Source of the DNA: Kondoa subrosea
Lineage: Eukaryota
DNA: 64,000 bases
NCBI GenBank assembly: GCA_039545335.1
Contig: BCIN01000003.1
Location: 992,001-1,056,000 of the forward strand
Direction of reading: 5' to 3'
Part shown: one piece after another, positions 1-64,000 of the stretch
Numbering within the stretch: position 1 is the stretch's first letter
Layout of the letters: each line of letters starts with the position of its first letter
Position numbers and translations under genes: made by a program
The notes under the pieces: model-generated
Databases searched by the model: none
Seen by the model: only the letters and a program-made list of their open reading frames with translations
What the model was told of the DNA's origin: nothing

Positions 1-3000
1 TCATGCAGCGCTCTGCTCTGACTCTAGCGATAGTCGCATCAGCACTGAAGGAAGATCGCAAGAAGGATCCGGCATAGGTCCATCTCATTGCTCATCGCCT
101 GTGTCTGTTCCAAAAGCTGATCGGTTTTCGCAGGGCTGGCACTGACATGCAAGTTACACTCGGCTGCAATGACATTGAACTCGGGCTTAATCTTTCTGTG
201 TCTAGTGGAAATCGTCAAAATATTACACGGAACTATCAACGTGCAGAGCAAAGTCGGCGAAGGCAGTATCTTTTCAGTCGAACTGCCGATGGGAACTGGT
301 CACTTGAATCCAGATCGAGTCATCCAGGTGGAAACGTGCGTCGTGTCTCGATTCAACACACTTCTATGCTGAGCAAGTTTTTAGGCTGGAAATCGATCCC
401 GAGCCGAATCGATTGCGCTTCGCAATGGGAATCGTCCAAGAAGCAGCACAGTGGACCCTAGGCCAAACGGATAATCCGATGATCTCTCCTCTGCCGAGCG
501 AGTCTTCGGGAAATTCGTCTGGTAGCGACCCCTTTTTAGACAGTCGCTCTCTTCCGGGCAATCTATCAACAAAAGATGCAGTCATTTTGATTGCGTAAGT
601 TAGCCTGGGGTCAATATGCTACAGTAACAGATGCTGATTTGATGCGCAGGGACGACAACGCTGATGTCAGTTGTCAACTACAATGGTTTTGAGAATTACT
701 GATATGGCCAAAGATGCGCGCATATTGCAAGAATGTCCTCAAGCAGTACACCTGCATCGAGTGTTGCGATGGACAGCAAGCCTGGGATATCCTACAGCAG
801 CGTTCAGACAGTTTTCAAGTTGATCTGGTGCTTTCGGATGTAATGATGCCTAAGTAGGTGGTCAATACTTCTGAAGTGTCTCGCTCATGTTCAGGTAGGG
901 TTGATGGCTTCCAGCTGCTACGGTTGATACGAGAAGATCCGAGCACCGCTTTGACGCCCTTCATTCTGCTCAGTGCCAAAGCAGGAGAAGAGGCCAAAGC
1001 AGAAGGATTGTTTGCTGGAGCAGACGACTATCTGAACAAGCCCTTCGCAAGTAAAGAATTATTAGCGGTAAGACCGGTTCCAAACCCGCTCGAATTCGCT
1101 TAGTATGAGCAACAGAGAGTTCACGTGCATCTGCAGCTTGGAAAGATGCGGTTGGAGTTGGAGAAAAGAGTTGAAGACCGCACACGTGCTCTTGTTGACA
1201 GTGAACTTCGGAGTAAAGATCTAGTACGCATGCTCTGATCTACGACATAAAGATGTTTCTTGATTTTCACGCTAGGCGGATCATTTCAGCCTTGTCTTGA
1301 ATACAGTGAGAAATCTTTCTCCGCCGTGCTGAGATCCACTAATGTCCAATAGAATCCGGCTGGAATCTTTGCTGCATCTTCCGACGGGGTCCTCACATAC
1401 ACAGTGCGTGTAGCTTTGGTTTAAGCTGAAAAGCGACTGATCCTACAATCATGTTCACTGCACAGAACAAAGCATGGTGAGCAATTTCCGATACTTTTAG
1501 GCACTGCCTGACTTCGTATACAGGCGGGACATCAGCGGCTATTCTGAGCGATCCATCAACATTGAAGAATGGCAAAAAGCTGTACATCCCGAGGATTTGG
1601 AATCTCTGCAAGAACAGTGGAGTACGTTTGGTCACATTCAAGCCGGCACTTCCTGATTTGCAATCCAGATGGCGTGATAGAAGACGGAAAAGATATCAAT
1701 CTCTTCGAATTCCGATGGCTTCGTAGGCACCATATATAGCCACTGTCGTATACTTTCTAACGTGCATTCTGACTTCAGATCCGGATGGCAAAGTCGGTAA
1801 GTGCAAGCCGTTGGTGTCGCTGCCTTTGCTGAGGTTGGCTAGTATGGTCTCACGTAAACACTACATGCCTCAAGGGATCAGATACTGCAGCAATTATTGG
1901 GTCGATTGTGGACACAACACAGATCAAAGAGCTGGAACAGCTTCACATCACTGCTGTTGAGCAGCGAGCTGCTGACGCTGACAAGGTCGGATCATTCATC
2001 TGCAGCAAGTCTTGGCTAACTTTGAGAAATGGCTTCAGATGCGCAAAGCACAAGAGTTAAATGTCGATCTAGCTTCACATGAAATCAGGAACCCCTTATC
2101 AGCTCTGATGCAGAACGCAGAGCTGGTCTGCGATAGTTTAGTAAGGTCTTCCCTGTGTCACGCGTTGCGATCTGCTTATCTTTGTCTACAACAGGGCAAA
2201 TTAGCAGACACTCTGGAATCAGACAAAGCGCTGAATCGAAAACAACTGCGTCAAGAGCTTGAGGAAGACCTGGATGCAGCAGAAAGTATTGTTGTTTGTT
2301 CTACGCACCTTAGTACGTGATTCTGCTCAGTGCCGGTTCGCGAAGTCTAAGCATACTCAGAACGAATCTGCGACGATATTCTGGTTCGGCTTTTCCCATC
2401 CCTTTTATAATCACAACTGACGCTTCACAGGGCTGGAGCAAATTGTCGACTGGTTTACTGCAATTGCACACTTCAACCTTTCATGTTCCTTCTTTAGGCA
2501 AAAGTCTTCTTCTAATGTTTGAACTTGACGCCCAAACCAAGGGGATTGATCTCAAGCTCGATATCGATAGTTCCGTACAAAGGGAAAAGGGCTGCTGGGT
2601 AGTTGCAGATCACCATCGCTTGAACCAAGTCTTGATCAACTTTACGACCAACGCTTTCAAGGCGGTAGCTGATTCGACCACCAAGCAAATCACAGTGTCT
2701 TTCGAAGTCACAGCCTCTGTTCCACCGGAAAGACCGGGCGTCATGCGAGTCATTAAAGAGCAATATGTTCAACAGCTCCCGGAAAATGGTCTGTATCTGT
2801 GCTGCTCTGTCACAGATACGGGACGCGGGCTTGGCGTAGAAGATAGAACGAAACTTTTCAAGATTTGGTCGCAATTGGATCCAGAAGTGGATTCCACCAA
2901 CGGTTTTGGCCTGGGACTGTTTGTGAGCCAAAAAATCGTGGAGCTGCACGGTGGATTCGTCGAAGTGGAAGGAGAGAAAGGAATTGGCTCGTGTTTCCGC

Positions 3001-3855
3001 TTCGTTTTACCTGTGGCTCGAGGCATTGCAAAGGAGCTCTCCCCAATAGCTCAAGATGGCGAAGGAAGAAGAGCTCGACCTCGGCGGCAGAGATCATCAA
3101 TGACTGAACTTTTGCCGAGTGCACCTGCTTCAACCAGCTCTTCCAGCAGTAGCAAACAGCTCGTCCTCGTTGTAGAGGATAATCTCATCAAGTACGTCGA
3201 GTGACTAGTCCTGTATGTTACCTATGCCAATATTTCGCAGCCAAAAAGTTCTTGCACGCCAACTTTCACTCAAGGGATATGATACAGAAGTTGCATCAAA
3301 TGGCAGAGAAGCACTTGATTACCTCTATGGTCTAAAGCAAACATCTCGCCCGATAGATGTTACGCTTATGGACATTGTAAGCCAGTCTTCAGAACATTGA
3401 AGGCTGACACTGACATGCTGCACAGGAAATGGTCAGTGTTGCCAAGCGCGGCTGTTATGGACAATCTTATCATTTTCTTTAGCCTGTGCTTTCGGGATTA
3501 GAAGCAATCAAAGAGCTTCGCGAGAAGGAGAAGCAAGGATTATATCCGAAACACAATGTCATAGCCATTACTGGTACGATCTATCTATGAAGCTTATTCC
3601 AATCATCTGAACTCGCTACGTAGGCAATGCAAGACAAGAACAGATTGATTCCTTTTATTCAGCAGGATTTGACGATGTAGGTCTTATTTCCCGTGTGCTC
3701 GGATCAGGCTCATGCTCCAGCTTGCTGTGTTCAGGTGAAGTGCAAACCCTACAGGTAGTCCCCTCCTCTTCGCCAATTAGGCAGCGACTTACAGACTGTT
3801 TTCTAGCTTCGCTGAGATTGTGTCCCAAATCGAACGCCTCAAACTTGCACCCTAG
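1..3855 (+). CDS. Dual (tandem) hybrid histidine kinase, 5' part outside window: HATPase-REC-PAS-like-HisKA-HATPase-REC; multi-exon
   Basis: First HATPase end (GSGIG...LHGTINVQSKVGEGSIFSVELP). REC1 (ADDNAD...DLVLSDVMMP...LSAKAGEE...GADDYLNKPF). H-box DLASHEIRNPLS. N/G boxes (QVLINFTTNAFK, DTGRG, GFGLGL). REC2 (LVVEDN...DVTLMDI...AITG...GFDD). Many ~50-nt introns; stop TAG at 3853-3855. Confidence 0.93.
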
Positions 3856-4109
3856 ATTGGTAGACGATGATTTTAAAAGAATGTAGATACGAAACCAAAC
3901 GATCTGGATTTGTACAAGATTATGGAGACTTGTAAATATACAATTGTAGATACTGTAACTCTTTGTCTCCTCAAAGATTTCCTTGGCTATCGTTTCTTAG
4001 ACTTTCTTTGCAACTTCAATTTACTTCTTCCGCCTTCACTTTCTGCACTCTTGAATCTGCGTCGTACTTCGTTCTTTCCGACTCGACGCTTTCGTCTCCA
4101 ATGGAACAA

Positions 4110-6009
4110 TTACTTGCTCTTCTTCTTCTTTTGGCCTGCTGTCTGTCCACCACCAAAGACCAAATGGTTCACTTTCCTATATCATCGAAATCAACTATAA
4201 GCATCAAATATGACCGTAAATCCTGAGTAAAGGAAGACGAACGTCAAACGAGCTGTTACAGCTAACCAAACAATCTTCATAATTGTGATTGGTGGCCAAA
4301 ACATATCCACTCGTTTTTGATATTCCCGATAAAGAGGATATTTGGAAGAAGAGATTTGTTCGGTTAAAAGAGTTGATGAGTACTATCAAACTGAAAATCA
4401 GCTTTCCTGGCCATACGGATATCAGCTGAAGAAAAAGCAAACGCACAAAGAGTAGAGTGACTGCCAATGGGGACAGGAAAGAGTAGTTAATCAAGTGAGG
4501 TGCTATGGACACACGTTAGAAAGCTTCTATCAATCGCAAGGGGCTTGACTACTCACCTGTATCTTTTGCCAACTTGATCAAAGTATCCGTATCGACCGAT
4601 TTGTTATCGATAGCTTTACTAGCAACATGTTGCAAAGTGTTGAACAAGTTTGTGAAAACAGCTTTCGGGACAGTCGCTTTCAAGGTAAAGAGATAAAGAA
4701 TATAGTAGTTGCTGATTTCGCAAGAGAAGTTTGGATGTCTTGACCAAGCGAAAAGTCCATCCGTTCGGAATCCACGAGTCAATTTGCCTCGATCAATAGT
4801 CTCTTGTTGAGTTGTTTTGCCTGCCGAACCATGTTGCTTGGGATCACGTTTCCAGACCTGTCAGCAAGCCTCGTTGAGCATACAATATTGTGTTCGAATC
4901 GAAAACGAGCTGACCTGATATTCCTGTTGCTGGTTATCACCAATTTCCTCGAAGATCAAAATCGTGACAAAGGCGCCGGCAAGCAAGAAATCGATGAGGC
5001 CCAATGGAGGTGGAACATGAGTTGGATGACGATTGGCACGAGCGGTAAGCAACAAGTATTGAGGCAAAGCCATGCAGACGAAAAGAATGTTTTGCATGAA
5101 AGCGGTGAAAGTGCTGTTTCTGAACATCAGCAAATCGCACGAGCATAATTGACAAGGACCACAAACAGCGAAAGGATCTTGTATGGCCAGTACCCAATGT
5201 TGCGCTTGACGATTCTATGAACAGTCACATCAGCTTTTATGCCGATAGAAGCAACACAAGGTGACTTACTGCCAGCGGTAATCTTCCGTAGTGAGGTTGA
5301 AGAATCCACGACCGAAAGCATGGATAGTCAAACGAGCACACCAAAGTAGTTGCAAGCCAAACATCAAGAACATTCTTGGATCCACTCCATCTGGAACCAA
5401 GTTTTCTTGCCAGGAAGTAGACGAGCCAGAGTATGATAAGAAGGATTTAGTGAATGTTCCAGCTTTGATGTGATCGTAGAATGTATAGTGAATAGTCTGT
5501 GCGCGTCAAGAAAGCCTGATCAACACAGAAGTCGCGAAAAGCAACTCTGAAAACAGCTCACGTATGCGAGAGGGATGAATGTCCATAGACTACCCGTCGG
5601 TCGTTTTGTGAGTATGCGGCATTTTCTGACCTTTGCAAAGGAGGGACTCACCGATCTACAATGGAAGCATTACCAGTAATTTCACCAACAACCCAGCAGA
5701 AGACGGAAAGGTAGAAACAAGCTCCGAGAGTCAAGTTGAAAGGATCATGGTTCATATACCAAGTACCGAAAGCAGTACGAGCGTTGCTGATAGTATTGTA
5801 GCTGAAAGTGTCGACAACAACATCATAGAGCTTTGAAGCGTCCAGATCAGAGTAATTGATTCCTTTGCCAGAGATCAATGGAAGGGAGTTGTAATGTAGA
5901 CCTAAGCCATCGCCTTTATTCAAGAATCGATGCAACTAATTGCCAGCGACACAAGAAATGTAAACACGTCGGCTATTTCCAAATGCAGGACTTACTTGAG
6001 GTAGAACAT
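4110..6009 (-). CDS. DUF1295-family (steroid 5-alpha-reductase-like) membrane protein, multi-exon
   Basis: Motifs GFRTDGLFAWSRHPNFSCE, STLLTEQISSSKYPLYREYQKRV and EEIGDNQQQEYQ; hydrophobic segments; C-terminus KKKKSK. Confidence 0.85.
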
Positions 6010-6417
6010 GGTTATGTGGATTCAAGGCTGGATGTAAGGCTGGCACGTGAGACGTGACAGACGATAACAGACCCATTATTTAACTTGAAGGTCGTTGTCT
6101 CAAGAATACGAATCGGTGTTGAAAATGGGTCGAGAACTCACTGTAGGTAAACGCAAGCTATCCGTGCTCGTGGCTCGTAGCAGATGTACACCATAAGTAG
6201 TATTACATTAGCAGCGTTCCAGCATTTCTAATGAAAGTCAGCTTGTGCGTCATTGATTGTTCGAAATTGCTTCAGCCGACTCGTCGGACGGAATACTAGA
6301 CATACGTGTAGCGAGAGTAGTAGAAAGCTCGAACACAGTCATCGAAGAAGCACTCAGGGAGGAATAAAGATGTTATGAACATACAAAATCAATGAGCGGA
6401 AGATACGACAATAAAGA

Positions 6418-6969
6418 TCAAATACGGCGATACATGATAATACCTGCAGTCCGACCAGGATCAACAGCAAAACCATTTCTTTCGAAGAAACTAGCCGAGT
6501 CATAGAACCCAGCAGGTTCAACCAAAGCGACCTTTTTGCCCCGAGCACGCATAAGAACCAGAGCAATGCCTACCAGCGTTACGGCTAGAGTCTGACCAGT
6601 AGCTACCAGCGTTTGGGGATGACCCCACGAATCAGCAACCCAGATATCGGATATAATCGCTTGATTGCTAGCAGTAATATGAATTGACTGAGAAAGCTTG
6701 ACTAGGATTCTTCCTATAATGATACCATCATGCTGAACGGCTTTGAAAGAGACGAATTGAGACCGGTGGTTGCATGGATCGGGTTGATAGTAGTAAGACC
6801 AAGAGCTATGGACTGGATGTTGCTCATATCTTGGCATCATGTAATGAGGAGTAGTCAATTCCGCATTTATTATGAGATGATTCTCATCACGGGTTGAATA
6901 GGCGTAAGGGTAGATGGCAATGCCGTCCTGGCCGTAAATATCCGCAATCATAGAGGACAGCAGAGCCAT
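6418..6969 (-). CDS. Intronless protein with probable GNAT-like acetyltransferase fold
   Basis: Open frame from MALLSS. C-terminal half IISDIWVADSW...GQTLAVTLVGIALVLMRARG..VALVE...SASFFERNGF resembles the GNAT motif A/B pattern. Confidence 0.5.
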   Translation of the reverse strand: MALLSSMIADIYGQDGIAIYPYAYSTRDENHLIINAELTTPHYMMPRYEQHPVHSSWSYYYQPDPCNHRSQFVSFKAVQHDGIIIGRILVKLSQSIHITASNQAIISDIWVADSWGHPQTLVATGQTLAVTLVGIALVLMRARGKKVALVEPAGFYDSASFFERNGFAVDPGRTAGIIMYRRI

Positions 6970-7278
6970 TGCAAGAATCGGCAAGCTGAATGCTATCGAG
7001 GATAAGCAGTATAAGAGAGGGTAGATAGAGAGACGACGGGAGCGAAAGAGAACGATCTCGCCCGGAGATGACAACCGCGAATGAACAAAGGAAGATGGTG
7101 CTCTAACAAATGTCAGTAAATCAGCTTTGGCATTCAAAGATGTTCTACTCACAGAGCTTATACGAAGGATATGTATGAGGCATGAAATCAAGAAGAGTTC
7201 TGAACAACCGGCCAAAAGATAACAATGTACAGTATTACCCTTTGTACAGTATAGTATTACATAAGATAACAAATAGCT

Positions 7279-8734
7279 TCATCTTCCGGGCTTGATATCT
7301 GGCGGGTTCTCTATCGGCAATCCAGTCGCAACTTTTACATCCGATCGATCAACTTCTTGACCATCTTGATTCAGGAATACCAGCTTGGCCTTTACTGGAA
7401 TCTTGTTTTCGCCAGTAGTATCGACAATGAAATCGGTCTCATTTGCGAGAGCATCTGGTGGAAGAGCAATTGACCCAATCTCGTTTTCTGCTGCCGCGTC
7501 TTCTAATTCGCTCTTCCAGGCATACCGGACGAACTGAACGACAGCGATTAGCTCTAAATCGGTAGGGAGCGATAGAAGCGTACGACTGGGATAAGAACAG
7601 CTGCAATTATACCTCCTAAACCAAGGATGTTCTTGACCTGCCAAACAAACTTGAGCATTCAAACGACCACGGGATATGACAATAACTCACGGAGATCAAG
7701 TGGAAGTCTGATGAACTGGTCATATCATCCAGTGTTTCTCCGATAGATACATGCTGTTCAATAAGTTCAGCTTAAATTCCGGTTCCTGCCCATAAAGACT
7801 GACGATGTATGAAATTCCCATCGTTCCCAAAAAGGTGGATATCCAGAATAAAGGCAGTCCAATCCCAAGATGAGGCGACACGATATTGATGACCCAATGC
7901 TGTAGTTGCAACAACAGTGAATGAGAACAAATCTCAATCTACAATCGTGCGACTTACGGGTGGCAAGGGAGCTATTCTCAGCACAATCAAATAGCTGATC
8001 AAATTATCGTTCTGAGCTGCTATCCTTGCTTTCCAGGCATCTAATCTGTTTCTCCATCTTGATGATGCTAAAAGTAATGCTGGACCGAGAGAAGATGATA
8101 ACAGATAGCAAAGACTTGCTCCCGTTCCGACGCACTATCTCAGACAGAGTCAAGAGTAGTCACGTTTCCAGATGATGAACGTACGAATGCGACCAAGAAT
8201 AGGGCTTTGAAGCCGTACATCGCGCCAGCCAAGATCTGTGACATTGAGGTGTAGACATGAGCAAAGTCAAGAATTACTACTGAAGATAGTTGTCGAACAT
8301 ACCGATAAATACATGCTTCCAGGTAAAGAGAAAGCTTGCAAGAAGAGATAAACAATTGTGAAACTTCCCAGTACGCGATAATTGTTTCGTTCTTTGTAGA
8401 TTTGCAAGACTGAATTGAGAGCTTTCAGATCATCGAACGATCTTGGGATCTTGACATGATCTTTATCTACTGGGTCGATAGGTGGTAAGAGAGATTTAAG
8501 GGAGATGACTAAGAAGATGATAGAAAGGAAGAAGATGAGTAAGAAGCGAAGTCCTGCACCGAGCAGTGGTTTGCCAGCTTGCTGTCGTAGGTAAGGGCCA
8601 TAAGTTCTGGGTGATCTCCAAACCAGAATGACAGCTGAAGTGTCTATCGCTTCTTCTGCTCCGAGAGGCATATCCACAGAGAGCGTATCAGCCAAGTATG
8701 AACTCGACCTCAAGATCAAGCTAGGGCGAGGCAT
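7279..8734 (-). CDS. SNARE-associated/VTT-domain (TMEM41B/TVP38/DedA family) membrane protein, multi-exon
   Basis: IPRSFDDLKALNSVLQIY, YLFLQAFSLPGSMYLSILAGAMYG, YLIVLRIAPLPP and HWVINIVSPHLGIGLPLFWISTFLG are typical of this family. Confidence 0.88.
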
Positions 8735-10570
8735 TCCGAGAGCGTTGTTCAAGAAAGAAGGGCAATTCTAGGCTTGTCCGCGAGCAATGACTTTGCGAAC
8801 GTGTGCTCTGATCCTGTGTGCAAACAGCTCTATTGTGGATCAAGACTACTGAGAGCTGGACATCAAGCTGGATCCTATGCTGAACTGGCTATCTCGAGAC
8901 CAAATGCGGACACTGGCAGTAGTAGTCGCATCCAGGAGACTTCATCTCCTGGCCCCTCTCTCAGTCCAATACATTACTTATAAAACCGTTTCGCGGCTCG
9001 GGCAACAGTAGCATCAATGTTGCACGCCGGATTACGAGTTCACTATTTCTGTCGGAATGCAACGCAAGCGATCATCTTCTGCTGTGAATGACTCTTGAAG
9101 AGCTCCGAAAATCTTTCGGACTTGCAGGACAAGCGAGATGATAAATTTGGTCTACTTCTGTCAAGAAGCTATCCACGACATCGTGCCTAACGAGTTCGAA
9201 ATTGGGATGCCCACTGATCAAGCAATATGGAATGAGTGCTGAAACTAGTAGGTATCAGATTGCAGCGCACACCCAGTGGCTCACAGCAGTCTTCGAACCA
9301 GAGAAGAAGCTATTTTAAGCAACGTTAATATTGTCTCAATGGAAATACAACAGAGCAACTGACTTGTCGAGAACAGAAACATCATGACCCATGAGCATCA
9401 GTCTGTCGACCAGATGCGATCCCACGAATCCTATTACATTATGTCGATTCGATATGTTGCAAATTGGTGTCACAAGACTACTAACTGACCTGCATCGCCT
9501 GTCACCAATATTCGCTTCCTCTCGTGAGGCTTCAGTAGAGCAACTGGAGGGTAGGAGCTAGTAGGAGAGTAGTAGACAGTTTTGCTGGAAGCAGTCGAAG
9601 GTCCAGCATTGGGACTGTTATTCCAACTTCCTGCTCTTGATTACGGATGCAACGAATCTCGTGAGTCATCCAAGAACATTGAAGGCAAGTAGAGCGATTG
9701 CAAGATTGGCAAAGGAATTCGATGATTGCCATGTCCACCTGTTTCTATAAGTTGTCCCTTGTTGTCGACTGGAGGGAATCGCCTGCTGCTGCTCATACTG
9801 AATGGTAACACGTAGCCTGGTATATATTCAAGGGGGTATGACGACTTCGGCCATCACCATTAATGGTCAAAAGGCAAAAGGAACAAAAGATTCGAAAATA
9901 TGAAAATGAGATTTCAAGGTTCTTCTGCTACAGTGTCCGGTCGCTCTTTGGTCAGAACCGAGCAGCTAGGATGTCCTTGTGGATGATACCTTGAAGGTGC
10001 AACAATACCGCTTTCTCTCTGAGCCGTGTTTTCTTTGATATGATGTTTATCCTGTTTTCTCTCTCTTCTGCTTGCAAGGAGAGCTTTCGCTTGCTTGGCT
10101 CTTCCTATGTTGTCACAAGCATCCATCTCTTTGCCCTTACTAGATATCGGGTCGCGGCTTCATGCCTATTAGGGCCAGGCATTGCTCGTTCTTGTAGCTT
10201 GCAGGACCTTGTGAAGGAATGGTGTGCTCCTCGTCTTTTGCCAAGGCTTGCCTCTGTAATGCTCTTTTTTTCTCTTTTTCTTGCTTGATGAAGATAAGTT
10301 GGCACTCGAACTTTTAGATTTCGTGTTTTATCCATTTCCAGACAACGCGGATCAACTGCCAATGCTGGCTGAGCATTTGGCTTTGTTATTGCCATGTCGG
10401 GTCAAGATTTGCGCGTTTAACCTGTGTATCGGGAAACTCTATCTAGGTTTGGCGTGCGGCGTGCCTTCCGTGGGAAATTGTTCAACATCCCTTAATCGAA
10501 TTTTGGGCTGCAGTCAATACGTTCCAGCTGTGCTGTCTGCTACTGCATCTTCAAGCAAGACCTTCAGAAC

Positions 10571-12275
10571 ATGACAATCAGGATCTGCTTACCGAAACTT
10601 CTACTTGGGTTGCTGCTCAATGCATTCGTATTAACAGCTAGAGGTAAGCTACTCTAGTCTCTGAATATGTATCAGTTCAAAAGCTGACGCTATTAGGCCA
10701 AACATGCGATGAAGTTTTACAGTCTCGAAAGCTTGAACGACCTTATTCAGCTGATGCGGAAGTGAGAAAGCTGTCTTTCCTATTCCAGATATAGCAACTC
10801 ACTCAATCTGCAGAGAATATGCAGAATGTACCTGCGCATCGAGCCAGAGATTCTTACCTTGACAAGCTATACTTCCGAGGCACCCGAATTGTAAGTACTT
10901 CCTGTTCCTTTGCGACTGAGCTGACGCTACTATAGAACAACTGAATATACTTCCACGACTTCGACGTATACGCAAAGTCCTCCAGATATTGTGAAGACTC
11001 GGACCGTGCAATTGAACATTGTTTCAACTTTCACGCCTTCTGCCAGGTAAGGTTGTCCTCCTGTCACTCTACATTCCTTGTTGATTTTCCGCCAGGACTT
11101 CGACTGTTTGGACCACGGTGACTGCATCTAAGCTGCAGGGCAGAGCTGGCCTGCCCGATTGTTTCGCTGGCATGAGTCGAGAAGAAATTGTCCAGGCTTG
11201 TGCTTGTATGAATATTGCTACTCAGACGTATACGGTCTATCGGACTGCCGTAATCACGCGTGAGTCGTTCAATTGATTTTGCATGCATGTATGCTCCAGG
11301 GGGCTGAGAATTCGACAGCGACATCGACTCTTCTTCGGACCCGGCGGTTTTCCACTCAAGTGACAGCACCAGCACGCACTGTGACCACAGAATACACGCG
11401 TAGTAAGCTTTATGCTGTCGGAAACCGGGTCTTGGCTCATCCTGGGTCCGTTTCCAGCAACTAGCAAGACCTACATTGCACCGTCTCCCATTACATTTGT
11501 CACAAATACGATCACTACATCTATTCCGTCTCCGAAATACAGCAGCTCCACTCTTTCCACGATCATCCCAAGTTCATCGGTAATCCCAGATCCTTCATCT
11601 TCATCTTCCAGCTCTCAACCACCACTTGACGCGACTTCTCAAGCCTCGACTTATGCGTCAAGCTACTCAGGCTCATCCAGCTCAGCTCAGTTGCCGACTT
11701 CGACGTCGACATCGATTCAAAGTTCGAGTGAAAGTTCAGCTCCTAGCTCGATCGCATCTTCCCGCAACTCAGACTCAGACTCATCTCCCGTTTCAATTCC
11801 CTCTTCGGCGTCTTCTCAAGCAGTTTCCTCACCTGTTGCAAGTGTATCTTCAAACTACAGCGCAAGTCAATCAGCTCTACCATCTGGGTCAGCTTCCATA
11901 GCATCCAGTGTCTCAGGCCTCTCCTCCTCTTCTTCTGCCGTCGTTCCTTCAGCATCGGACAGTCTTTCTGATTCAAACTCGGTATCGACTTTAAGCGGAC
12001 AATCTGCGACTGCAAGTCAAGCCAGCAATTCAGCTTCTTTCAACCCAAACAGCTCTATCTTCTCCAATGCAGCAAGTTCAGCTCAAACTTCAGCAGCTCC
12101 TTCTGGCTCTTCTGGAACTTCTTTCGCAGCAAGTACTAGCGCAATTCACAGTGGCTCAAGTTCTGGTTCTGCTTCTTTGGCACCTACATCTGTTCAATCT
12201 TCTTCTAGTCGACCAGTATCCACGACGACCTCGACGACTAGCAAGGTTTGTATTATTGGTAAAATCTGTCTGTAA
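10571..12275 (+). CDS. Secreted Ser/Thr-rich (mucin-like/cell-surface) protein
   Basis: Signal-peptide-like MTIRICLPKLLLGLLLNAFVLTAR followed by a gtaagc donor. Thr-rich exons with a few Cys, then a long Ser-rich terminal exon ending KVCIIGKICL. Confidence 0.7.
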
Positions 12276-12338
12276 AGGGTAAACGCGTTTCAAGAGCCTC
12301 GGGAATATCACAGAGAGGTCTCTAATGTACAATTGAAC

Positions 12339-13890
12339 CTAATGTAAAGTAGAATACACCCTTTGAAGAACACCTCTGGTATCTCTCCAATTCCAATGCC
12401 GACTCCTCTTGCCTTCTCTATTCACAGCATCCTCTCTATCGAAACCTTGACCCAAATCTTCAGCTTCCACTCTTCCCCTCCAACCGCCTGACATTTGGTA
12501 GAACTCCCAAACAGAAAAAGCGCCTAAAGCAACAAAGATCCAAAACCAGATCAACGACATGCCGAAAGCTGAAACGAAATCGAATCCCAATGCGGATGGA
12601 ATGGTATTGAAAGTACTGAAGACGGAAGAAGAAGCTTGATTGCCTCATACTCCGCTCATGACCGTGAGAAGTTGCTCCCGCTCATCTCCGTCGAACACAT
12701 TGATGTGCAACAGATGCACCTACAAAGATTCACTATCCTCGAGCTCGAAGCACTGCAGCATGCTTGTCGTACTATCCTTTCTTATGAGGGCCATGTTCAA
12801 GCAAATTTCCTTGAGGCTCTACTAGCAGCGGCATGCTATCAATACAGCTCCCGTATCGCAACACGATGTATCGCTATTCTTTTGCAGTCAGCATGAATGT
12901 AACAGAAGTCTTATCTTATCCTTGCACAGCTATCATATTCTCTGTTCTGTACCGGGCCTGTACCGCAGCAGATTAATGCTTCACGCCGGATGGGAAGAAT
13001 GGTCAAGAGAAATTTGTAACCTTGAACAGGCTTTGTACCAAGCTCGCGATAAAGGAGAACGGGTTTGAGAGAAAGAGGCTCGGCGAGCAAAGCAAAGCAA
13101 GATCAGCTACTCATCGAAGGAGCTGACTCCATTGTGAAATGTGGAAAAAAGCCAAAGTAAGATGACAATTGCAAAGTGTGGCAGATTGTGGGTTGGGATA
13201 GAGTAGCTCAATAATGCAGGTAGCAGTTTGTAGCAATTCAAGTTGACTTGAAAAATGCTTGTTGCACACTTTCTTCCCAAAACCATACATCACAATGGCT
13301 CCAGCATCAGCAGACTTAGCGTGGCTCGTAATCCGAGGCTTCAACTCTCGCCAGGTCAGTCTGCAACATACTAGATTCCAATGAGAAGCAAGTTGCTAAA
13401 TAGAAAAGTTCAGGTCAAGCGATCCCATGGTGGAATTCCAGTCCTCTCATGCGAGTATGCTGCAACAGAGCTGCTTGCTATAGTCCACAAGAGCTGATCA
13501 AGTCATTCAACAGACCTGGAAACCTCAAAAATGTGAACAGCAAGAAATACTCTGGCTTCGCTAACCACAAAGTCAGTGGACGAGGTTGATAACGGCTTAA
13601 GGGCTCGTGTTGACGCTCCAAATTTGACAGGTTGTTTCCGTTCGCGCTACCAAGGATGGAAAGGGCATTGTTCTGCACACTCGCAAAGCCAAGAGCTCTG
13701 CTCACTCAATTGCAAGCGCTGCTACCACTTCTACCCTCAAAGGATCTTCTCGCCGTGCTGCCAAGACTGTTGCTAGCACTGTTTCCGCGTACAGACCTGG
13801 ATTGACAAAGGTCGGTCTTACAACATTTGAAGTAATTACTCTGAAGCCGACTTTGTTGCAGGCCGCCGTCGCTCGCGCTTCATGCATTCT
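12339..13890 (-). CDS. Hypothetical protein with C-terminal transmembrane segment; exon structure and start uncertain
   Basis: Last exon NQASSSVFSTFNTIPSALGFDFVSAFGMSLIWFWIFVALGAFSVWEFYQ... and several upstream open segments separated by intron-like gaps; no family recognised. Confidence 0.4.
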
Positions 13891-14045
13891 CAAGTCCCAG
13901 AAAGCCAACCACAAGGGACAGAAGGTTCAAAAGAAGAGAGGAGCAGCAAAGAGGGCAGAATCAAGCGCTTGATTTTTCATATACTTCAATGCAACCAGAC
14001 TCAATGCAACAGAATCTCTTCTGACATCTTTTCTTTACAATCTTT

Positions 14046-15018
14046 TCAGCCTAAAGCGCCATCAAATAATGCGTATACGCATTTCCTCTTACTTTCTGCT
14101 ACTTTTGGTTGTTTCCCTTTCCACATGAACCGTTGCACATGGTTATCAGTGCTATTCTTTGGTCATGCTTGCTTGCTTACATTTGCTTCATCACTTTTCT
14201 CTAATCCCAAACTCTCGAACAGCTTATTTGTTTCATCTCTGCCTAAGCCTTCGAGATCCAACTTTGCTCCCGCTGGGACCTGATCAATTGTATGTACCAA
14301 CAGAGCTCTAGCTTGTTCTTGACTTTAGCGTAAAGAGGAGAAGCGTAGCATTCCGTTTCTGATGGCTGGAACAATGTCCAAGCAACAAGCGTTTCTTGCT
14401 CATAGATGCAGAAACCGCGAAATGGATAAGAAGCTAGGGATTGCCATAGTTGGGGACGATAGAGGCCGGTATGCTGATAATCTGAGGCAATGAGATCGGC
14501 AGTAGGGTATTTCTCAACAATTTGATGTTTTGGGCAAGCCGGTAATCGAAGAGTTGGAGAAGGAGGTCGAGTCCAATAGACGATCGTATCTTTGGTCCAA
14601 GTGAATTCCCGTTTTTCGTATAGAGGTCTCAAGAGTGAAGAAGCGGTAAGGCCGATGCTTATAATTTGACAAGAGCGCAGAAGAGCATCAGCATGAGCTA
14701 ATAGAGCAGAGGCGACTCCTTTATGTCGATGTCCTTCTTGTACGATCAGTTGACCTATAAAGGCTATTGAATTTCGGTAGATTGCAACGACAACACAGCC
14801 AACGATTTCTCCATCGATTGAAGCAACCAGAAAGCCGTCGGGATAGATGCTGCGCGTGTAAGTGACTAGTTCTCCACTTATTACCTGTTACCTATACTCA
14901 ATTCTGATTATAGCAGAGGGAGAAGTTGACTAACCCATTTTGCTTTGCGAGCTAGAGGTACAAATAACCCTATTGCTTCAGCATCGCTTTCGGCCGGTCG
15001 TATTGTGATGTGGGTCAT
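14046..15018 (-). CDS. GNAT N-acetyltransferase with C-terminal extension (YitH-like architecture)
   Basis: MTHITIRPAE...YPDGFLVASIDGEIVGCV...FIGQLIVQEGHRHKGVASALL...LYEKREF; spliced C-terminal exons ending VYALFDGALG*. Confidence 0.85.
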
Positions 15019-15339
15019 GCTGTCAAGCGAGAAAAGAAACGAAAGAGATGAAGAGAATGTAACTTCGACAAAAGCCCAAATGTTGAATAAAGGGACTAGT
15101 AAGATGACAAAGCAGTAGACGAGTAGTACCAGAAGTATCACTTCATCTATTGCACGAGAGCCGACAATAAATGACCAAGCAGATCAATTGTAAAGCTGCC
15201 AACTCGACACAAAAACAAAGACGAAAGGCTGGAAACCAGCTGAAACAGAGCAAGCATGTAGTGAAAGAGAATGCAGCTAGAAGGAAGGAAAGATATCTCT
15301 CCCGCGCCTGATAAGGTCAGGCTCCAAGATGAATTTTGT

Positions 15340-16439
15340 CTAAGTGATATCTCGCAGAATGGTGTTCTTGGGCCTAGTGTGCCGCATAAAGCTCATGGGA
15401 GCACTGCCTCCGCCAAAACAAGGGATCATCGCAACATGAAGATTGACGAAGCCGTGTGTTTCATACCAAGCTGCCTGTTCTTAGGGTATTAATAGAGAGC
15501 TGCAAGATTCAAGAAACCCACTGTCGCGATATTGTCTGTCTCCAATAGCACATCGCAAGCCAGCTCGTCAGCCTGGATTACTCTTCAGCTTCTTCTGAAT
15601 TTGTAGGTGGATACCATTAAGTCTAACCTTTGCGATTATGGCCTGTAGTAGAGCATGCCCACGTCCAGATCCTTGCTTCTCTGGTGCAACCGCTAGTGTT
15701 CTGCAATACAGACTGTTGAGCTTCTTTATAGGAGGTCAAGCGATATCTGCTGCTGCTTCAGAGATCGAAGCGAGCTGTCACAAAGCGTCAGCATTCGTGT
15801 GCAGTTGATCCGAAGCGCAAAACATGTACCTCCTTCAGGTACTGATCGTGTCCCTCACTGAGAGATCGTACTGGTGGAATAAGCTTCTTGGCCAATGTTC
15901 CATCGTAATCAACACCGGGCGGCTAACAGTTTGCAGCAGCTTCGTAGCCCCCTGCGCCATCTATGACGAAGATCAGACCTGTTTCTCGAGCTACAGCTGT
16001 TTGAGCGAGATATCGATCTGCCATTTGCATTGAGCTGATCAAAACATGTATCGAGTACTGAACTGACTGTTCCATCTTCCTGGTTCCTCCGCATACTACT
16101 ACAAGCAATAAACGGAATCTATGAGGGATAAAGACAGCAAAGACTCACTGAAATGCCTACCGCTGAAGCTTGTACTGGATTTCTTGCAGAGCCAAACGAC
16201 AAAGCTTTCAGCCTGGCAAGCTCGTTGAGGTCATCATCTTCAGAAATGATATTAGTACATACGTATGCGAGACGTTACGCAACTGAGACATACCTGACGC
16301 ATGCGAAATGATACGGACATCATACATATCCGAACAAAGTTGCTAGCAGAATACAACAAGAGGAAGAAGAGAAAAGAAAAAGACAAGGACATAGCCAGAC
16401 AGTGCCCAATTACCTTCTAAGAAGTTTTCGAAGATTCAT
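15340..16439 (-). CDS. GNAT acetyltransferase, paralogue of the 59-62.6 kb genes, multi-exon
   Basis: LYCRTLAVAPEKQGSGRGHALLQAIIAK / ADELACDVLLETDN / AWYETHGF...IPCFGGG...FMRH matches the motif layout of the genes at 59060 and 60639. Confidence 0.8.
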
Positions 16440-16778
16440 GATTTAGACCAATCATGCACTGCAGACACTCGTACGGATTAGTACAGGAATCTTTTACAAT
16501 TCGACTAGGGCTATCCAGCGTACCTTGAGCGCTTCGCAGTGCACAATGGCAAGACCCAAGCAAGCATCGCTCGGCTTACGTGCGAAGGTTCTACAAGCTC
16601 GCAACAAGACATAAGACGAATGACAAAGCTATAATGTATCACAGAGGGTGAGATTGCGAATGCGCAAGTGTTCTGCGACTCAAATGGATACTGAACAAGC
16701 ATTACGTAATAATCCAGATGCCGATTTTATGTTCTGCTCTGCTCTTTGACCTACTCGAGTGACCTGCTGCCATTGAGA

Positions 16779-18065
16779 ATGTCTATCGGCCCTACAGAAG
16801 CAGTACCATCCTTTGAGGATTTCGATGACATCCCTCTGTTCATGCGGAAATTGCCTGCTGATGAAAAAGGTCAAATTCAAAGCAATGCAGCAATAGACGC
16901 TCTGCAATCCTTAATCTACGAAGGAACACCTGAAGGTCTGCATCTACCATTATCACAAGCCGTCTGTCCGCTGAAGAATACTGCGCCAGGATAGACACAG
17001 CTGCAAATCTTAAAGAACAAGCGAACGCTCAATATAAAGCTAAAAGATACAAAGAAGCTTCAGGTTTCTACTCTCAAGCTATTGATGAATTGGGAGAACA
17101 GTTAAGCGTGAATACTTTACGAACTTTGCTTTCCAATCGAGCTGCATGTCATCTTGAACTCCGTCTGTTTCATTTGCCTTCATACATTTCGCTTCTTGTC
17201 TCATTCTTTCTTCAGAAAACTATCGATCATGTATACGAGATTGCGCTTCCGTTTTAAGCAAAGCGGAAGATTCGATATCGGAAGAAGAAGCTAGCAAGCA
17301 ATACCTATCAACGACCAAGAAAGCTTTGTTTCGTAGTGCGAAAGCTCTACACGCTTTGTCAAAATATGAAGAAGCAACAGATGTACTCGAAAGGCTAGCG
17401 AAGATATCAGAAGTTCAGGATGTGGGAGCGGAAGCTTTACAGAAACAGATTCAGACCAAGGTGGAAGCTAGACAGAAAGCAGAACAGACGAGACTGGATA
17501 GGGAGGAAGCGAAGAAGCAAGAAAGTTCAGCATTGATATCACGTCTACAAGTTCGTCCCGCTTGCAATCGGATTCGTTTCCAATCACTGAAGTCTTTATG
17601 CAGGAACTTAAGATCTCGTTACCGCCAGATTGGTCATATGAAAAAGCACGAGCGACAGCACCAGGCGATTTCAACCCACCTCACTTCGAATCCTATTCTT
17701 CTTCCAATCGAATCTTGTTTCCTGTCTTTCTCTTACGCCCTTATCATCAACCGCCAATGAGGGATTTCGTTCCAGAATGGGCAGATGATACTTCATTAGC
17801 AGATCAACTTGAAGTTTTCACTGAACAAGATCCAACTTTCGTCTTAATGGATTTCTTTGCTATTTCGAAAAAGGGTCGAATTTTGAAAATAGGTAGGAAA
17901 TTAAGTTTAGCTCAAGTTTGTGAAGCAATGTATAAAGAAGAGGGAGATGGGATGGAATTGGTTGGGTCTTGGTCTTTGGAAGTGTATGCTTTACCTCGGG
18001 ATAGAGCGAAAGAATGGGCAGATGAAATGAAGAAGGATCTTCGTGCAAGAGGACTCAAGGGATAG
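16779..18065 (+). CDS. CNS1: Hsp70/Hsp90 co-chaperone Cns1/TTC4 (TPR protein)
   Basis: IPLFMRKLP...AIDALQSLIYEGTPE, TPR repeats (LKEQANAQYKAKRYKEA, SNRAACHLEL, ALFRSAKALHAL) and C-terminal LFPVFLLRP wheel-domain segment. Confidence 0.92.
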
Positions 18066-18110
18066 TAGTTTACACGAATTACAATGCATACGAAAAGAGT
18101 GATTTGGCTT

Positions 18111-18962
18111 CTACTGTCCTACTCTTCTTGCTGGCTGACCTTGCCATGCTGTAATTTTGGGCGCGGTAGTAGAGTATGTCTTGAAAGCGCCCTGCAATCA
18201 CTCGTTCAGTAGACGAAGAGCAGACCTACTGTATAAAATACCCTTGTTCCTGTAACGTTTTCGAACCATCCCTGTACTTTGAATTGGCGGGTATGTCAAG
18301 CGACGTGAATTAAGGACACACCGACTGCCATTTCTGCTTTGACATCTGTAGCTGCTCATCCTTTGGTGGTGGAGGTCCACGGATGTGACTCAACCAAGCT
18401 CTCCACTCACTGTTCAGCGCCAATGTTTTGGTTGGAATACAGCGTGAGCAAATCGAGAGCTAAACTTACGGCGGCACTTGAGTGGCGTTGAAGTCGTGCT
18501 GTACATCCGAAGCGTATTAAGCTAAAAGATAGCAGTACAATCAAAAACGCACCTCGACATATTCGATCCATCTATGTCTGCCTGGAATCTCGTCCAAGTT
18601 CTCCCAGTATTTATTACCGAACCTGTTCATCATCATCCCTCAGCCTTCAAGCATCCAATGCAGTAGGTAAAAGCGAGCGAACTGATCAATGCCTTGAAGT
18701 TCACCATATTTCGTGCTGTTATTATAACCTCGATTAAGCGCTTCTACCCTGAGTAGATTATGAGCCACGTACGTTCCGATATAATTCTACAGCCCATGTC
18801 AGTGCAGCCTGAGCAGTTCTTAAGCGCTTTTACTGACCAAATCTCGGAACCATTGTTTGAAGCCTGTCGACAGGACCGATCTCGAGTTATTGCGGCTTCA
18901 TCGCAAGTGCGAACAAACTCACCAGTCTTCTGGAAATTCGAAATGAGCGTTCTGATACTCAT
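18111..18962 (-). CDS. NDUFA12: NADH:ubiquinone oxidoreductase subunit NDUFA12 (17.2 kDa/N7BM), many small exons
   Basis: Spliced exons MSIRTLISNFQKT / FKQWFRDL / TKYGELQGIDQ / FGNKYWENLDEIPGRHRWIEY / HDFNATQVPP / WLSHIR / FKTYSTTAPKITAW. Confidence 0.9.
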
Positions 18963-19217
18963 TCTGACAAGAGAATATCGCAGTATAAGAAAACAGTCAG
19001 TTAAAGCTAAAGCCAACCTTTCAGTCATTCCTTCAGTCATTCAAAAGGAAAGTCGTTATTACTGCATTACTACGTTGATACTACTTAACAAACCAGGCTT
19101 AGAAAGAGAGAAAAAGATACAGATATTTGCCCCATTTCAATGCATCCCCTTCATTAATATAACGTCGTTTCCAAATCCCCTACCCTGTCATTCCGTTACT
19201 GCATCCCATAAGAGTCT

Positions 19218-21854
19218 TTACTTCTTGCTATGAGGACTGAGAGCGCTCTGTGAGGAGTTACAAACTCTCAGCGTTGTAACGCAGAAAGCAATGTCTCTCT
19301 CACCTTGATCTTTCCAAAGAAACTAGACTTGCGTTCTCTTGATTGACCATTGTTGTGGCTAGAAGGAACATAAGAAGAAGAAGAAGGTGTCGAGGGTGTC
19401 GAAGGAGCAGTGACGAAATCTTTACCGCCAGGAGTAGATTTAGTGCTTGACACAGTTGATGGATCGAATTGAGAACCGTTCTTCTGTGGTGTGACTGGAC
19501 CACCAGCAGCAGCAGTAGTAGATGAAGCAGTAGAAGAAGCTTGTCGACCTAGAGTAGAGAATCGCTTAGACTTCTTTTCTTCTTTGACTGGAGTCTTGGG
19601 AGTTGGCAAAGAAGTGTGCTTGTCTTTACTTGTAGCCGTCTTGCTGACAGTGACTGGAGCAGCTGGTAGCACTGGAGTAGCCTCCTTTGAAGGTACAACA
19701 GGCGAAGCAGAAGTGGTCTGGAGAGCTGGAACAGTCTCAATGGAGTTCTTGACATCTTGGACCAGAGCATCGTGCTGGTTTACCACTGTGGCATCGGGTG
19801 CAGTAGGAACGAGCTGCTTGACATCTGCGACCAAATCGGATTTGTGGTTGACATCTGATTTAGCATGGTGATCTTTGATATCGGCTACAACAGCTTTAGC
19901 AGAAGTAGGGCTGGCAGTTTGATCCACTGAAGAAGTAGTTCCATTGACATTAGCTGGAACGGTATTGGAAGAGCCAATAGCAGAAACGCCTTGTGTTCCA
20001 CTAGCATCAGAAACAGCTTCGTGAGCAGGTTGAGAACCTTCATTGCGTGCTGGAACGGTATCGACTTTCTTCTCTACTTCACTTAACAAGGCTTCTTTCT
20101 GCTGAACAACTTCTGCAGGCTTCTCTTGCTTGATTTCCCGGACTTCATCTTTTCCGCTCAAATCTTGATCGGCAGCCAGAGCTCGGGTGGAAGAAGTATC
20201 TTGAACTGGTGCTGAAAAGTTCTGGTTAGCGTCTTTAACAGCTGCTACAGTTGCAGTTGCACCAGCAGCGATTGCACCACCGGCCAAAGCAAGAGCAGCC
20301 ATAGGGTAAGACAAGGCTTGAGGTAAGTTCTCATAAGTGTAGCCTGCTGCTTGTTGAGCGCCGGAAGCAACCGTATTGGCAGCATTGATAGCGTGTGGTT
20401 TGACGTCATCATATGTCTTGACAGCAACGGCTTGAACTTGCTCGGTACTGGGGAGTTGAGCAGCAACCTGCTGTGAAGTAGCTGAAATTTGGTTCGCTGC
20501 TTGTTGAGCTGTAGCATTGACTTGTTCTGAGCTGGGCAAGACAGCAGCTACTTGTTCGGTGACGGTCGGCTGAGCAGCAGAGGAAGTAGGCTGAGGTGTG
20601 GCTGCAACTTCGTTGTCTAGACCAAGCTGTGAAGCTGAGATTTCAGTTTGCTTTGGTTCGATAGCCTTGGAAGTAGGTTCTTGCGCCTCATGAATTTCAA
20701 CAGGAGCAGAAGTGGGAGGCTGAGGAACGACAGGAATGATGCCGACTGCCGAAGGTTCAGTTTTGGCTTGAACAGACTCTTGAGCTTTCGAAGTCTCTGG
20801 AACCAAAGCAATGAATTCCGGTTGTTGAGTTTCCTTCTTCAAAGCTTTATCGAGTTCATCACCCGAAGCAGGTGAGGTCAAAGAAGTTTGCACAGCGGGA
20901 GTTGGAGCTGGATCAACAGGTTTCTCAGAGCTGCCTGGAACTATTGCTGATGGGTGAGCTGCATCACGAGAGGCCGATGCTGGCGCATGGATGCCTGGTT
21001 CAGTGACTGAAGAATATTGCTGGAAGCTTGATTCCATAGTTTGGACAACGGAATTGCTGGCTTGTAAAACGGCTGCTTCCGCCGCCGCGGCAAAGCTGGA
21101 AAGAGATGCAGCGATACCATCAGTCGATAGGCGTGGGATATGGACTGTTCAAGATCAGCCTTATGATGTCACAATAGTTTAGAAGACTCACAAGAGCCGT
21201 TGCTAGTTGCTGGTGCACTAGCGGTAGAAGTTGTGGAAGTAGTTAAGACAGGCGTACTCTCCTGTACGGCGTTGGGAGCTGCTGCTTTCTCTTCATGGGC
21301 TTTCTTCTCAAGTTCAGCTTGCTGCCTAGCTGTTTCTTTCTGCTCGGCTTCAGCCTTTTCTTTCGCTTCCCTTTCACTCCGTCCTGATTCTTCTTCTGTT
21401 GGGATATGTAGAACATTGTTGACAAAGCCAGAGTTATCAGATTCTGCAAAGGTAAATGAGACGGTTATAATTAGCGAACATTTGTCTACTTACCGCACGC
21501 TTCTCGAGGATTGTGCTGCCGCATTCCTCAGCATCATTCAGCAGGTTTACGGGGCACGTACTGTCCAATGACCATCCACAACGTACTGTAAACTTAAATT
21601 CAGCAAACCTAACAAAATGCAGACAGAACGAAATTCACTTTGAACAAGACTTTGTAGTTATAAGGAAGCTCAACAGTTTTGCTGAAATGACCGTCCTGGC
21701 CGCGCTCCATTTGAATGCTAGCCTTCCAATCTTCAAAGTTTCCGCCTATGCTAACACTGGACGGGGCTGATGATTCCCTGTTGACCCTCATCTTAGCTGT
21801 AGTCCCCTACATAGACTGACTGACTGACCATCTGAAAGTGTGAGAATGTCCCAT
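19218..21854 (-). CDS. CBM48/AMPK1_CBM glycogen-binding domain protein with long low-complexity tail (Crp1/Mdg1-like)
   Basis: N-terminal MGHSHTFRW...VSIGGNFEDWKASIQME...FSKTVELPYNYKVLFK...VVDGHW; then an A/S/T/P/Q-rich 589-codon segment ending RKSSFFGKIK. Confidence 0.85.
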
Positions 21855-22717
21855 GGCTTGTTGTTTTTATCGTCAAAAAAATCTCTGTCATGCACATGAG
21901 TCCCCAGGTTCGTGTGACTCCGAAGTCGTCTTGCGTGCTCACATAGCAAGAGAATATATGTCGGAACAAGGAGAGCACTGATCGAAGCCAAACAGCGCAC
22001 GCGACGGTTGATGGCCAACAGCATTTTCAGTTTTCGGGTCAAAATAACGAGAGGTTGGAAGGCGTCGGAAGTCACCATCTGCCTATACACTTCAGAGATG
22101 CTTCTCTAATGCTGTGTAGCTTGCTCTGCTTGAAGATGGACCGCCCTCTCCATCCTTATCGCATTTCATCGAATTGCAGAACGATATCGCAAAGCCACGT
22201 TCTCCAGGGCTAAGACCTCTCTCTCCGCTCTTCCATCTGTGCTCTCGCAAGCTCTCTCGATATGTAGTCATCTCTTCCCTGATATCTTGAGTCGCGGGTC
22301 CAGGCAGTGCTGAGCAGCCCTCAAGCTGTGCTTTCAGTCTTGCGCCTGTCCAGATCATGCGTTACTTGTTGTGCTTATGCCGTGGGTGTCCCAAGATCAC
22401 TCTCAGGATCAGCTTGGGGTCTTTATCTCAGTCTCGTGACTTTCGATTTTCTACTTTAGTTCGATCTAGCTGTCACCTAAGCATCTATCTTCGGTTATTG
22501 CTGCCGATTGGTTTCACCAAGGCCCCCCAAAGTTTTCCTCCCTTCTCAGCTGACCAAGACCGACCACTCTTCAACAACCTCTTTCTGCATTTCTTACCGT
22601 CCCAACTTGTTTGGCTTGCAACTTCCTGCTTTTCTGTCAGACCCTGAAAATTTGTTTCAACGCAGATTTCATTATCACTTCCCCAAAGATCTGCATAAAA
22701 CGGTAACTTCACAAACA

Positions 22718-24199
22718 ATGTTCAAATCAAGACGAAGATCCATCGCTGGAAACGGCCAAGATCAACCAAGTGGCAGTTATTTCGACATCAACGCAGCATC
22801 ACCAACGTTTTCCACTTATTCACCTTCACCTAGAGATATTCAACCTCGACCTTCTTCAGTCTATGGCTATTCTAACAACTCTGGTCTTAGATTACCTTCT
22901 CTCAACGAAGCTCTCAATTCTTCTTACACAGATTCTTCACCTGCTTCTTCGCTACGGTCTTTCAATATGCCTATACCTTCTTACACCTCATCTAATGGTT
23001 TCTTACCCAACACACCTTCTTCGCCTCCGAGGTTCGAAAGCAATGTAAGTTCCTCACTCAAACTGCGATTTTTTTTGGGCAGTGCTGATTGTACAGCTTC
23101 TTTGTTCTTGTTTAGAATACCCGTCGAAAATCAGATGCTAGCTCTTACATTCCTATCTCTTCAGTAGAAGACAGACGTTTGTCTTCTTCCCAAAATGGAG
23201 GTTCAGGAGGAGGAAAGAAAGCAAGGAAGAGCAATATTGGTTCTTGTGCTGTTTGCGGCACTACTAGTTCACCTGAGTGGAGAAGATCCGTAGCTGGACC
23301 AAGGTGCGCTCCTTCTCGTACGAATGATTAGATCTAGCTGACGATGTGATTAGATCGGTTTGCAATGCTTGCGGTCTGACAGGCAAGTCCTTCGTTCGTC
23401 TGCACGCGTGCTTGTGACTCAGGGCAAAGACCTGCAGCTGCCAAGATTGGTGCTGGACCTGAACCTACAAGCTTAGATGAAGTGCTTGAGGCACTTAGGA
23501 TGATTGGAAAGATTCGATTTAGGGTTCAATATGTTCGTCACCTGTTTCAAATCTATCTCACTCTTGACTGATCCTCCCTATAATCAGTTTGAGCTTCCGG
23601 CAAACGCCGCTGAGCGTGTCATGACTATTTGGACTCCACCTGTCGATTCTTCTTCCAGCGGCTACAGCAGTTATTCATCCAATTCAAGCAGAAGATCAGC
23701 TATTTCTATCCCAGGCTCAGCTTCTTCTTTCACTTCAGCCTCACCTTTTTATGGTCCGCCGACTCCTTCTTCCTACTCTTCTCGTCAATCATTTGGTACT
23801 TCGCCACAAGAACACGACGCAGCATTCACTTTAGCAAGTCTTTGTTCCAGTCCTACTTCAATCAGCAGTCGCCAGTCTTCCCTCACTACTCCACCAGGTA
23901 TAGATCGAGGTGGGTATTTCAGCATGCCAACCAGTAATGGTCCAATTCCAAGATCTCAGTCCTCTCTTGCTTCACCTTATGGAGCGAATCAAGACATTGA
24001 TAAACAAGCAAGAAGATTATCTGCAATGTCTTTGGATTTACCACCTGAACCAACTTTACCAGATACGTCTAGAATGTCTTTGTCTTCTTTGATGAACCCT
24101 TCTCCTTCGGATGTTGGATCAAGATCGAGGAAATTCAGCTTCGAAACTACTCCTTCCTCTTCTGCAACGAAGCGAAGATCATCAACTTTCACTTTCTGA
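22718..24199 (+). CDS. GATA zinc-finger transcription factor
   Basis: C-x2-C-x18-C-x2-C finger CAVCGTTSSPEWRRSVAGPR|SVCNACGL, split by an intron; Ser/Pro-rich flanks. Confidence 0.9.
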
Positions 24200-24567
24200 C
24201 CTCTCAAACACTAAACTGACACACAATATCTCAAGACCAACTCATGCCGATGTATAGCTTAGTATGCTCCGTATAGCTTTACTAATTCTCCTTTTGCATG
24301 TAATCTAACGTTTAGCTATTCCATGTATATAGCTTTATTTCAGTTCTCAGTAGCACAATAAAAGTTGAATGCATGCAAGCAGAGAGAATGCAAATATAAT
24401 CGGGATTGCCTTTCAATTGGATCCGTATCCCGGCATAGAATCGTCAAAAGTATTGTTACATCGCGGAAAAAAGAAATCTATTCACAAACAGAAAGAAGCC
24501 CCTTTTGAACAATCGTGTGTACATCCCCGCAAACCCATCATCCCCATTATAATTATCGTAAAGATCC

Positions 24568-27500
24568 TCATAATCCCGAACCGCTCGGGTAATTGGGATC
24601 TATTGCCAAAGAGTTTTCCAACTCGCTCAGTTGAGAAGAGTAGTTATTGGTGAAAGCGCTCCAGGCCGATGCATCCATCTGCAAGACAAAATTAGGCTAT
24701 ACATAATCAAGAAAGTATTGATCTATTGAACTTACGCTGATAGGCATTTCATTCCAGAACAAGAGATCTGCCTGAGTGTGATCGTTTTGAGCGCCCCAGA
24801 GACCTTGAAAGTGAACATCGGAATTGTTATTGACATTGCTTGTTGTGTTGGCGGTGTTGTTGTTATTATTGTTACTGCTACTACCTAAGCCTAGGGGACT
24901 TGGACCAACGCTCGGGTGCGAAGCATGACCAAGAGCATGCGCCAGAGGAGCGGTATCCTGAGCGAGAGGTGGAAGAGCGGGTGAAGAAGAGCGCGAATGG
25001 GATGTAGATTGAGGCACTCGGCTTGCGGTCAGTTCGTTCTGCCCAATTTCATCCAGTTCCAGTAGAATTTGTCTGCAATACATCTCGTTAGCTTTTGATT
25101 AGGCTGCTATTGCCTCAATTACCGATGATGAGCTGCTAAAGTCCAACTTCCAGATAGCTCTTCTAGCCAGCCCATACACTGCAACACGTTTAACGATGAG
25201 CAAGACTGTGAAAGACTTACTCACCTGCTGCAAAGAGCGATGTGCTTTCTCTGCTAATTGAGGATCGGAACTTGCTTTATTGGCAACTTGCATAGCCGCT
25301 GCAGTGAAAATGACATAGACCATCTGGGTGGAGACTTTACGAAACCCGAAGCTGCGATGATAGTTTTCGGCAATCTTGCATATCGAATCTGCTGCGTTGG
25401 TGCAAATTTGATGTGAGCTAGGCATAGGGATCCCTTTGTATGTTAGACTAGGAGCCACAGGTATGTATGTACGGTGCAGAAGGAGATGACAGAGGAAGAA
25501 GACCTGTAAGAACGGATTCATCAGCCAAGATGCGGCGGGATCAGCAAATAGCTCTTACAGCGTTCATGACTAATAGATGCGATCCCATCCTGTTGATATG
25601 TGGACCCCAAGCAAGGTGGGGTGGCAGCTCAGCACGCCAATCTTCAAGCTGCGCAGAGATCTCTTGCAGTGTCACATGATTCACATCTTCTCGCCATTTC
25701 CTGCGCCGCTGAACAGAATAAACGCCTGTGATGATGTTCTCCAATATGCATGCCAGCGAGGCAAAAGCTCTGAAGGCCGATACGCCGCAAAGCTGAGTAC
25801 TTGCAGCTGCGCTCGGAGCAGGCACAATCTTGAGATAGCTTGGATCCCACATGCCGTATTCGGACAAGTCGTTGCTGTCTTTGACCGTAGGTAAGGGACA
25901 CTGTGAGCATCCAATCCCAAGACGAATGAGATAAACTCAGGTTGCCTGGCATTTACTCACATCAAGATCTTCTTGTCTAAGTAGAACTGGACGGCCAAGC
26001 ACAGCGGAGCACATTTTGTCTGAAAAACAACGATGATCAGTATCAGCTGTCGTGGCACAATCATCACCAACCTAGAATGTAGACGCCCCAGAAGCTGTTC
26101 GAAGAAATAATCAGTGCACATTCTTGTTTGGCAGCGAGGGAAACACACCTTCGTATCCTCTCTTCTGTTTCAACAGGACTGAAAGAAAAGCCAGCAGCCA
26201 CATTGACGTCAGGATGTCGATGTATGCCTAGATCAAGCGCCATTCGACTCGCAATACCTGGTCGTTTCAGCTTGTAAGCACAATACATTATTCTCATTCC
26301 GCACCAACTTACCGCTGTACTGCCAACCTTGAGCACTTCTACCTGTTCCCATCTCTCTAAGAGCCATATAGATCAATCCTTGCAGAACAGGAATAGACGA
26401 TTCGTTGTTTGACTGAACCAAGTGAAACCTCGCTCGATTGAAGTACAAAGCACCTAAAGTCCGAGGCGAATATCGATTCATATCCACTCCTGGTATTTCT
26501 TCAGGTTGTCCTTCAAGCGTTCGAGCAGCTATAGCGCAAGCAGCATTGAACAAAACCGGTTCCGTATGGAAAGCTTCTGAAGTCCTTTCTCGACCATAAA
26601 CGACAGGCCAAAGGGAATGAGCGAAAGTGAAGAAGATGGAAATCAGTCGTTCAACTATTGGTTGGGGTACATCTTCGTCAAAGGGTAGTTCTCCAGGTTC
26701 CGGTCCATTTGAAGTGTTTGAACCGGAAGCTGTTGGACTGACATCTTTCAACGCATGAGAGAGGAAAGATCTATCCACTGATCGTTCGTAGTCATGTAGG
26801 ATAGCGGATCTGTTCTCAGAATTCTCAGTTCAGCTGTTTCTAAAAGCTATCCGGAAGTGAAACAAACAAGCTAGTTTTCGGCGGTGGATTCAGGCTCAGT
26901 GATGCAGCGGCTGACATTCCAATTCCACTTCTAGCCAAAGCTTCTCTTCTCACATCTGTTTCGGTTCTCGTGTTACCATGATGGCCATAATCAGCTGCCG
27001 AAAAAGCTGGCAAACCGCTGGTAGGTCCTCGATACCCTGAATCGATGCGAGACATAGCTGCGTGGGAAGATTCCCAGTTATGCGAGATCTGGTTGACGAG
27101 AGAAGGTAATCGAGCCGGTTGCTGAGGTGGAACAGAACTACGATTGTCGGACTTGAGAGCGAGAAGACTTTGAGAAGCTGCTGCATCTATATCACCAGAA
27201 TAGCCTCTGCTAGGCTGTTGCTGATGACTAGTAGTCGCCAGAATAGGTACCGCTGGGAAAGTATGACTTCCTGAAGTCGTAGGTAAAGGAGGTACGCGAC
27301 CACTGATATCTGGCCAAGGAGTATTTTCCGTAGCAGGTATAATCATATGCGCGGGAGAGGTGAATTGAGGTGTGACAGGATATTCGGCTTGAGGGAATGA
27401 CTGTTGGCCGGAAAGAGGGATGCCATGTGATTGAGGAGTTTGGGTGAATTGTGAAGGATTAAATGCATCTGAAATGATGTGTGGTTGTACTAGGTTAGCA

Positions 27501-28190
27501 GAAGCTCCCGTTGGAGGAATATTGTAGAGCGTGTTCGACGGGTTTCGAGAGCGTCTATCAGAATAGGTCTCGGGTACTGGAATGAAGGTGTCAGTAACCA
27601 TTGGATCATCATGATAGACGCCCTTACAAGCAGCAGGAGGCGAGGGCTGTCGAGGAGCTTGTTGCAATTGAGGCTGTGGTACAGGTATGAAATCGTTTCT
27701 GACCTGGTCTTGAGGTACTGGCACTGGAATAGGGATGCTTGGGACAGCAGCGAAAGCTGCTTGCGGTTGCGTCTCAGGTTCTACACTGCTAGAAGGCCGA
27801 GCACCATCTTTCTTTGGTGGTTTTGGTCGAGTGTAGCCTTTGGGAGGTCCACGCTTCTTTGCGACTCCGTATTCTGCATGAGAGAGGAGAGAGAATGAGC
27901 TCAAAGATTCAGTGTAGAGGTCAGCGTACCGCAAGTGTCTGCTATCTTTGCATTTATGCAAGACCGACAAGGTTGCTGTCCATCACACTGTGCAGAGAAG
28001 TTTCAGCCTGTGGCCTTCAAGTAGATAGAGGTATGGCAGGAGGTACCTTCTGCTTCTTGTGACCACAAGTCTTGCAGGCCTGAGCGATGCGACTCTTTTT
28101 CTTAGGCGGTCCTTTATTGCTGTTATTTGCTTCGTCTGCTGAGTCATCCCTATCCTCTATTGGGTGTTTGGAAGTACTGGCGCTGAGCAT
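24568..28190 (-). CDS. Zn(II)2Cys6 fungal-specific transcription factor with Fungal_trans domain
   Basis: RIAQACKTCGHKKQK|CDGQQPCRSC...KKRGPPKG; middle region GWQYSG..ASRMALDLGIHR...ERIRR..FWGVYILD. Confidence 0.93.
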
Positions 28191-29476
28191 GGCAGCCTCT
28201 TGTCCCGATAACGCTGACCAATGTCTACTTTAAGGAAAACAGCATCATCGTTACATGTCGACCCTTTCCCCGCACAACCGCTGGCCGAGAAACGGAAATC
28301 TCTAACTCTCCTGTGTATCTGGATCTAAAACAAGCTTATTACAGCTAGTGAATTGTTAAGCTTTTGCCGCTTCCCAATCTGAGCATCAGATTGATCTAGC
28401 TGCCCTGAAAGATTATCACGATCTTCAATCTCGCATGAATGACTCTGCATGAATAATCAGATTAGACCCGGCTATTATAGTCGCCAGACTCACCTCGCAT
28501 AGTCTGATGAACTCTCTTCCAATTGCCAACCTGCTTGCATTCTCTTCTTTTGCTGCATTAACCGAAGGTTCAGCTAGGGTCAGTCTGCCTCCAGATGAAA
28601 AAGTCAAATAGTCACGCCATAGGATCGAAGGAAGACAAGCAGCAATAGGATCGAAATAGCCAAAATCGTGTTTGGTGAGCTTCTGAGCAGTGATTCGCTT
28701 ATATAGGTCTCGAGCGTCTTTTCATCCATTGATGAAGCCGAAAGGGGTTGCTTTGCTTCTTGTGCTTCAATAAAGAGTCTGACCAGCTATTCGGACGTTT
28801 TAGAAAATCGATTCAGTCTTCGAAAGCGATTGTACCTGGACTTCTTTGCTCAAGATATCGCAAGCTTCCTCTTTCGAGCATTTAGCATTGAATGCACTGA
28901 CAGCAACTAGGTCAGAAGGGAAGGAAGGTGGCGGAGGAGGGCATTCCTATTTTCAAAGTCAAATCAGACAGCTCTTCATAGATATAGCATAGACTGACCG
29001 TATGAAGTTCATGAAGCCTATGAATCCGGTTGCAAGCTCTTTTGTGAGCATGAACACCCTTTCCAACGACTTCGGTATGCTTCTGAACCGAGAACCTGTT
29101 TATATCGAGTTAGCCAAAATCTAGATGAGAAGGAAGCGAAGAACATGTTGAAGCAGAAAAATGGTCGCTTGCGAAGAAGGAGGAGGGAGAGAGGGAGAAG
29201 AACGAATGTAATAGAAAGACACTTCGAAATAACAAAGGAAACCAAATTCAAATGTACAGATGTATCGACGAACACTGGCGCTGCTGCTGCCGTACGACAT
29301 TACCAGAGCTGATATGGATACATAGCGAAAGAGAGAACAGACTGCATAGAATGTGAATAGAACTACCCTTTCTGAGGTGAATGTCGCTTCAAGTCTAAGT
29401 GCAATCATCAGTGTTTTTCCTTCGATTTCGATCCGCACTTACCGCACGCTATTTCATAATGCTTACGTGCCGCCAG

Positions 29477-30280
29477 TTACTCCTTTGATAACTCTGTACC
29501 ATCCGGATGTTCGCAAGAGCAATAAATCCCATTAGCTGGAACAAGCTCATATCCATGACGATGCCAGCAAGCTCTTAAAGTTGCCGTAACCAAGCATTGA
29601 TCGTCGCAATTGGCTGGGGTCCCGGCCACTTGAGAATAAAGCTCTTTAGCAAAAGCTATCACATCCGGATCTTCCTGAAACTTTGGCAGGATTTTGTGCT
29701 TAGCCGCGTGTTGCCAATCTGTAATGAGCTACAAAGAGATGGTGAGACGAGCTTAGAAGGCATTTTTGGAATGAAGCTTGCCTTGATTTCATCGTTCGTT
29801 AGCTTGATATTAGCTTCAGCATCCACTTTACCGCCTTTCGCCGGAGGATATCCAGAGACAATATTGGGGTCCCCTTCTAGATTGGCACATGTACCTGATT
29901 TCTGCGTAAAGCGCGATCAGTAAAAGTGACGATTAAGAAATTAAGAGGCTATACCGAGTAATCATAATGACCTGCGGTCAGTGAAGCCTCGATGTCCTTC
30001 TGTCGTCCGGCATCCTGTTGGGTTCGGTGAGCAGCAACTCCAAGTAGGGCTTTTAATTTGGCTTTCAATTTGATTGAAAGTCTGCTTACAGCCTGAAGTC
30101 CATGAAGGGAAATCGTCAGGGGAAGACTCACGATGTCATGATTTCCTGATCGATCGGTAAGATGTTCCTTACGTTAGGAAGATATAGACGAAGAGAAAGA
30201 GAGAGGGGATTTGGCAAATGAGAGGACTATAAATCCCTACAAAGGGATCGATTGGAAGGCGAATTCGGCCCCTGGTCATA
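29477..30280 (-). CDS. Small Cys-rich, possibly secreted hypothetical protein; 5' end uncertain
   Basis: Exons GCKQTFNQIESQIKSPTWSCCSPNPTGCRT / GTCANLEGDPNIVSGYPP...NDEIK / LITDWQHAAKH...ANCDDQCLVTATLRACWHRHGY...YCSCEHPDGTELSKE*. The last two join in frame through a GC-AG intron. Confidence 0.45.
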
Positions 30281-30996
30281 TGAAAGTAGGATATAATTTG
30301 AAGCCGATATCGAACTGCGAACTGATACACAGCTGAAAATGATTCAAGCTTGAACATTGTCTCGTCCTGGCGAGAGCGAAGTATAGCATGAAATATGATA
30401 CAGTATATACCTATTTGGACTATCAGTGACTGTCGTGAAGCGACTCAAGAGACTTACACAGCTCTGCTCTATCAAAACGAAGCTTTCCTCCATCCATTCA
30501 GCTCTCCCGCTGTTGCTTTCAGCTTAAATTGGAACTAGAGGAAGGCATCTATCAGCCATAGGCAAACGATATGGATAATACTTACCCTGGCCAGCCCTAC
30601 TTTCGACAATACACCTCTTCCGCGATTTGTCAAAGTACACCTTTCTTTGACTGCATCTGGTCTAGTTTTGGCAGGAAATATTTGAGGCGACGAGAGTGCT
30701 AATTGTGCTTGATAGCGAGTCTATGAAGTGCCAATCCTCAGCCTTCCGCACAGCCTAGAAGAATTCAAGAAACCCACTTTGATTGGAAGTGTAGTATTCC
30801 GCGCTACGAATAGGTATGCTCGCCTCTGCAGCTCCGTCGATTCTACTGCTTTCCGCCTTGCTGCGTCTCTAATCATCCGAGCTGACATTATGTCGCGGTT
30901 TTGTGACGAGGGTCTTCTTGTTCTCTTACAGCGTTCATGTAATATCCGGATTGACTAGATACCCTGGGCCTGCTCTATACACTATCTTGGATTACT

Positions 30997-32980
30997 ATGC
31001 ACGCTACATTAAACGAAGCTGCCTTGAATGCGCATACTCGAGGACCGAATCAATCAAACCCATATCAGACAGTGAAACATTACCTAGCTCATATTGAACC
31101 TCCGAGTCCGGAAGCAGCTGCTGCTCTTGCTCCTCCTTTATCTTCTCCTTCTCATGCTTCTGCGAAAACGAGTTCATCAAAACATAGTCGAATCTCAGCC
31201 ATGAGGACTAAAGATGGCAATACACGTGATGTACCTAAACAACAACAACAGAAGAGCAGTAGGAAAGGAAAGGAGAAAGCACTTGAATCACCCATGCTGG
31301 TTTCAAGAGTGCAGAAACAACTTAAAGTTCCGACTCCTTCTCCCCCTGCTGCAGCTCGTAAACCACCACAGCAGAAGGCTGTGTCTCCGGTGAGGAAGAC
31401 GAAGAAGTCGAAGGAGAAGGCCGAGACGAGGGAAAGCGAAGATGATCCTGATCATATACAACGTGAGTGGTCCAGACTGTGTCTCGTTCGCGAAATTCAT
31501 CGGTCGAATCATTACTCACAGGTCTAGAAGCCCGCAGACTACGTCGACAAGAGAAAGCAGCCATCAGAAACCCCGTGAAGGGTAAACGGAAACGGGATGC
31601 CGAATTGCAAAGCGAGGAAGAAGCAGAAGAACAGCCTATCAAGAGTAAGAGGAAAAAGAGTCAGGCTGAACAAATAGTAGAACAAGTGACTGGTGGACCA
31701 TCAAGGCAGAAATTGCTTAATGTATCCAAAGATCGAATAACGGTCCGTCTATTTCATCAAATTCATGACAGTGTGATATTGAAGCTGTAGGAGGACAGCT
31801 CAAAGATCAACCCAGACTTGGGCTTTTCTCTAAAGGCGTTTCTTCAGCTCAAATGTCGAAACAATCAGTCGGTGTACCAGATTTGGCTTTCCACGAATAT
31901 TCGTTCCTCTCTCGCAAACCTCGACCGAAACTTTCCACGCCTTTTGTACCAATCACTGAATCCGACCTGCCAACTAAATTTCGTTCCAGAGAACTAGAAG
32001 AGCCGCCGGATTCAGGTTCTCAAGATATGCAAGAAGATGCTCTGTCTGCTGCTTCAAGAGAACGAAGGAAACAAGCAAAACCGAAACATCTACCTGCGAA
32101 AGCCGTCTTTCGTCAAGCAAGCCCAGCTAAATCAGCAGTCCTTTCTCCAAAACCTGCTTGCCTCAATCAGCATTCTTTGCCCTCACCTGTTAAATCTCTA
32201 CCGTCAAGATCTCCCCTTCCTATCCCTCTGGTACAACCTATCGCACGCCCTTCGTCAGTAGCACGTAATCTTCCTGAACCTCTTCCGGTAGAACAACCTC
32301 CAATTCCGCATTACGCATCTCGTCCTTCCTACTCAGTAAAAGCTACCCATATACCTGATGTCCCTTCTGCAAACATAAAAGACGAAGTCCCGAAACCTTT
32401 ATCTCCCTCCTCTGAAAAAGGGACAGCTAAACACAGTCGATTGAGTTCTAACACTACAGATTTGGATCCGGAGAAGATTTGCATGACTGGTTGGGATAAG
32501 ATCCTTTCTGATCCACCGCCGATGAATATGAGAAGACATGTAGCTTGGGTCTATGAAGAGGATGAGATGGTTGATGAGTCTTTGCCTATGCACGAAAAGA
32601 ATGCAGGAGGGGAATGGCTTCATGATGCGGAACGAGAGGATGGCTATGGACGAGGAGTGAACGGCCAAGAGAAAGACATGATCGAAGATCGAAGCGAACA
32701 AGAAGAGCTATACGCGGAAGCTGACTTGCAACAGTTTTACTGGAAAGAAGATGAACAGACATACGAGGAGGAAGAGATGCTCTACGCTCAACCTGGTCCT
32801 TATGCTATGCAAGAAAATTCTGTACCAGTGGTGCAAATGCAGGAAGATTATCTCGATTCTTACGAGCCAAATACTTCTCTCACAGCAAGAAGTCGATATG
32901 CTGACTGGGACCGACCGCAAGAGGAACCAGATGAGCTTGCGGGCTTCTGGTACAGACCTAGAAGATCATTTTGTATTTGA
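30997..32980 (+). CDS. Low-complexity fungal hypothetical protein, multi-exon
   Basis: Three long consecutive ORFs with splice signals; basic/Pro-rich, then acidic; short GVPDLAFHEYSFL motif. Start uncertain. Confidence 0.65.
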
Positions 32981-33069
32981 ACAAGGCGGATTGATTCCGA
33001 CGCGCGCATGTCGCGTATTTGCGGTGATATGACAAGCTTGTGGGAGTGTTTTATGTATACTACCTTCAA

Positions 33070-35533
33070 TGCGGCGCCATGTGTATTGGATTCCCCGCAT
33101 GATTGTTTTGGGGAGCCGACTTTCCTTGTTCTTGCACAGCGATTCTAACCTTACATTCATATACCTCAGTGAGAGAGATTGCCTTGAAACAAGATGCGGG
33201 AGAGAAAGAGCGTTCATCTGCCTGGCGAGATTATTGAGTCAGTGATATGCACAAGTTTCAGGCTGTCATGCTGATTATGGACATTCAGCTCTATCTTCCA
33301 TGCTCTGGCTTTGCACTTCACTGAGAAGCCTTCGGTCGATCCATACATTCATCTAGCTGCTGCACCTAAGTTTGCTTTCATTTCCTCTTCAAGCGCACCG
33401 GTCTTCTCCCCAAGTTTGCTCGATTCCGCACTTGACAACTTCTCAAAGCTATCTCTGGTTTGTCGAGAATGGAATGCCGCTGCAAGACCTTACCTCTTTG
33501 CCAATATGCGGATTGGTTTACCCAGGTCATTCGAAACTCTGTTGGAGTAAGTAATTATCTCTCGCTCAGAGTATGCAAACTAATACTGTAGATAGAGATA
33601 TAGGCGAAGATGATGATTACGATGATCGAACCGGTCGGTTTCAAGGCGATTCTGGCTCACCACCAGGTTCAAGAGATCGCAGCCGATCACGAAGCATTAG
33701 CAGATCACGCAGCATGACTAGAGATATGAGTCGAGAACGTGGAAGTAGTATAAGGGAGATGAGTGTAGACAGAGGTTTACCTGAAGGGCTACGAAGACTT
33801 TCTTTGGCTCAAACAGCAGAGAAGATGTTCACTTTTGGATCAGCTTTAACTCCCACTGTATCGCATGCTACCGGTATTGAACATTATAGAGAGGCTGCAG
33901 CAAATCCTGGTCTCCTGATATCCCTTCTCACCTTTTCATCTTTCAGAACGCACGGAATGAAGCGTACCGGAAGAGAGGGATCCCAACAACGCTTCGTCAC
34001 TTCCTCTCGCTTACTCAGTCTGCTTCGTGGTACTCGCGGTCATGGTGACTTGAGATCCGGCGTGATTCATCCCAAACATGAAGTGATTATACCTGAAGAT
34101 GGTGAAGAGGAAAGCTTAAGAGGTCGACTGGTCGCTCTGGGTCTTTGTGAATATATGGACAGTGCACTCAATTATCCAATGCTGGAAGAGTTGCTTTTAC
34201 GAGGAGGAATAGATGCAGTGTATGAGGCAGAAGATGGATCGGCCCACATCAAGCGAGAAGGATCAACTGTAGCAAAAGATTGCAGGCCACTGCAAGCACT
34301 TGATCTGTGCGGCTGTGTCAGCCGAGTCTTCATTAGCGGTCTGGAACAGCTCATTTCCTACTATCGACTCGGAGAAGGGCATTATAAAGATCCAGCATCG
34401 GGCTGGATACGAAGCTACTTCCCACACCTTAAACGACTTGGTATGTATGATTCTGGAATTCGGACAAGTCTCCTCACAGCTTTCGTCACGTCTTTCCCAA
34501 ATCTCACTCATCTCGATCTAGGCAAGACTCGCGCGTCTCCAGCTCTTCTCTATGCCTTAGCAAATACTCCGACACTAGATCTCGAAGCACTCAATCTTCA
34601 TCGCTGTAAAGGTATCGATGGTGAATCACTCATGGCATTACTCTGTCCACCCATAGACAAGCATTGCGTTACAGCTAAATTGCGCCACCTTTCCATTAAC
34701 GGGGATGAGAATGCAACAATTCTTTCCGAAGATCAACTCAAGCATCTCATCATCAATGGATCTTGCTTCAATTCCGGTTTACTACAGACCCTTGACCTCT
34801 CCTCGCATAAAATCAATGATGAAATTCTGAATCTTTTCCCACCTTCGCTATGGCAGGAAGAAGGTCGTCTGATCGTCTTGGGTTTAGCACGATGTAGAGG
34901 AATCACTTTACCTGGCGTAGCACATTTTTTGGAACACCGAGCATCAAGTGTAGAAGTTCTGGATCTGAGTAAGAGTTGTATTGATCATACTGTACCGTTG
35001 AGATACGGAAGTCAACCTCATATACCGATCATGGCTTTACATACGCAATTGATTTCGAAGCTGGGTCATGGCACATTGGGGCCACAGAGGACGAGGAAAA
35101 CCAACTTGAGAGTCTTGTAAGCTTATCATACTTTGCTGGTCAGGAATAGTTGCTAAAATATCGAGCAGAGAATTGGATGAAGCTGCTCTAGACTCGATCA
35201 AAGGAGGTGTAGAGAATTGGAAAGTCATTTTTGGTAAAGGCAGAAGGTCAGCACTCACCACTCTGCATATCGCCAGTTCACTCATTGTGTATTGACAGAG
35301 GCTGGTATGTCGATCTCAGCAGCACAGGAAGATTCGAACATGGTCAACGAATCTTACATCACCTTTCTCCCGATAGTGACGAACGTAGAGCATTAACGAA
35401 ACTACACAAAACGGGCGCAGAAGATGGAAGAGTTGGTTGGCATCCTCTCAAGCTAGAAATATTGCACGGGCATTCGTTTTTGGGTTGCGAAAGTGGGATT
35501 TATGCCTTTCATGCGTATCAAGTAGAGGCGTAA
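33070..35533 (+). CDS. F-box-like / RNI-like leucine-rich-repeat protein; start approximate
   Basis: HLPGEII...LSLVCREWNAAARPYLF F-box-like segment; LRR-type repeats LQALDLCGC, FPNLTHLDLGKT, LEALNLHRCKGI, LQTLDLSSH, VEVLDLSKS. Confidence 0.82.
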
Positions 35534-36269
35534 AAAGGATCAGTTGAGATGAGAGGTGTGGGAGAGGGTGTCCCAGTGGTGTTTGTAAGGTATATACGTT
35601 CTGTTCAATGCATATCTAAAGTTCTGCTTGTTACATTGCCCAGTACAGTGAAACATCGCTTAACCGGATTTGTGACTGTTTCACAATTAGCATGGCATGG
35701 TGTAACACGACAGAGGGCGTACATTTGCCATGCAGCAGCAACCTGTCCATAAAAGTCAGGCCTGATTTCAAACGAAATATAGCCAACAAGAACGAACGAA
35801 AGGTAAAGAGAATCCGCTGATGAACAGAGTAGCGACCTTAATAGCTACACCTGTCTTGTTCCTGTAGCTGTGAGTCAAGCAGCTGTCTTAGCAACAATGT
35901 TGCTATCGACCCAAAATCTTGCTCACTCGAAAGGCATGCTAGAAGCACAAATCAGTACACAAAGACATGACTGATAGGCAAGGCTTGGTCTTACTTGTTG
36001 TAAACTGTGTTTTCAATATGAATTGATCGAATTGCTTGAGGTTTGACAGCAAATCGAGCCGTGTTGGCAGACCGAGCGAGTTGTCTAGCGAGCATCTCTG
36101 TGTGTATTGTGCTTAATCAGCTATCTGTCTACAGCTGTGCGGTATACGAGGCAGACTTGGGGATATGTGATGAGTCGCTTTTGACAAACAAGAGAGCGAA
36201 TTCGACCGATTTGAGAGTTGGGTTACAATATGTTACAAAGGCTATGATACAATATGCTTTTCGTATCTC

Positions 36270-37393
36270 TTAAGACGTCGGCAGTGTCCCTGTTGGTTCC
36301 ACCAGATTCGTCGCTTCAATTCTATACCAAACACATCAGCTAGCAAATGTCAACTAGAAGATTAAGACTTACATCTCCAGACCTAAGTCGAAAGGATGCC
36401 CTTCATCTAGCGTAGCAGACACTTCTTTATTCTGTACTTGAACTTCACTTGATTCCCCTTGCAATTTGACCGCTGCTGGAGGTAAGTTGAAAGGTAGCAT
36501 GACTGAAATTCCAACCGTTCTGACTTTCTCTCTCATCATTGGCAGTTGCTTTTCTGAAAGTTCACCACTGTTCGTAAGCGTGAAATCCGCAAAGGGGATC
36601 TGCGAAGATTATTAGACGGAAAGTAGTGTCAAAAGACGATTGGGACGGACAAGCACATCTTCCCATTCTCCCGGTATCGATGGCCATAATCGATGTTGAT
36701 AAAGGTCAGTCTGGACTGTAAGAAGGACATAATGCGAATCAGCGAAAGCTGACAACCTGCAATAACCATCTCACTTGGACCATCTGTTTGTATATTCACA
36801 AAATACCGCAGCGTCGAAGCTCTTGTTCCAACAGGCGGTGACCGTAATCTAAGACGAAGGAAAGAATACTGCGAAGTGTCCCAACACTGAACGCCAAATA
36901 TCGTAGATTTCGACTTGAGTCACGTCAGCATAGTATGCTGAGAAGTTAGTAGCGCGAACCTTTGTTCTCATGCCTGCATACCCGCTTCTATCTACATTGA
37001 TCCCACTGAGCTTCATACCAGGTGCCACGAAAGGATTCAGCACGCCATGAAATCTGCCTGTCAGACCCAAGACAAACTGAGCTATCGTATATAGCTAGAC
37101 AGCAAATTGTCTGACCTCTTCCTTTATCATCCACATCCAATTCTGCTCTAGATTTGCCTCCCATATCCGCATCTGAGCCAGCAATAACATGTTCCAGATC
37201 TTGTCTTGATTGTAAGCGAAGCATAGACAAAGCTTCGCCAGGTTCAGCACCTAGAGGAGCTGCACGAAGAACTGATAAAACACAACAGATGAATCACATG
37301 CACAGATGGATAAGGGAGAAAGGAAGAAGCACTTTTGGCAGACTCGTTTCGCAGCTGATCCATACTGCGATTGAGGAAATTACGCCAGGCCAT
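36270..37393 (-). CDS. CIA30: Complex I intermediate-associated protein 30 (CIA30/NDUFAF1)
   Basis: GSDADMGGKSRAEL, GRFHGVL, RSGYAGMRTK, YFVNIQTDGP, DLYQHRLW, IPFADFTLTNSG, VRTVGISV. Confidence 0.92.
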
Positions 37394-37558
37394 ATTCGTG
37401 GATTACTTAGATACACGAAACAGAAGCAAAGGCAGAGAGCTGCACTGAGACAGATGATGGTTATCAGACGAGATGCACTTCGAGCAGAAATTAACAATGA
37501 TGCTTGTCCTGCAACCGTCTGATACCCTGAAGTTTTGATCAATATCCCAGAACACACT

Positions 37559-38766
37559 ATGAGATGTGCGCTATCCATCAGTACCACTCTCTTCCCTTTC
37601 TCATGCCGTCTCTTCTCGCTTATCAGACGCAGTGCTTGTGAGCAAAATCGCATTACGCTTCTAAACAGCGCTTGATGTCTGTTTCTCTTCCTTCTTCATC
37701 AGGTGTGTGGACCAGCAGGTTCAGGCAAATCAACCTTCTGTTCTTCACTTATAGCTCACGGTCAAACAATGGGTCGAACTATGCATTTATTCAATTTGGA
37801 TCCAGCAGCGGAGAAATTCGAATATTCACCGTCTGTGGATATAAGGGATCTGATTGGGTTGGATGAAGTAATGGAAGATTTGGATTTCGGTCCAAATGGT
37901 GGTTTGATTTATTGCTTTGAGTGAATCCTGTCGCGTCACTTAGTCTAGGAAACAGCTCAGACGGATACAACAGGTATCTGCTGGAGAATTTGGATTGGCT
38001 GCATGAAAGTCTAGGAGATTACGATGATGATTACCTAATTATCGATTGTCCTGGTTCGTGATGACATTGCTAATCAGTTTTAAGCTGATGCCAGTATTGT
38101 CGATACGAACAGGTCAAATCGAACTTTACACCCATTTCCCAATTATGACCAAACTCGTGAATCTACTCACACGACAACTCGATATCCGGTTATGCGCAAC
38201 CTATCTACTCGAATCTCAGTTTATGGAGGACAAGACGAAATTCTTCAGTGGAGTAATGAGTGCTATGAGTTGTATGATCAACTTGGAATGTCCGCATATC
38301 AATATCCTGAGTAAAATGGATCTTGTGAAAGGAGGGAAAAGTAAAAGGGAATTGAGCAGGTCAGTCGCAGTGTTCACATTTACTCAAAATACAGGGCTAA
38401 GATCGAAACTAGATTCGTTGACCCGGATCCAACACTACTAGCGGATGAAGTCAATTCTCGGACGAACCCAAAGTTTCACGCTTTAAATGAAGCGATAGTG
38501 CGGCTGGTACGTTCTTTGTCAATATCCTTGGCATCCTGCGTTGATTTCTTTCAGTAGATAGAAGATTACAACATGGTTCAATTCATACCGCTTGACCTGA
38601 CAGACACGGAATCGCTCAATTTTGTACTGTCGCATATCGACAATGCGATACAGTATGGTGAAGCAGAGGCGAGTCGACCGTCTTGCACAGCAATGTACCG
38701 AATTAATGTCAGGCGCAGGAACCTAAAGAACCGAAAGACATGGACACTGGTGATTTCGAGGAATAG
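37559..38766 (+). CDS. GPN3: GPN-loop GTPase 3
   Basis: [64 protein letters not shown]. Confidence 0.96.
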
Positions 38767-39049
38767 TTGTGACAACCACGTGCATTTTATTGCTATGACT
38801 TTTCGATGCTCTTTATTGTCCGTCCGGCCGACCGATCTTTGGTCTCGTTCGTCAACATGAATTCAGAGTAGAGCCTACTTCACTATGGTACTTGTCATGT
38901 AGCTGTCTCTTAGAAAACCATTGTACCGGTTGACTTCCATATCACAGTTCTCGCTTCAGATCATATCTGAACAAGCCATTCGAATTTTTGCCTGCTTGCG
39001 ATGAGCCTTCGACGTGGTCCCAACCCGCCAGTGAAAGCCAATAACACAT

Positions 39050-40624
39050 CTACACAATGTTCAGAACCTCCCAACCCTTTCTTCTACTGACGGTCAATAC
39101 CCCTTGATCCTCGTTGCGTACGTGAAGGTAGTGTTCTGAGCGTCCGGGACGCCAATCACCGCTAATGAGGACACCTCTATCTGCTGTAGACAGCTCGACC
39201 AAATCTTCGCTAAGAGCTTCAAACATCTTGTCCAATAACTTTTCTTCTTCGAATTCTTCCAAGAGGTGAGGTAGCTTTTCATGTAAATCGAGAACTACTT
39301 GACCTTCAACTTCAAAACTATAAGTCTTCAATTTAGGCAGATGATCTTGCACCAAAGGCAAGCCCAGAACAGATGACATCATACATATACTTCTTTCTTC
39401 TCCGGTGACATGGCAAAAGTACTTGAGTGTGAGATTTTCTAGATTGGCCAGAAACGCTGTCGCCAATGGTTGACCCCATAATAGTACGAGCGTGTTCGTG
39501 CATCGCGCTCCGCTGGCACACAGCGTCAGTGTCGTGCATTTGGGGATTGCCTTGAAAAGAGCAATGTAAAGGTCTGCAGTCTTGTCCTCGTCACGCAGCT
39601 CCCCCAGGTTGAGCGAGGTAAGGTTTGAAAGATACTTTGCCATATTCAGTATATAAGGTGCATCAAGGCCTGACCAGGTCCAATAGAATTCGACGGATCG
39701 AAGAGATTCCGCCTGGTCGCTTAATAATTCTTGCCAAGCATCTAAGCTCTCTCGCGAGTTTGCATCGGACAGTATAAAGTCCCAATTATTGATTGTGAAT
39801 TGTAAGATCTTCAAAGGGGAGGCTGCTCTTCTTAGTCCGCAAGATGGAAACGGTAAGTTGACCATTCTCAAAGTCTTCAAGTTGGGCATCCAATTTGTAG
39901 GGTAGGTGAAATTGAGTAGCTTGGATTGAGCCTCCAAGCCGTCCCCGGAAATGACGTGATATAGACGTAGGTGCTGTAGAAAAGGAAGTCTTCTTAATTG
40001 TGCGAGTGAAGGCAAAACAAGCATGTCTTCTCTGAAAGTATCTTCAGGATCGTTGGTAAGTAAATTGATCCGGACCCGGAAATGGCACAAAGAAGGTAGA
40101 CAGCCAAATAACTGGAGGACCGCATCGACTTCAGTCTGAGACTGTCTCTTGCTTTCTTCCACCGCATCTTCGTAATCATCGGGCAAAAATCCTTCAGGAA
40201 AATCGAGTATTCTAACACTCCCATCTTCTTCAACGTATCGCAGATCCGTCTCATGATCCCAAAAAACACTTCTGACATACGTTCCATGGTCGGTATCTTG
40301 AATAGTCCTTCGCAGCTGAGGATTGCTGAGTTCGTTCTGGTATAAAGAATGATATATATGAGGCAGAGTGATAGAATCTAGATCATTCCTGGTGAGTCGC
40401 GGAGTATGAGCAGGTGCAGAAGGACTCACAGAGCATGCCTATGTCCAGCAGGTTTATATCAATATCCCACCATGATCTCTCTGGATTAAAGCAGGCTTAC
40501 GATCAACCAGCAGCAGGGAGAACAGATCCCGCTTTGAATTCCTGTAGAATATATCCTCGGACCGCACCAGGTCCTCTGCAACCATTTCGACAATTCCCTC
40601 GATGATTTCAGGCGGAAACCTCAT
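39050..40624 (-). CDS. F-box-like/LRR-like hypothetical protein
   Basis: N-terminal MRFPPEIIEGIVEMV...DLFSLLLVDR; repeats LPFLQHLRL, MPNLKTLRM, LSNLTSLNL, LANLENLTL, LPKLKTYSF. Confidence 0.7.
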
Positions 40625-40903
40625 TGCTGCCAATTTACACAAGGATACAATCCTGCCACAGATAAAGCGCTTGTGGATATAGTAAGAGACTCAAAAAGAC
40701 TCAAAGTGTTTTGAGTGTATGGCGGTAAGTGAACAACATGCGTTCCACCGGGCAGTCAATCCAATTCCGAGCTAATGTCTCTGAGATACGCGATCACTCG
40801 TGAATGGGTAACGGCGTGCATCTGTTTTAGACTCGTTGTAATTCCCTTGCTCGATACCTTTCCCTCAACTGAATACAATAGCTATCCAACCAAATCAGCC
40901 ATT

Positions 40904-41737
40904 CTAAGGTGGGCCTGCAGACGGGTGCCAGTTCTGATGAGCTCCATCAAAGCTTCCTTTCGTTCCATCCGTTGCTGTTGGACCTTCCAATACCACCCAT
41001 CGCGCATCAGGTTCTGCAACATCAACCCATTTCGCTTGCCATTCCGGTACATCACCATCACCAATGCTGACCTCGAGCTTATTGGGGTTTGCAGCGTTGC
41101 GTCTGAGTGTATACTTGAGAGTCCACTGCCATTGTTTGAACATCTGATCTACTTCAAATTTGCCATCTTCTTTTACTTTGAGAGTGCATAGAGTAGTGTA
41201 AAAGACTTCATTAGCAGTGAAAGAAAGAAAGCTGTAGGTAACATCGTCTTCGCCAGGATTAATCTTTCCTGATGCCGTAACAGGAATGGACGGTCCTGGG
41301 CCATCTGCCAATTTGATCGTATAGAGCTTGTTGACGTCCGAGATGATGACGGAAGCGGCAATGTCGTAGAATTTAGTGATTGGGTCGCCATCGAGACAGG
41401 GAAGAGGCGCTTGGGGTACGACAGTAAGAATAGCTTGATCTTCACCAGCTTCGCCAAACTTAGAAACGCGCTGGTTGACCGCGCAGCTCTGAATGAGTCC
41501 AACCCGTTTGGTCCTTGAGATTCGCATCACCTTGAGCGTTAATATCGAGCTTGAGTACTTGATCATTGATATCAATGGTCCACGAATCTGAGGAATACCT
41601 TGATCGGTCGAAGGATGCTTCAGTCTGCTGGACAGCTTGGGTAATGTTTGCCATGATGAGAGCAGTTGATTCAGGTCTACTTCAAAGGAGAAAGAGGCGC
41701 GAATAAGAGCACAGGTGACACAAATAATGAAATGCAA
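40904..41737 (-). CDS. Intronless hypothetical protein, possibly secreted; beta-rich C-terminal half
   Basis: 277-codon open frame with a hydrophobic N-terminus and protein-like composition; no family recognised; true start uncertain. Confidence 0.5.
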   Translation of the reverse strand: MHFIICVTCALIRASFSFEVDLNQLLSSWQTLPKLSSRLKHPSTDQGIPQIRGPLISMIKYSSSILTLKVMRISRTKRVGLIQSCAVNQRVSKFGEAGEDQAILTVVPQAPLPCLDGDPITKFYDIAASVIISDVNKLYTIKLADGPGPSIPVTASGKINPGEDDVTYSFLSFTANEVFYTTLCTLKVKEDGKFEVDQMFKQWQWTLKYTLRRNAANPNKLEVSIGDGDVPEWQAKWVDVAEPDARWVVLEGPTATDGTKGSFDGAHQNWHPSAGPP

Positions 41738-41968
41738 TCAAAGGCAAATGCAAAGATGAATTAGGCCTCAGAGGATCAACGAAGGTCATGCGATCATTCG
41801 GAGGAAGAAGAAAGAGAACGAGACCTCTTAAATATTCCTCAAACCGGTGTTCATGGGCAAAGTTCAATAACCTCAACTCGATCAAGTGCAACTGCCAGGA
41901 CTCAAGTTGATGACCCTCAATTGTCTCGCATATGTTCCATCTAATTTTCGTCTATTTCAATCTACATT

Positions 41969-43217
41969 CTATTGTTTCCCCATCGTTGCTCCTTTTCGCT
42001 TGATCAAGGTTACTCCGTCTCTCACACTGAGAACCACCACATCTACTCTATCATCGTTCCTGTAAACATTGTATAAGTCGGTTTGTGTCAAGACGAGAAA
42101 CGATAGTAACGTACTTGACAAACTGATTAAATTTGTGGATGTCTTTAGCCCATCCTTGTACTTTCGGGTCCGTGAGAACAAGCGAATCCGGAGCGAAAGA
42201 AGCAGCTTTGTAGAGCGTGTTATCCGCTACTATCAAAGCATTTGGAGTGAGGAGATCCAATTCGAACAGAGCGTTGTAGTAATCGGTGTAGCCATCTAAT
42301 ACTCAGTTGTCAGCTTACTGTTCGTAATACTTATGGAAAGAGTACCTTTGTTTGCATCAATCTAGAAAGCACAATCATTAAAAAGAACACAAGAAATTCA
42401 AGAGGAAGAGACATACGAAAACGAAATCAAACTTATCACCCGCTTTTGCCAGATCTTTCAGCGTTGAGATCCCATCACCAATCCGACAATCAATCTTATC
42501 AGCTACGCCTGCTTTCTTCCACCAAGGTGTGTTGAATTCTTTCAGGAAAGGTTCAATATCCAAAGTAACTACTTTTTCAACTCCCTGCACAAGAGCCATC
42601 GTTACTGCTGTTGTGCCTGTTAATTCCTCATCGTCAGTCGAATGCAGTGAGTAAAATAACAAAAGACCCACCTGTGAACATGCCGATCTCGAGACATCGT
42701 TTTCCCTTGACGAAGTTTATCAGCTCTATGGAATGATCGTATAGAAGAAGAGGACTTACTCCACAGACTGAAAGAAGCATCTCCAGCAATGCAGGCTCAT
42801 ACATGCCACTGCACATCTCAGCATGAACAGGATACCTAAACTTGATCAGCTATCTTCAGCCATGAAGAAGCTGCATGAATTTACTGTATTTTCCCATCTT
42901 TCAACAACTGTTGCCAGTCCGCATCCAAAGTAGCTTGAATCATAGGTTTAATAATGTCCGGTCCTTCAGAAGACATGTCTTCCAAATATTTGTCATGCGT
43001 ATTCACTACAGTTTTCGCTTCTTCCAAATAAGCTAAAGCTTCTTTGGATGCGTTGGAACCTTGCAGCGATTCAGAGACTTTGTCAAGAAGCATTTCCAAT
43101 CGAAGTGTCAATCCGCTGATGTAATTTCAGTACAGGCTCAGCTGTAGTGCTTAGATAATAGGCCTACTCGTCATTGATTGCTCCTTTACGCATCACGAAC
43201 TTCCTGTTGGTAGCCAT
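41969..43217 (-). CDS. SAM-dependent O-methyltransferase (COMT/CCoAOMT-like, Methyltransf_3)
   Basis: KRCLEIGMFTG, VVTLDIEP, AGVADKIDCRIGDG, KFDFVF|IDANK, LIVADNTLYK, VVVLSVRDGVTLIKR. Confidence 0.92.
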
Positions 43218-43435
43218 ATTGTAGACTGAAGCGGTTCAGAAGCAAGATCGAGCAGAACATTTGAATTTCGCGATGAGCTTCTCTTGTCTCGCATCAACGA
43301 TATCCCTGGAGACTTACATATACCCTTGAGACTGCAAGTTTGGTGGTTACCCAGATTGATGCGCGCTAGAAGGGCGGTCCATTACAAAGGCTCAAAGTGA
43401 GACATCAGGGCAGAGGAAATTGGTGAATATACAAG

Positions 43436-46400
43436 ATGAAGTTCTATATCGAGTGAGCAGTACTCATCAGAGCAGAGACTACTGATCTCAACTGTATGTG
43501 TTTGCTCAGTCAACTGCCCGTCAGTCTCACCTTGGCTTTCCTTTGATTACGTAATCTCACTTCATCTGCTTCTGCTCTTGCTTGCTCAACAGGTGCTCTT
43601 TCCGTATGAGCGCGTATATCCCGAACAGTATGCGTATATGTGCGACCTGAAGCGAACGCTTGATGTTGGAGTGCGTTTGCTTCAATATTGAGCTTGAAAT
43701 ATCTAAAAGGATGAAATAGGGTCATTGCGTGCTGGAAATGCCTTCGGGGACAGGCAAGACCGTATCTCTTCTGTCTCTGATCGTTTCCTATCAACAAGTA
43801 GCTTATTTCTTCTTAATACTGGCTGCTCTCATGTACTTCAACAGTTCTTTCCGGAGCGTAGAAAACTCATCTACTGCTCAAGAACGGTACCGGAGATCGA
43901 GAAAGCCTTAGCGGAATTGAAAAGATTGATGCAATACCGCAAAGAGCAACATGGGCTGAACGAAGAATTTCTTGGTTTAGGTTTAACAAGTCGAAAGAAT
44001 CTATGTGTGCATCCTCAGGTTCGTAGAAGTGCCTTCCTACCATTCTATACGTGGTAAGAGATGGCGCCAATCGAACAGGTTTCGAGGGAGAAGAAAGGCA
44101 AAGTCGTCGATGCTAGATGTCGAGATCTTACTTCCGCCTGGGTAGCTAACAAGAACAAAGAGGAACCTGGTTCAGTCGAGCTGTGTGATTGGCATGAGGT
44201 CGGTCATGACGGTCATTGCTAAAATCTAGCTGAAATTTCAGTCGGCGCCGACAGAAATTAGGCGAACTTGAACCTGGTGCTCTGGTCGGCAAACAAGTCT
44301 ACACATTAGATGAAGTCAAAGGCTATGGTGTCAGACACGGAATTTGTCCTTATTTTGCAGTTCGACGCATGGTCAGCCTTCATTCTGATAGCTCATTCTG
44401 ATCCTAAATAGCAAGGCTGCATGACAGTTACCTTATGCCGATGTCATCATTTATTCTTTCCACTACTTGCTGGATCCAAAAGTCGCTGACCAAGTATCGA
44501 AAGAAATGTCAAAAGATGCTATCGTAGTGTTCGACGAAGCACATAATATCGGTTCGTTCTGGCAACGACCGCGCGAAGATCATATTTCTAAGGTCATTTT
44601 TGCGAACAGATAACGTTTGCATTGAGTCGCTCAGTATCGATCTGACGAGGCCTATGCTCGATTCCGCAGCAAGGAGTGTCAACAGCTTGACGGAAAAGAT
44701 TGCAGAGTCAGTGGTTGTTTATATATGATCTGACCATATCTTACTCGGATCCACTTATTGACAGAATCAAAAGAACGGATTCAGACAAGCTCCAGAATGA
44801 ATATGCTCGATTAGTCGAAGGATTGCAAGAAGCAGATGCAGCAAGAGACGAAGACTCCTTCATGTCTAACCCAAGTTTGTCGAGGTTTTATCCCTGAGTC
44901 TTGTGCATCTTTGACGAATGTATAGTCTTACCGGACGATATACTTAAAGAAGCTGTTCCTGGTAATATCCGACGAGCTGAGCATTTCACTGCTTTCTTGG
45001 CTAGATTCGTCGAATACCTAAAGGTTAGACAGATCACTTTCAGTGCAACTTGAACTCGAACTGAAATGTTTGCGACCGGACAGACTCGCATGCGCGTTCT
45101 GCATGTAGTTGCCGAAACTCCTGCTTCTTTCTTGCAACATCTGAAAGATCTTACCTTTATCGAAAAGAAACCTCTCAAGTGAGCAGCAAAATATTGTGTC
45201 AGTCGGTTCAGGCTCATAATAGCCAATAGGTTCTGCTCAGAACGACTCACATCCCTCGTCCGAACACTTGAACTGCAGCGACTGGATGAATTCTCTTCTT
45301 TGCAGAAAGTAGCTGCCTTCGCGACTCTGGTCGCAACATATGACAAAGGTTCTTCGGACATGCTGCAATCAGAATTCAGCTGATTCACAGTTTTCCGAGT
45401 GAACAGGCTTTCGCTTGATCCTTGAACCTTTTGAGACTGAAAATGCCAGCGTACCTAATCCAGTCTTCCATCTCACTTGTCTTGACGCTTCTTTGGCTAT
45501 GGCACCAGTTTTTGAGCGATTCAAATCGGTAGTCATCACATCCGGAACGATTTCGCCTTTAGACATGTATCCGAAAATGCTTGGATTTCAAGCCACAGTA
45601 CAAGAATCTTACGCCATGACGCTTACGAGAGATTGTTTCATGCCTTTAGTCATCACTCGAGGAAGCGATCAGGTTGCTATTTCGTCTAGATTCGAAGTCA
45701 GAAACGATCCAGCTGTGGTCAGAAACTTTGGTACTATTCTCATTGAATACTGCAAAGCTGTCCCAGACGGGATTGTCGTCTTCTTTCCTTCATATCTATA
45801 CATGGAATCGATTGTAGCAGCATGGAACGATATGGTATGAGTCATTTGATATCAGCCGTTGAGTGTGTTGACTCTTGAAAAGGGCATCTTAAACGAAGCG
45901 TGGAAGCATAAGCTGATCTTTGTGGAAACACCGGATGCAAACGAAACGAGTATAGCGCTGGATAATTACCGCAGAGTGAGCTTTCTTATATGCATGCCGA
46001 ATTAAGCTAAAGAAGGAAAAGGCATGCGACAATGGTCGTGGTGCTGTCTTACTGTCTGTCGCTCGAGGCAAAGTGTCAGAAGGTATCGATTTCGATCATA
46101 ATTATGGTCGAGCTGTGATAAGTCCGTTTGATGGAATCTGCACTTTACAAATACTCAGATTCAACGTAGTGATGGGCATTCCATACCAGTATACTGAATC
46201 TCGAATTCTGAAGGTCGTTCCATTCTTTTTGAATATACGCTTTTCACTTAATCCACTATAGGCGCGATTGGAATTCTTAAGAGATACTTTCCGCATCAGA
46301 GAGAATGATTACCTCACTTTCGATGCCATGCGTCATGCAGCTCAATGTGTCGGACGTGTCTTGAGAGGTAAATCGGACTACGGCTTAATGGTGTTCGCAG

Positions 46401-46880
46401 ACAAGGTATGTTCAGACGACACAAAAGTCTGCTATGCTCTAACGTTGGATTCCATAGCGCTTTGCCAGAGCTGATAAAGTATGTCCAACATGTCTCGCGG
46501 ATTGCACTGTGCTTTACATATTCTTGCAGCGAGCAAAACTGCCAAAGTGGATCAATCAGTACATCAATGAAGCAGCTACAAAGTACGTGTATTTGCTGAA
46601 ATGAAGTATCTTGCGCTGACGCTGCTGGTGCAGTCTTTCGACCGACGTTGCCTTGGTCATGTCGAAGCGTTTTTTGCGAAGTATGGCTCAACCTTTCGAC
46701 CAAAACCAGACGGGTATCAGTTTGTGGTCGCTCGAAGATATCGAGGCGAAGCAGCAGCAGCAAAGAGACCAAAACATGCATCTTGACAAAGCTGCGCCTG
46801 CTCCAGATGAGAACAACTATTACGAGGGACTAGAAGATGCAGCACTAGTAGAAGGGATGATGGCTATCGATGAGATGTAA
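43436..46880 (+). CDS. RAD3: TFIIH/NER DNA helicase XPD (Rad3/Rad15/ERCC2), many exons including a 10-nt micro-exon
   Basis: [32 protein letters not shown], Fe-S region [56 protein letters not shown]. Confidence 0.98.
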
Positions 46881-46900
46881 CTACAATGTAAATGTGGAAA
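46788..46900 (+). repeat. Left copy of ~115-bp direct repeat (last ~30 codons, stop and start of 3' UTR of RAD3)
   Basis: Aligns to 50343-50461; 60 nt identical (46824-46883 = 50385-50444). Confidence 0.95.
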
Positions 46901-47142
46901 TGCAAGTGACGGTTATGAACAGGCTCTTCTACTTCTGCCCCAGACTTCCACCAGACCTGAACAGCTGAATCAGGTCAAAGGGAATCGCAACCAGGAGAAT
47001 TTGCCTCTGGCTCCTTATTATCGGGTCACCAAGGCGATCGTAGAAGAATGCTTCAAACGCTGCAACCTTTGGGAAGGAAAGATAACAATAGCAATCAGCG
47101 ACTAGCTCAGCGATGTAACAAACAGCAGCCAAAGATAATTGG

Positions 47143-48352
47143 GTCGAAGCGAAGGGTCAAGTCGACAGAGTTTGCGCACTTGAAATGCCAACATCAAGGC
47201 TGCAAAGGAGAACGCACGAGAGGAGCTTCTACAGGCTGGTCCGAAGGTAGCAAAAGCTACAGAGAGCACATCACCCGAGAAGCTAGCGTTTTGTTTGCCG
47301 TAAGATTTGTCATCGACGGTAGGTATAGACGGTACAGAAGAAATGACTCGGGCGTAATTGCACGAATAGAGGCTTCTCGCACTTGTAATCACAAGGCGAT
47401 ACAGCAGGACGCGCACATGGCTTCTATGGGTTGGTTCAAGGTAGCAAGCTACTGGGATCGCGGCACTTGGAAGCAGGCGTTGGTGATGTGCAAGTCTCGA
47501 TGCGAAGCAGAAGAAGATATCAAGGGAGACAAGAAAGTAAGCAGACCTACCCTGTGATGGAAGGATTCCAAAGAAGCTCCAACCTATGGACGAAAGAAAG
47601 CAGCAGAAATCAGCTACCAATTAAAAAGAAATGACTGATGACGAGAGCAGACGACCGCATCGGGCAAAGTTGCATGACCCCGAGGCTTCCAGCACTTGAG
47701 AGTCTTCAAGGCAGGAAAGCAGAACGCGGGAAGGGCTTCAAGTTTAGTTGGTCCAGGGGTAGCAAGCTACTGAGGGCACGTCACTCAAGAAGCATGCGTT
47801 GTCGATAGGGGAAGCCCGATGCGATCAAGCAAGAGAAGGTAACACGGCAAACAAGCTGAGAAGGAGACCTACTCTTAGCAAAGGAGTGGTTGAAAAGACA
47901 TCCCAAGTCTCAAGTTTACAACAAGTTGATAGGTGGCGACCTTTATGGGAATGCGCTGAAGGCTATCGTCAAGTCTAATACCTGAATGTTGCTGCTATGC
48001 GCAGCGTGTAACTGTTTCTGCCAAAACGGAGCCGGCTGCTTTCAGTAGCTCCGACGCTCACAGGGGATTGTGAAAGAGGAATTCGCCTGTGGACAAAAGA
48101 AAGCACGTGAGCCAATAGTCCTCCAAGAACGAAGGAACAGAAGAGCAAAAGATCGCGTCGGACGGATTGCACGGAGTGAGGCTTGTCGCACTTGAAAGGA
48201 CAAGGCAGCAAAGGCAGACGCATAGAGGGCTTCTATGGATTGGTTCTAGGGAAGCAAGCTTCTGGGAGCACGTTATTTGAGAAGCATGCGTTATCACCCC
48301 GCAAAGTCCAAGACGATCAACAAGAAAGTAGGATGCGGACAAAGAGACCTAC
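47143..48352 (+). ncRNA. Array of four diverged ~150-175 nt structured repeats (putative ncRNA units), family unknown
   Basis: Shared anchors GCACTTG (47176, 47379, 47692, 48188), CAAGGC, ACGC, GCTTC, G(T/A)AGC-AA(AA)-GCT(A/T)C, GAAGC, GCGTT. Nested helices are retained through compensatory changes and G-U pairs on the + strand. Frame-breaking indels between copies argue against coding. Confidence 0.65.
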
Positions 48353-48599
48353 AACGTGCAAGAAGCTTGTTGTCCATATTGTTGCAAGAAGAGAAGTGCA
48401 AGAGCGGGTGAGAAGAAGCGTCAAAGAGGCGAAAGTATGGATCAGAAAGAAGCAGGATACTTAGAAAAATGCACGATTTTATTCACTGGAATGTAACGGG
48501 ACACCGCTCGGAGCCGAGAACAGCACACACTAAAGCCCAGGGCGGTGGCTCGACAGTCCAAGGTGCACCAAAAGTAGTCCGTTGGTCAGTTTCGAAAGG

Positions 48600-49840
48600 G
48601 TAAAGAAAGAGCACGAGTAGCGACGCGGAAGAAAACGTTCAGACATAGATGAGGGATAGATACAGTAGCAGAAGATGCAGAGGACGACGCAACAAAGGCA
48701 GAAATGTTCAATCGAGCGCAATCGCATTCCAGTCGGATCTGCGCATGACTTTCGAAGGAGAATGAAAGGTGATTGCACTGGAGAGATCCACTGCTCCTTG
48801 ATACAGCCAGGGCAGACAATAGACAATGCATATCGAGCTAGAACATCGTTCAAGTGCAACCTCGCTCTGTTTTCCATGAGCGAAAGTCATGCACTGTGTT
48901 TTCGGTACTTTGTGGCCTTCTGCAGCAGCAGCAGCAAGCGCAAGACATGCTGCGGATCACTTCAAGGCTCGCTAGACTCTGATCGGAGCTGACCTCTTGT
49001 GTTTGCGAAACATCGAAGTTGCAACATATCAGATCCTAGACACTGGACTGGAAGCAGGCCTGAGCAAGCAAGATATTGTGCTGATGCTCAGCAGAGCCTA
49101 TGGACCCATTCTCGAGGCAATCAGAGCTTTCCTGCGCGCTGCCTGCAAAACGGAACAAGGCACTCCATCTGGAGTATTCAGCAGTCTTATTCTTCAGCTG
49201 TTGCACTTCTTCTAGTCTTCTACCTTCTTAGCCGATGGTCTTGTTCCGTTAGTCGCGATACAGGCTTTTGGCAATCTCTTTACTATGCGAAGATACATGA
49301 ACATGATGCGCTTCGAATTTCGAGAGGATGACGGTGCAATTACCTATATGAAAGGCTTTTGCAGATCATCTTGCGGTTGTACGTGCACTTGACGCGCCAG
49401 CGCACGAGCTCAGGGCTGATTTCTAGAAGTGGACAATCATCCTGGATCTAGCTGTCGTTTGGTATAGTGCAGTCGCAAAGTTCAGCGCTCCTTCTCATGC
49501 AATTCAAAGCTGAAGAAGACCAAGAATGGGCAACAACTTCACTTCGAGCTCATGCAAACTCAATCAGCGCATCGTGCTTTTGGTCAAAGTTGCGCTCCAA
49601 CGAAGCTAGCAGCCAAATGCTTGAGATTGGTGCTTGAGATTGGAAATTGCTCTCTCTCTCTCTCAGGGCTACAGAATTCAAGTTGTTTGATCATATCGAA
49701 CCAATGGAGCAATCAAGCAATACCTACAAGGCGAAGATTGGCACGCAAGCATCCACTCCAAGACGGAGCGTTGATGTATGGCGACGGACGTAGCCCTATT
49801 ACGAGCGACACCTGGAGAAGAGGGTTGATTAAGTGCTAGA
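48600..49840 (+). pseudogene. Decayed ORF remnant of unknown family
   Basis: Protein-like frames interrupted by stops (e.g. ...LQLLHFF*SSTFLADGLVPLVAIQAFGNLF..., TAG at 49213-49215) and an intron-like gtacgt...ctgat..tag at ~49379-49426. Confidence 0.35.
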
Positions 49841-50342
49841 ACAGACACTAGCTAATAATGATTGCAATTCATGAAGCTCATTGATTTCCGCTCTACTGCT
49901 TCTTGTTTGAATGGCTCTCTCATTGTTCGCCTTCGTCATCCTCCTTTCTAGTCCATGCTTTCGCGTTCTTTAGCCGGTCTAATGCAATGCTCAATGCAAA
50001 GAAGCAACAGGCTGTCCTTCTCCACTGGATATCTGTGCGCTATCAAACTCTATATCTCTATAAGTCGACAACAAGCAGGTTTCTGAATAGCACTATGGGG
50101 ACTAATTGCTTCTCTACAAGCATCTCTGCCAGCTAATTTACTACAGAACCGTTATTCTGCCTTCCATCTCTCTACTCATCAAGTAATATAACGTCATCCT
50201 CAGCTCGGCGAACCGCTTCTCCTAACGCTGCGCAAGCTTTCAATGTACTCTTATAACCGATGCCACTCTGTATTCTCCACTGACAACAGGAGACAACACG
50301 AAACAAGAAGAAGAAGAAGGAAGAAGAGAGAACAAGAAGAAG

Positions 50343-50461
50343 AAAGCTTTGCCTGCTTCAGACGAGAACAACTATTATGGATATGAGGGACTAGAAGATG
50401 CAGCACTAGTAGAAGGGATGATGGCTATCGATGAGATGTAACTATAATGTAAGTGTGGAAA
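50343..50461 (+). repeat. Right copy of the RAD3 3'-end direct repeat (orphan gene tail)
   Basis: Encodes [32 protein letters not shown], versus RAD3 [30 protein letters not shown]; no RAD3 sequence precedes it. Confidence 0.95.
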
Positions 50462-50468
50462 CAAGACC

Positions 50469-50650
50469 GGCAAACTGGATGCTGACTAATCACTAGGCCA
50501 TTTCGAGGGGCAAATGGCCTGCTGACTAAGCGCATCGAATATCAGAGAGAGGGCGAGCTAGACATATAACTGATCTGAAAGAACTCGGATAGGAAGCATA
50601 GATAGGAAGCATAGTCTGCAATAGAGTCATATACTGATCTATGAAAACTC
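50469..50650. repeat. Cluster of short direct and inverted repeats (candidate recombination or binding site)
   Basis: TGCTGACTAA x2 (50480, 50520); inverted repeat AGGCCATTT/AAATGGCCT (50495-50520); CATATA(A)CTGATCT..AACTC x2 (50563, 50628); tandem ATAGGAAGCATAG x2 (~50589-50614). Confidence 0.6.
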
Positions 50651-50673
50651 TGTCCTTGTTACCTTTTGCATTT

Positions 50674-53600
50674 CTATCGCCTGTTGACATGTGTCGCACA
50701 TTTCTTCCCTAAACCGATCATCACTCTGATATCACATCCGTGATAGTCACATATAGGTGACGGTTTGCCTTTTCGCTGCTGGTACAAATCAAGGCATTCG
50801 AAGGAGCAGAACTTGGCCTTCTTGTTGCTGCAACGTTGATTGCATGCGGAAGACTCGCAAATCTTTTTCCCGTTTCCGTCGAGCTTTGCAGCCAAGGAAG
50901 CTTGTTGGTAGCAACGACTGCACTTGTTGCCAGCTCCCCGAAAGATCCTGGTACACGAACACATTTTCTGGGGTTTTTGAGCGATCACAGCTGTAGGACT
51001 TTGTTGAGCTGATGACGAAGAAGGTCTCTTGCTAGATGTAAGAGCTGTCCGATGCTATTAATTGTAGCCAATGAAATGAAAGACTGCTGACCTTTGGCAC
51101 CACCGGCTTTACCGGAGTTTGCTTTATGATGAGATTTGCACCGACAAGGGCAGAGCGGAGCACAGTCTGAGGCGTTACTGAATGCTGGACAAGCGCGTTC
51201 TCTTGCAGAGACACACACTTTGCAGCCACAGTAGCAGCTGGCAAGATCATGACTCTCAGTTGTGCATCGACACAGGAAAGCTTTGTCGCCCCAGAACCAC
51301 GAAGAATGAAAGCTGTTGACGCTTGTGAACCGACCAGCTAGAAATTCTTCCCAAAGACGTGCTTTAGGAATACATAAGATGGGGAATACGGGTGAAATAG
51401 AGTGCAACTGACCAACTCGATTCCTGTCATCTATCCCAGATCGACCCGTTTGAAGTACGGTGGGAATGATGGTCTTGATATCGCCTTGAAACGAGGAAGA
51501 TTGCATCCCAGTGATGAATTTGCTCGAGCTTGAAACGCGATTGTAAACCAGGTCGGACATCGTTTCGTCTCCTTCCTGGAAAATGAGAATAGGACAGACT
51601 AGAGGTAGGCATTTGGCCACGCTATAGTATTGACCGTTGATCTGCAAAGCTTGTTCCATGCGTAATCCCATGTCAGCGAAGTAAGGTGAGAGGAGAGTAA
51701 AATCGGCCGGGTGCCATAAACAGCCAACAAAAGTCTGACATCGACGTGCTGCCATGTTTTTGATTTCTTCAAGATTTTCGACTGTGCGCGCAAGCCGATC
51801 TATAGAGGTGAACAAGACTAAAGAATCTTCATAATCGTCTTTATCTAGAGCAATCTCTACTGAATTTTCAATGCAAGCGGAAAGAGCCTCCAGAGTCAGG
51901 ACTTCACACTCAATTCCGGCGGGAACAAAAAGACGTAGAAATTCTCTTTGGCGCATGATTGAGTTGGAGCTTTCCAAAGAGGTACGAGATAAGATGACAA
52001 TACGCTGAAGAATATGATCGGTGCATACTTGCCTGAGCTGGCTTTTGATTTCGGCAACGAGAGCCAGCAGAGCTGAATCTTTCTCTCTGTATTGCTGAAG
52101 AACTCGATCCATCAGGAGAGCGGAATCCGTATAGAAGGCTTGCTCTTGAGAAAGAAGCAGGGCGTTCTTGAGGTGCAATCGAATAAGCGCTTCGTTATCC
52201 ACAATTGAAAACCAGGTTTCTGGACCAAGCTCTTGATCTTCTTCCTCATCATCATCATTGTGAAAAATACCATTCGCTTTGATAGCCTGATCACCATCCT
52301 TTGCAAGCGCTTCCAAATCCTCCTTCGTAAAACCTCGGGCGTAACAGCTAATACGATATCTTCGTAGGGACTCCATCATAAAAGGCAAATCATCTAATCT
52401 TCGGGTTAATCGATCAATATTGGAGAAAAGGATCATTGATCCCGGTTGCAAATTCGAAATCATTGTTGTGAAGGCTATTCGATCTTCCAAGGCATGACGG
52501 AAACTTGAAGCATGTTCATGAATTGTCGACAGCTCAAAGACATTGGCGAAGTCTTTTCGAAGTACAGAAGGGGGAGATGTAAGAGACGAAAGGATCTGGC
52601 GAGCAACAGATTCGTTTGCCTTGGTAGAACGATCTTCGTCCGATGTTCGTGCGTATACGACGCATGACGGTTGTCTGGCCACTGATGGATCGAGAGGAGG
52701 TAAATCGCTAAAGTCGAAGAGGTCTTCAGCAGGTTCAGAATTGACCGAGAATGCTTTTCTCAAGTGTGGAGCAATGATTCTATCGACCAACACCCTTGAA
52801 AGCATGCCATCTTCTCGAAAGAGCTTGCGTAAATTAGAAGAATAATCCAGTTGCGTATGCTTGCCAAGATTGAAGAGATCAGGATCCAGAAGATGTACTT
52901 CTTCCAGAGCGGTCGATAATTCATGCGCGTCATCTTCATGGAGCTCTTGAGGAGAGAATATATGAGGGGAGTGACCAAGCAAAGGCTGATGCACAACCAG
53001 AACTTGAAGCTTGCCAGAGCTGACGAGAGCTATATCTTTGGGTAGAGGACAAGACACTTTGTAGATGTATAGCTTCTCTTGAGCCATCCCATTACCCAGC
53101 AGTACTCTTTGGAGAGGTACCAGATTGATGTCCGGTAGGTTTCGCCAGTCCTTATAATAGCCAAGAAGCTCACTAAGCAAAGACTTCAGATTGTAAACTT
53201 GAGGAGTCGATGCACCTTACTCGAAGAGCTGCTGCTTCTCAGAACCTTTCACTTTATCTAGATCAAATTCTTCATCTTCTTCAAGCATGTTCATATTGTC
53301 TCGCAAGATCGCTCTCAAAGTATTTGCAGGACAGCCAGTACATGCTCTGAACGAGGATATTGACTTGTTGATGCTTGCAGAAATGGCAAAGAATTCATAT
53401 TCAGCATCAATAGCTTGGCCATGTTGAAGACTGATCAAGTAAGATTGTGCAAAATCGCTATTGCTTTCTGTCAGAATTCTTGAGCCACGGTGACGGTCTG
53501 TTCGCACGCCTCCAAAAATGCCACCAACTGGCCAATACTCGAAGGTAGTAATGGTATCTGATCGTCGAAAGACGTTGATAATGCAAGGTATTCTTCTCAA

Positions 53601-54563
53601 GTTCGCTGTGACCTCGTCCAAAGAGTCTTCAGATATATACTTGAAGTGATGGAGGATAGAGACCAGATGTAAATCATCTATTTGCTCACAAGAAAGTATT
53701 GAGATGCCAATTGAGTCGGTGAGCATTTGGGAAAGAGAGGTAGAAGCAGTGGAGGAAGGAGCAAGGGATGAGCGGCTAGTAGAGCTACAGGATGGTTGTT
53801 GATGCTTTGATGAAAGAGGTGGTCGAGGGGTTGAACGAGGTTGAGTAGCTTGAAACGTGGTTTCCAACAATTCAAAGATAGCCGGCGTGTAATGACTATG
53901 TTCTCGTTTAAGATTGATAATTGGCGCTGACTGTTCTTGAGCGTTTATGTGAGTGATTGTAGTGATAATCGCGCCTTCTCCTTCTTCGATGATTTCGCGG
54001 ACATCCGCAATCTGAATAACGCAGCTGAGAGCTTTTGCTAGACAAGTGATTGCCAATGTGTCGGCCCAAGTACTGGTCTTTCCCATCTCCCAACGCCAAC
54101 GAACTTGCAATTCATCAGCAGTCCAGTTCTCCTCCGTTTCCGCCCACTCTCGAAACATTTCATCATATCTTGTGGTGAATAATCCAAGATCTTGAGCCTG
54201 CCAGTCAATGTCGGCCTGGTTGATGCACAGATTTCTTAATTCATCCGCTAAGTTTCGATCTACGTTGCCCGAAAGTGCGAACCCGACAGAGGTAAAGAAG
54301 CAGGAACCATCCGGAGGAACTTCAGCTCTTGTTGTGACTGATATCAGATCTACGCGATAATCTTCTTCCGGTATTAAAGCAGTGTTGGGTTCAACCGCAG
54401 CATTTACTTGAAAGAGGTTACGAAGCAGAGGATAATCTTGTCCTAAGTGCCGTTCGTCTAAAGAGTAAGAGCATCTCGCTTCTTGTCGAGAACGCTTCGA
54501 AGTTGAATCTGGCAAAGAAGGTGAACAAGCTCTCTTGCTAGGTGTAGCAGCGGGGAAAGCCAT
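50674..54563 (-). CDS. ~1247-aa multidomain protein: OTU-like cysteine protease + two tandem serine-recombinase (resolvase-like) domains + Cys-rich putative Zn-binding tail
   Basis: OTU motifs EVPPDGSCFF, TWADTLAI, HSHY. SR1 CVVYARTS...ESVARQ...NIDRLTRR. SR2 IVILSRTS...SIMRQREFL...SIDRLART. Predicted GT-AG introns 53220-53173 (48 nt), 51412-51362 (51 nt) and 51091-51045 (47 nt) join three ORFs into one 3744-nt frame. Confidence 0.8.
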
Positions 54564-55503
54564 TCTATCAGGACCTGAACTGTCAGCAAAGCTGATTAGC
54601 TAAAGCCAAGAACCTACGTGTCCTAATACAGCAGCTTGATAAGTAGCGAAGGCGAGCGTGATCTGCAATCTAGATTTGAGTGTTGTACATCGTAGGATAG
54701 CTAGAAAACTGACAAGGTGCTTGATTGATGCAGTGCGAACATACGAGGCTGAGAAACGCGCAAAGCTTGAACGAGCGGTTTCGCAGATGAAGAATAAGCG
54801 CAAGACCATTGAAGGTTCTCCAGAACAACCTGTGAGTGTGCGAAAGCTTGACAGAGGTCTTCGCTAAGCATTGCAAACACATCTGAGGCATCGCTGAGCT
54901 CTTGACATAGCCCTAGCGAATCTTGCAAGCCAAATCATCGCTCCGCGTTTCCTTCCAATTTCTTCCCTCTTCCTCTGTGGCTCTTGTCATTCTTTTCGCG
55001 TGTGCAGATGCAGCACGCTGGCATGTTGTTGCGTGAGTCGCTCAATCAAGCGACGGAAGAATAACGAGCATTTGATCTATCGTCCTCTTTCCTTCAACTT
55101 CTTTTGGGCTGAGCAGCGACAGCTTTCATATGATCTCTCTCTTCCTTTCCATTGCATCACTTTTGGGAAGTCCGGGTATAAGGTCGTTACGCTGTTGGGA
55201 CAGGCACGGCTTGAATCGAGTGGTGGTGTGATTCGTCGGCTAACGGGCAACAGCCGTGTCACAAAACCTATCTCGTCTGAAAGCTAGGACGCTGTTCTGT
55301 CCGCTGTATCCCCAGCAGATTGATTCTGGACTCCGGGAATTGGTGCAAACCTGGATTGTATTTGGTTTTGTTTTTTTTCTGTATTCACATATCTTTGCCT
55401 CTGTCTCGATGACAATCGCCTCTTGTCGATAGTGGCCATCCAATTCGCTGTATGTTTCACGCAGATCGATGTCTGCTTTTCTCATGTGATGATCTTCTGA
55501 AAG

Positions 55504-56730
55504 CATCACCATGGACGACGAACCTTCTATCACACGGCTCATGGTAGTCTAGCATACTTCCTCTTCTTCTATTTGATTGCGCAAGTCGGATGCGGCATCT
55601 TTCTCAAACCTTATGAATGGAAGATTGATTCGCGACCTCGCGCTTAGCGCATAGTCAGTTCGGCAAGATCTTTCCTGTATTGAAATGCATATAGATTGTG
55701 CTTGGTGCTATAACAGCTCTCGGATGTAAGCTACCTTCGTCTACTGTTCGCCTGGAGCTGACAATGGTATTTAGTCTGTATGTTTGAAGCAATAACTTTT
55801 CCTGTCGTCTTGTTTATGAGACTCGACGTCTATAGGCTTCAATGATCCACCTCCAGATGACTACCTGGGCCAATGTCTTGCTCAGTGAGCTGTCTGATAA
55901 CCAAGTCAACACTTGAAAGTGATGCCTCTTTCAGCTTCATCATGGGTAGCGCCTTTCAAGCTTATGGCATCTGTCTTCTCATCATGATAAGATACGGCCA
56001 ACCTTGGCTGGCGAAGCGAAAGACTAGCCAGGATTATTTGGATAGCTGGATGATCATGTGCTGGGGTATTGTCGGTCTCTCATCACTTTCGTCGCATTCG
56101 AGCCTTATAACGCTTATTAGATCAATACCTTTACGATGCACAATTTCTTTGGCTCAGAATCGCATTGGTTGCACAAAGGTGGGCAATATTGCAGTGTATA
56201 TGTGACCAATACATTGATTCCAACTATGCAGCATACGACGATGGTAAATTAGGCAAACTCTATACAGCATTCATGATCGGCTGATGCTTGAGCTTTAGGG
56301 TGTCGTCTGGTGGATTTCTGGCGCTGCTGGAATCTGAATGGGAAGGAACAGCCAAAGAAACGGTGAGTGATTACGCAACGCTGAATGATCAAAGCTCAGA
56401 TTAATTCCAGTCATTCCTGCATTAGTCATGGGTACAACAGGTCTAGCGATGGGATCTCATGCACAGAGTGATATGCTAGCTACGGTAAATCTACTTGCGA
56501 TCAGTATTAATCTCGCTCAATCCCTTTGTCAGATGGTTCACAAGATCTTCGGCATGACTTTGGCGCTATTTGCAGCAGTGCGAATAGTAGAAATTAGCTT
56601 TTTGCTCAAAGACAGCCATGCTGTTCAGTCACCTTCTTCTTTCCACTATCTTTCGCCCCTACAAAAAAAAAAATTGTTAGACCGTAGTCTAATCCACTCT
56701 GATCATGCGTGTCATCCTTGTGCAGGGGCC

Positions 56731-56762
<32 letters not shown>

Positions 56763-56970
56763 TTGTGTGTACATCAAAAGATGACAAAATCCGGAATGTT
56801 TGCAGGCCCCTATATATACTTTGTTTTGCAGAGCTGTAGCTTTTACTCTGCGAAGAAGATACGAGGAAGGCTGAGGATCTGATGAGGGCAGAGCGAGAAG
56901 AGCGGCCGCTCAGATAGACAATCCGCTCGACTGCAAAGACAAAAGCTATCTGGGAAACGGAGGAATGAGG
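55504..56970 (+). pseudogene. YTP1: YTP1-like (DUF2427/Ytp1) membrane protein, apparently 5'-truncated with premature stop
   Basis: HHHGRRTFYHTAHGSLAY, DDYLGQCLA..FIMGSAFQAYG, QHTTM|GVVWWISGAAGI*MGRNSQRN (TGA at 56335-56337), IPALVMGTTGLAMGSHAQ, MVHKIFGMTL. An A11 run at ~56663 and further stops lie near the end. Confidence 0.7.
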
Positions 56971-58194
56971 CATCAAAGAAAACGAGAAAAACATTCATCG
57001 AAAAATGATCGGCTGCTCGATTGAATTGACGACCAGGGCGCGTCATGCGCATAATATGTCATGCGCATGCGCAATGCTGTCCTGAGGGCGTACTTGGAGG
57101 CTAGAAGACACACTGAAACCTCTGAGCGTGTCATTTACTGCTGTTAAGCGAATATGCGTTTAAATGTCTGGCGCGAGCTACACAGAATTACTTGCACAAG
57201 ATTCAGCTAAGACTTAGCTCTTGAGGTGCTGTAAATCTGACAAGACGGAAAGGACCTGGGAAGCTGGGCGAGGATTTAGTAATGTGAGAGATTTTTGTCT
57301 CCTTTAGCTCCTAGCAGCAAGGCAGCCCTATCGCGCCTGGAACAAGGTGAACTATGTAAGTCCAGCAGAGATCTTTCATTCACTTGTATCACTGCAAGCA
57401 GTAGCGAGAATGAGGGCCAATAATCGAAAGTTCACGACACTTCGGACAAGGACAGAATTGTGCAATCATATGGATGAGCCTCGAGATTGTTCTGGAAGGG
57501 ACAACATCGTGTAATATGCGAAGCAACAGAATACAGGACAAATTCGTGTGATGTAGGAAGGCAAGAGAATACAGCAAGTAGCAGTGAAGGAACATCGATC
57601 AATGCTTTGTCTCAAGGCAAGCTTTCCTCTGTGCCAAATCAAGGAGCTGGTCCCTTCATCTGTGCATACAGTTGCACCTTTGAGAAGGACGAGAAAAGGG
57701 GGGCGGCGCAGACAGGCTATGTTCAGGCAACCACCTGATTGCAGCATTGGGACAATTGAAGCACAACGAAGCGGAACATAAATAAGAAGGATGATATAGC
57801 AAGGCCTATTTGAAAGGATGTTGCATAGGCAGGCCAATGTGCCCATGTCAGAATAATGCAAAACATGAAAACATGCTCAGATCAGTTGCAAGGGCAGTCA
57901 TTTCTCCATTGTTATTGCCAAGGATACGAGGATGTAATCGTGACGCAGGTGCGTATGTGATCACTGGCTGAGAATGAGATGCTCTCGACGTTGCGCTCCA
58001 AGCAATTCTTGATCTCGAAACACCACTCAACCGCTCGTTGCGGCTTATATCTGGGTCCTGGGTCCTTGGTCCTTTATACCTAAACTATCATTGTGTCCGG
58101 GCCTCTGCTGTAGCCTAGCCTCGAGAACGCTCGATCGGCTACGAAGCTTCCACTCGAACTCGTCTTTCTTTTTTCCCTAGACTCGTTCAGAGCC

Positions 58195-58945
58195 ATGATT
58201 CCCTCTTACAAACAACTACACGGAGGAGACGCATCTACTTCGGGCATCACAACCAAATTCAATTCAAGCGAACGAGTCATTCCTGAATCCTTAAGACCAG
58301 ACGGAACGTCAGTCTCCTTCGCTAGTCCTTCTATCGCTTATATCTTATCATGAATCGCAATAGAGTAAGGAAAGAAAGGAAAGTTCGACCTGGATTCACA
58401 CCACCTGAAGATGTAGGCAAATACAAGAATGCTAAAGTTTTGGATTGGGAAAAGAAAGCTTTACCTAAAGGTGCTGTTGTTGGCAGACCTGCTCCTCCTC
58501 CTGTCGTACCTGTGGTAGTGAAGAAGAAAAAGGAGAAGAAGAAGGAAGAAGTACCGCCTGATGATTGGGATGTAGAGGAAGTGAAAGTCAAAGAAGAACC
58601 GAAGGAGATTGATCCGGAGAAGAGAGTCAAGGCATTGACGAAGAAGCTGAGACAGGTCAGCAGCGTCTCAGTAGGTATAACAGATTGCTGATCCATACAT
58701 ATTGCTAGGCCGAGGCATTGAGGGAGAAAGCAACAGCAGGAGAAACGCTCTTACCTGAACAACAAGCGAAAGTGGATTCGATACCAGCAATGGAAGAAGA
58801 GATAGCGCAACTCTCTTCTGTGGACGATTTGACAGTAAATACAGCTAAGCTAGGCATCAAATCCAAGGAGGAGCTTCAAAGGGAATTAGAGGATCTGGAG
58901 GAGGAGCGGAAGAGACTGCTGGCACAGAGTAATGGAAATGCATGA
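58195..58945 (+). CDS. PYM1: Partner of Y14 and Mago (PYM/WIBG)
   Basis: ERVIPESLRPDGT|VRKERKVRPGFTPPEDV Mago-binding motif; KRVKALTKKLRQ...LLPEQQAKV. Confidence 0.92.
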
Positions 58946-59059
58946 TAGGAATTGGGAAACGCGTGACGTGTAGGATGCTTAATTCATCACGTGCACCTGT
59001 TGACCAAATATAAATAGCTTGTCCTTTCCGCCACTTTCTTTGTCTTTTACCATCCAGCA

Positions 59060-60114
59060 ATGACTACGCAGCACACAGTATCAGTAGCAGAGAACTTATC
59101 AGGTTTATCGCACCACTCCAGACCAGGATAACGCTGCTGACTTGAACTCCGCTGAATCCAGATGAGGATGTCGTTCGTATTGGAGCAATGGTTGCCAAGG
59201 CGTTCGGTAGCTTGTCTCCCGAGATAGATCGTGAGTATAGTGGTCACTATCCAATGATCATATCGCTCATCTAGGGCATCTCCAGCTTTTGGAGTGCAAA
59301 TTCATGGATGTCCAGCAAGTTGTTTGGCAAGCTGCATCGGTCATGGATCTAATCTTCTGTCTCTTAGTATCGGGACAATGTCGAGCGATGGGAAGGTCGG
59401 TCATCTAAGCTTTTTCTACCCCGCAATATACAAACTCATCTTAACCTTTTGCTATAGCTGCATTTCGCGCCAGAGTCGCAGTGGGAAGAGAAGTCGGTAC
59501 AATCTTCACGCTTGAAGACAACAAAGGGGTCGCAATCTGCTTTGGTCCAGGAAAGAGTTTTGATCCCAAGGCTGGCGGAAAATTTGGCGAAGAAGATAAA
59601 GCTTTGCAAGCCAAAGATCCAGCTCGAGATCATTTTCTAGATAAAACAGTAAGGTTACAACTTGTGTATTGTGAATTACAGCTGAAATCCGTGTGAAATC
59701 AGCTCTGGCCCGCTATACATCATCTCGATTCAGAAGTCTTTCCCAACGATTTCACCAAGAAGAACTTTCATCTCTTCATCCTCGCTGTTGACGTCGATGC
59801 GCAACGTCAAGGTTGCGGAGGTGCACTGATAGAAGCGGTTGCTAAGAAGGTTAGCTACCTGAGTCAGTTGCGCTTCGCAAACACTCATGTTGTGCTAGGC
59901 TGCCGAGCATGATTGCGATGTGCTACTGGAAGCGAGCACGAAGCCGAATGTGGGCAACACATCTCCTCATTAAGTGTTACTGAGCTCAAATCTTGCGTCA
60001 CAGGTCGCTTTCTATAAGTCAAAAGGCTTTATACTCGAACGCGCCGGCAAAATTCCTGCTTTCCAGGAAGGAACTCTTGATTGGTACTGTATGCGTCGGC
60101 CACGAAGTCAGTGA
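59060..60114 (+). CDS. GNAT acetyltransferase (tandem paralogue 1)
   Basis: FHLFILAVDVDAQRQGCGGALIEAV, DVLLEASTKPN|VAFYKSKGF; multi-exon. Confidence 0.88.
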
Positions 60115-60638
60115 AGGAAAGATATCCGACTATTTTTGATGCGTTCATTTGAATTTGTATGTGTGCGAATCTTACTACAAGCGCGTTGCTGCCAGCATAC
60201 TGTATTGACGGTGCTGCATTCGATCTATTCTGACTCTCCTATCTCTCTGATTCTTCTGTTTCTTCCTCTCCCCTTCTTCTTCTTCTTCTGTCTGATCGTC
60301 ATAAGACTATGACCACCGCGTTCAAGGTTCGTCTTTCCTCTCTGTGGTTTCTCGCGTAGCGGCGAAGGCACGAAGAATATGAATGCGCACAACATGGCAG
60401 ATCAGTTAGTAAGCACAAGAGACCCAAAGAAGCGAGAGGAAAAGGAGAGCGCTAGCGAAGAGGCTCAGAACTAGCTCGACTACATGTGAGACTCGGATGT
60501 ATTGGGAAATCAGATAACGCGTCTCGTGACCAAAAATAACAGTTGCGGACTGCTTGCTCAGCGAGCAGCGGAGCTAATCGAAAATCTTGTAATCTTGACT
60601 TCCCGCTCGCTCGCTTCCTTGTTCCATAACGTCCAAAT

Positions 60639-61669
60639 ATGGCTATCCAGCATAAAGTATCGGTTGCAGAGAATCTATCAGGTAATTACAACTCTGCCTT
60701 CGATGGTGCTGTCTGTTCAAACTCCGCCGAGGCAGACGAGGATGTAAAACGGATTGCAGCGATGGTAGCCAGATCCTTTGGTAGCCTATCGCCAGAGGTA
60801 GATCGTAAGCATGATACGCATTCTGTGGCCTCTCCAGCTCAGAGAGTGCGCAGGATTTGGGCAACAGATTAATGGGTGTCCTGCAAGTCCCTTCTGTATA
60901 GCTTTTCTATCTACAAAAGCTAATAGCTGTCTCAGTACAAGGGCAATGCTGAGCGATGGGAAGGTCAGTCATTCTTTCGAGCATTGTTGGTTGGGCATTG
61001 TCAATTTGGGTATATAGCTGGATTCCGCGCCAGACTCGCAGTTGCAAGAGCAAAAGGCACAGTATTCACGCTCGAAGATAACAAAGGCGTAGCAATGTGC
61101 TTTGGACCTGGAACAGAGTACGATCCTACGGCTGGTGGACACTTTGGAGAGGAGGACAAAGCCTGGCAAGCTAAAGATCCTGCCCGACATAAGTATATAG
61201 AGGAAGAAGTGAGTCCACTTGATTAAGCGGCTGTTACCTGCTGATCGGTCTGGGTCAGCTCCTTCCTGCTGTACATCGCATGGACGATGAAGTCCATCCG
61301 AATGGATTGACCAAGAAAAGTTGGCAGATCATGATTCTCGCTGTTAGTGTTGATGCTCAAAAGCAAGGATGCGGGGGTGCATTGCTAGATGCAGTTTTTA
61401 AGAGGGTGAGCCCTTTGTCGATGTGCTTTCATGGGTCATTCATCTGTCAACAGGCTGACGAACAGGGCGTTGATGTTATTCTGGAGGCGACCACTGAACC
61501 TAACGTGCAAAGTCTCTCTTCCGCGAACGTTCTCAAGCTGAAATTTTGAGCGGTGCAGGTTGCCTTCTACAAATCTAAAGGCTTCCAAATCGAACATCCT
61601 GGTAAATTACCCGCGTTTGGAGGTGGAACTGCTGATTGGTACTGTATGCGCCGGCCGCGGACTCAATGA
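60639..61669 (+). CDS. GNAT acetyltransferase (tandem paralogue 2)
   Basis: WQIMILAVSVDAQKQGCGGALLDAV, DVILEATTEPN|VAFYKSKGF; same intron positions as paralogue 1 in the alignable exons. Confidence 0.88.
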
Positions 61670-61870
61670 AAGGCATTGCGTTTCTTTTACCGACGACTTA
61701 CCGATTGTTGCACGTTCTTGAGCATCGCTTCTATCGAACGGAATATAGTGTATCGCAGCAGAGCTATGACAACTGTGCTCTTATGCTGCTTTCTCTCTTT
61801 CTCTTTTCTACCTTCATCCTATCTTCAACATCTGCTTTGATTCGGAGGACAACATTGTTTTGTCTTCACA

Positions 61871-62612
61871 ATGCCTACTCGTCATCTGGTACCCCTTTCT
61901 GGTGTCCCTCATACTGTCAAACTGCCAGTGAGCGACTCATGCGAACCTTTCTAAACACAAATTGATTTGTGTCGTCACAGAATGATAGATGGACTGGTAC
62001 ATTTGCTGTCCACAAATCTGACTTCAACTGATTGTATTTGTAGCTCGCTACCAGATCCGTACAGCAGCGGCACGCAAAGCTGCTCTTGCCTTCAGCTTTA
62101 CGGACATAATGACTGATGGTTGTGTTCTGCTTTACCCACCTTCTGCTACGATTTCCACCACAGATACTGCTATCTTTAATCAAGTTCGTTGCTCTTATCT
62201 AGCTGGCTTTGTCGGTGTTAATCTGCTAAGGGATCTACAGGTCTTCAGCGAAGAGGAACTTCAACCTAGCTGGTATTGCATCATCATATCAATCCAGCCA
62301 GAGGTGGTCGACGAAGAGCAAACGCATGTTCTGCTACAGGCCATGATCAACCAGGTATGTACAACTCTCTTCATTGCCGTGAAGGAGCTCATGTTCTTCA
62401 GGCAAGAGAGTCGGGCACCGATATTTTGCTGCAGACCAACAATTGGGATGACGTCAGTCTTCCATGAAGCTTATCGAGCAGTATTAAAACCAGTATAGGT
62501 GTCTTGGTGCAAGAAACGAGACTTCAAATTGCTTCGTACTGATGTAGTTCCTACATCAAAAGGCGACAGCTGGCTATATTCCATGCGCTGGCGAGGGCTT
62601 CGGATATATTAA
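61871..62612 (+). CDS. Diverged GNAT-like protein (tandem paralogue 3)
   Basis: WYCIIISIQPEVVDEEQTHVLLQAMINQ|ARESGTDILLQTNNWDD|VSWCKKRDF has the same exon layout as its neighbours, but the QxxGxG motif is absent. Confidence 0.6.
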
Positions 62613-62713
62613 GTCACCACAGCGGATTGAATAGAGTTCTCATCACATAGAGAAGAAATTAGACCATATAATTACACATATTTCAAAACTACTAGAGTAC
62701 TGTTCTGTTCCAT

Positions 62714-64000
62714 CTAAGCAGCAGAAGCTTCTTCCTTGTCAATCAATTCACCCGAATCGTGCGATCGATTGCCATCTTCCTCTTCTTTGCTGTTGTCCTT
62801 GTTCAGATCAAGGGGTTCCATTACTTCATCCTGTTTTTCAGGGATAGCGGGTAAGACCAAAGGACTCATAGCTGTACTATCTCCCTGTTCATAATCCTGA
62901 TAAGGTATTGTTTCCCGCGTTGAATGAAAAGAGAAACTTACTCCTGCTGGATGGACTAAAGGACTGACTATTGGAGTCATTTGCGGACTATCAGGATTTC
63001 CAGATTGGACTTGAACTTGCAGAGCTTCCATTTCTCTTCTTAGTGCAATGAGTTCTTTCTCAAATCGACGGCCAAAGACCTGTGATTCTTCGGTCAGCTC
63101 ACGATCAGATTGGATTAAGCTGAGGCGTACGGTCAGATAGAAAGATGCTCCGTTCCAGACGGACACAGTAAAGATTCTATTGAATATTAGTACATAAACG
63201 GTCTGACGGTGATTAGACGAACAGAATGAGATAAGCGCTACTCCAAGCGCAAGAAGTGTAGAACCAAATTACAGCAGGGAGCATAGTGATGACTGTGTAC
63301 CTGTATACCTCTCATCACTTCATATCTCCACTGAGATAGAGAGTGAAAAGACATACACGTATTGAGCACACATAAAAGAAACTTCTCTCTTAGCAGGAGG
63401 AATCTTTTGCAAAGTTTTCCCAATCCATCCTCTATCATGCTTCAATAGACTGTACGTCAAAGGTGCTCTGAAATCAGGTATACAAGCTGATAGAGGGCAT
63501 CGAGACGCACTAAGTGAAGGAAGTTACTCTGCCTTGTTTCTCAATCTTTTCCTTCCTCTTGACGATAACGAAATGATAGTAAGCAAATTGCCATGATAAA
63601 TCTATGTTATTTCTGTGTTAGCCTTCTCCTTCTAAGGTCAAACGAAAAAAGAGCCATACAAACGAAAGAAGAGCTCAAGATGGTCTGCCAGATATCTAAT
63701 TTGTCCAATTTCGCAATTGCAGGATAGTCAATCTTAGCGGTAGGATGGAAATGGACTATGCTGGTGAAGAGGAAAGCAGGATACATGTGAATGAAGAGAC
63801 TGTCCAATCATGGATGATCATTAGCTTATATAAGCAGAAGAAAACCCAATGACAGACCTGGTTACTTTATCCAAAGAATGAAAAACGAGTGAATTGCGCC
63901 ACTATTAACCGTATGAGCGACAGATATACTTCAAAGGGGAAAACGTACTGTCGCTACTGCCGAAGCTAACGGACCATGTGATAACGCATAGCAGGCAGAG
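62714..64000 (-). CDS. GPC1: Glycerophosphocholine acyltransferase (DUF2838), 5' part outside window
   Basis: WRNSLVFHSLDKVT|SLFIHMYPAFLFTSIVHF and SVWNGASFY...VFGRRFEKEL. Confidence 0.88.

Follow-up and report, generated by a model that had tools for sequence, protein, structure and literature searches.

A copied XPD/RAD3 gene end next to a tandem-resolvase gene in the fungus Kondoa subrosea

The 3' end of the XPD/RAD3 helicase gene of Kondoa subrosea, a yeast-like fungus of the Pucciniomycotina, recurs as a direct repeat about 3.5 kb downstream of the intact gene. To judge by its sequence, the second tail was recently copied from the XPD tail of this same lineage. We tentatively attribute it to a single, non-site-specific break-repair event, in which 113 bp from the 3' end of XPD would have been duplicated, leaving tail 2 as a non-functional relic, and favour this explanation over a recombinase-mediated integration. 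A duplication that happened once accounts for the available evidence no less well than an integrated mobile element does. The analysed stretch of DNA, here called the window, comprises 64,000 nt (contig BCIN01000003.1, positions 992,001 to 1,056,000), and all coordinates below refer to it.

The duplicated gene end and its surroundings

The features of the region are as follows.

43560–46880, + strand: XPD/RAD3 (ERCC2) helicase gene, intact, with many short introns; start approximate
46788–46900, + strand: tail copy 1 (113 nt), the last 30 XPD codons, the stop codon at 46878–46880 and 20 nt beyond
46824–46883, + strand: 60-nt core (partner at 50385–50444), encoding 18 residues and the stop, plus 3 more nt
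46901–50342, no strand assigned: interval between the tails, 3442 nt, single copy, no convincing coding ORF
47163–48360, + strand: four diverged repeat units (about 47163–47300, 47357–47553, 47682–47875 and 48166–48360)
50305–50344, + strand: (AAG)n microsatellite of 12.7 copies, whose end coincides exactly with the left edge of tail copy 2
50343–50461, + strand: tail copy 2 (119 nt)
50496–50519, no strand assigned: palindrome GGCCATTT-8 nt-AAATGGCC, within 50481–50529, flanked by two direct copies of GCTGACTAA
50674–54563, − strand: OTU-tandem-resolvase gene, 1239 codons, stop codon at 50674–50676; read as one gene with predicted introns
55861–56781, + strand: Ytp1-like ordinary host gene, bounding the unusual region on the right
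58326–58688: Mago-binding gene, an ordinary host gene following the Ytp1-like gene

In the repeat search, two parts of the duplication were found, 46821–46900 against 50382–50461 (80 nt, 96%) and 46788–46822 against 50343–50377 (35 nt, 89%), which blastn merges into one alignment of 119 columns with 89.1% identity and an E value of 4e-41. A 54-nt stretch of the core has two matches in the window, compared to none in 100 shuffles. Both searches thus confirm the repeat of the gene's 3' end that the initial annotation had placed here. Its description of the geometry, with a direct repeat of the gene end bracketing a 3.44-kb segment while XPD stays whole, holds as well. Neither a third tail copy nor a decayed XPD paralogue was detected in the 64 kb by sensitive blastn and tblastn. 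Anchored alignments extending past either repeat edge were no better than those of shuffled sequences (2000 shuffles each, p = 0.20–0.59), so that both edges of the homology are sharp. Upstream of each tail lie low-complexity stretches whose likeness reflects composition and not extended homology. An 11-nt match to the core at 55006–55016 was put down to chance, as a rough estimate gives about three matches of this kind for the window.

Protein alignment and ORF pieces show copy 1 to be the genuine end of an XPD gene that is intact and rich in introns. The XPD proteins of relatives align from about 43590 to 46853 in 6–7 blocks, with the stop codon at 46878–46880, and for one XPD exon the best protein matches were all XPD, at 91% at most.

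The two copies differ by seven substitutions (copy 1 positions 46794, 46795, 46803, 46808, 46823, 46884 and 46892) and one 6-nt insertion in copy 2. Five substitutions and the indel fall in the left arm and two substitutions in the right arm, i.e. all differences are confined to the first 42 and last 17 columns of the alignment and enclose the 60 identical nucleotides of the core, which is the longest identical run. Under uniform decay or placement of the differences, such a clean core has a p value of 0.016–0.03. If the differences reflect time and not copying errors, it suggests a crossover or a conversion tract. From copy 1 to copy 2, the coding changes are GCG to TTG (A to L), CCA to TCA (P to S) and a gain of the residues GY, while GAT to GAC and TAC to TAT are synonymous. 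The frame-preserving nature of the differences, noted earlier for the 6-nt indel and the GAT/GAC change, is therefore borne out. At four of the seven substitutions, two of them at CpG, a C of tail 1 corresponds to a T of tail 2, which fits the expectation for an unconstrained copy.

The core holds the C-terminal motif of relatives' XPD tails (an ad hoc pattern finds it in about 20 of 43). Both copies keep the aromatic-x-G-L-E-D motif, so the relatives do not decide which state of the GY indel is ancestral. At the DNA level the tails are 89% identical, whereas the closest XPD tails found elsewhere are less than 50% identical in protein. These values mark tail 2 as recently copied from the XPD tail of the lineage itself and do not support the former view of two independently evolved tails. 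It had also been proposed that a segment had inserted into the conserved XPD gene. The gene is indeed XPD, but the part concerned is its least conserved one, a variable acidic tail. No XPD remnants were found in the interval or upstream of tail 2 (best tblastn E value 0.034). The frame of tail 2 stays open for 39 codons further upstream, with no ATG there.

The interval has a native G + C content and a CpG observed/expected ratio of 0.81–0.82, compared to 0.82 for the window. None of the four interval ORFs scanned matched a Pfam family. Codon-usage scores of the interval are within noise, on a measure that barely separates even the real XPD exons (weak genome bias). Searches yielded no Rfam match at E ≤ 10, no tRNA and no Helitron, TIR or LTR ends. 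The interval was assembled as one unbroken contig of 3561 nt at flank depth, and no other copy sharing a 31-mer with it is present in the genome's contigs. With no hallmarks, native composition and flank depth, it gives no sign of being a multi-copy or recently foreign element. It also separates two convergent genes by 3.4 kb of non-coding DNA, a distance that seems long in a genome of about 19 Mb and that favours the interval as the inserted part.

On the + strand the interval is purine-rich over 47000–49000, as seen from the skews. The four repeat units, taken for an RNA array in the initial annotation, are roughly 130–190 nt long, 70–76% alike in pairwise comparison, and share two conserved hairpins. 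Their consensus folds better on the + strand (−29.3 compared to −19.5 kcal/mol), and two-sided changes occur in 8 of its 36 pairs in a set of only four copies. The folds of single units are unexceptional (z of +0.2 to −1.8).

Break repair as the favoured explanation

In the variant that we favour, a break would have occurred in the DNA flanking the recombinase gene on its 3' side, at the site of (AAG)13 and the palindrome. During repair, AAG/AAAG microhomology would have primed the copying of a short patch of the XPD tail, which lies at a distance of 3.4 kb, before the ends were rejoined. Copying that was error-prone where the patch began and where it ended could account for the differences at the ends and the stutter-like 6-nt insertion, with 60 clean bases in between. 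The 3.44-kb interval would then be native intergenic DNA, and XPD would have stayed intact because the upstream copy is complete. In a mirror variant, a staggered break would have taken up the interval and left a target duplication of 113 bp, which would give the same picture. We infer the break, the copying mechanism and which of the two sides is the insertion. GAA repeats and palindromes are known to be fragile, and templated patch insertions occur at breaks.

Several observations are in line with break repair. The homology has sharp edges on both sides, the microsatellite stops exactly where copy 2 starts, and both copies begin with AAAG. The palindrome, which is unique in the window, lies in a region that starts 20 nt to the right of copy 2. 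Tail 2 is an isolated fragment with no XPD-like sequence upstream and an open frame lacking an ATG. The featureless, native-looking interval (no Pfam match, convincing ORF, TIR or LTR; one contig at flank depth), the clustering of differences at both ends of the copy and their C/T pattern point in the same direction. So do the lack of a dyad-symmetric, recombinase-type site in the repeats and the lack of linkage between XPD and the recombinase in Rhodotorula paludigena (see below). Like break-repair patch insertions and target duplications in general, the case combines a short nearby copy, sharp edges, microhomology, a simple repeat at the junction and end-clustered differences.

Other findings sit less easily with break repair. 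The serine-recombinase gene whose end lies 213 bp from copy 2 is rare and intact, and by a rough estimate a repeat end would fall that close to a gene end by chance in about 2% of 64-kb windows. The clean core is unexpected if the differences reflect time (p = 0.016–0.03), and the long non-coding stretch between convergent genes argues for an inserted interval. A break, a polymerase or a template switch cannot be demonstrated from sequence. Patches of more than 100 bp and target duplications of 113 bp are both at the long end of the known range; the 113–119 bp seen here, together with the adjoining recombinase gene, set the locus apart from ordinary break-repair patches and retroposed target duplications. 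If break repair is the true origin, the locus represents an ordinary small structural duplication that spared an essential gene and would be of local interest only.

The neighbouring recombinase gene and site-specific integration

The gene to the right of tail copy 2 encodes, in this order, an OTU protease, a resolvase-like domain, a second resolvase domain and a Cys-rich C-terminus. Two introns were predicted from GT..AG borders and reading frame only, at 53220–53173 (48 nt, removing an in-frame stop) and at 51112–50991 (122 nt). The second resolvase domain carries the invariant R-x-S and D-R-L-x-R motifs, and the product matches Pfam family PF00239 (Resolvase) with an E value of 3.7e-10, above the cutoff of that family. 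Among 15 family members, S413, S419 and R422 are invariant, while R411, R474 and R477 are at least 90% conserved. In alignment, the catalytic residues correspond to the motifs RVS and DRLGR of Sin resolvase, which was recovered by profile search at 8.3e-4. The predicted structure matches the catalytic domain folds of Sin, gamma-delta and TP901-1 (TM to target 0.55–0.61, probability 1.00); the C-terminal third of the model has low confidence. By these alignments and predictions, the product qualifies as having a serine-recombinase catalytic domain, in agreement with the recombinase gene that the initial annotation had located just outside the repeat pair. A helix-turn-helix Pfam domain was not detected, and the "Recombinase" and zinc-ribbon domains of large serine integrases gave no Pfam or NCBIfam match at E ≤ 1 / 0.1.

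The family is small and patchy, with 78 clusters among 1.84 billion representatives. Its named members come from Pucciniomycotina, Tremellomycetes and black-yeast ascomycetes. It is fused to a deubiquitinase domain, which is of the OTU type here and of the USP type in L002, and the first resolvase domain is degenerate in some relatives. A literature description of this fungal family was not found, its members being annotated only as "hypothetical". No relatives outside fungi turned up in phage records or viral contigs, and the ESM Atlas returned only sub-threshold bacterial and viral rows. A metagenome scan yielded two overlapping contigs of one relative gene; in their flanks of 0.9 and 0.3 kb there was no tail-like peptide, flanking repeat or similarity to the interval. 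In R. paludigena, the one named genome in which both proteins could be placed, XPD and the recombinase homologue are on different contigs (835,409 and 1,354,873 bp).

These findings bear on a second explanation, in which the 3.44-kb segment is a present or former integrative element that entered the XPD tail site-specifically through a tail-like site of its own. The OTU-tandem-resolvase would have acted in trans, the tails would be attL and attR, and the core would be their identity region. We judge this origin to be unlikely. Integrative elements and prophages of prokaryotes insert into the 3' end of tRNA or protein genes and carry a replacement tail. The locus resembles them in having direct repeats that contain the gene's 3' end (113 and 119 nt) and bound a discrete segment, a gene left whole, a block of perfect identity between diverged arms (p = 0.016–0.03 under uniform placement) and an apparently intact recombinase gene at a distance of 213 bp. 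The small family size with patchy distribution across distant fungi and the deubiquitinase fusion are two traits that would suit a mobile gene.

However, this is a eukaryotic host, and the recombinase belongs to the serine class and is encoded outside the repeat pair. It is the only recombinase gene found, and none is present among the four interval ORFs scanned. The host genes from 55.8 kb onwards leave no room for a third tail of a larger element. The segment carries no integrase and no mobile-element hallmark, has a native composition, and shares no 31-mer with any second copy in the contigs of the genome; its target would be XPD's variable tail. Crossover by serine recombinases takes place at a 2-bp overlap within short sites of partial symmetry, and an identity of 60–113 bp is neither needed nor left by them. 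Inside the tails, no inverted repeat of at least 8 nt was found, and the only one reported for the first of the scanned regions (46773–46784) is upstream of tail 1. The palindrome at 50496–50519 is likewise outside the tails; it is the only one near them and has no partner in the window. Hence the short, partly dyad-symmetric arrangement of a serine-recombinase crossover site is absent from the tails. Also speaking against integration are the missing segment or tail fragment beside the metagenomic relative (within its 0.9 and 0.3 kb of flank) and the missing linkage in R. paludigena. An att-like reading of the repeats is thus possible but unproven. It is more doubtful still that the OTU-tandem-resolvase is the recombinase of an undescribed kind of eukaryotic mobile or excisable DNA, using the 60-nt cores as sites to integrate and excise the 3.4-kb segment at the XPD 3' end.

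The protein shares its predicted resolvase catalytic fold and the aligned Arg-x-Ser and Asp-Arg-Leu-x-Arg motifs with Sin, gamma-delta and Tn3 resolvases and with large serine integrases. Unlike these, it has two tandem catalytic-type domains, an N-terminal OTU (or USP) protease and a Cys-rich C-terminus, and its gene has predicted spliceosomal introns and resides in a fungus. Genes for serine recombinases that belong to the IS607 family are described from yeasts and other eukaryotes (PMC2715888, PMC6188088, PMC3627910). They resemble the Kondoa gene as bacterial-type serine recombinases in a fungal chromosome, with low copy number and unproven mobility. IS607-type proteins are short and TnpA-like, with an N-terminal DNA-binding domain and one catalytic domain, from which the architecture of the Kondoa family differs; an abstract (among PMC6188088 and PMC3627910) states that IS607 elements make no target duplication. 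A TnpB or Fanzor partner was not detected for the Kondoa family.

If a recombinase did drive the event, the locus would be the first eukaryotic case of a serine recombinase integrating DNA site-specifically with the tail of the gene restored. It would assign a function to a fungal family known only as "hypothetical" and provide a fungal counterpart of the bacterial gene-tail-restoring elements. In either case, two identical direct-repeat sites of 60 nt beside the gene are a simple substrate for asking whether recombinases of this family are active.

Less probable origins and the assembly

A circle bearing the segment and a diverged 113–119-bp XPD tail could have integrated by a single crossover of host homologous recombination (Campbell-type integration), with mismatch repair leaving the clean core and no dedicated recombinase involved. 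Homology on both sides of an insert is the classic product of a single crossover, as in yeast integrative plasmids, and the clean core between diverged arms and the sharp homology edges would fit a repaired heteroduplex and such an event, respectively. In contrast to those plasmids, the homologous stretch here is very short and has diverged; a length of 113 bp, with arms that differ by about 13%, makes a poor substrate for homologous recombination. There is no known source of a circle with exactly this tail fragment, and the microsatellite precisely at the junction and the neighbouring recombinase are left unexplained. We therefore rate this route as quite improbable.

Retroposition appears even less plausible. 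The interval would be the cDNA of a long non-coding + strand transcript inserted through a reverse transcriptase of the LINE type, its A-rich tail having turned into (AAG)n and the two tails being a long target-site duplication. The flanking direct repeats do begin with AAA, the insert ends 3' in a purine/A-rich simple repeat on the strand with the better RNA fold, and the strong purine skew of the + strand and the lack of ORFs are compatible with this origin. A duplication of 113 bp is nevertheless far above usual target duplications, and no reverse transcriptase was found among the 98 ORFs of at least 100 aa in the window (16 scanned or known, 82 scanned separately). No parent copy sharing a 31-mer exists in the genome's contigs, the tract is (AAG)n and not a decayed poly(A), and the clean core is unaccounted for.

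It is highly improbable that tail 2 is functional coding sequence under selection, either as an alternative last XPD exon or as the terminal exon of some gene within the interval that is not annotated. The preserved frame (6-nt indel, two synonymous changes) with its 39 open codons upstream and the unchanged core encoding the conserved motif would agree with such a role. Against it, the upstream frame has no ATG, the interval has no convincing exons, and at this composition a run of 39 open codons is estimated to be a chance product about 15% of the time. Splicing from the donor of the last XPD intron would lose the conserved MAQPF segment, and protein selection would not preserve all synonymous sites of the core.

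The weakest explanation, to which we give hardly any credence, is an assembly artefact in which a true XPD–recombinase junction and a separate 3.56-kb circle or unplaced piece were misthreaded through the core. The region is covered by contigs of only two public runs; they derive from one sample, which may be the source of the assembly itself. These contigs stop exactly 30 nt inside each core, where a 31-mer graph should break, and contain no empty-site joint or loose end at the repeats. Such a graph cannot separate the integrated from the excised form, i.e. left flank–core–interval–core–right flank from left flank–core–right flank plus a circle. The depths of left flank, interval and right flank are equal, however, with 143/146/148 in one run and 53.5/55/52 in the other, and the core is at about twice the flank depth by arithmetic on depth bins, as two chromosomal copies would give. 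Moreover, the copies differ on both sides of the 60-nt core, which reads of ordinary length span.

The duplicated XPD 3′ end and the interval behind it

The last 30 codons of the XPD/RAD3 gene (plus strand), its TAA (46878–46880) and 20 more bases occupy positions 46788–46900 of the window (tail 1). A repeat search of the window found this stretch again at 50343–50461 (tail 2), as two repeat families that blastn merges into one alignment of 119 columns with 89.1% identity (E 4e-41), and the repeat of the XPD 3′ end reported in the initial annotation thus exists as described. Tail 2 is distinguished from tail 1 by seven substitutions and one 6-nt insertion. The longest identical run, referred to as the core, measures 60 nt (46824–46883, equal to 50385–50444), and a 54-nt piece of it occurs twice in the window and not once in 100 shuffles. 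A third copy was found in the 64 kb neither by blastn with 7-nt words nor by tblastn with the tail peptide. Both edges of the repeat are sharp, since anchored alignments reaching 15–90 nt outward from each edge score like shuffles (p 0.20–0.59). An exact 11-nt match to the core centre (AGATGCAGCAC) was observed at 55006–55016, upstream of the start of the recombinase gene; it is probably meaningless, with about three such matches expected by chance in the window.

XPD proteins taken from two relatives matched 43590–46853 in 6–7 exon blocks, and yielded no alignment in 46900–51000 at E ≤ 1e-3. Tail 1 is the true 3′ terminus of an XPD gene that is intact. One conserved XPD exon matches 1945 XPD proteins, the best of which (84–91% identity) belong to Puccinia, Austropuccinia, Phenoliferia, Sporobolomyces, Rhodotorula, Mixia and Atractiella. 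Such sequence comparison places the host among the Pucciniomycotina (Basidiomycota), and the protein collection compared contains no close sequenced relative of it.

The duplicated piece is the variable acidic C-terminal extension of XPD and not the conserved helicase. It carries a short motif, aromatic-x-G-[LIF]-[DE]-D-x-A-L, which recurs near the XPD end in relatives; an ad hoc pattern for it matched 22 of 43 relatives' tails, two of these matches being spurious and located further upstream. As the motif is kept in both tails, the relatives do not tell the ancestral side of the GY indel. The nearest XPD tails elsewhere are less than 50% identical in protein, whereas the two copies share 89% of their DNA sequence, indicating that tail 2 is a recent copy of the lineage's own tail; the earlier notion of two independently evolved tails is not borne out. 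After the stop codon, an A>G change turns GTAAAT (46888–46893) into GTAAGT in tail 2 (50449–50454), a consensus 5′ splice-site hexamer; 30–50 nt further downstream lie CTGAC motifs resembling branch points, together with AG dinucleotides, as putative splice signals.

The DNA between the tails (the interval, 46901–50342) and the adjoining stretch feature the following elements:

47163–48360, plus strand: four diverged units (70–76%), each of 130–190 nt with two conserved hairpins, from sequence and fold comparison
Right end of the interval: (AAG)12.7 microsatellite, its last bases being the first bases of tail 2
50481–50529: palindrome GGCCATTT-8 nt-AAATGGCC, with a direct copy of GCTGACTAA on either side, starting 20 nt right of tail 2

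No protein-coding signal was found in the interval by Pfam, tblastn or codon usage: four ORFs have no Pfam match, tblastn detected no remnant of XPD (best E 0.034), and codon-usage scores lie within noise, in a weak test that barely separates the real XPD exons. Neither a tRNA nor an Rfam match, even at E ≤ 10, was found. The left half is purine-rich on the plus strand, and in GC and CpG content the interval is like the remainder of the window. The consensus of the repeat units folds better on the plus strand (−29.3 versus −19.5 kcal/mol), with two-sided changes in 8 of 36 pairs, and in the fourth copy a T:A pair of one hairpin is swapped for A:T. Because there are only four copies and their single-sequence fold z-scores range from +0.2 to −1.8, we use 'RNA array' for these units as a hypothetical designation. 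The palindrome, unique in the window, lies between tail 2 and the recombinase stop; it may act as a terminator, bind a protein or be a fragile site.

The assembly was checked against contigs of the only two runs found to contain the region, both from one sample (about 19 million letters) that is possibly the assembly's own source. These contigs break off 30 nt inside each core, the unavoidable behaviour of a 31-mer graph, and the interval is a single 3561-nt contig without differences. Its depth is 146 between flanks of 143 and 148, and in the second run 55 between 53.5 and 52; from the depth bins we infer a core depth of about twice that of interval and flanks. The contigs fit two chromosomal tails with a single-copy interval, and an equimolar circle plus an empty site would also fit. 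No other copy of the interval sharing a 31-mer was found in the genome's contigs.

The recombinase gene and its family

54563 to 50674, minus strand: OTU protease, two resolvase-type domains and a Cys-rich end; 1239 codons, two inferred spliceosomal introns

A 460-aa OTU ORF and a 743-aa resolvase ORF share one frame with a single stop between them, which sits in a 48-nt GT..AG interval of a size typical of the genome's introns. A 122-nt GT..AG interval links the Cys-rich last ORF in frame, and the whole would form one gene. Pfam assigned Resolvase (3.7e-10) and OTU (1.5e-6). A HMMER scan of 1.84 billion representatives yielded 78 relatives at E ≤ 1e-3, of which 31 reach 1e-10 and 8 reach 1e-30; PF00239 was the only Pfam family found among the 28 relatives scanned (16 of 28).

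Two resolvase-type domains are also apparent in the family alignment. In the second, S413, S419 and R422 are invariant, R411, R474 and R477 are at least 90% conserved, and the RVS and DRLGR motifs of Sin are aligned (8.3e-4). The predicted model (mean pLDDT 65) matches the catalytic domains of Sin, gamma-delta, Tn3 and TP901-1 with probability 1.00 and TM to target of 0.55–0.61, while whole-chain Foldseek E-values reach only about 3e-3. An integrase-type C-terminal domain was not detected in the protein.

The family is small and patchily distributed among fungi. Nine of the 20 clusters looked up bear an organism name, all fungal (Microbotryomycetes with three entries, Meredithblackwellia, Cyphobasidiales, Tremellales, Kwoniella, Coniosporium and Elasticomyces), Rhodotorula paludigena provides one further named member, and all named members are annotated as 'hypothetical'. 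No relatives were found in phage or viral collections. One relative, on two metagenome contigs with a 54-nt overlap (L001 and L002), features a USP-type Cys-box and His-box upstream of the tandem resolvase region (L002 887–2013); the deubiquitinase type thus seems, from domain content, to be swapped at the N-terminus within the family, being OTU in the window's gene. A description of this OTU/tandem-resolvase family was not found in the literature searched. The nearest published case comes from a Lachancea yeast, whose IS607-type serine-recombinase genes differ in architecture (PMC2715888).

Origin of the duplication

A one-off, non-site-specific duplication by break repair is tentatively the best account of the two tails. 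In its favoured form, a patch templated on the XPD tail would have been copied into a fragile spot; in the mirror form, the interval would have been inserted with a 113-bp target duplication. Microsatellites and palindromes are two classes of fragile sequence. Both are present at the junction, whose left edge also offers AAG/AAAG microhomology. The 6-nt insertion in tail 2 resembles a stutter of neighbouring bases, and at four of the seven substituted positions, two of them within CpG, tail 1 has C where tail 2 has T, a pattern that fits an unconstrained copy. All of this speaks against an att-like, recombinase-mediated integration of the RNA-array segment that restored the XPD 3′ end, as put forward in the initial annotation.

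Such an integration appears less likely, although the repeat geometry fits it and the rare recombinase gene ends 213 bp away, a proximity estimated to arise by chance in about 2% of such windows. The clean core between diverged arms (five substitutions and the indel in 36 nt on the left, two substitutions in the last still-varying 17-nt stretch on the right) also counts in its favour, being obtained in 3.2% or 1.6% of trials when 7 or 8 events are placed randomly. However, the recombinase gene lies outside the repeat pair, a third tail would have no space before the host genes that begin at 55.8 kb, and the repeats are devoid of a dyad-symmetric site. The interval lacks mobile hallmarks and a second copy, its composition is native, and XPD (Rhopal_007369) and the recombinase homologue (Rhopal_004291) of R. 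paludigena are on separate contigs. Serine recombinases are not known to use long identity. With break repair weighted above integration, the initial reading is partly supported: its description holds, its mechanism is one candidate among several, and its independently evolved tails are not supported.

A homologous single crossover with a circle is a distinctly poor candidate. Retroposition is improbable, a functional exon more so, and an assembly artefact is scarcely credible; the remaining weight is left to explanations not yet thought of.

Neighbouring genes

Apart from this locus, the window consists of ordinary fungal chromosomal DNA:

Right of the recombinase gene: Ytp1-like gene and Mago-binding gene
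Elsewhere in the window: fungal transcription-factor domain, L28e, GNAT, Cns1, GPN-type ATPase and O-methyltransferase

At 55426–55971, contigs are fragmented, with variant letters and raised depth, and a 563-nt contig matches 55426–55546 with four differences before diverging leftward; the genome therefore contains one or more paralogues of this stretch at another place. Two diverged direct repeats at 59362–61670 (115 nt at 73% and 43 nt at 81%), about 1560 nt apart, resemble two paralogous genes arranged in tandem.

Follow-up and report, generated by a model that had tools for sequence, protein, structure and literature searches.

The DNA analyzed here, a window of 64,000 nucleotides from Kondoa subrosea, is fungal chromosomal DNA, with an open reading frame (ORF) for a Fungal_trans domain, a U6 snRNA, and housekeeping genes with short GT-AG introns. 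One of these genes encodes a RAD3/XPD-type helicase, a name that we presume from its domains and from the likeness of its last exon to yeast Rad3. About 260 nt downstream of this gene and on the same strand, positions 47136 to 48352 hold four diverged copies, here called units A to D, of a foldable sequence of ~175 nt, arranged in a row (Table 1). The array stands at the start of a gap (46880 to 50985) in which ORF, Pfam, and paralogue searches found no credible protein gene. At the far end of the gap lies a gene with OTU and serine recombinase (Resolvase) domains, the 3′ end of which is 2.6 kb from the array; the two are on opposite strands, and a second copy of the RAD3 tail lies between them.

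Table 1. Features of the region from the RAD3/XPD gene to the recombinase gene, with positions counted from the first letter of the window
Feature	Position	Strand	Evidence and remarks
RAD3/XPD-type helicase gene	~43707 to stop at 46880	+	DEAD_2, HBB, and Helicase_C_2 domains
RAD3-tail copy 1	46788..46900	+	C-terminal codons and ~20 nt of 3′ flank; repeat families D1 and D3
Unit A	47136..47324	+	R1 model 143.3 bits, E 1.8e-32; nhmmer E 6.6e-44
Unit B	47340..47514	+	R1 model 167.4 bits
Tail of B	47515..47550	+	Purine-rich, holds GTAAG, terminates in AGACCTAC; alignments
Unit C	47652..47834	+	R1 model 173.2 bits; complete fold, 10-bp closing helix
Tail of C	47835..47872	+	Purine-rich, holds GGTAAC, terminates in AGACCTAC; alignments
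Unit D	48150..48325	+	R1 model 172.3 bits; complete fold, double change in apical stem
Tail of D	48326..48352	+	Purine-rich, holds GTAGG, terminates in AGACCTAC; alignments
RAD3-tail copy 2	50343..50461	+	Last ~31 codons and 20 nt of flank; repeat search, blastn
OTU and serine recombinase (Resolvase) gene	50985..54599	−	PF02338 E 1.5e-6; PF00239 E 3.7e-10

The four units are 70.8 to 76.4% identical to one another in blastn comparisons, and mean column identity is 67 to 73% in the four-unit alignments. An nhmmer search over the window recovered all of them at E values from 6.6e-44 to 1.1e-58, while four further matches (E = 0.55 to 8.5) were at chance level. By the measure of this sequence likeness, A to D are true paralogues. 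A covariance model built from the four units (R1; 180 positions, 39 pairs) was run over both strands of the 64 kb and gave scores of 143 to 173 bits for units A to D; the other 45 of the 49 matches listed in the window all scored ≤12.4 bits, and no fifth copy was found there. In the contigs of two DNA runs from one sample, the possible source of the window, depth stays level over the array at the value of one unitig (145.9 in run X1 and 55 in run X2); these contigs are silent on expression but indicate that the set of ~18.8 Mb holds no other copy at ≥80% likeness. An invariant GCACTTG block begins at 47176, 47379, 47692, and 48188 and reproduces the spacings of 203, 313, and 496 nt given in an earlier reading of the sequence alone (the sequence-only reading), all of the coordinates and motifs of which could be located.

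That reading also held that indels break the reading frames of the array. The indels between units, judged by eye, are 1, 2, 4, and 6 nt long, and the same motif sits in different frames in units A and B, in agreement with this statement. We rejected a protein-coding array on the same grounds, since the ORFs that run across it (198 aa on the + strand and 172 aa on the − strand) do not keep homologous motifs in one frame. Purines predominate on the + strand throughout the array (GC skew of +0.14 to +0.21, AT skew of +0.17 to +0.31), a composition that fits A/G-rich unpaired regions.

RNAalifold predicts one fold for A to D on the + strand, in which a closing helix encloses a side hairpin and a long arm of three helices. 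The closing helix, obtained with slightly longer units, has 10 to 12 bp and joins both ends of the unit. In C it pairs 47656 to 47665 with 47814 to 47823 in ten Watson-Crick pairs, and in D the same helix recurs with two positions altered on both sides; it is helix 1 of the pair-count test described below, in which it covaries, and it is weakened in A and B. Inside it lies a short helix, UUGC/GCAA, followed by the side hairpin GCACUUG...CAAGGC, which is lengthened by pairing of GCUUCY with RGAAAGC. The long arm is built, in order, of ACGC/GCGU, GCUUC/GAAGC, a G-U-rich inner helix, and an apical GGUAG-CAAG-CUACU hairpin, the last being the best-conserved part of the unit. Unit A, with its AAAA apical loop, weak closing helix, and shortened tail, is the most diverged copy. 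The core of unit B is intact, and the 5′ strand of its closing helix is, by eye, partly absent relative to that of C.

Most of the helices proposed earlier are recovered in this fold. CTTG/CAAG, ACGC/GCGT, GCTTC/GAAGC, and GTAGC/GCTAC are all part of it and nearly invariant, the GAAGC/GCTTC stem at the apex of D reflects a genuine double change, with A-U in this unit and U-A in the other three, and the AAAA loop of A is present as described. The proposed outer helix (GAGGCTT/AAGTCTC in B, GGCTTCC/GGAAGCC in C) fared less well: it does form in B and C, but the registers differ, and A and D pair poorly there (by eye). It competes both with the more distal closing helix, which the sequence-only reading missed, and with the GCUUCY/RGAAAGC extension of the side hairpin. 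RNAalifold closes the units with the distal helix of 10 to 12 bp, and we retain the outer helix as an alternative pairing only. Folded singly, D reaches −60.3 kcal/mol (z = −3.37; none of 200 shuffles was as good) and C reaches −63 kcal/mol (z = −2.09), with a minimum-energy fold that differs from the consensus, while B (z = −1.23) and A (z = +0.34) fold no better than their shuffles. As predictions, single-sequence folds are convincing for D and C only.

Evidence for selection on the fold comes from the alignment. In column shuffles that keep the conservation and gap patterns (n = 300), the + strand consensus fold of −31.0 kcal/mol stands against −11.8 ± 3.0 kcal/mol (z = −6.5; 0/300 as good), and a longer alignment of B, C, and D gives z = −5.6. 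The 39 pairs make up 156 cells, 94.9% of which are paired, compared with 36.5 to 38.7% in six controls with partners slid by 1 to 3 columns, a contrast that is inflated by the derivation of the tested structure from the same four sequences. Six pairs (7 cells) are changed on both sides and still pair, against shuffle means of 2.8 and 3.0; 6 pairs were reached in 5 of 500 shuffles and 7 cells in none. The covariation score is 0.239, compared with 0.157 in shuffles (0/500 reach the observed value), and rests on few independent events, namely, those in four sequences at one locus. Invariant columns are concentrated in the stems (53 of 78 paired columns but 19 of 116 unpaired ones; Fisher P = 2.6e-13), and the copies differ at 17.5% of paired and 52.5% of unpaired columns. 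This difference indicates that the copies are very old and that the stems were kept in all four. Stems are kept by purifying selection on the base pairs of a + strand molecule, and the loops have drifted almost to saturation. Shuffles, pairing, divergence, and G-U counts thus agree with the earlier description, in which a + strand fold combines a constant scaffold with variable loops. Overall, the array is real, ancient, and selected for base pairing on that strand.

The assignment to the + strand deserves a closer look. The − strand alignment also beats its shuffles (−20.3 kcal/mol, z = −3.3, 1/300 as good; z = −4.8 for the longer B-C-D alignment), so the strand call rests mainly on the count of G-U pairs, which the sequence-only reading had already placed on the + strand. 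Seventeen cells are G-U there, while only the three cells that are A-C on the + strand would be G-U on the − strand, and 94.9% of cells can pair on the + strand compared with 85.9% on the − strand. Base composition does not explain the asymmetry, since the + strand is not poorer in A and C than in G and T.

The same data bear on whether the molecule that folds might be DNA, either single stranded or as a cruciform or dyad in the duplex, serving as sites of recombination, replication, or protein binding in the manner of attC or res. Each unit is a nested imperfect palindrome, a recombinase gene is nearby, and DNA hairpins, too, tolerate G-T wobbles. However, three different nested inverted repeats at variable distances are unlike a dimeric DNA-binding site, and double-stranded sites would show no strand bias, whereas the wobbles here are strand-asymmetric (17 versus 3) and changes on both sides keep the pair. 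attC sites accompany tyrosine integrases and gene cassettes. The spacers of ~30 to 330 nt in the array hold no cassette ORF, unlike those of attC arrays, and the neighboring enzyme is a serine recombinase, on which grounds an integron attC array was rejected. We consider folded DNA a very improbable account of the units.

Comparison with known RNAs placed the array in none of the families searched. When membership in an Rfam 15 family is taken to require at least the gathering score of that family, the window has a single match, to U6 (56680 to 56785), and the array has none. At E ≤10, the region from 46800 to 48700 gave one match, to BjrC1505, on the − strand in the C-D spacer; its 16.1 bits, compared with a gathering score of 50, are at chance level. 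The sequence-only reading, which recognized no known family, is borne out in this respect. Its suggestion of a ribozyme array is not, as no Rfam ribozyme matched at E ≤10; small self-cleaving ribozymes (hammerhead, twister, or HDV-like) were rejected on this result together with the lack, by eye, of a CUGAUGA...GAAA core at a three-way junction. We also rejected box C/D and H/ACA snoRNAs, as no C, D, H, or ACA box is in register across the four units (by eye) and no Rfam snoRNA matched; the array differs from H/ACA RNAs, furthermore, in that the 5′ and 3′ ends of its units pair with each other. A tRNA-derived retroposon or other SINE was discarded on the basis of the ARAGORN result (0 tRNA-like genes), the lack of an Rfam match, the depth of one unitig (at ≥80% likeness), and the presence of only four copies in the window.

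Searches for homologues elsewhere were likewise negative within their scope. A pattern for the 5′ half of the unit found 17 metagenome loci, roughly the number expected by chance on a rough estimate. Of these, none is a homologue: the best R1 score was 13.7 bits (E = 0.072), and the only nhmmer match was to the stretch used as the pattern, in one locus (L011) that lacks the 3′ half (by eye). The 5′ half pattern was found 0 times in viral contigs, and the 3′ half pattern was found 0 times in viral contigs and in prokaryote genomes. A literature search for such an array, for fungal OTU-serine recombinases, or for fungal serine-recombinase elements found none.

Each of the units B, C, and D is followed by a tail, the terminal AGACCTAC of which is invariant in the three; the GACCTAC that had been noted after these units lies at 47544, 47866, and 48346. 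At the RNA level the tail would be a purine-rich stretch of ~30 to 45 nt with GUA(A/G) and then a terminal AGACCUAC. By eye, these two elements can pair in C and D and are too close together in B. The GUA(A/G) is presumably comparable to the Nrd1/Seb1-type motif downstream of yeast small RNAs, a likeness that we offer as a lead only. Rather than being foreign spacers, the tails that follow the scaffolds are mutually homologous.

As GTAGGTC on the other strand, GACCTAC would make a good 5′ splice site, and the units might then be introns of a − strand transcript. The invariance of GTAGGTCT in B, C, and D amid an otherwise poorly conserved spacer would fit such a role, as would an ATG at 48385 (by eye), 25 nt upstream of the splice-like site of D. 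However, at its opposite end on the − strand none of the units has a conserved 3′ splice site or CTRAY branch site, every exon join that was attempted from the 48385 ATG hit a stop (by eye), and the introns would be >200 nt long compared with ~50 to 110 nt for the RAD3 introns here. The fold and its G-U pairs are, moreover, on the + strand, on which the motif could alternatively serve in C and D in pairing with the upstream GGUA or GUAGG (by eye). We therefore rejected a spliceosomal intron or introner-like element, in which the GTAGGT of B, C, and D would be without a conserved branch or acceptor site, and regard − strand introns as extremely improbable.

The surroundings of the array raise the question of how it came to this site. 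The two RAD3-tail copies are 89.1% identical over 119 aligned positions (blastn), with an 80-nt core at 96%, and a 71-aa ORF (50226 to 50438) matches 46722 to 46877 at a tblastn E value of 1.2e-13. They form a direct repeat of 113 to 119 bp that brackets an ORF-poor segment of 3.56 kb, in which the array is the first feature. A run unitig (46854 to 50414) corresponds to exactly one period of the bracket; the contigs of the two DNA runs contain neither joints nor an excised form of the segment, and single-copy depth is flat. None of the ORFs of the segment has a credible Pfam match (the best, DUF7651, has an E value of 0.0097 and 15.9 bits compared with a cutoff of 27), nor do they have paralogues in the window apart from the RAD3 tail, and an Atlas search with them returned only a lead of 0.75. 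No match to RAD3-tail copy 2 was found at E ≤0.01 among the longer proteins of the protein collection, which suggests a poorly sampled lineage. The bracket looks like the product of a Campbell-type or site-specific insertion that restored its target gene. Since its two copies diverge little (4 to 11%) and the unpaired positions of the units differ at 52.5%, the array is probably older than the bracket.

With the position of the array at the start of this ORF-poor segment inside a direct repeat, and a neighboring gene with an OTU domain, the units could be what remains of a structured element, SINE-like or nonautonomous, that was mobile or retroposed and became tandemly duplicated, with an inherited fold and no present function for the host. 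OTU-like proteases occur in Helentron transposons, according to a review (PMC6431247). The layout of the units, a structured head and then a purine/A-rich tail, would suit such an origin, and A and B look partly decayed from their single folds and by eye. Neutral relics should decay evenly, however, whereas the paired and unpaired columns differ as given above, and six pairs altered on both sides have kept their pairing. Nor does the array have another copy at ≥80% likeness in the contig set, a tRNA-like head (ARAGORN), a match to the 5S, 7SL, or tRNA families (Rfam), or a run of T after units B to D. The SINE-like relic allowed for in the sequence-only reading is weakened by stem selection in all four copies and by the depth of a single locus, and we hold any relic of this kind to be rather unlikely.

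As its favored idea, the sequence-only reading coupled the array with the recombinase, as possibly guide- or bridge-like RNAs. The recombinase gene consists of two ORFs (53217 to 54599 and 50985 to 53216) that form one spliced gene, with an intron of ~48 nt (GTAAGG...TTAG) that contains an in-frame TAA (by eye). It is single copy by depth, its comparison with PDB sequences gave a chance-level match only, and just two relatives were found at E <1e-5, one in an assembled public run and the other a hypothetical protein of Rhodotorula paludigena. The array might accordingly be an RNA cofactor, guide, or bridge-like RNA of this enzyme or, as a variant, cargo of a site-specific integrative element that it mobilizes. 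The distance of 2.6 kb, the constant scaffold with its variable loops, and the position of the array at the head of the bracketed segment, an arrangement known from integrative elements that regenerate the gene they target, all favor a link, and an array older than the bracket could have come as cargo.

Against this, the sequences do not match. The sequence-only reading had proposed a check of whether the loops match the RAD3 tail, and loops and tails are complementary to the repeats at shuffle level only. With flanks included, complementarity at k = 10 amounts to one match to the left repeat (0.6 expected) and none to the right repeat (1.1 expected), and there is none to the RAD3-tail repeats or their flanks at k ≥11. 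Elsewhere in the window the longest match to the array is 15 nt and AG-rich. The tails resemble one another and are not spacers. The enzyme is encoded outside the bracket and on the opposite strand, beyond a RAD3-tail copy, which weakens the proposed coupling as well as the guide or bridge function, and no serine recombinase is known to use an RNA. A partnership of the array with the recombinase, whether as a guide, as a cofactor, or as cargo, appears quite improbable.

The RNA-guided systems of mobile elements differ from the array in the same respects. IS110 bridge RNAs and TnpB/Fanzor omega-RNAs are likewise structured noncoding RNAs beside a recombinase or transposase. However, they are single copy, abut or overlap the protein gene, and match target and donor through loops or a 3′ guide, whereas the array has four copies, stands apart from the enzyme gene on the other strand, and does not match the flanking repeats. 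A bridge RNA of the IS110/IS1111 type was rejected, as the neighboring enzyme is a serine recombinase (PF00239) rather than a DEDD-type enzyme and the loops show no complementarity. Pfam found no DEDD enzyme and no TnpB/Fanzor-like family among the 52 ORFs scanned, a result to be read with the caveats that diverged Fanzors can escape Pfam and that several long ORFs >20 kb away are unmatched. Retron msr-msd RNAs, at 170 to 250 nt, resemble single units in overall shape, with a helix that closes the ends, one long hairpin, and a small one to the side. The array differs in its eukaryotic host, its four tandem copies, the lack of an Rfam match, and the lack of a reverse transcriptase among ORFs of ≥130 aa in the window.

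A broader version joins the bracket, the enzyme, and the array. In it, the 3.56-kb segment would be a nonautonomous integrative element at the 3′ end of RAD3/XPD, carrying the tail that restores the gene and moved by the OTU-serine recombinase, and the folded modules, as RNA or DNA, would be the parts recognized by the recombinase or by host factors. We consider this scheme improbable; if it were true, the segment would be a serine-recombinase element, in a eukaryote, with structured nucleic acid as one of its components.

The reading that we prefer is that of a functional + strand RNA, an unclassified structured noncoding RNA module present as four tandem paralogues, to which we would assign a probability of roughly one-half on the basis of the modeled fold and its conservation. 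The array would be part of a single + strand RNA polymerase II transcript, which may start downstream of RAD3/XPD or continue from it. No promoter, terminator, or processing signals were identified for the array; a scan for bacterial-type promoters and terminators, with signal models not applicable to a fungus, stayed at shuffle level. Two modes of action can be envisaged for such a transcript. It may serve as a platform of several modules, with the same protein bound by every fold, or as a polycistronic precursor that is trimmed to four stable small RNAs with ends protected by the closing helix. Either specific mode is a guess. We favor the two over a guide, as the variable parts give the impression of a lack of constraint rather than of targeting.

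Both modes have counterparts in known systems. Mammalian NORAD and the bacterial RNAs CsrB and RsmZ, which bind proteins through repeated units, resemble the array in consisting of diverged copies of a short structured module within one noncoding stretch with drifting linkers. The hairpins of CsrB are much smaller than the three-way modules of ~175 nt described here, and these RNAs have no sequence relation to the array. The snR72-78 snoRNA cluster of yeast and the MIR395 clusters of plants, in turn, are tandem paralogous structured RNAs on one strand with an irregular spacing of a few hundred nucleotides. Excision from a precursor may be shared with such polycistronic clusters, and the terminal stem of the array units could protect the ends. 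However, inspection by eye found no box C/D or H/ACA elements in register in the array, Rfam gave no match to a snoRNA or miRNA, and miRNA precursors are the opposite of the array, in which the apical hairpin is best conserved.

The R1 model makes the array directly searchable in fungal genomes and in transcriptome sequencing data. Its setting, with a bracket made of a duplicated RAD3 tail and a rare spliced gene for an OTU-serine recombinase, gives a second and bolder hypothesis. Even if it were silent, the array would still clearly exemplify conserved base pairing for which no product is known. Few large structured noncoding RNAs are known in fungi beyond the housekeeping set. If transcribed, the array would represent a new family of fungal structured RNAs with an unusual layout, that of four ancient tandem paralogues kept foldable by selection.

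The last codons of the RAD3/XPD helicase-type gene, together with a short 3' flank, recur downstream of the array of four structured RNA-like repeats (units A to D) as a direct repeat with 89% overall identity, rising to 96% over an 80-nt core. The second copy carries a 6-nt insertion and is preceded by a branch/acceptor-like site (CTGAC...CAG). Between the two copies lies an ORF-poor segment of 3.56 kb, with the array at its start, and this arrangement looks like that of an insertion that restores its own target gene. Just 3' of copy 2, a short hairpin sits between two directly repeated 10-nt copies of TGCTGACTAA, one at 50480 and the other at 50520. Another hairpin, in the spacer between units C and D, accounts for the chance-level match to BjrC1505 (16 bits), which is the only Rfam match at E up to 10 over 46800-48700.

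Features and their coordinates in the window
Feature	Position	Strand	Details
RAD3-tail direct repeat	46788-46900 and 50343-50461		last ~31 RAD3/XPD codons plus ~20 nt of 3' flank
G+C-rich hairpin CGGAGC...GCTCCG, then TTTT	48021-48053	-	long C-D spacer of array
8-bp hairpin GGCCATTT...AAATGGCC	50496-50519		within 50480-50529
OTU-serine-recombinase gene	50985-54599	-	single spliced gene
U6 snRNA gene	56680-56785	-	85.8 bits
Second duplicate pair	59060-59238 and 60639-60812		accompanies the ~660-nt pair
Direct duplicate, ~660 nt	59453-60115 and 61013-61670		68.6% identity

The recombinase gene is single-copy and possibly extends to about 50700; in its product, an OTU cysteine-protease domain precedes the serine-recombinase (Resolvase) catalytic domain. 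An in-frame stop (53217-53219) falls within an intron of ~48 nt. At E < 1e-5 the search yielded just two relatives, one of which is from Rhodotorula paludigena. By eye, a Cys-rich stretch is seen downstream of the long ORF.

Farther along, a repeat with further genomic copies begins at 55426-55971. In the two source DNA runs, depth doubles over this interval, one loose end is found at 55426, and second, diverged contigs differ at 26 positions, with 7 gaps, in 218 nt. The U6 snRNA gene is overlapped by a + strand ORF (56389-56781) with a YTP1-like family match and therefore lies either antisense to the YTP1-like gene or inside its intron. The two duplicate pairs beyond it probably represent a tandem gene duplication.

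What the first reader, a model, noticed from the sequence alone, without database searches (positions are those of the whole stretch)
50674..54563. Spliced fungal gene fusing an OTU protease to two tandem serine-recombinase domains
Seen: two resolvase-type signatures, VYARTS...S..RQ...IDRLTR (Ser codon 52641-52643) and ILSRTS...S..RQ...IDRLAR (Ser codon 51978-51980). An OTU-like D-G-S-C...W...H-Y unit lies at ~53880-54340, and the C-terminus is Cys-rich. The three listed ORFs join through canonical 47-51 nt introns into one frame of 1247 aa. Established: serine recombinases (resolvase/invertase, IS607 TnpA, large serine integrases) are mainly prokaryotic or viral; known fungal recombinase-driven elements (Cryptons, Starships) use tyrosine recombinases; OTU domains occur as cargo in some eukaryotic transposons such as Helitrons. 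Inference: a eukaryote-adapted serine recombinase/transposase of a possibly undescribed element class. The tandem catalytic domains could act as a single-chain dimer.
Basis: partly seen in the sequence, partly recalled or inferred. Interest (0 to 1): 0.92.

Follow-up and report, generated by a model that had tools for sequence, protein, structure and literature searches.

The report
Fungal gene with two serine-recombinase domains
An intact, intron-bearing fungal gene encodes a 1247-residue protein with a protease-like OTU domain, two copies in tandem of the catalytic domain that bacteria and phages use to cut and rejoin DNA, and a cysteine-rich tail; it belongs to a fungus-wide protein family for which my literature searches found no description.

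Summary
On the minus strand, 54563-50674, three open frames join through 48-, 51- and 47-nt GT..AG introns into one 1247-aa protein. Pfam finds an OTU domain and a Resolvase catalytic domain. Predicted structures of both recombinase domains match solved serine recombinases first. Both keep the Ser/Arg active-site residues.

It is not a lone oddity. 78 protein clusters out of 1.84 billion share the layout of N-domain, two recombinase domains and Cys-rich tail. All 19 clusters that carry an organism name are fungal, from chytrids to basidiomycetes. The domain duplication predates the family's spread. Only this gene carries the OTU domain (0 of 79 relatives).

Host-type introns and host-like GC argue against recent bacterial transfer. 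Mobility is not shown. The gene is intron-poor, and a relative's contig holds truncated copies. It is single-copy in the window, without terminal repeats, and the family tree follows taxonomy.

Best reading (0.55): an active site-specific recombinase of a selfish or recently selfish fungal element. Seven literature searches found no description.

The parts
50674..54563 (-). Whole coding region, ATG to stop, 1247 aa after removal of three introns
53221..54563 (-). Exon 1 (aa 1-447 and the first two bases of codon 448): OTU domain, Ser/Pro-rich linker, first part of the family's N-terminal region
   Evidence: one continuous frame from the ATG
53889..54317 (-). OTU-like cysteine protease domain (aa 83-225). 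D-G-S-C motif with Cys88 at 54300-54302; H-S-H-Y motif with His224 at 53892-53894
   Evidence: Pfam PF02338 E 1.4e-6, above cut-off; PF10275 E 3.7e-4, below cut-off. Atlas: 27 of 30 feature hits in the OTU set, best score 0.95. Coordinates
53466..53882 (-). Stretch of exon 1 (aa 228-366) weakly similar to the N-terminal region of family members, including the R-x-D-R-H motif
   Evidence: phmmer against the 94 family proteins: P0082 E 2.1e-4, P0003 about 1e-3, P0018 1.4e-3, all colinear. BLASTP to P0003 E 0.005. A profile of the N-terminal block was not significant, E 0.17
53173..53220 (-). Intron 1, 48 nt, GTAAGG..GCTTAG; contains the single in-frame TAA between frames 1 and 2
   Evidence: Spacing of the flanking homologous blocks matches P0003
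51413..53172 (-). Exon 2: beta-rich pre-domain, recombinase domain 1, acidic linker, recombinase domain 2, start of the C-terminal domain
52845..53075 (-). Conserved beta-rich domain upstream of the first recombinase domain (frame-2 aa 48-124); fold not identified
   Evidence: confidently modelled; family profile match E 8.8e-5
52086..52673 (-). Serine-recombinase catalytic domain 1 with its long E-helix (frame-2 aa 182-377). Ser codon 52641-52643 (Ser625 of the 1247-aa protein)
   Evidence: Pfam E 5.8e-8. In a search of 48,161 chains the first 15 rows are serine recombinases or an IS607-type entry, Z 11.3-5.9. Residue conservation
51492..52007 (-). Serine-recombinase catalytic domain 2 with E-helix (frame-2 aa 404-575). 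Ser codon 51978-51980 (Ser846 of the 1247-aa protein)
   Evidence: VIA-align rows 1-27 are serine recombinases or IS607-type entries, Z 8.8-5.7. Foldseek probability 1.00 to gamma-delta resolvase and Sin. hhalign to domain 1 E 2.9e-11, and active-site residues in 34-40 of 41 sequences
51362..51412 (-). Intron 2, 51 nt, GTCAGT..CTAAAG, in frame and without a stop
   Evidence: The 17 residues it would encode fall in a gap of the family alignment and in a segment with pLDDT below 50, residues 592-610
51092..51361 (-). Exon 3, holding the conserved Cys-rich module (51123-51278; 11 Cys and 3 His in 52 aa; family pattern C-x-C ... C-x-C-x-C-x2-C ... C-x-C ... H)
51045..51091 (-). Intron 3, 47 nt, GTCAGC..GGACAG; shifts the frame into the last exon
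   Evidence: tblastn matches of relatives stop at 51063-51138, and P0043 resumes colinearly at 50976-50662
50674..51044 (-). Exon 4: Ser-rich linker, then repeated Cys modules (50677-50964; 12 Cys) of the form C..C ... F-C-S-x2-C, and the stop codon at 50674-50676
   Evidence: profile of family C-termini E 1e-11. phmmer: P0043 2e-7, P0047 1.3e-5, P0017 1.3e-4. No Pfam family at E <= 1

Best explanation
The locus is one intact, spliced gene of a Pucciniomycotina (basidiomycete) fungus. Its 1247-aa product has this order: an OTU-type cysteine protease domain; an N-terminal region and beta-rich domain shared with a fungal protein family; two tandem serine-recombinase catalytic domains, each with its own long E-helix and a complete Arg/Ser/Asp-Arg-x-x-Arg active site; then Cys-rich, presumably zinc-binding, modules.

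Shown: the gene model, the domains, the folds, the conserved active sites, and membership of a family that spans the fungi and whose domain duplication is ancestral.

Inferred: the protein is a working site-specific DNA recombinase. It would cut DNA through phosphoserine links, as bacterial resolvases and phage integrases do. The Cys-rich tail would replace the helix-turn-helix or zinc-ribbon DNA-binding parts of the bacterial enzymes. The two catalytic domains of one chain would supply two of the four subunits of the usual recombinase tetramer, so two chains would suffice for strand exchange. Domain 2 is the constant catalytic unit. Domain 1 is catalytic here but has lost its serine in about a quarter of relatives.

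Most likely the family propagates, or until recently propagated, as a selfish integrating or transposing element without terminal repeats, as IS607 does. The OTU domain is a lineage-specific add-on of unknown role, possibly deubiquitination or self-processing.
For: Gene model. The 1247-aa frame is reproduced. Intron sizes (47-51 nt) and 5' sites (GTAAGG, GTCAGT, GTCAGC) match the neighbouring RAD3/XPD gene, which has about 16 gaps of median 52 nt, one of them starting GTCAGC. All three junctions are bridged colinearly by relatives.

Domains. Pfam OTU and Resolvase. AlphaFold2 models with pLDDT 80.6 and 84.7. Domain 2: VIA-align rows 1-27 are serine recombinases or IS607-type entries, Z 8.8-5.7. 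Domain 1: rows 1-15 of a search of 48,161 chains, Z 11.3-5.9.

Active sites across the family alignment of 41 sequences. Domain 2: R411 39/41, S413 39/41, Q423 40/41, D473 34/41, R474 39/41, R477 39/41. Domain 1: R190 33/34, S192 26/34, R246 34/35, R269 33/37, R272 34/37 of the non-gap rows.

Family. 78 clusters at E <= 1e-3 among 1.84 billion representatives. 19 of the 31 clusters examined carry an organism name, and all 19 are fungi of five phyla or subphyla. Domains 1 and 2 form two clean clades, 36 against 41 tips, support 0.979.

Selfish-element signs.
- The gene has 3 introns in 3.9 kb, against about 16 in 3.3 kb in RAD3.
- The nearest relatives are at most 39% identical, while a RAD3 fragment is 85-90% identical across the subphylum.
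- A relative's 128-kb contig holds a 5'-truncated copy (domain 2 plus tail only, two in-frame stops) and a second 98-residue fragment 5 kb away.
- At least two deep paralogue lineages occur within Aureobasidium.
- Two clusters sit on contigs of near-identical length in several runs: 7470/7471 nt and 10724/10725 nt.
Against: No direct evidence of mobility or of enzyme activity.
- Only one copy lies in the 64-kb window, and no whole genome was available to count copies.
- The gene sits between ordinary housekeeping genes: RAD3/XPD, a YTP1-like gene, U6 snRNA and a Mago-binding gene.
- Its GC content equals the window's, 0.457, and its introns are host-type.
- No terminal inverted or direct repeats bracket it, and no tRNA gene is nearby.
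- Named family members group by higher fungal taxon. That fits long vertical descent, as expected of a host gene as much as of an old transposon lineage.
- Domain 1 has lost its serine in 8 of 34 sequences.
- Domain 2 alone is below Pfam's cut-off.
- No known DNA-binding family is detected in the tail.
- No RNA data support expression or splicing.
Confidence: 0.55

Rival explanations
1. It is a domesticated host gene. An ancient fungal gene family kept the tandem recombinase core for a cellular task, such as a programmed DNA rearrangement, resolution of DNA structures, or a non-catalytic DNA-binding role. It no longer moves.
For: Named family members cluster by higher fungal taxon. The introns are host-type. 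GC equals the surroundings. The gene lies in a gene-dense housekeeping neighbourhood. It has a long intact frame. No terminal repeats bracket it. The Kwoniella/Tremellales branch lacks the domain-1 serine yet keeps the arginines, which may be a sign of altered function under constraint.
Against: The distribution is sparse: 78 clusters in 1.84 billion representatives. Divergence is extreme, at most 39% identity within a subphylum whose RAD3 fragment is 85-90% identical. Truncated and stop-bearing copies occur in a relative. Aureobasidium holds several deep paralogues. 7 of the 19 clusters with an organism name have their longest contig under 12 kb. The gene is intron-poor compared with a host gene.
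Confidence: 0.27
2. It is an inactive relic: a once-functional recombinase gene that is now a silent or decaying pseudogene, whose open frame is a leftover.
For: No RNA run is available. A relative's copy is clearly decayed. Frames 1 and 2 are separated by a stop codon that is removed only if intron 1 is spliced.
Against: 3741 coding bases are free of stops or frameshifts once three canonical host-type introns are removed. Every active-site residue checked is intact in both domains. The OTU Cys and His motifs are intact. Both structure models are confident.
Confidence: 0.08
3. There are two separate genes: an OTU protease gene ending at the TAA at 53217-53219, and a downstream recombinase gene with its own start.
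For: A stop codon separates frames 1 and 2. None of 79 relatives carries OTU. The similarity of exon 1 to relatives' N-termini is weak, E about 1e-3 to 5e-3, and a profile test was not significant.
Against: The stop lies inside a canonical 48-nt in-frame intron of host type. Frame 1 itself continues about 220 residues past the OTU domain into sequence that aligns colinearly with relatives' N-terminal regions, at the same spacing to the recombinase core as in P0003. The first Met of frame 2 is residue 44, only a few residues before the conserved beta-rich domain that starts at residue 48, so a separate start there is not excluded.
Confidence: 0.07
4. It is a recent horizontal transfer from a bacterium or virus, or assembly contamination.
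For: Serine recombinases are overwhelmingly prokaryotic or viral. The eukaryotic cases in print are IS607-like transfers (abstract and sections 9 and 11 of PMC3673617; passages of PMC2715888).
Against: The gene has three spliceosomal introns of host type. Its GC is identical to the window's. It is flanked by intron-rich fungal genes on the same contig. No relative was found in one genome per prokaryote species or in IMG/VR with the family's patterns. No NCBIfam bacterial model matches. All relatives with an organism name are fungal.
Confidence: 0.03

Closest known systems
Small serine recombinases (gamma-delta/Tn3 resolvase, Sin, Hin/Gin invertases)
   Same: The same catalytic fold including the E-helix. 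Domain 2 against Sin 5c32: Z 8.6, rmsd 2.6 over 111 residues. Domain 1 against Sin 5c31: Z 10.0; against Tn3 resolvase 5cy1: Z 9.8. The same Arg-x-Ser ... Ser-x3-Gln ... Asp-Arg-x-x-Arg motifs (the correspondence to gamma-delta R8/S10/R68/R71 is recalled).
   Different: Those enzymes are about 180-200 aa, with one catalytic domain and a C-terminal helix-turn-helix. This protein has 1247 aa, two catalytic domains in one chain, no helix-turn-helix found by Pfam, Cys-rich modules instead, spliceosomal introns and a fungal host. No significant sequence match to any PDB chain.
Large serine recombinases (phage integrases Bxb1, TP901-1 and the attL-bound integrases 9y66/9dxf; TnpX)
   Same: They give the best structural scores. 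Bxb1 9iu2: Z 11.3 to domain 1. 9y66 and 9dxf: Z 8.8 to domain 2. They too are large multi-domain proteins with a zinc-binding DNA-recognition part after the catalytic domain (recalled).
   Different: They have a single catalytic domain. Their recombinase and zinc-ribbon domains were not detected here by Pfam. The Cys-rich modules here have a different pattern and are unassigned.
IS607-family TnpA and the IS607-like sequences of eukaryotes
   Same: These are the only serine recombinases my searches found reported in eukaryotic genomes, fungi included. They have no terminal inverted repeats or target duplications (sections 9 and 11 of PMC3673617; passages of PMC2715888). Structural matches to IS607-type catalytic domains: 6dgb Z 9.8, 6dgc Z 7.7 at 25% identity.
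   Different: IS607 TnpA has an N-terminal MerR-type helix-turn-helix and one catalytic domain. The eukaryotic copies are 42-68% similar to bacterial ones and are read as recent transfers. The present family has no detectable sequence match to bacterial models, has two catalytic domains, carries introns, and spans the fungi.
Recombinase-driven eukaryotic elements (Crypton, DIRS, Starship)
   Same: They are eukaryotic, partly fungal, mobile elements that move by site-specific recombination rather than by a DDE transposase (recalled, not from a call).
   Different: They use tyrosine recombinases, an unrelated fold and chemistry (recalled). No such domain is present here.
OTU proteases carried by transposon proteins
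   Same: An OTU-superfamily protease fused to Mutator-like transposases of Medicago has been described, with polyprotein processing proposed (passage of PMC1702500).
   Different: There the partner is a DDE-type transposase. Here it is a tandem serine recombinase, and the fusion is seen in this gene only (0 of 79 relatives).

Membership tests
Serine recombinase superfamily (catalytic domain, Pfam PF00239) | Profile match above Pfam's gathering score | tested here: met
   Whole frame 2: 40.5 bits against 23.3. Domain 1 alone: 33.4 bits, E 5.8e-8. Domain 2 alone is below the cut-off (16.3 bits, E 0.011), but the equivalent domain passes in relatives and matches domain 1 by hhalign at E 2.9e-11.
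Serine recombinase superfamily (catalytic domain, Pfam PF00239) | Alpha/beta catalytic fold followed by a long E-helix | tested here: met
   Domain 2: rows 1-27 of VIA-align, Z 8.8-5.7, aligned through chain residues about 125-154. Domain 1: rows 1-15 of a search of 48,161 chains, Z 11.3-5.9. These are predicted models, pLDDT 80.6 and 84.7.
Serine recombinase superfamily (catalytic domain, Pfam PF00239) | Nucleophilic Ser with the flanking Arg and the Asp-Arg-x-x-Arg motif | tested here: met
   Present in both domains of this gene (Y-A-R-T-S / I-D-R-L-T-R-R and L-S-R-T-S / I-D-R-L-A-R). Family conservation. The mapping to gamma-delta resolvase numbering is recalled.
Serine recombinase superfamily (catalytic domain, Pfam PF00239) | DNA cleavage and strand exchange through a 5'-phosphoserine intermediate | not testable with these tools
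   Needs biochemistry or an in-vivo recombination assay.
Small resolvase/invertase subfamily | C-terminal helix-turn-helix DNA-binding domain after a single catalytic domain | tested here: not met
   There are two catalytic domains. No helix-turn-helix family was reported by Pfam at E <= 1 in any of the three frames.
Large serine recombinase subfamily | Recombinase domain and zinc-ribbon domain C-terminal to one catalytic domain | tested here: inconclusive
   Pfam reports neither. The C-terminal part (frame-2 residues 539-700 and exon 4) was not folded and searched on its own, so a distant likeness is not excluded.
IS607-family TnpA | N-terminal MerR-type helix-turn-helix before the catalytic domain; often an adjacent TnpB gene | tested here: not met
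   No MerR or helix-turn-helix hit in Pfam. No NCBIfam model matches this protein or four relatives. 13 other long frames of the window show no TnpB-type family.
OTU cysteine protease (Pfam PF02338) | Profile match above the gathering score, with the catalytic Cys and His motifs | tested here: met
   29.3 bits against 23.3, E 1.4e-6. D-G-S-C88 and H-S-H224-Y are present. 27 of 30 Atlas feature hits are in the OTU set. Protease or deubiquitinase activity is not testable here.
Eukaryotic mobile element (any class) | Several copies at non-homologous sites, defined ends, presence/absence polymorphism | not testable with these tools
There is one copy in the window and no bracketing repeats. Indirect signs come from relatives only.

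The most novel reading that the evidence does not exclude
This family is the recombinase of an unrecognised superfamily of eukaryotic DNA elements, native to fungi since before the split of chytrids and Dikarya. The elements would move by serine-recombinase chemistry. One polypeptide would carry two catalytic subunits, a natural single-chain pair, so that two chains build the four-subunit strand-exchange machine. Zinc modules would read the DNA in place of a helix-turn-helix. That would add a fourth enzymatic route, beside DDE, tyrosine-recombinase and HUH enzymes, to indigenous eukaryotic DNA transposition. It would also offer compact eukaryote-adapted integrases.
Probability: 0.35. Interest if true: 0.93.

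Novelty: new variant of a known kind. Interest (0 to 1): 0.8.

Why it matters
Serine recombinases are workhorses of bacterial and phage DNA rearrangement and of genome engineering. In eukaryotes the only cases my searches found in print are sporadic IS607-like transfers.

A conserved family across the fungi, with spliceosomal introns, two catalytic domains per chain and its own zinc-type tail, would change two accepted points. This chemistry would be indigenous to a eukaryotic kingdom. The obligatory four-subunit assembly could also be built from covalently paired subunits, which I do not recall from any natural enzyme.

If the proteins are active, they become testable candidates for a new class of fungal mobile element. 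They would also be integrases already adapted to work in a eukaryotic nucleus. The loss of the first serine in the Kwoniella/Tremellales branch offers a natural experiment on how the two domains divide the work.

Tried and rejected
- Whole-genome copy count: no genome is held for this window. The record behind L001 is not held either.
- Expression: no RNA holder is listed for the locus; only two DNA runs of one sample hold it.
Nothing was learned about paralogues or contig breaks.
- Complex prediction on two copies of residues 125-585: no verdict, score 0.00, and the alignment was not used.
- Sequence searches of PDB chains with the family profile and with each domain: no match at E <= 0.01 for the profile, or E <= 1 for each domain.
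- Search for relatives of exon 1 among proteins of 246-784 aa: none at E <= 0.01.
- A profile of the relatives' N-terminal block against exon 1: not significant, E 0.17.
With a 10-row alignment, no relative was found in prokaryote genome contigs (0 of 18 pattern matches) or in IMG/VR (0 of 17). With P0092 in metagenome contigs, only 2 loci were found.
- NCBIfam: no family for this protein or four relatives, apart from two irrelevant weak rows.
- Repeats within 42-64 kb: no inverted or direct pair brackets the gene. No tRNA gene in the window.
- Earlier findings of this scan: nothing by place, words or sequence.
- Literature: seven searches returned no paper on a fungal or eukaryotic tandem serine recombinase. 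An eighth was badly framed and uninformative. Subscription journals and Repbase are outside the library.
- The N-terminal beta-rich domain and the Cys-rich tail were not folded on their own, so their folds remain unassigned.


Full report
1. THE OBSERVATION

The first two are in the same frame and are separated by one TAA. I rebuilt the proposed model in a script. It starts at the ATG at 54563. Intron 1 is 53220-53173 (48 nt, GTAAGG..GCTTAG, containing the TAA). Intron 2 is 51412-51362 (51 nt, GTCAGT..CTAAAG). Intron 3 is 51091-51045 (47 nt, GTCAGC..GGACAG). The stop is at 50674-50676. The product is 1247 aa, as claimed.

2. ARE THE INTRONS REAL?

No RNA run is listed for this DNA, so the test is comparative.

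(a) Host style. The neighbouring RAD3/XPD-type helicase gene (Pfam DEAD_2, HBB, Helicase_C_2) maps onto a relative's protein as about 17 exon blocks. These are separated by 16 gaps of 30-175 nt, median 52. Their 5' ends include GTCAGC, GTCGGT, GTATGT and GTGAGC. The three introns here fit that pattern in size and in 5' site.

(b) Intron 1. Exon 1 residues 228-366 align, weakly but colinearly, with the N-terminal region of family members: P0082 E 2.1e-4, P0003 about 1e-3, P0018 1.4e-3 in a 94-sequence search, and BLASTP to P0003 at E 0.005. In P0003 this block lies about 120 residues before the part that aligns with frame 2, much the same spacing as here. A profile built from the relatives' N-terminal block did not reach significance on exon 1 (E 0.17). 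This junction therefore has the weakest support.

(c) Intron 2. The 17 residues it would encode fall in a gap of the 41-sequence alignment and in a stretch of the model with pLDDT below 50, residues 592-610.

(d) Intron 3. tblastn matches of relatives end at 51063-51138, and the chytrid protein P0043 resumes colinearly in the last frame at 50976-50662. A profile of relatives' C-termini hits that frame at E 1e-11. phmmer gives P0043 2e-7, P0047 1.3e-5 and P0017 1.3e-4.

3. THE DOMAINS

OTU domain. PF02338 scores E 1.4e-6, above the gathering score, over residues 83-192. A sub-threshold otubain match extends to residue 225. The D-G-S-C88 and H-S-H224-Y motifs are intact. A language-model search put 27 of 30 hits in the OTU set.

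Recombinase domains by sequence. PF00239 matches frame 2 in two stretches (E 3.7e-10). Scanned alone, domain 1 scores E 5.8e-8 and domain 2 only E 0.011.

Recombinase domains by structure. AlphaFold2 on frame 2 with 40 relatives gave pLDDT 80.6 and pTM 0.74.
- Foldseek matched gamma-delta resolvase, Sin and Tn3 resolvase at probability 1.00, though with E-values of only 5e-3 to 5e-2 for the 743-residue query.
- VIA-align placed serine recombinases, or IS607-type structural-genomics entries (3lhk, 3ilx), in rows 1-27. Z was 8.8-5.7, always on residues about 404-575, that is domain 2 with its E-helix.
- A second model of residues 33-400 (pLDDT 84.7) was searched against 48,161 representative chains without a Foldseek pre-filter. 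Rows 1-15 were again serine recombinases or 3lhk. Bxb1 scored Z 11.3, TP901-1 10.7, Sin 10.0, IS1535 TnpA 9.8 and Tn3 resolvase 9.8. The next unrelated row scored 5.7.

Both domains therefore have the fold. Sub-alignments of the two domains match each other by hhalign at 97.2% probability, E 2.9e-11.

Unassigned parts. No Pfam or NCBIfam family is found for the beta-rich pre-domain, the Cys-rich module or the last exon. The last exon's repeats (C..C ... F-C-S-x2-C) recall FCS/MYM- or TRASH-type zinc fingers. That is recollection, not a test.

4. THE FAMILY

phmmer of frame 2 against 1.84 billion cluster representatives found 78 proteins at E <= 1e-3, 31 at <= 1e-10 and 8 at <= 1e-30. The best is 39% identical.

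I looked up 30 of them, and a 31st was named. 19 carry an organism name, and all 19 are fungi:
- Pucciniomycotina: Rhodotorula, Microbotryomycetes sp.
- Tremellales: Kwoniella (three species), Tremellales sp.
- Ustilaginomycotina: Violaceomyces.
- Ascomycota: Aureobasidium pullulans and A. vineae, Zymoseptoria tritici, Coniosporium, Elasticomyces, Daldinia.
- Mortierellomycota: Podila (two species), Dissophora.
- Chytridiomycota: Phlyctochytrium.

All are called hypothetical or uncharacterised. One unnamed JGI entry is labelled 'DNA invertase Pin-like'.

Pfam on 79 relatives found Resolvase in 32 at E <= 0.001 and no other family in any. In particular, none has OTU.

The alignment shows a shared layout: an N-terminal region with a W-x-S-x-R-x-D-R motif, a beta-rich domain, F-R-x-D-G, recombinase domain 1, an acidic linker, an F-Y motif, recombinase domain 2, L-W, Q-G, a Cys-rich module, and then a variable number of Cys repeats.

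Active-site columns:
- Domain 2: R411 39/41, S413 39/41, S419 38/41, R422 37/41, Q423 40/41, S446 39/41, D473 34/41, R474 39/41, R477 39/41.
- Domain 1: R190 33/34, S192 26/34 (Val, Ala or Ile in at least seven of the other eight, mostly the Kwoniella/Tremellales group), R246 34/35, D268 28/37, R269 33/37, R272 34/37.

A tree of 36 domain-1 and 41 domain-2 segments splits them with no misplaced tip, support 0.979. The duplication is therefore ancestral to the sampled family.

A tree of the core region groups the named tips by higher taxon, with the window's gene among Pucciniomycotina sequences. It also shows at least two deep lineages within Aureobasidium (FastTree, midpoint root; 5 of the 41 rows were dropped for covering under 250 residues).

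5. THE HOST AND THE NEIGHBOURHOOD

A 145-residue RAD3 fragment is 85-90% identical to Pucciniales and Microbotryomycetes proteins. The host is therefore a Pucciniomycotina basidiomycete. The two DNA runs that hold the locus have 19 million letters each.

Flanking genes are ordinary: RAD3/XPD at about 43.6-46.9 kb (+), a YTP1-like membrane protein at 55.9-56.8 kb, U6 snRNA at 56680-56785 (-), and a Mago-binding protein at 58.3 kb.

The gene's GC content (0.457) equals the window's. Only one copy lies in the window: all 90 tblastn matches of family proteins fall in 50662-53213. No repeat pair brackets the gene, and no tRNA gene is present.

6. MOBILE OR DOMESTICATED?

For a selfish element:
- The gene has 3 introns in 3.9 kb, against about 16 in 3.3 kb for RAD3.
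- Relatives within the subphylum are at most 39% identical, while RAD3 is 85-90% identical.
- The family is sparse.
- On a 128-kb metagenome contig of an Aureobasidium-like fungus (L001), next to a VPS39 gene, one copy keeps only domain 2 and the tail. It matches P0063 residues 579-1252, the domain-1 profile finds nothing upstream, and it has two in-frame stops. A 98-residue fragment of another lineage, 89% identical to P0027, lies 5 kb away on the other strand.
- Two clusters occur on contigs of near-identical length in several runs: 7470/7471 nt and 10724/10725 nt. That is what a repeated or episomal unit would give.
- 7 of the 19 clusters with an organism name have their longest contig under 12 kb.

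Against:
- The gene is single-copy in the window.
- It sits in a housekeeping neighbourhood.
- Its GC and introns are host-like.
- No ends were found.
- The tree follows taxonomy.

IS607-type elements have neither inverted repeats nor target duplications (section 11 of PMC3673617). The absence of ends is therefore weak evidence. I could not count copies.

7. MECHANISM

Established knowledge, recalled: serine recombinases act as a tetramer of catalytic domains. Each serine cuts one strand, giving a 5'-phosphoserine link. One pair of subunits rotates 180 degrees against the other on a flat interface made by the E-helices, and the strands are then rejoined.

Shown here: one chain carries two complete catalytic domains, each with an E-helix, in a confidently packed model (pTM 0.74).

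Inferred: two chains would supply the four subunits. It could equally join the two that rotate together, which would avoid twisting the linker. I could not inspect model coordinates, and the complex prediction gave no verdict. The universal conservation of domain 2, and the loss of the domain-1 serine in one branch, suggest that domain 2 is the indispensable catalyst. The Cys-rich tail is the only candidate for DNA recognition. The role of the OTU domain is open.

8. COMPARISON WITH WHAT IS KNOWN

Seven full-text searches found no description of a fungal or eukaryotic tandem serine recombinase. The eukaryotic serine recombinases these searches found in print are IS607-like. One study found 80 sequences in 14 species, 42-68% similar to bacterial IS607, with a MerR-type helix-turn-helix and a single resolvase domain, read as recent transfers or domestications (abstract and sections 9 and 11 of PMC3673617). 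Another found six copies in Lachancea kluyveri (passages of PMC2715888).

The present family differs in several ways. It does not match bacterial models. No relative was found in prokaryote genomes or IMG/VR with its patterns. It has two catalytic domains, has introns and spans the fungal kingdom. [quoted passage not shown] It does not belong to the resolvase/invertase or IS607 subfamilies, whose defining DNA-binding parts are absent. Its relation to large serine recombinases is undecided. Repbase and subscription journals could not be searched.

9. VERDICT

I rate the finding a new variant of a known kind, with interest 0.8.

Noticed in passing
window 46788-46900 and 50343-50461: The last 29 or so codons, the stop and about 20 nt of 3' UTR of the RAD3/XPD gene are duplicated 3.56 kb downstream. 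Identity is 89-96% with one 6-nt indel. The second copy lies about 210 nt beyond the recombinase gene's stop codon. The two copies bracket a 3.44-kb stretch (46901-50342) with no Pfam-recognisable frame and with internal 72-82% repeats at 47357-48320. This could be a long target duplication around an insertion, or a segmental duplication. It is unexplained.
   Followed up: partly
window 56680-56785 (-): A U6 spliceosomal RNA gene (Rfam RF00026, 85.8 bits, full length) lies at the 3' end of the YTP1-like gene's last frame (56389-56784, +), on the opposite strand.
   Followed up: no
L001 10001-12047 (+) and 16976-17269 (-): An Aureobasidium-like metagenome contig holds two broken family copies. 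One is a 5'-truncated copy with two in-frame stops, beside VPS39. The other is a 98-residue N-terminal fragment of a different lineage, 5 kb away.
   Followed up: yes
protein P0002 (Rhodotorula paludigena), residues about 500-559: The annotated protein ends, after its second recombinase domain, with the W-x-H-L-R-x-D-R-H motif that marks the N-terminal region in other members. This suggests head-to-tail copies or a merged gene model.
   Followed up: no
protein clusters of P0003 and of P0058/P0095: Members sit on contigs of near-identical length in several independent runs (7470/7471 nt and 10724/10725 nt). A discrete repeated or extrachromosomal unit would give this. The contigs could not be fetched.
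   Followed up: no
alignment A1, column of frame-2 residue 192: The Kwoniella/Tremellales branch (P0012, P0025, P0032, P0044 and others) has Val, Ala or Ile in place of the domain-1 serine, while keeping the domain-1 arginines and a complete domain 2.
   Followed up: partly
window 19268-21148 (-), 26840-27982 (-), 31769-32980 (+), 33555-35120 (+), 39050-40438 (-): Five long frames (380-626 codons) have no Pfam family. By eye they are low-complexity Ser/Pro/Ala/Gln-rich or leucine-rich-repeat-like proteins. No similarity to the recombinase family was detected.
   Followed up: no
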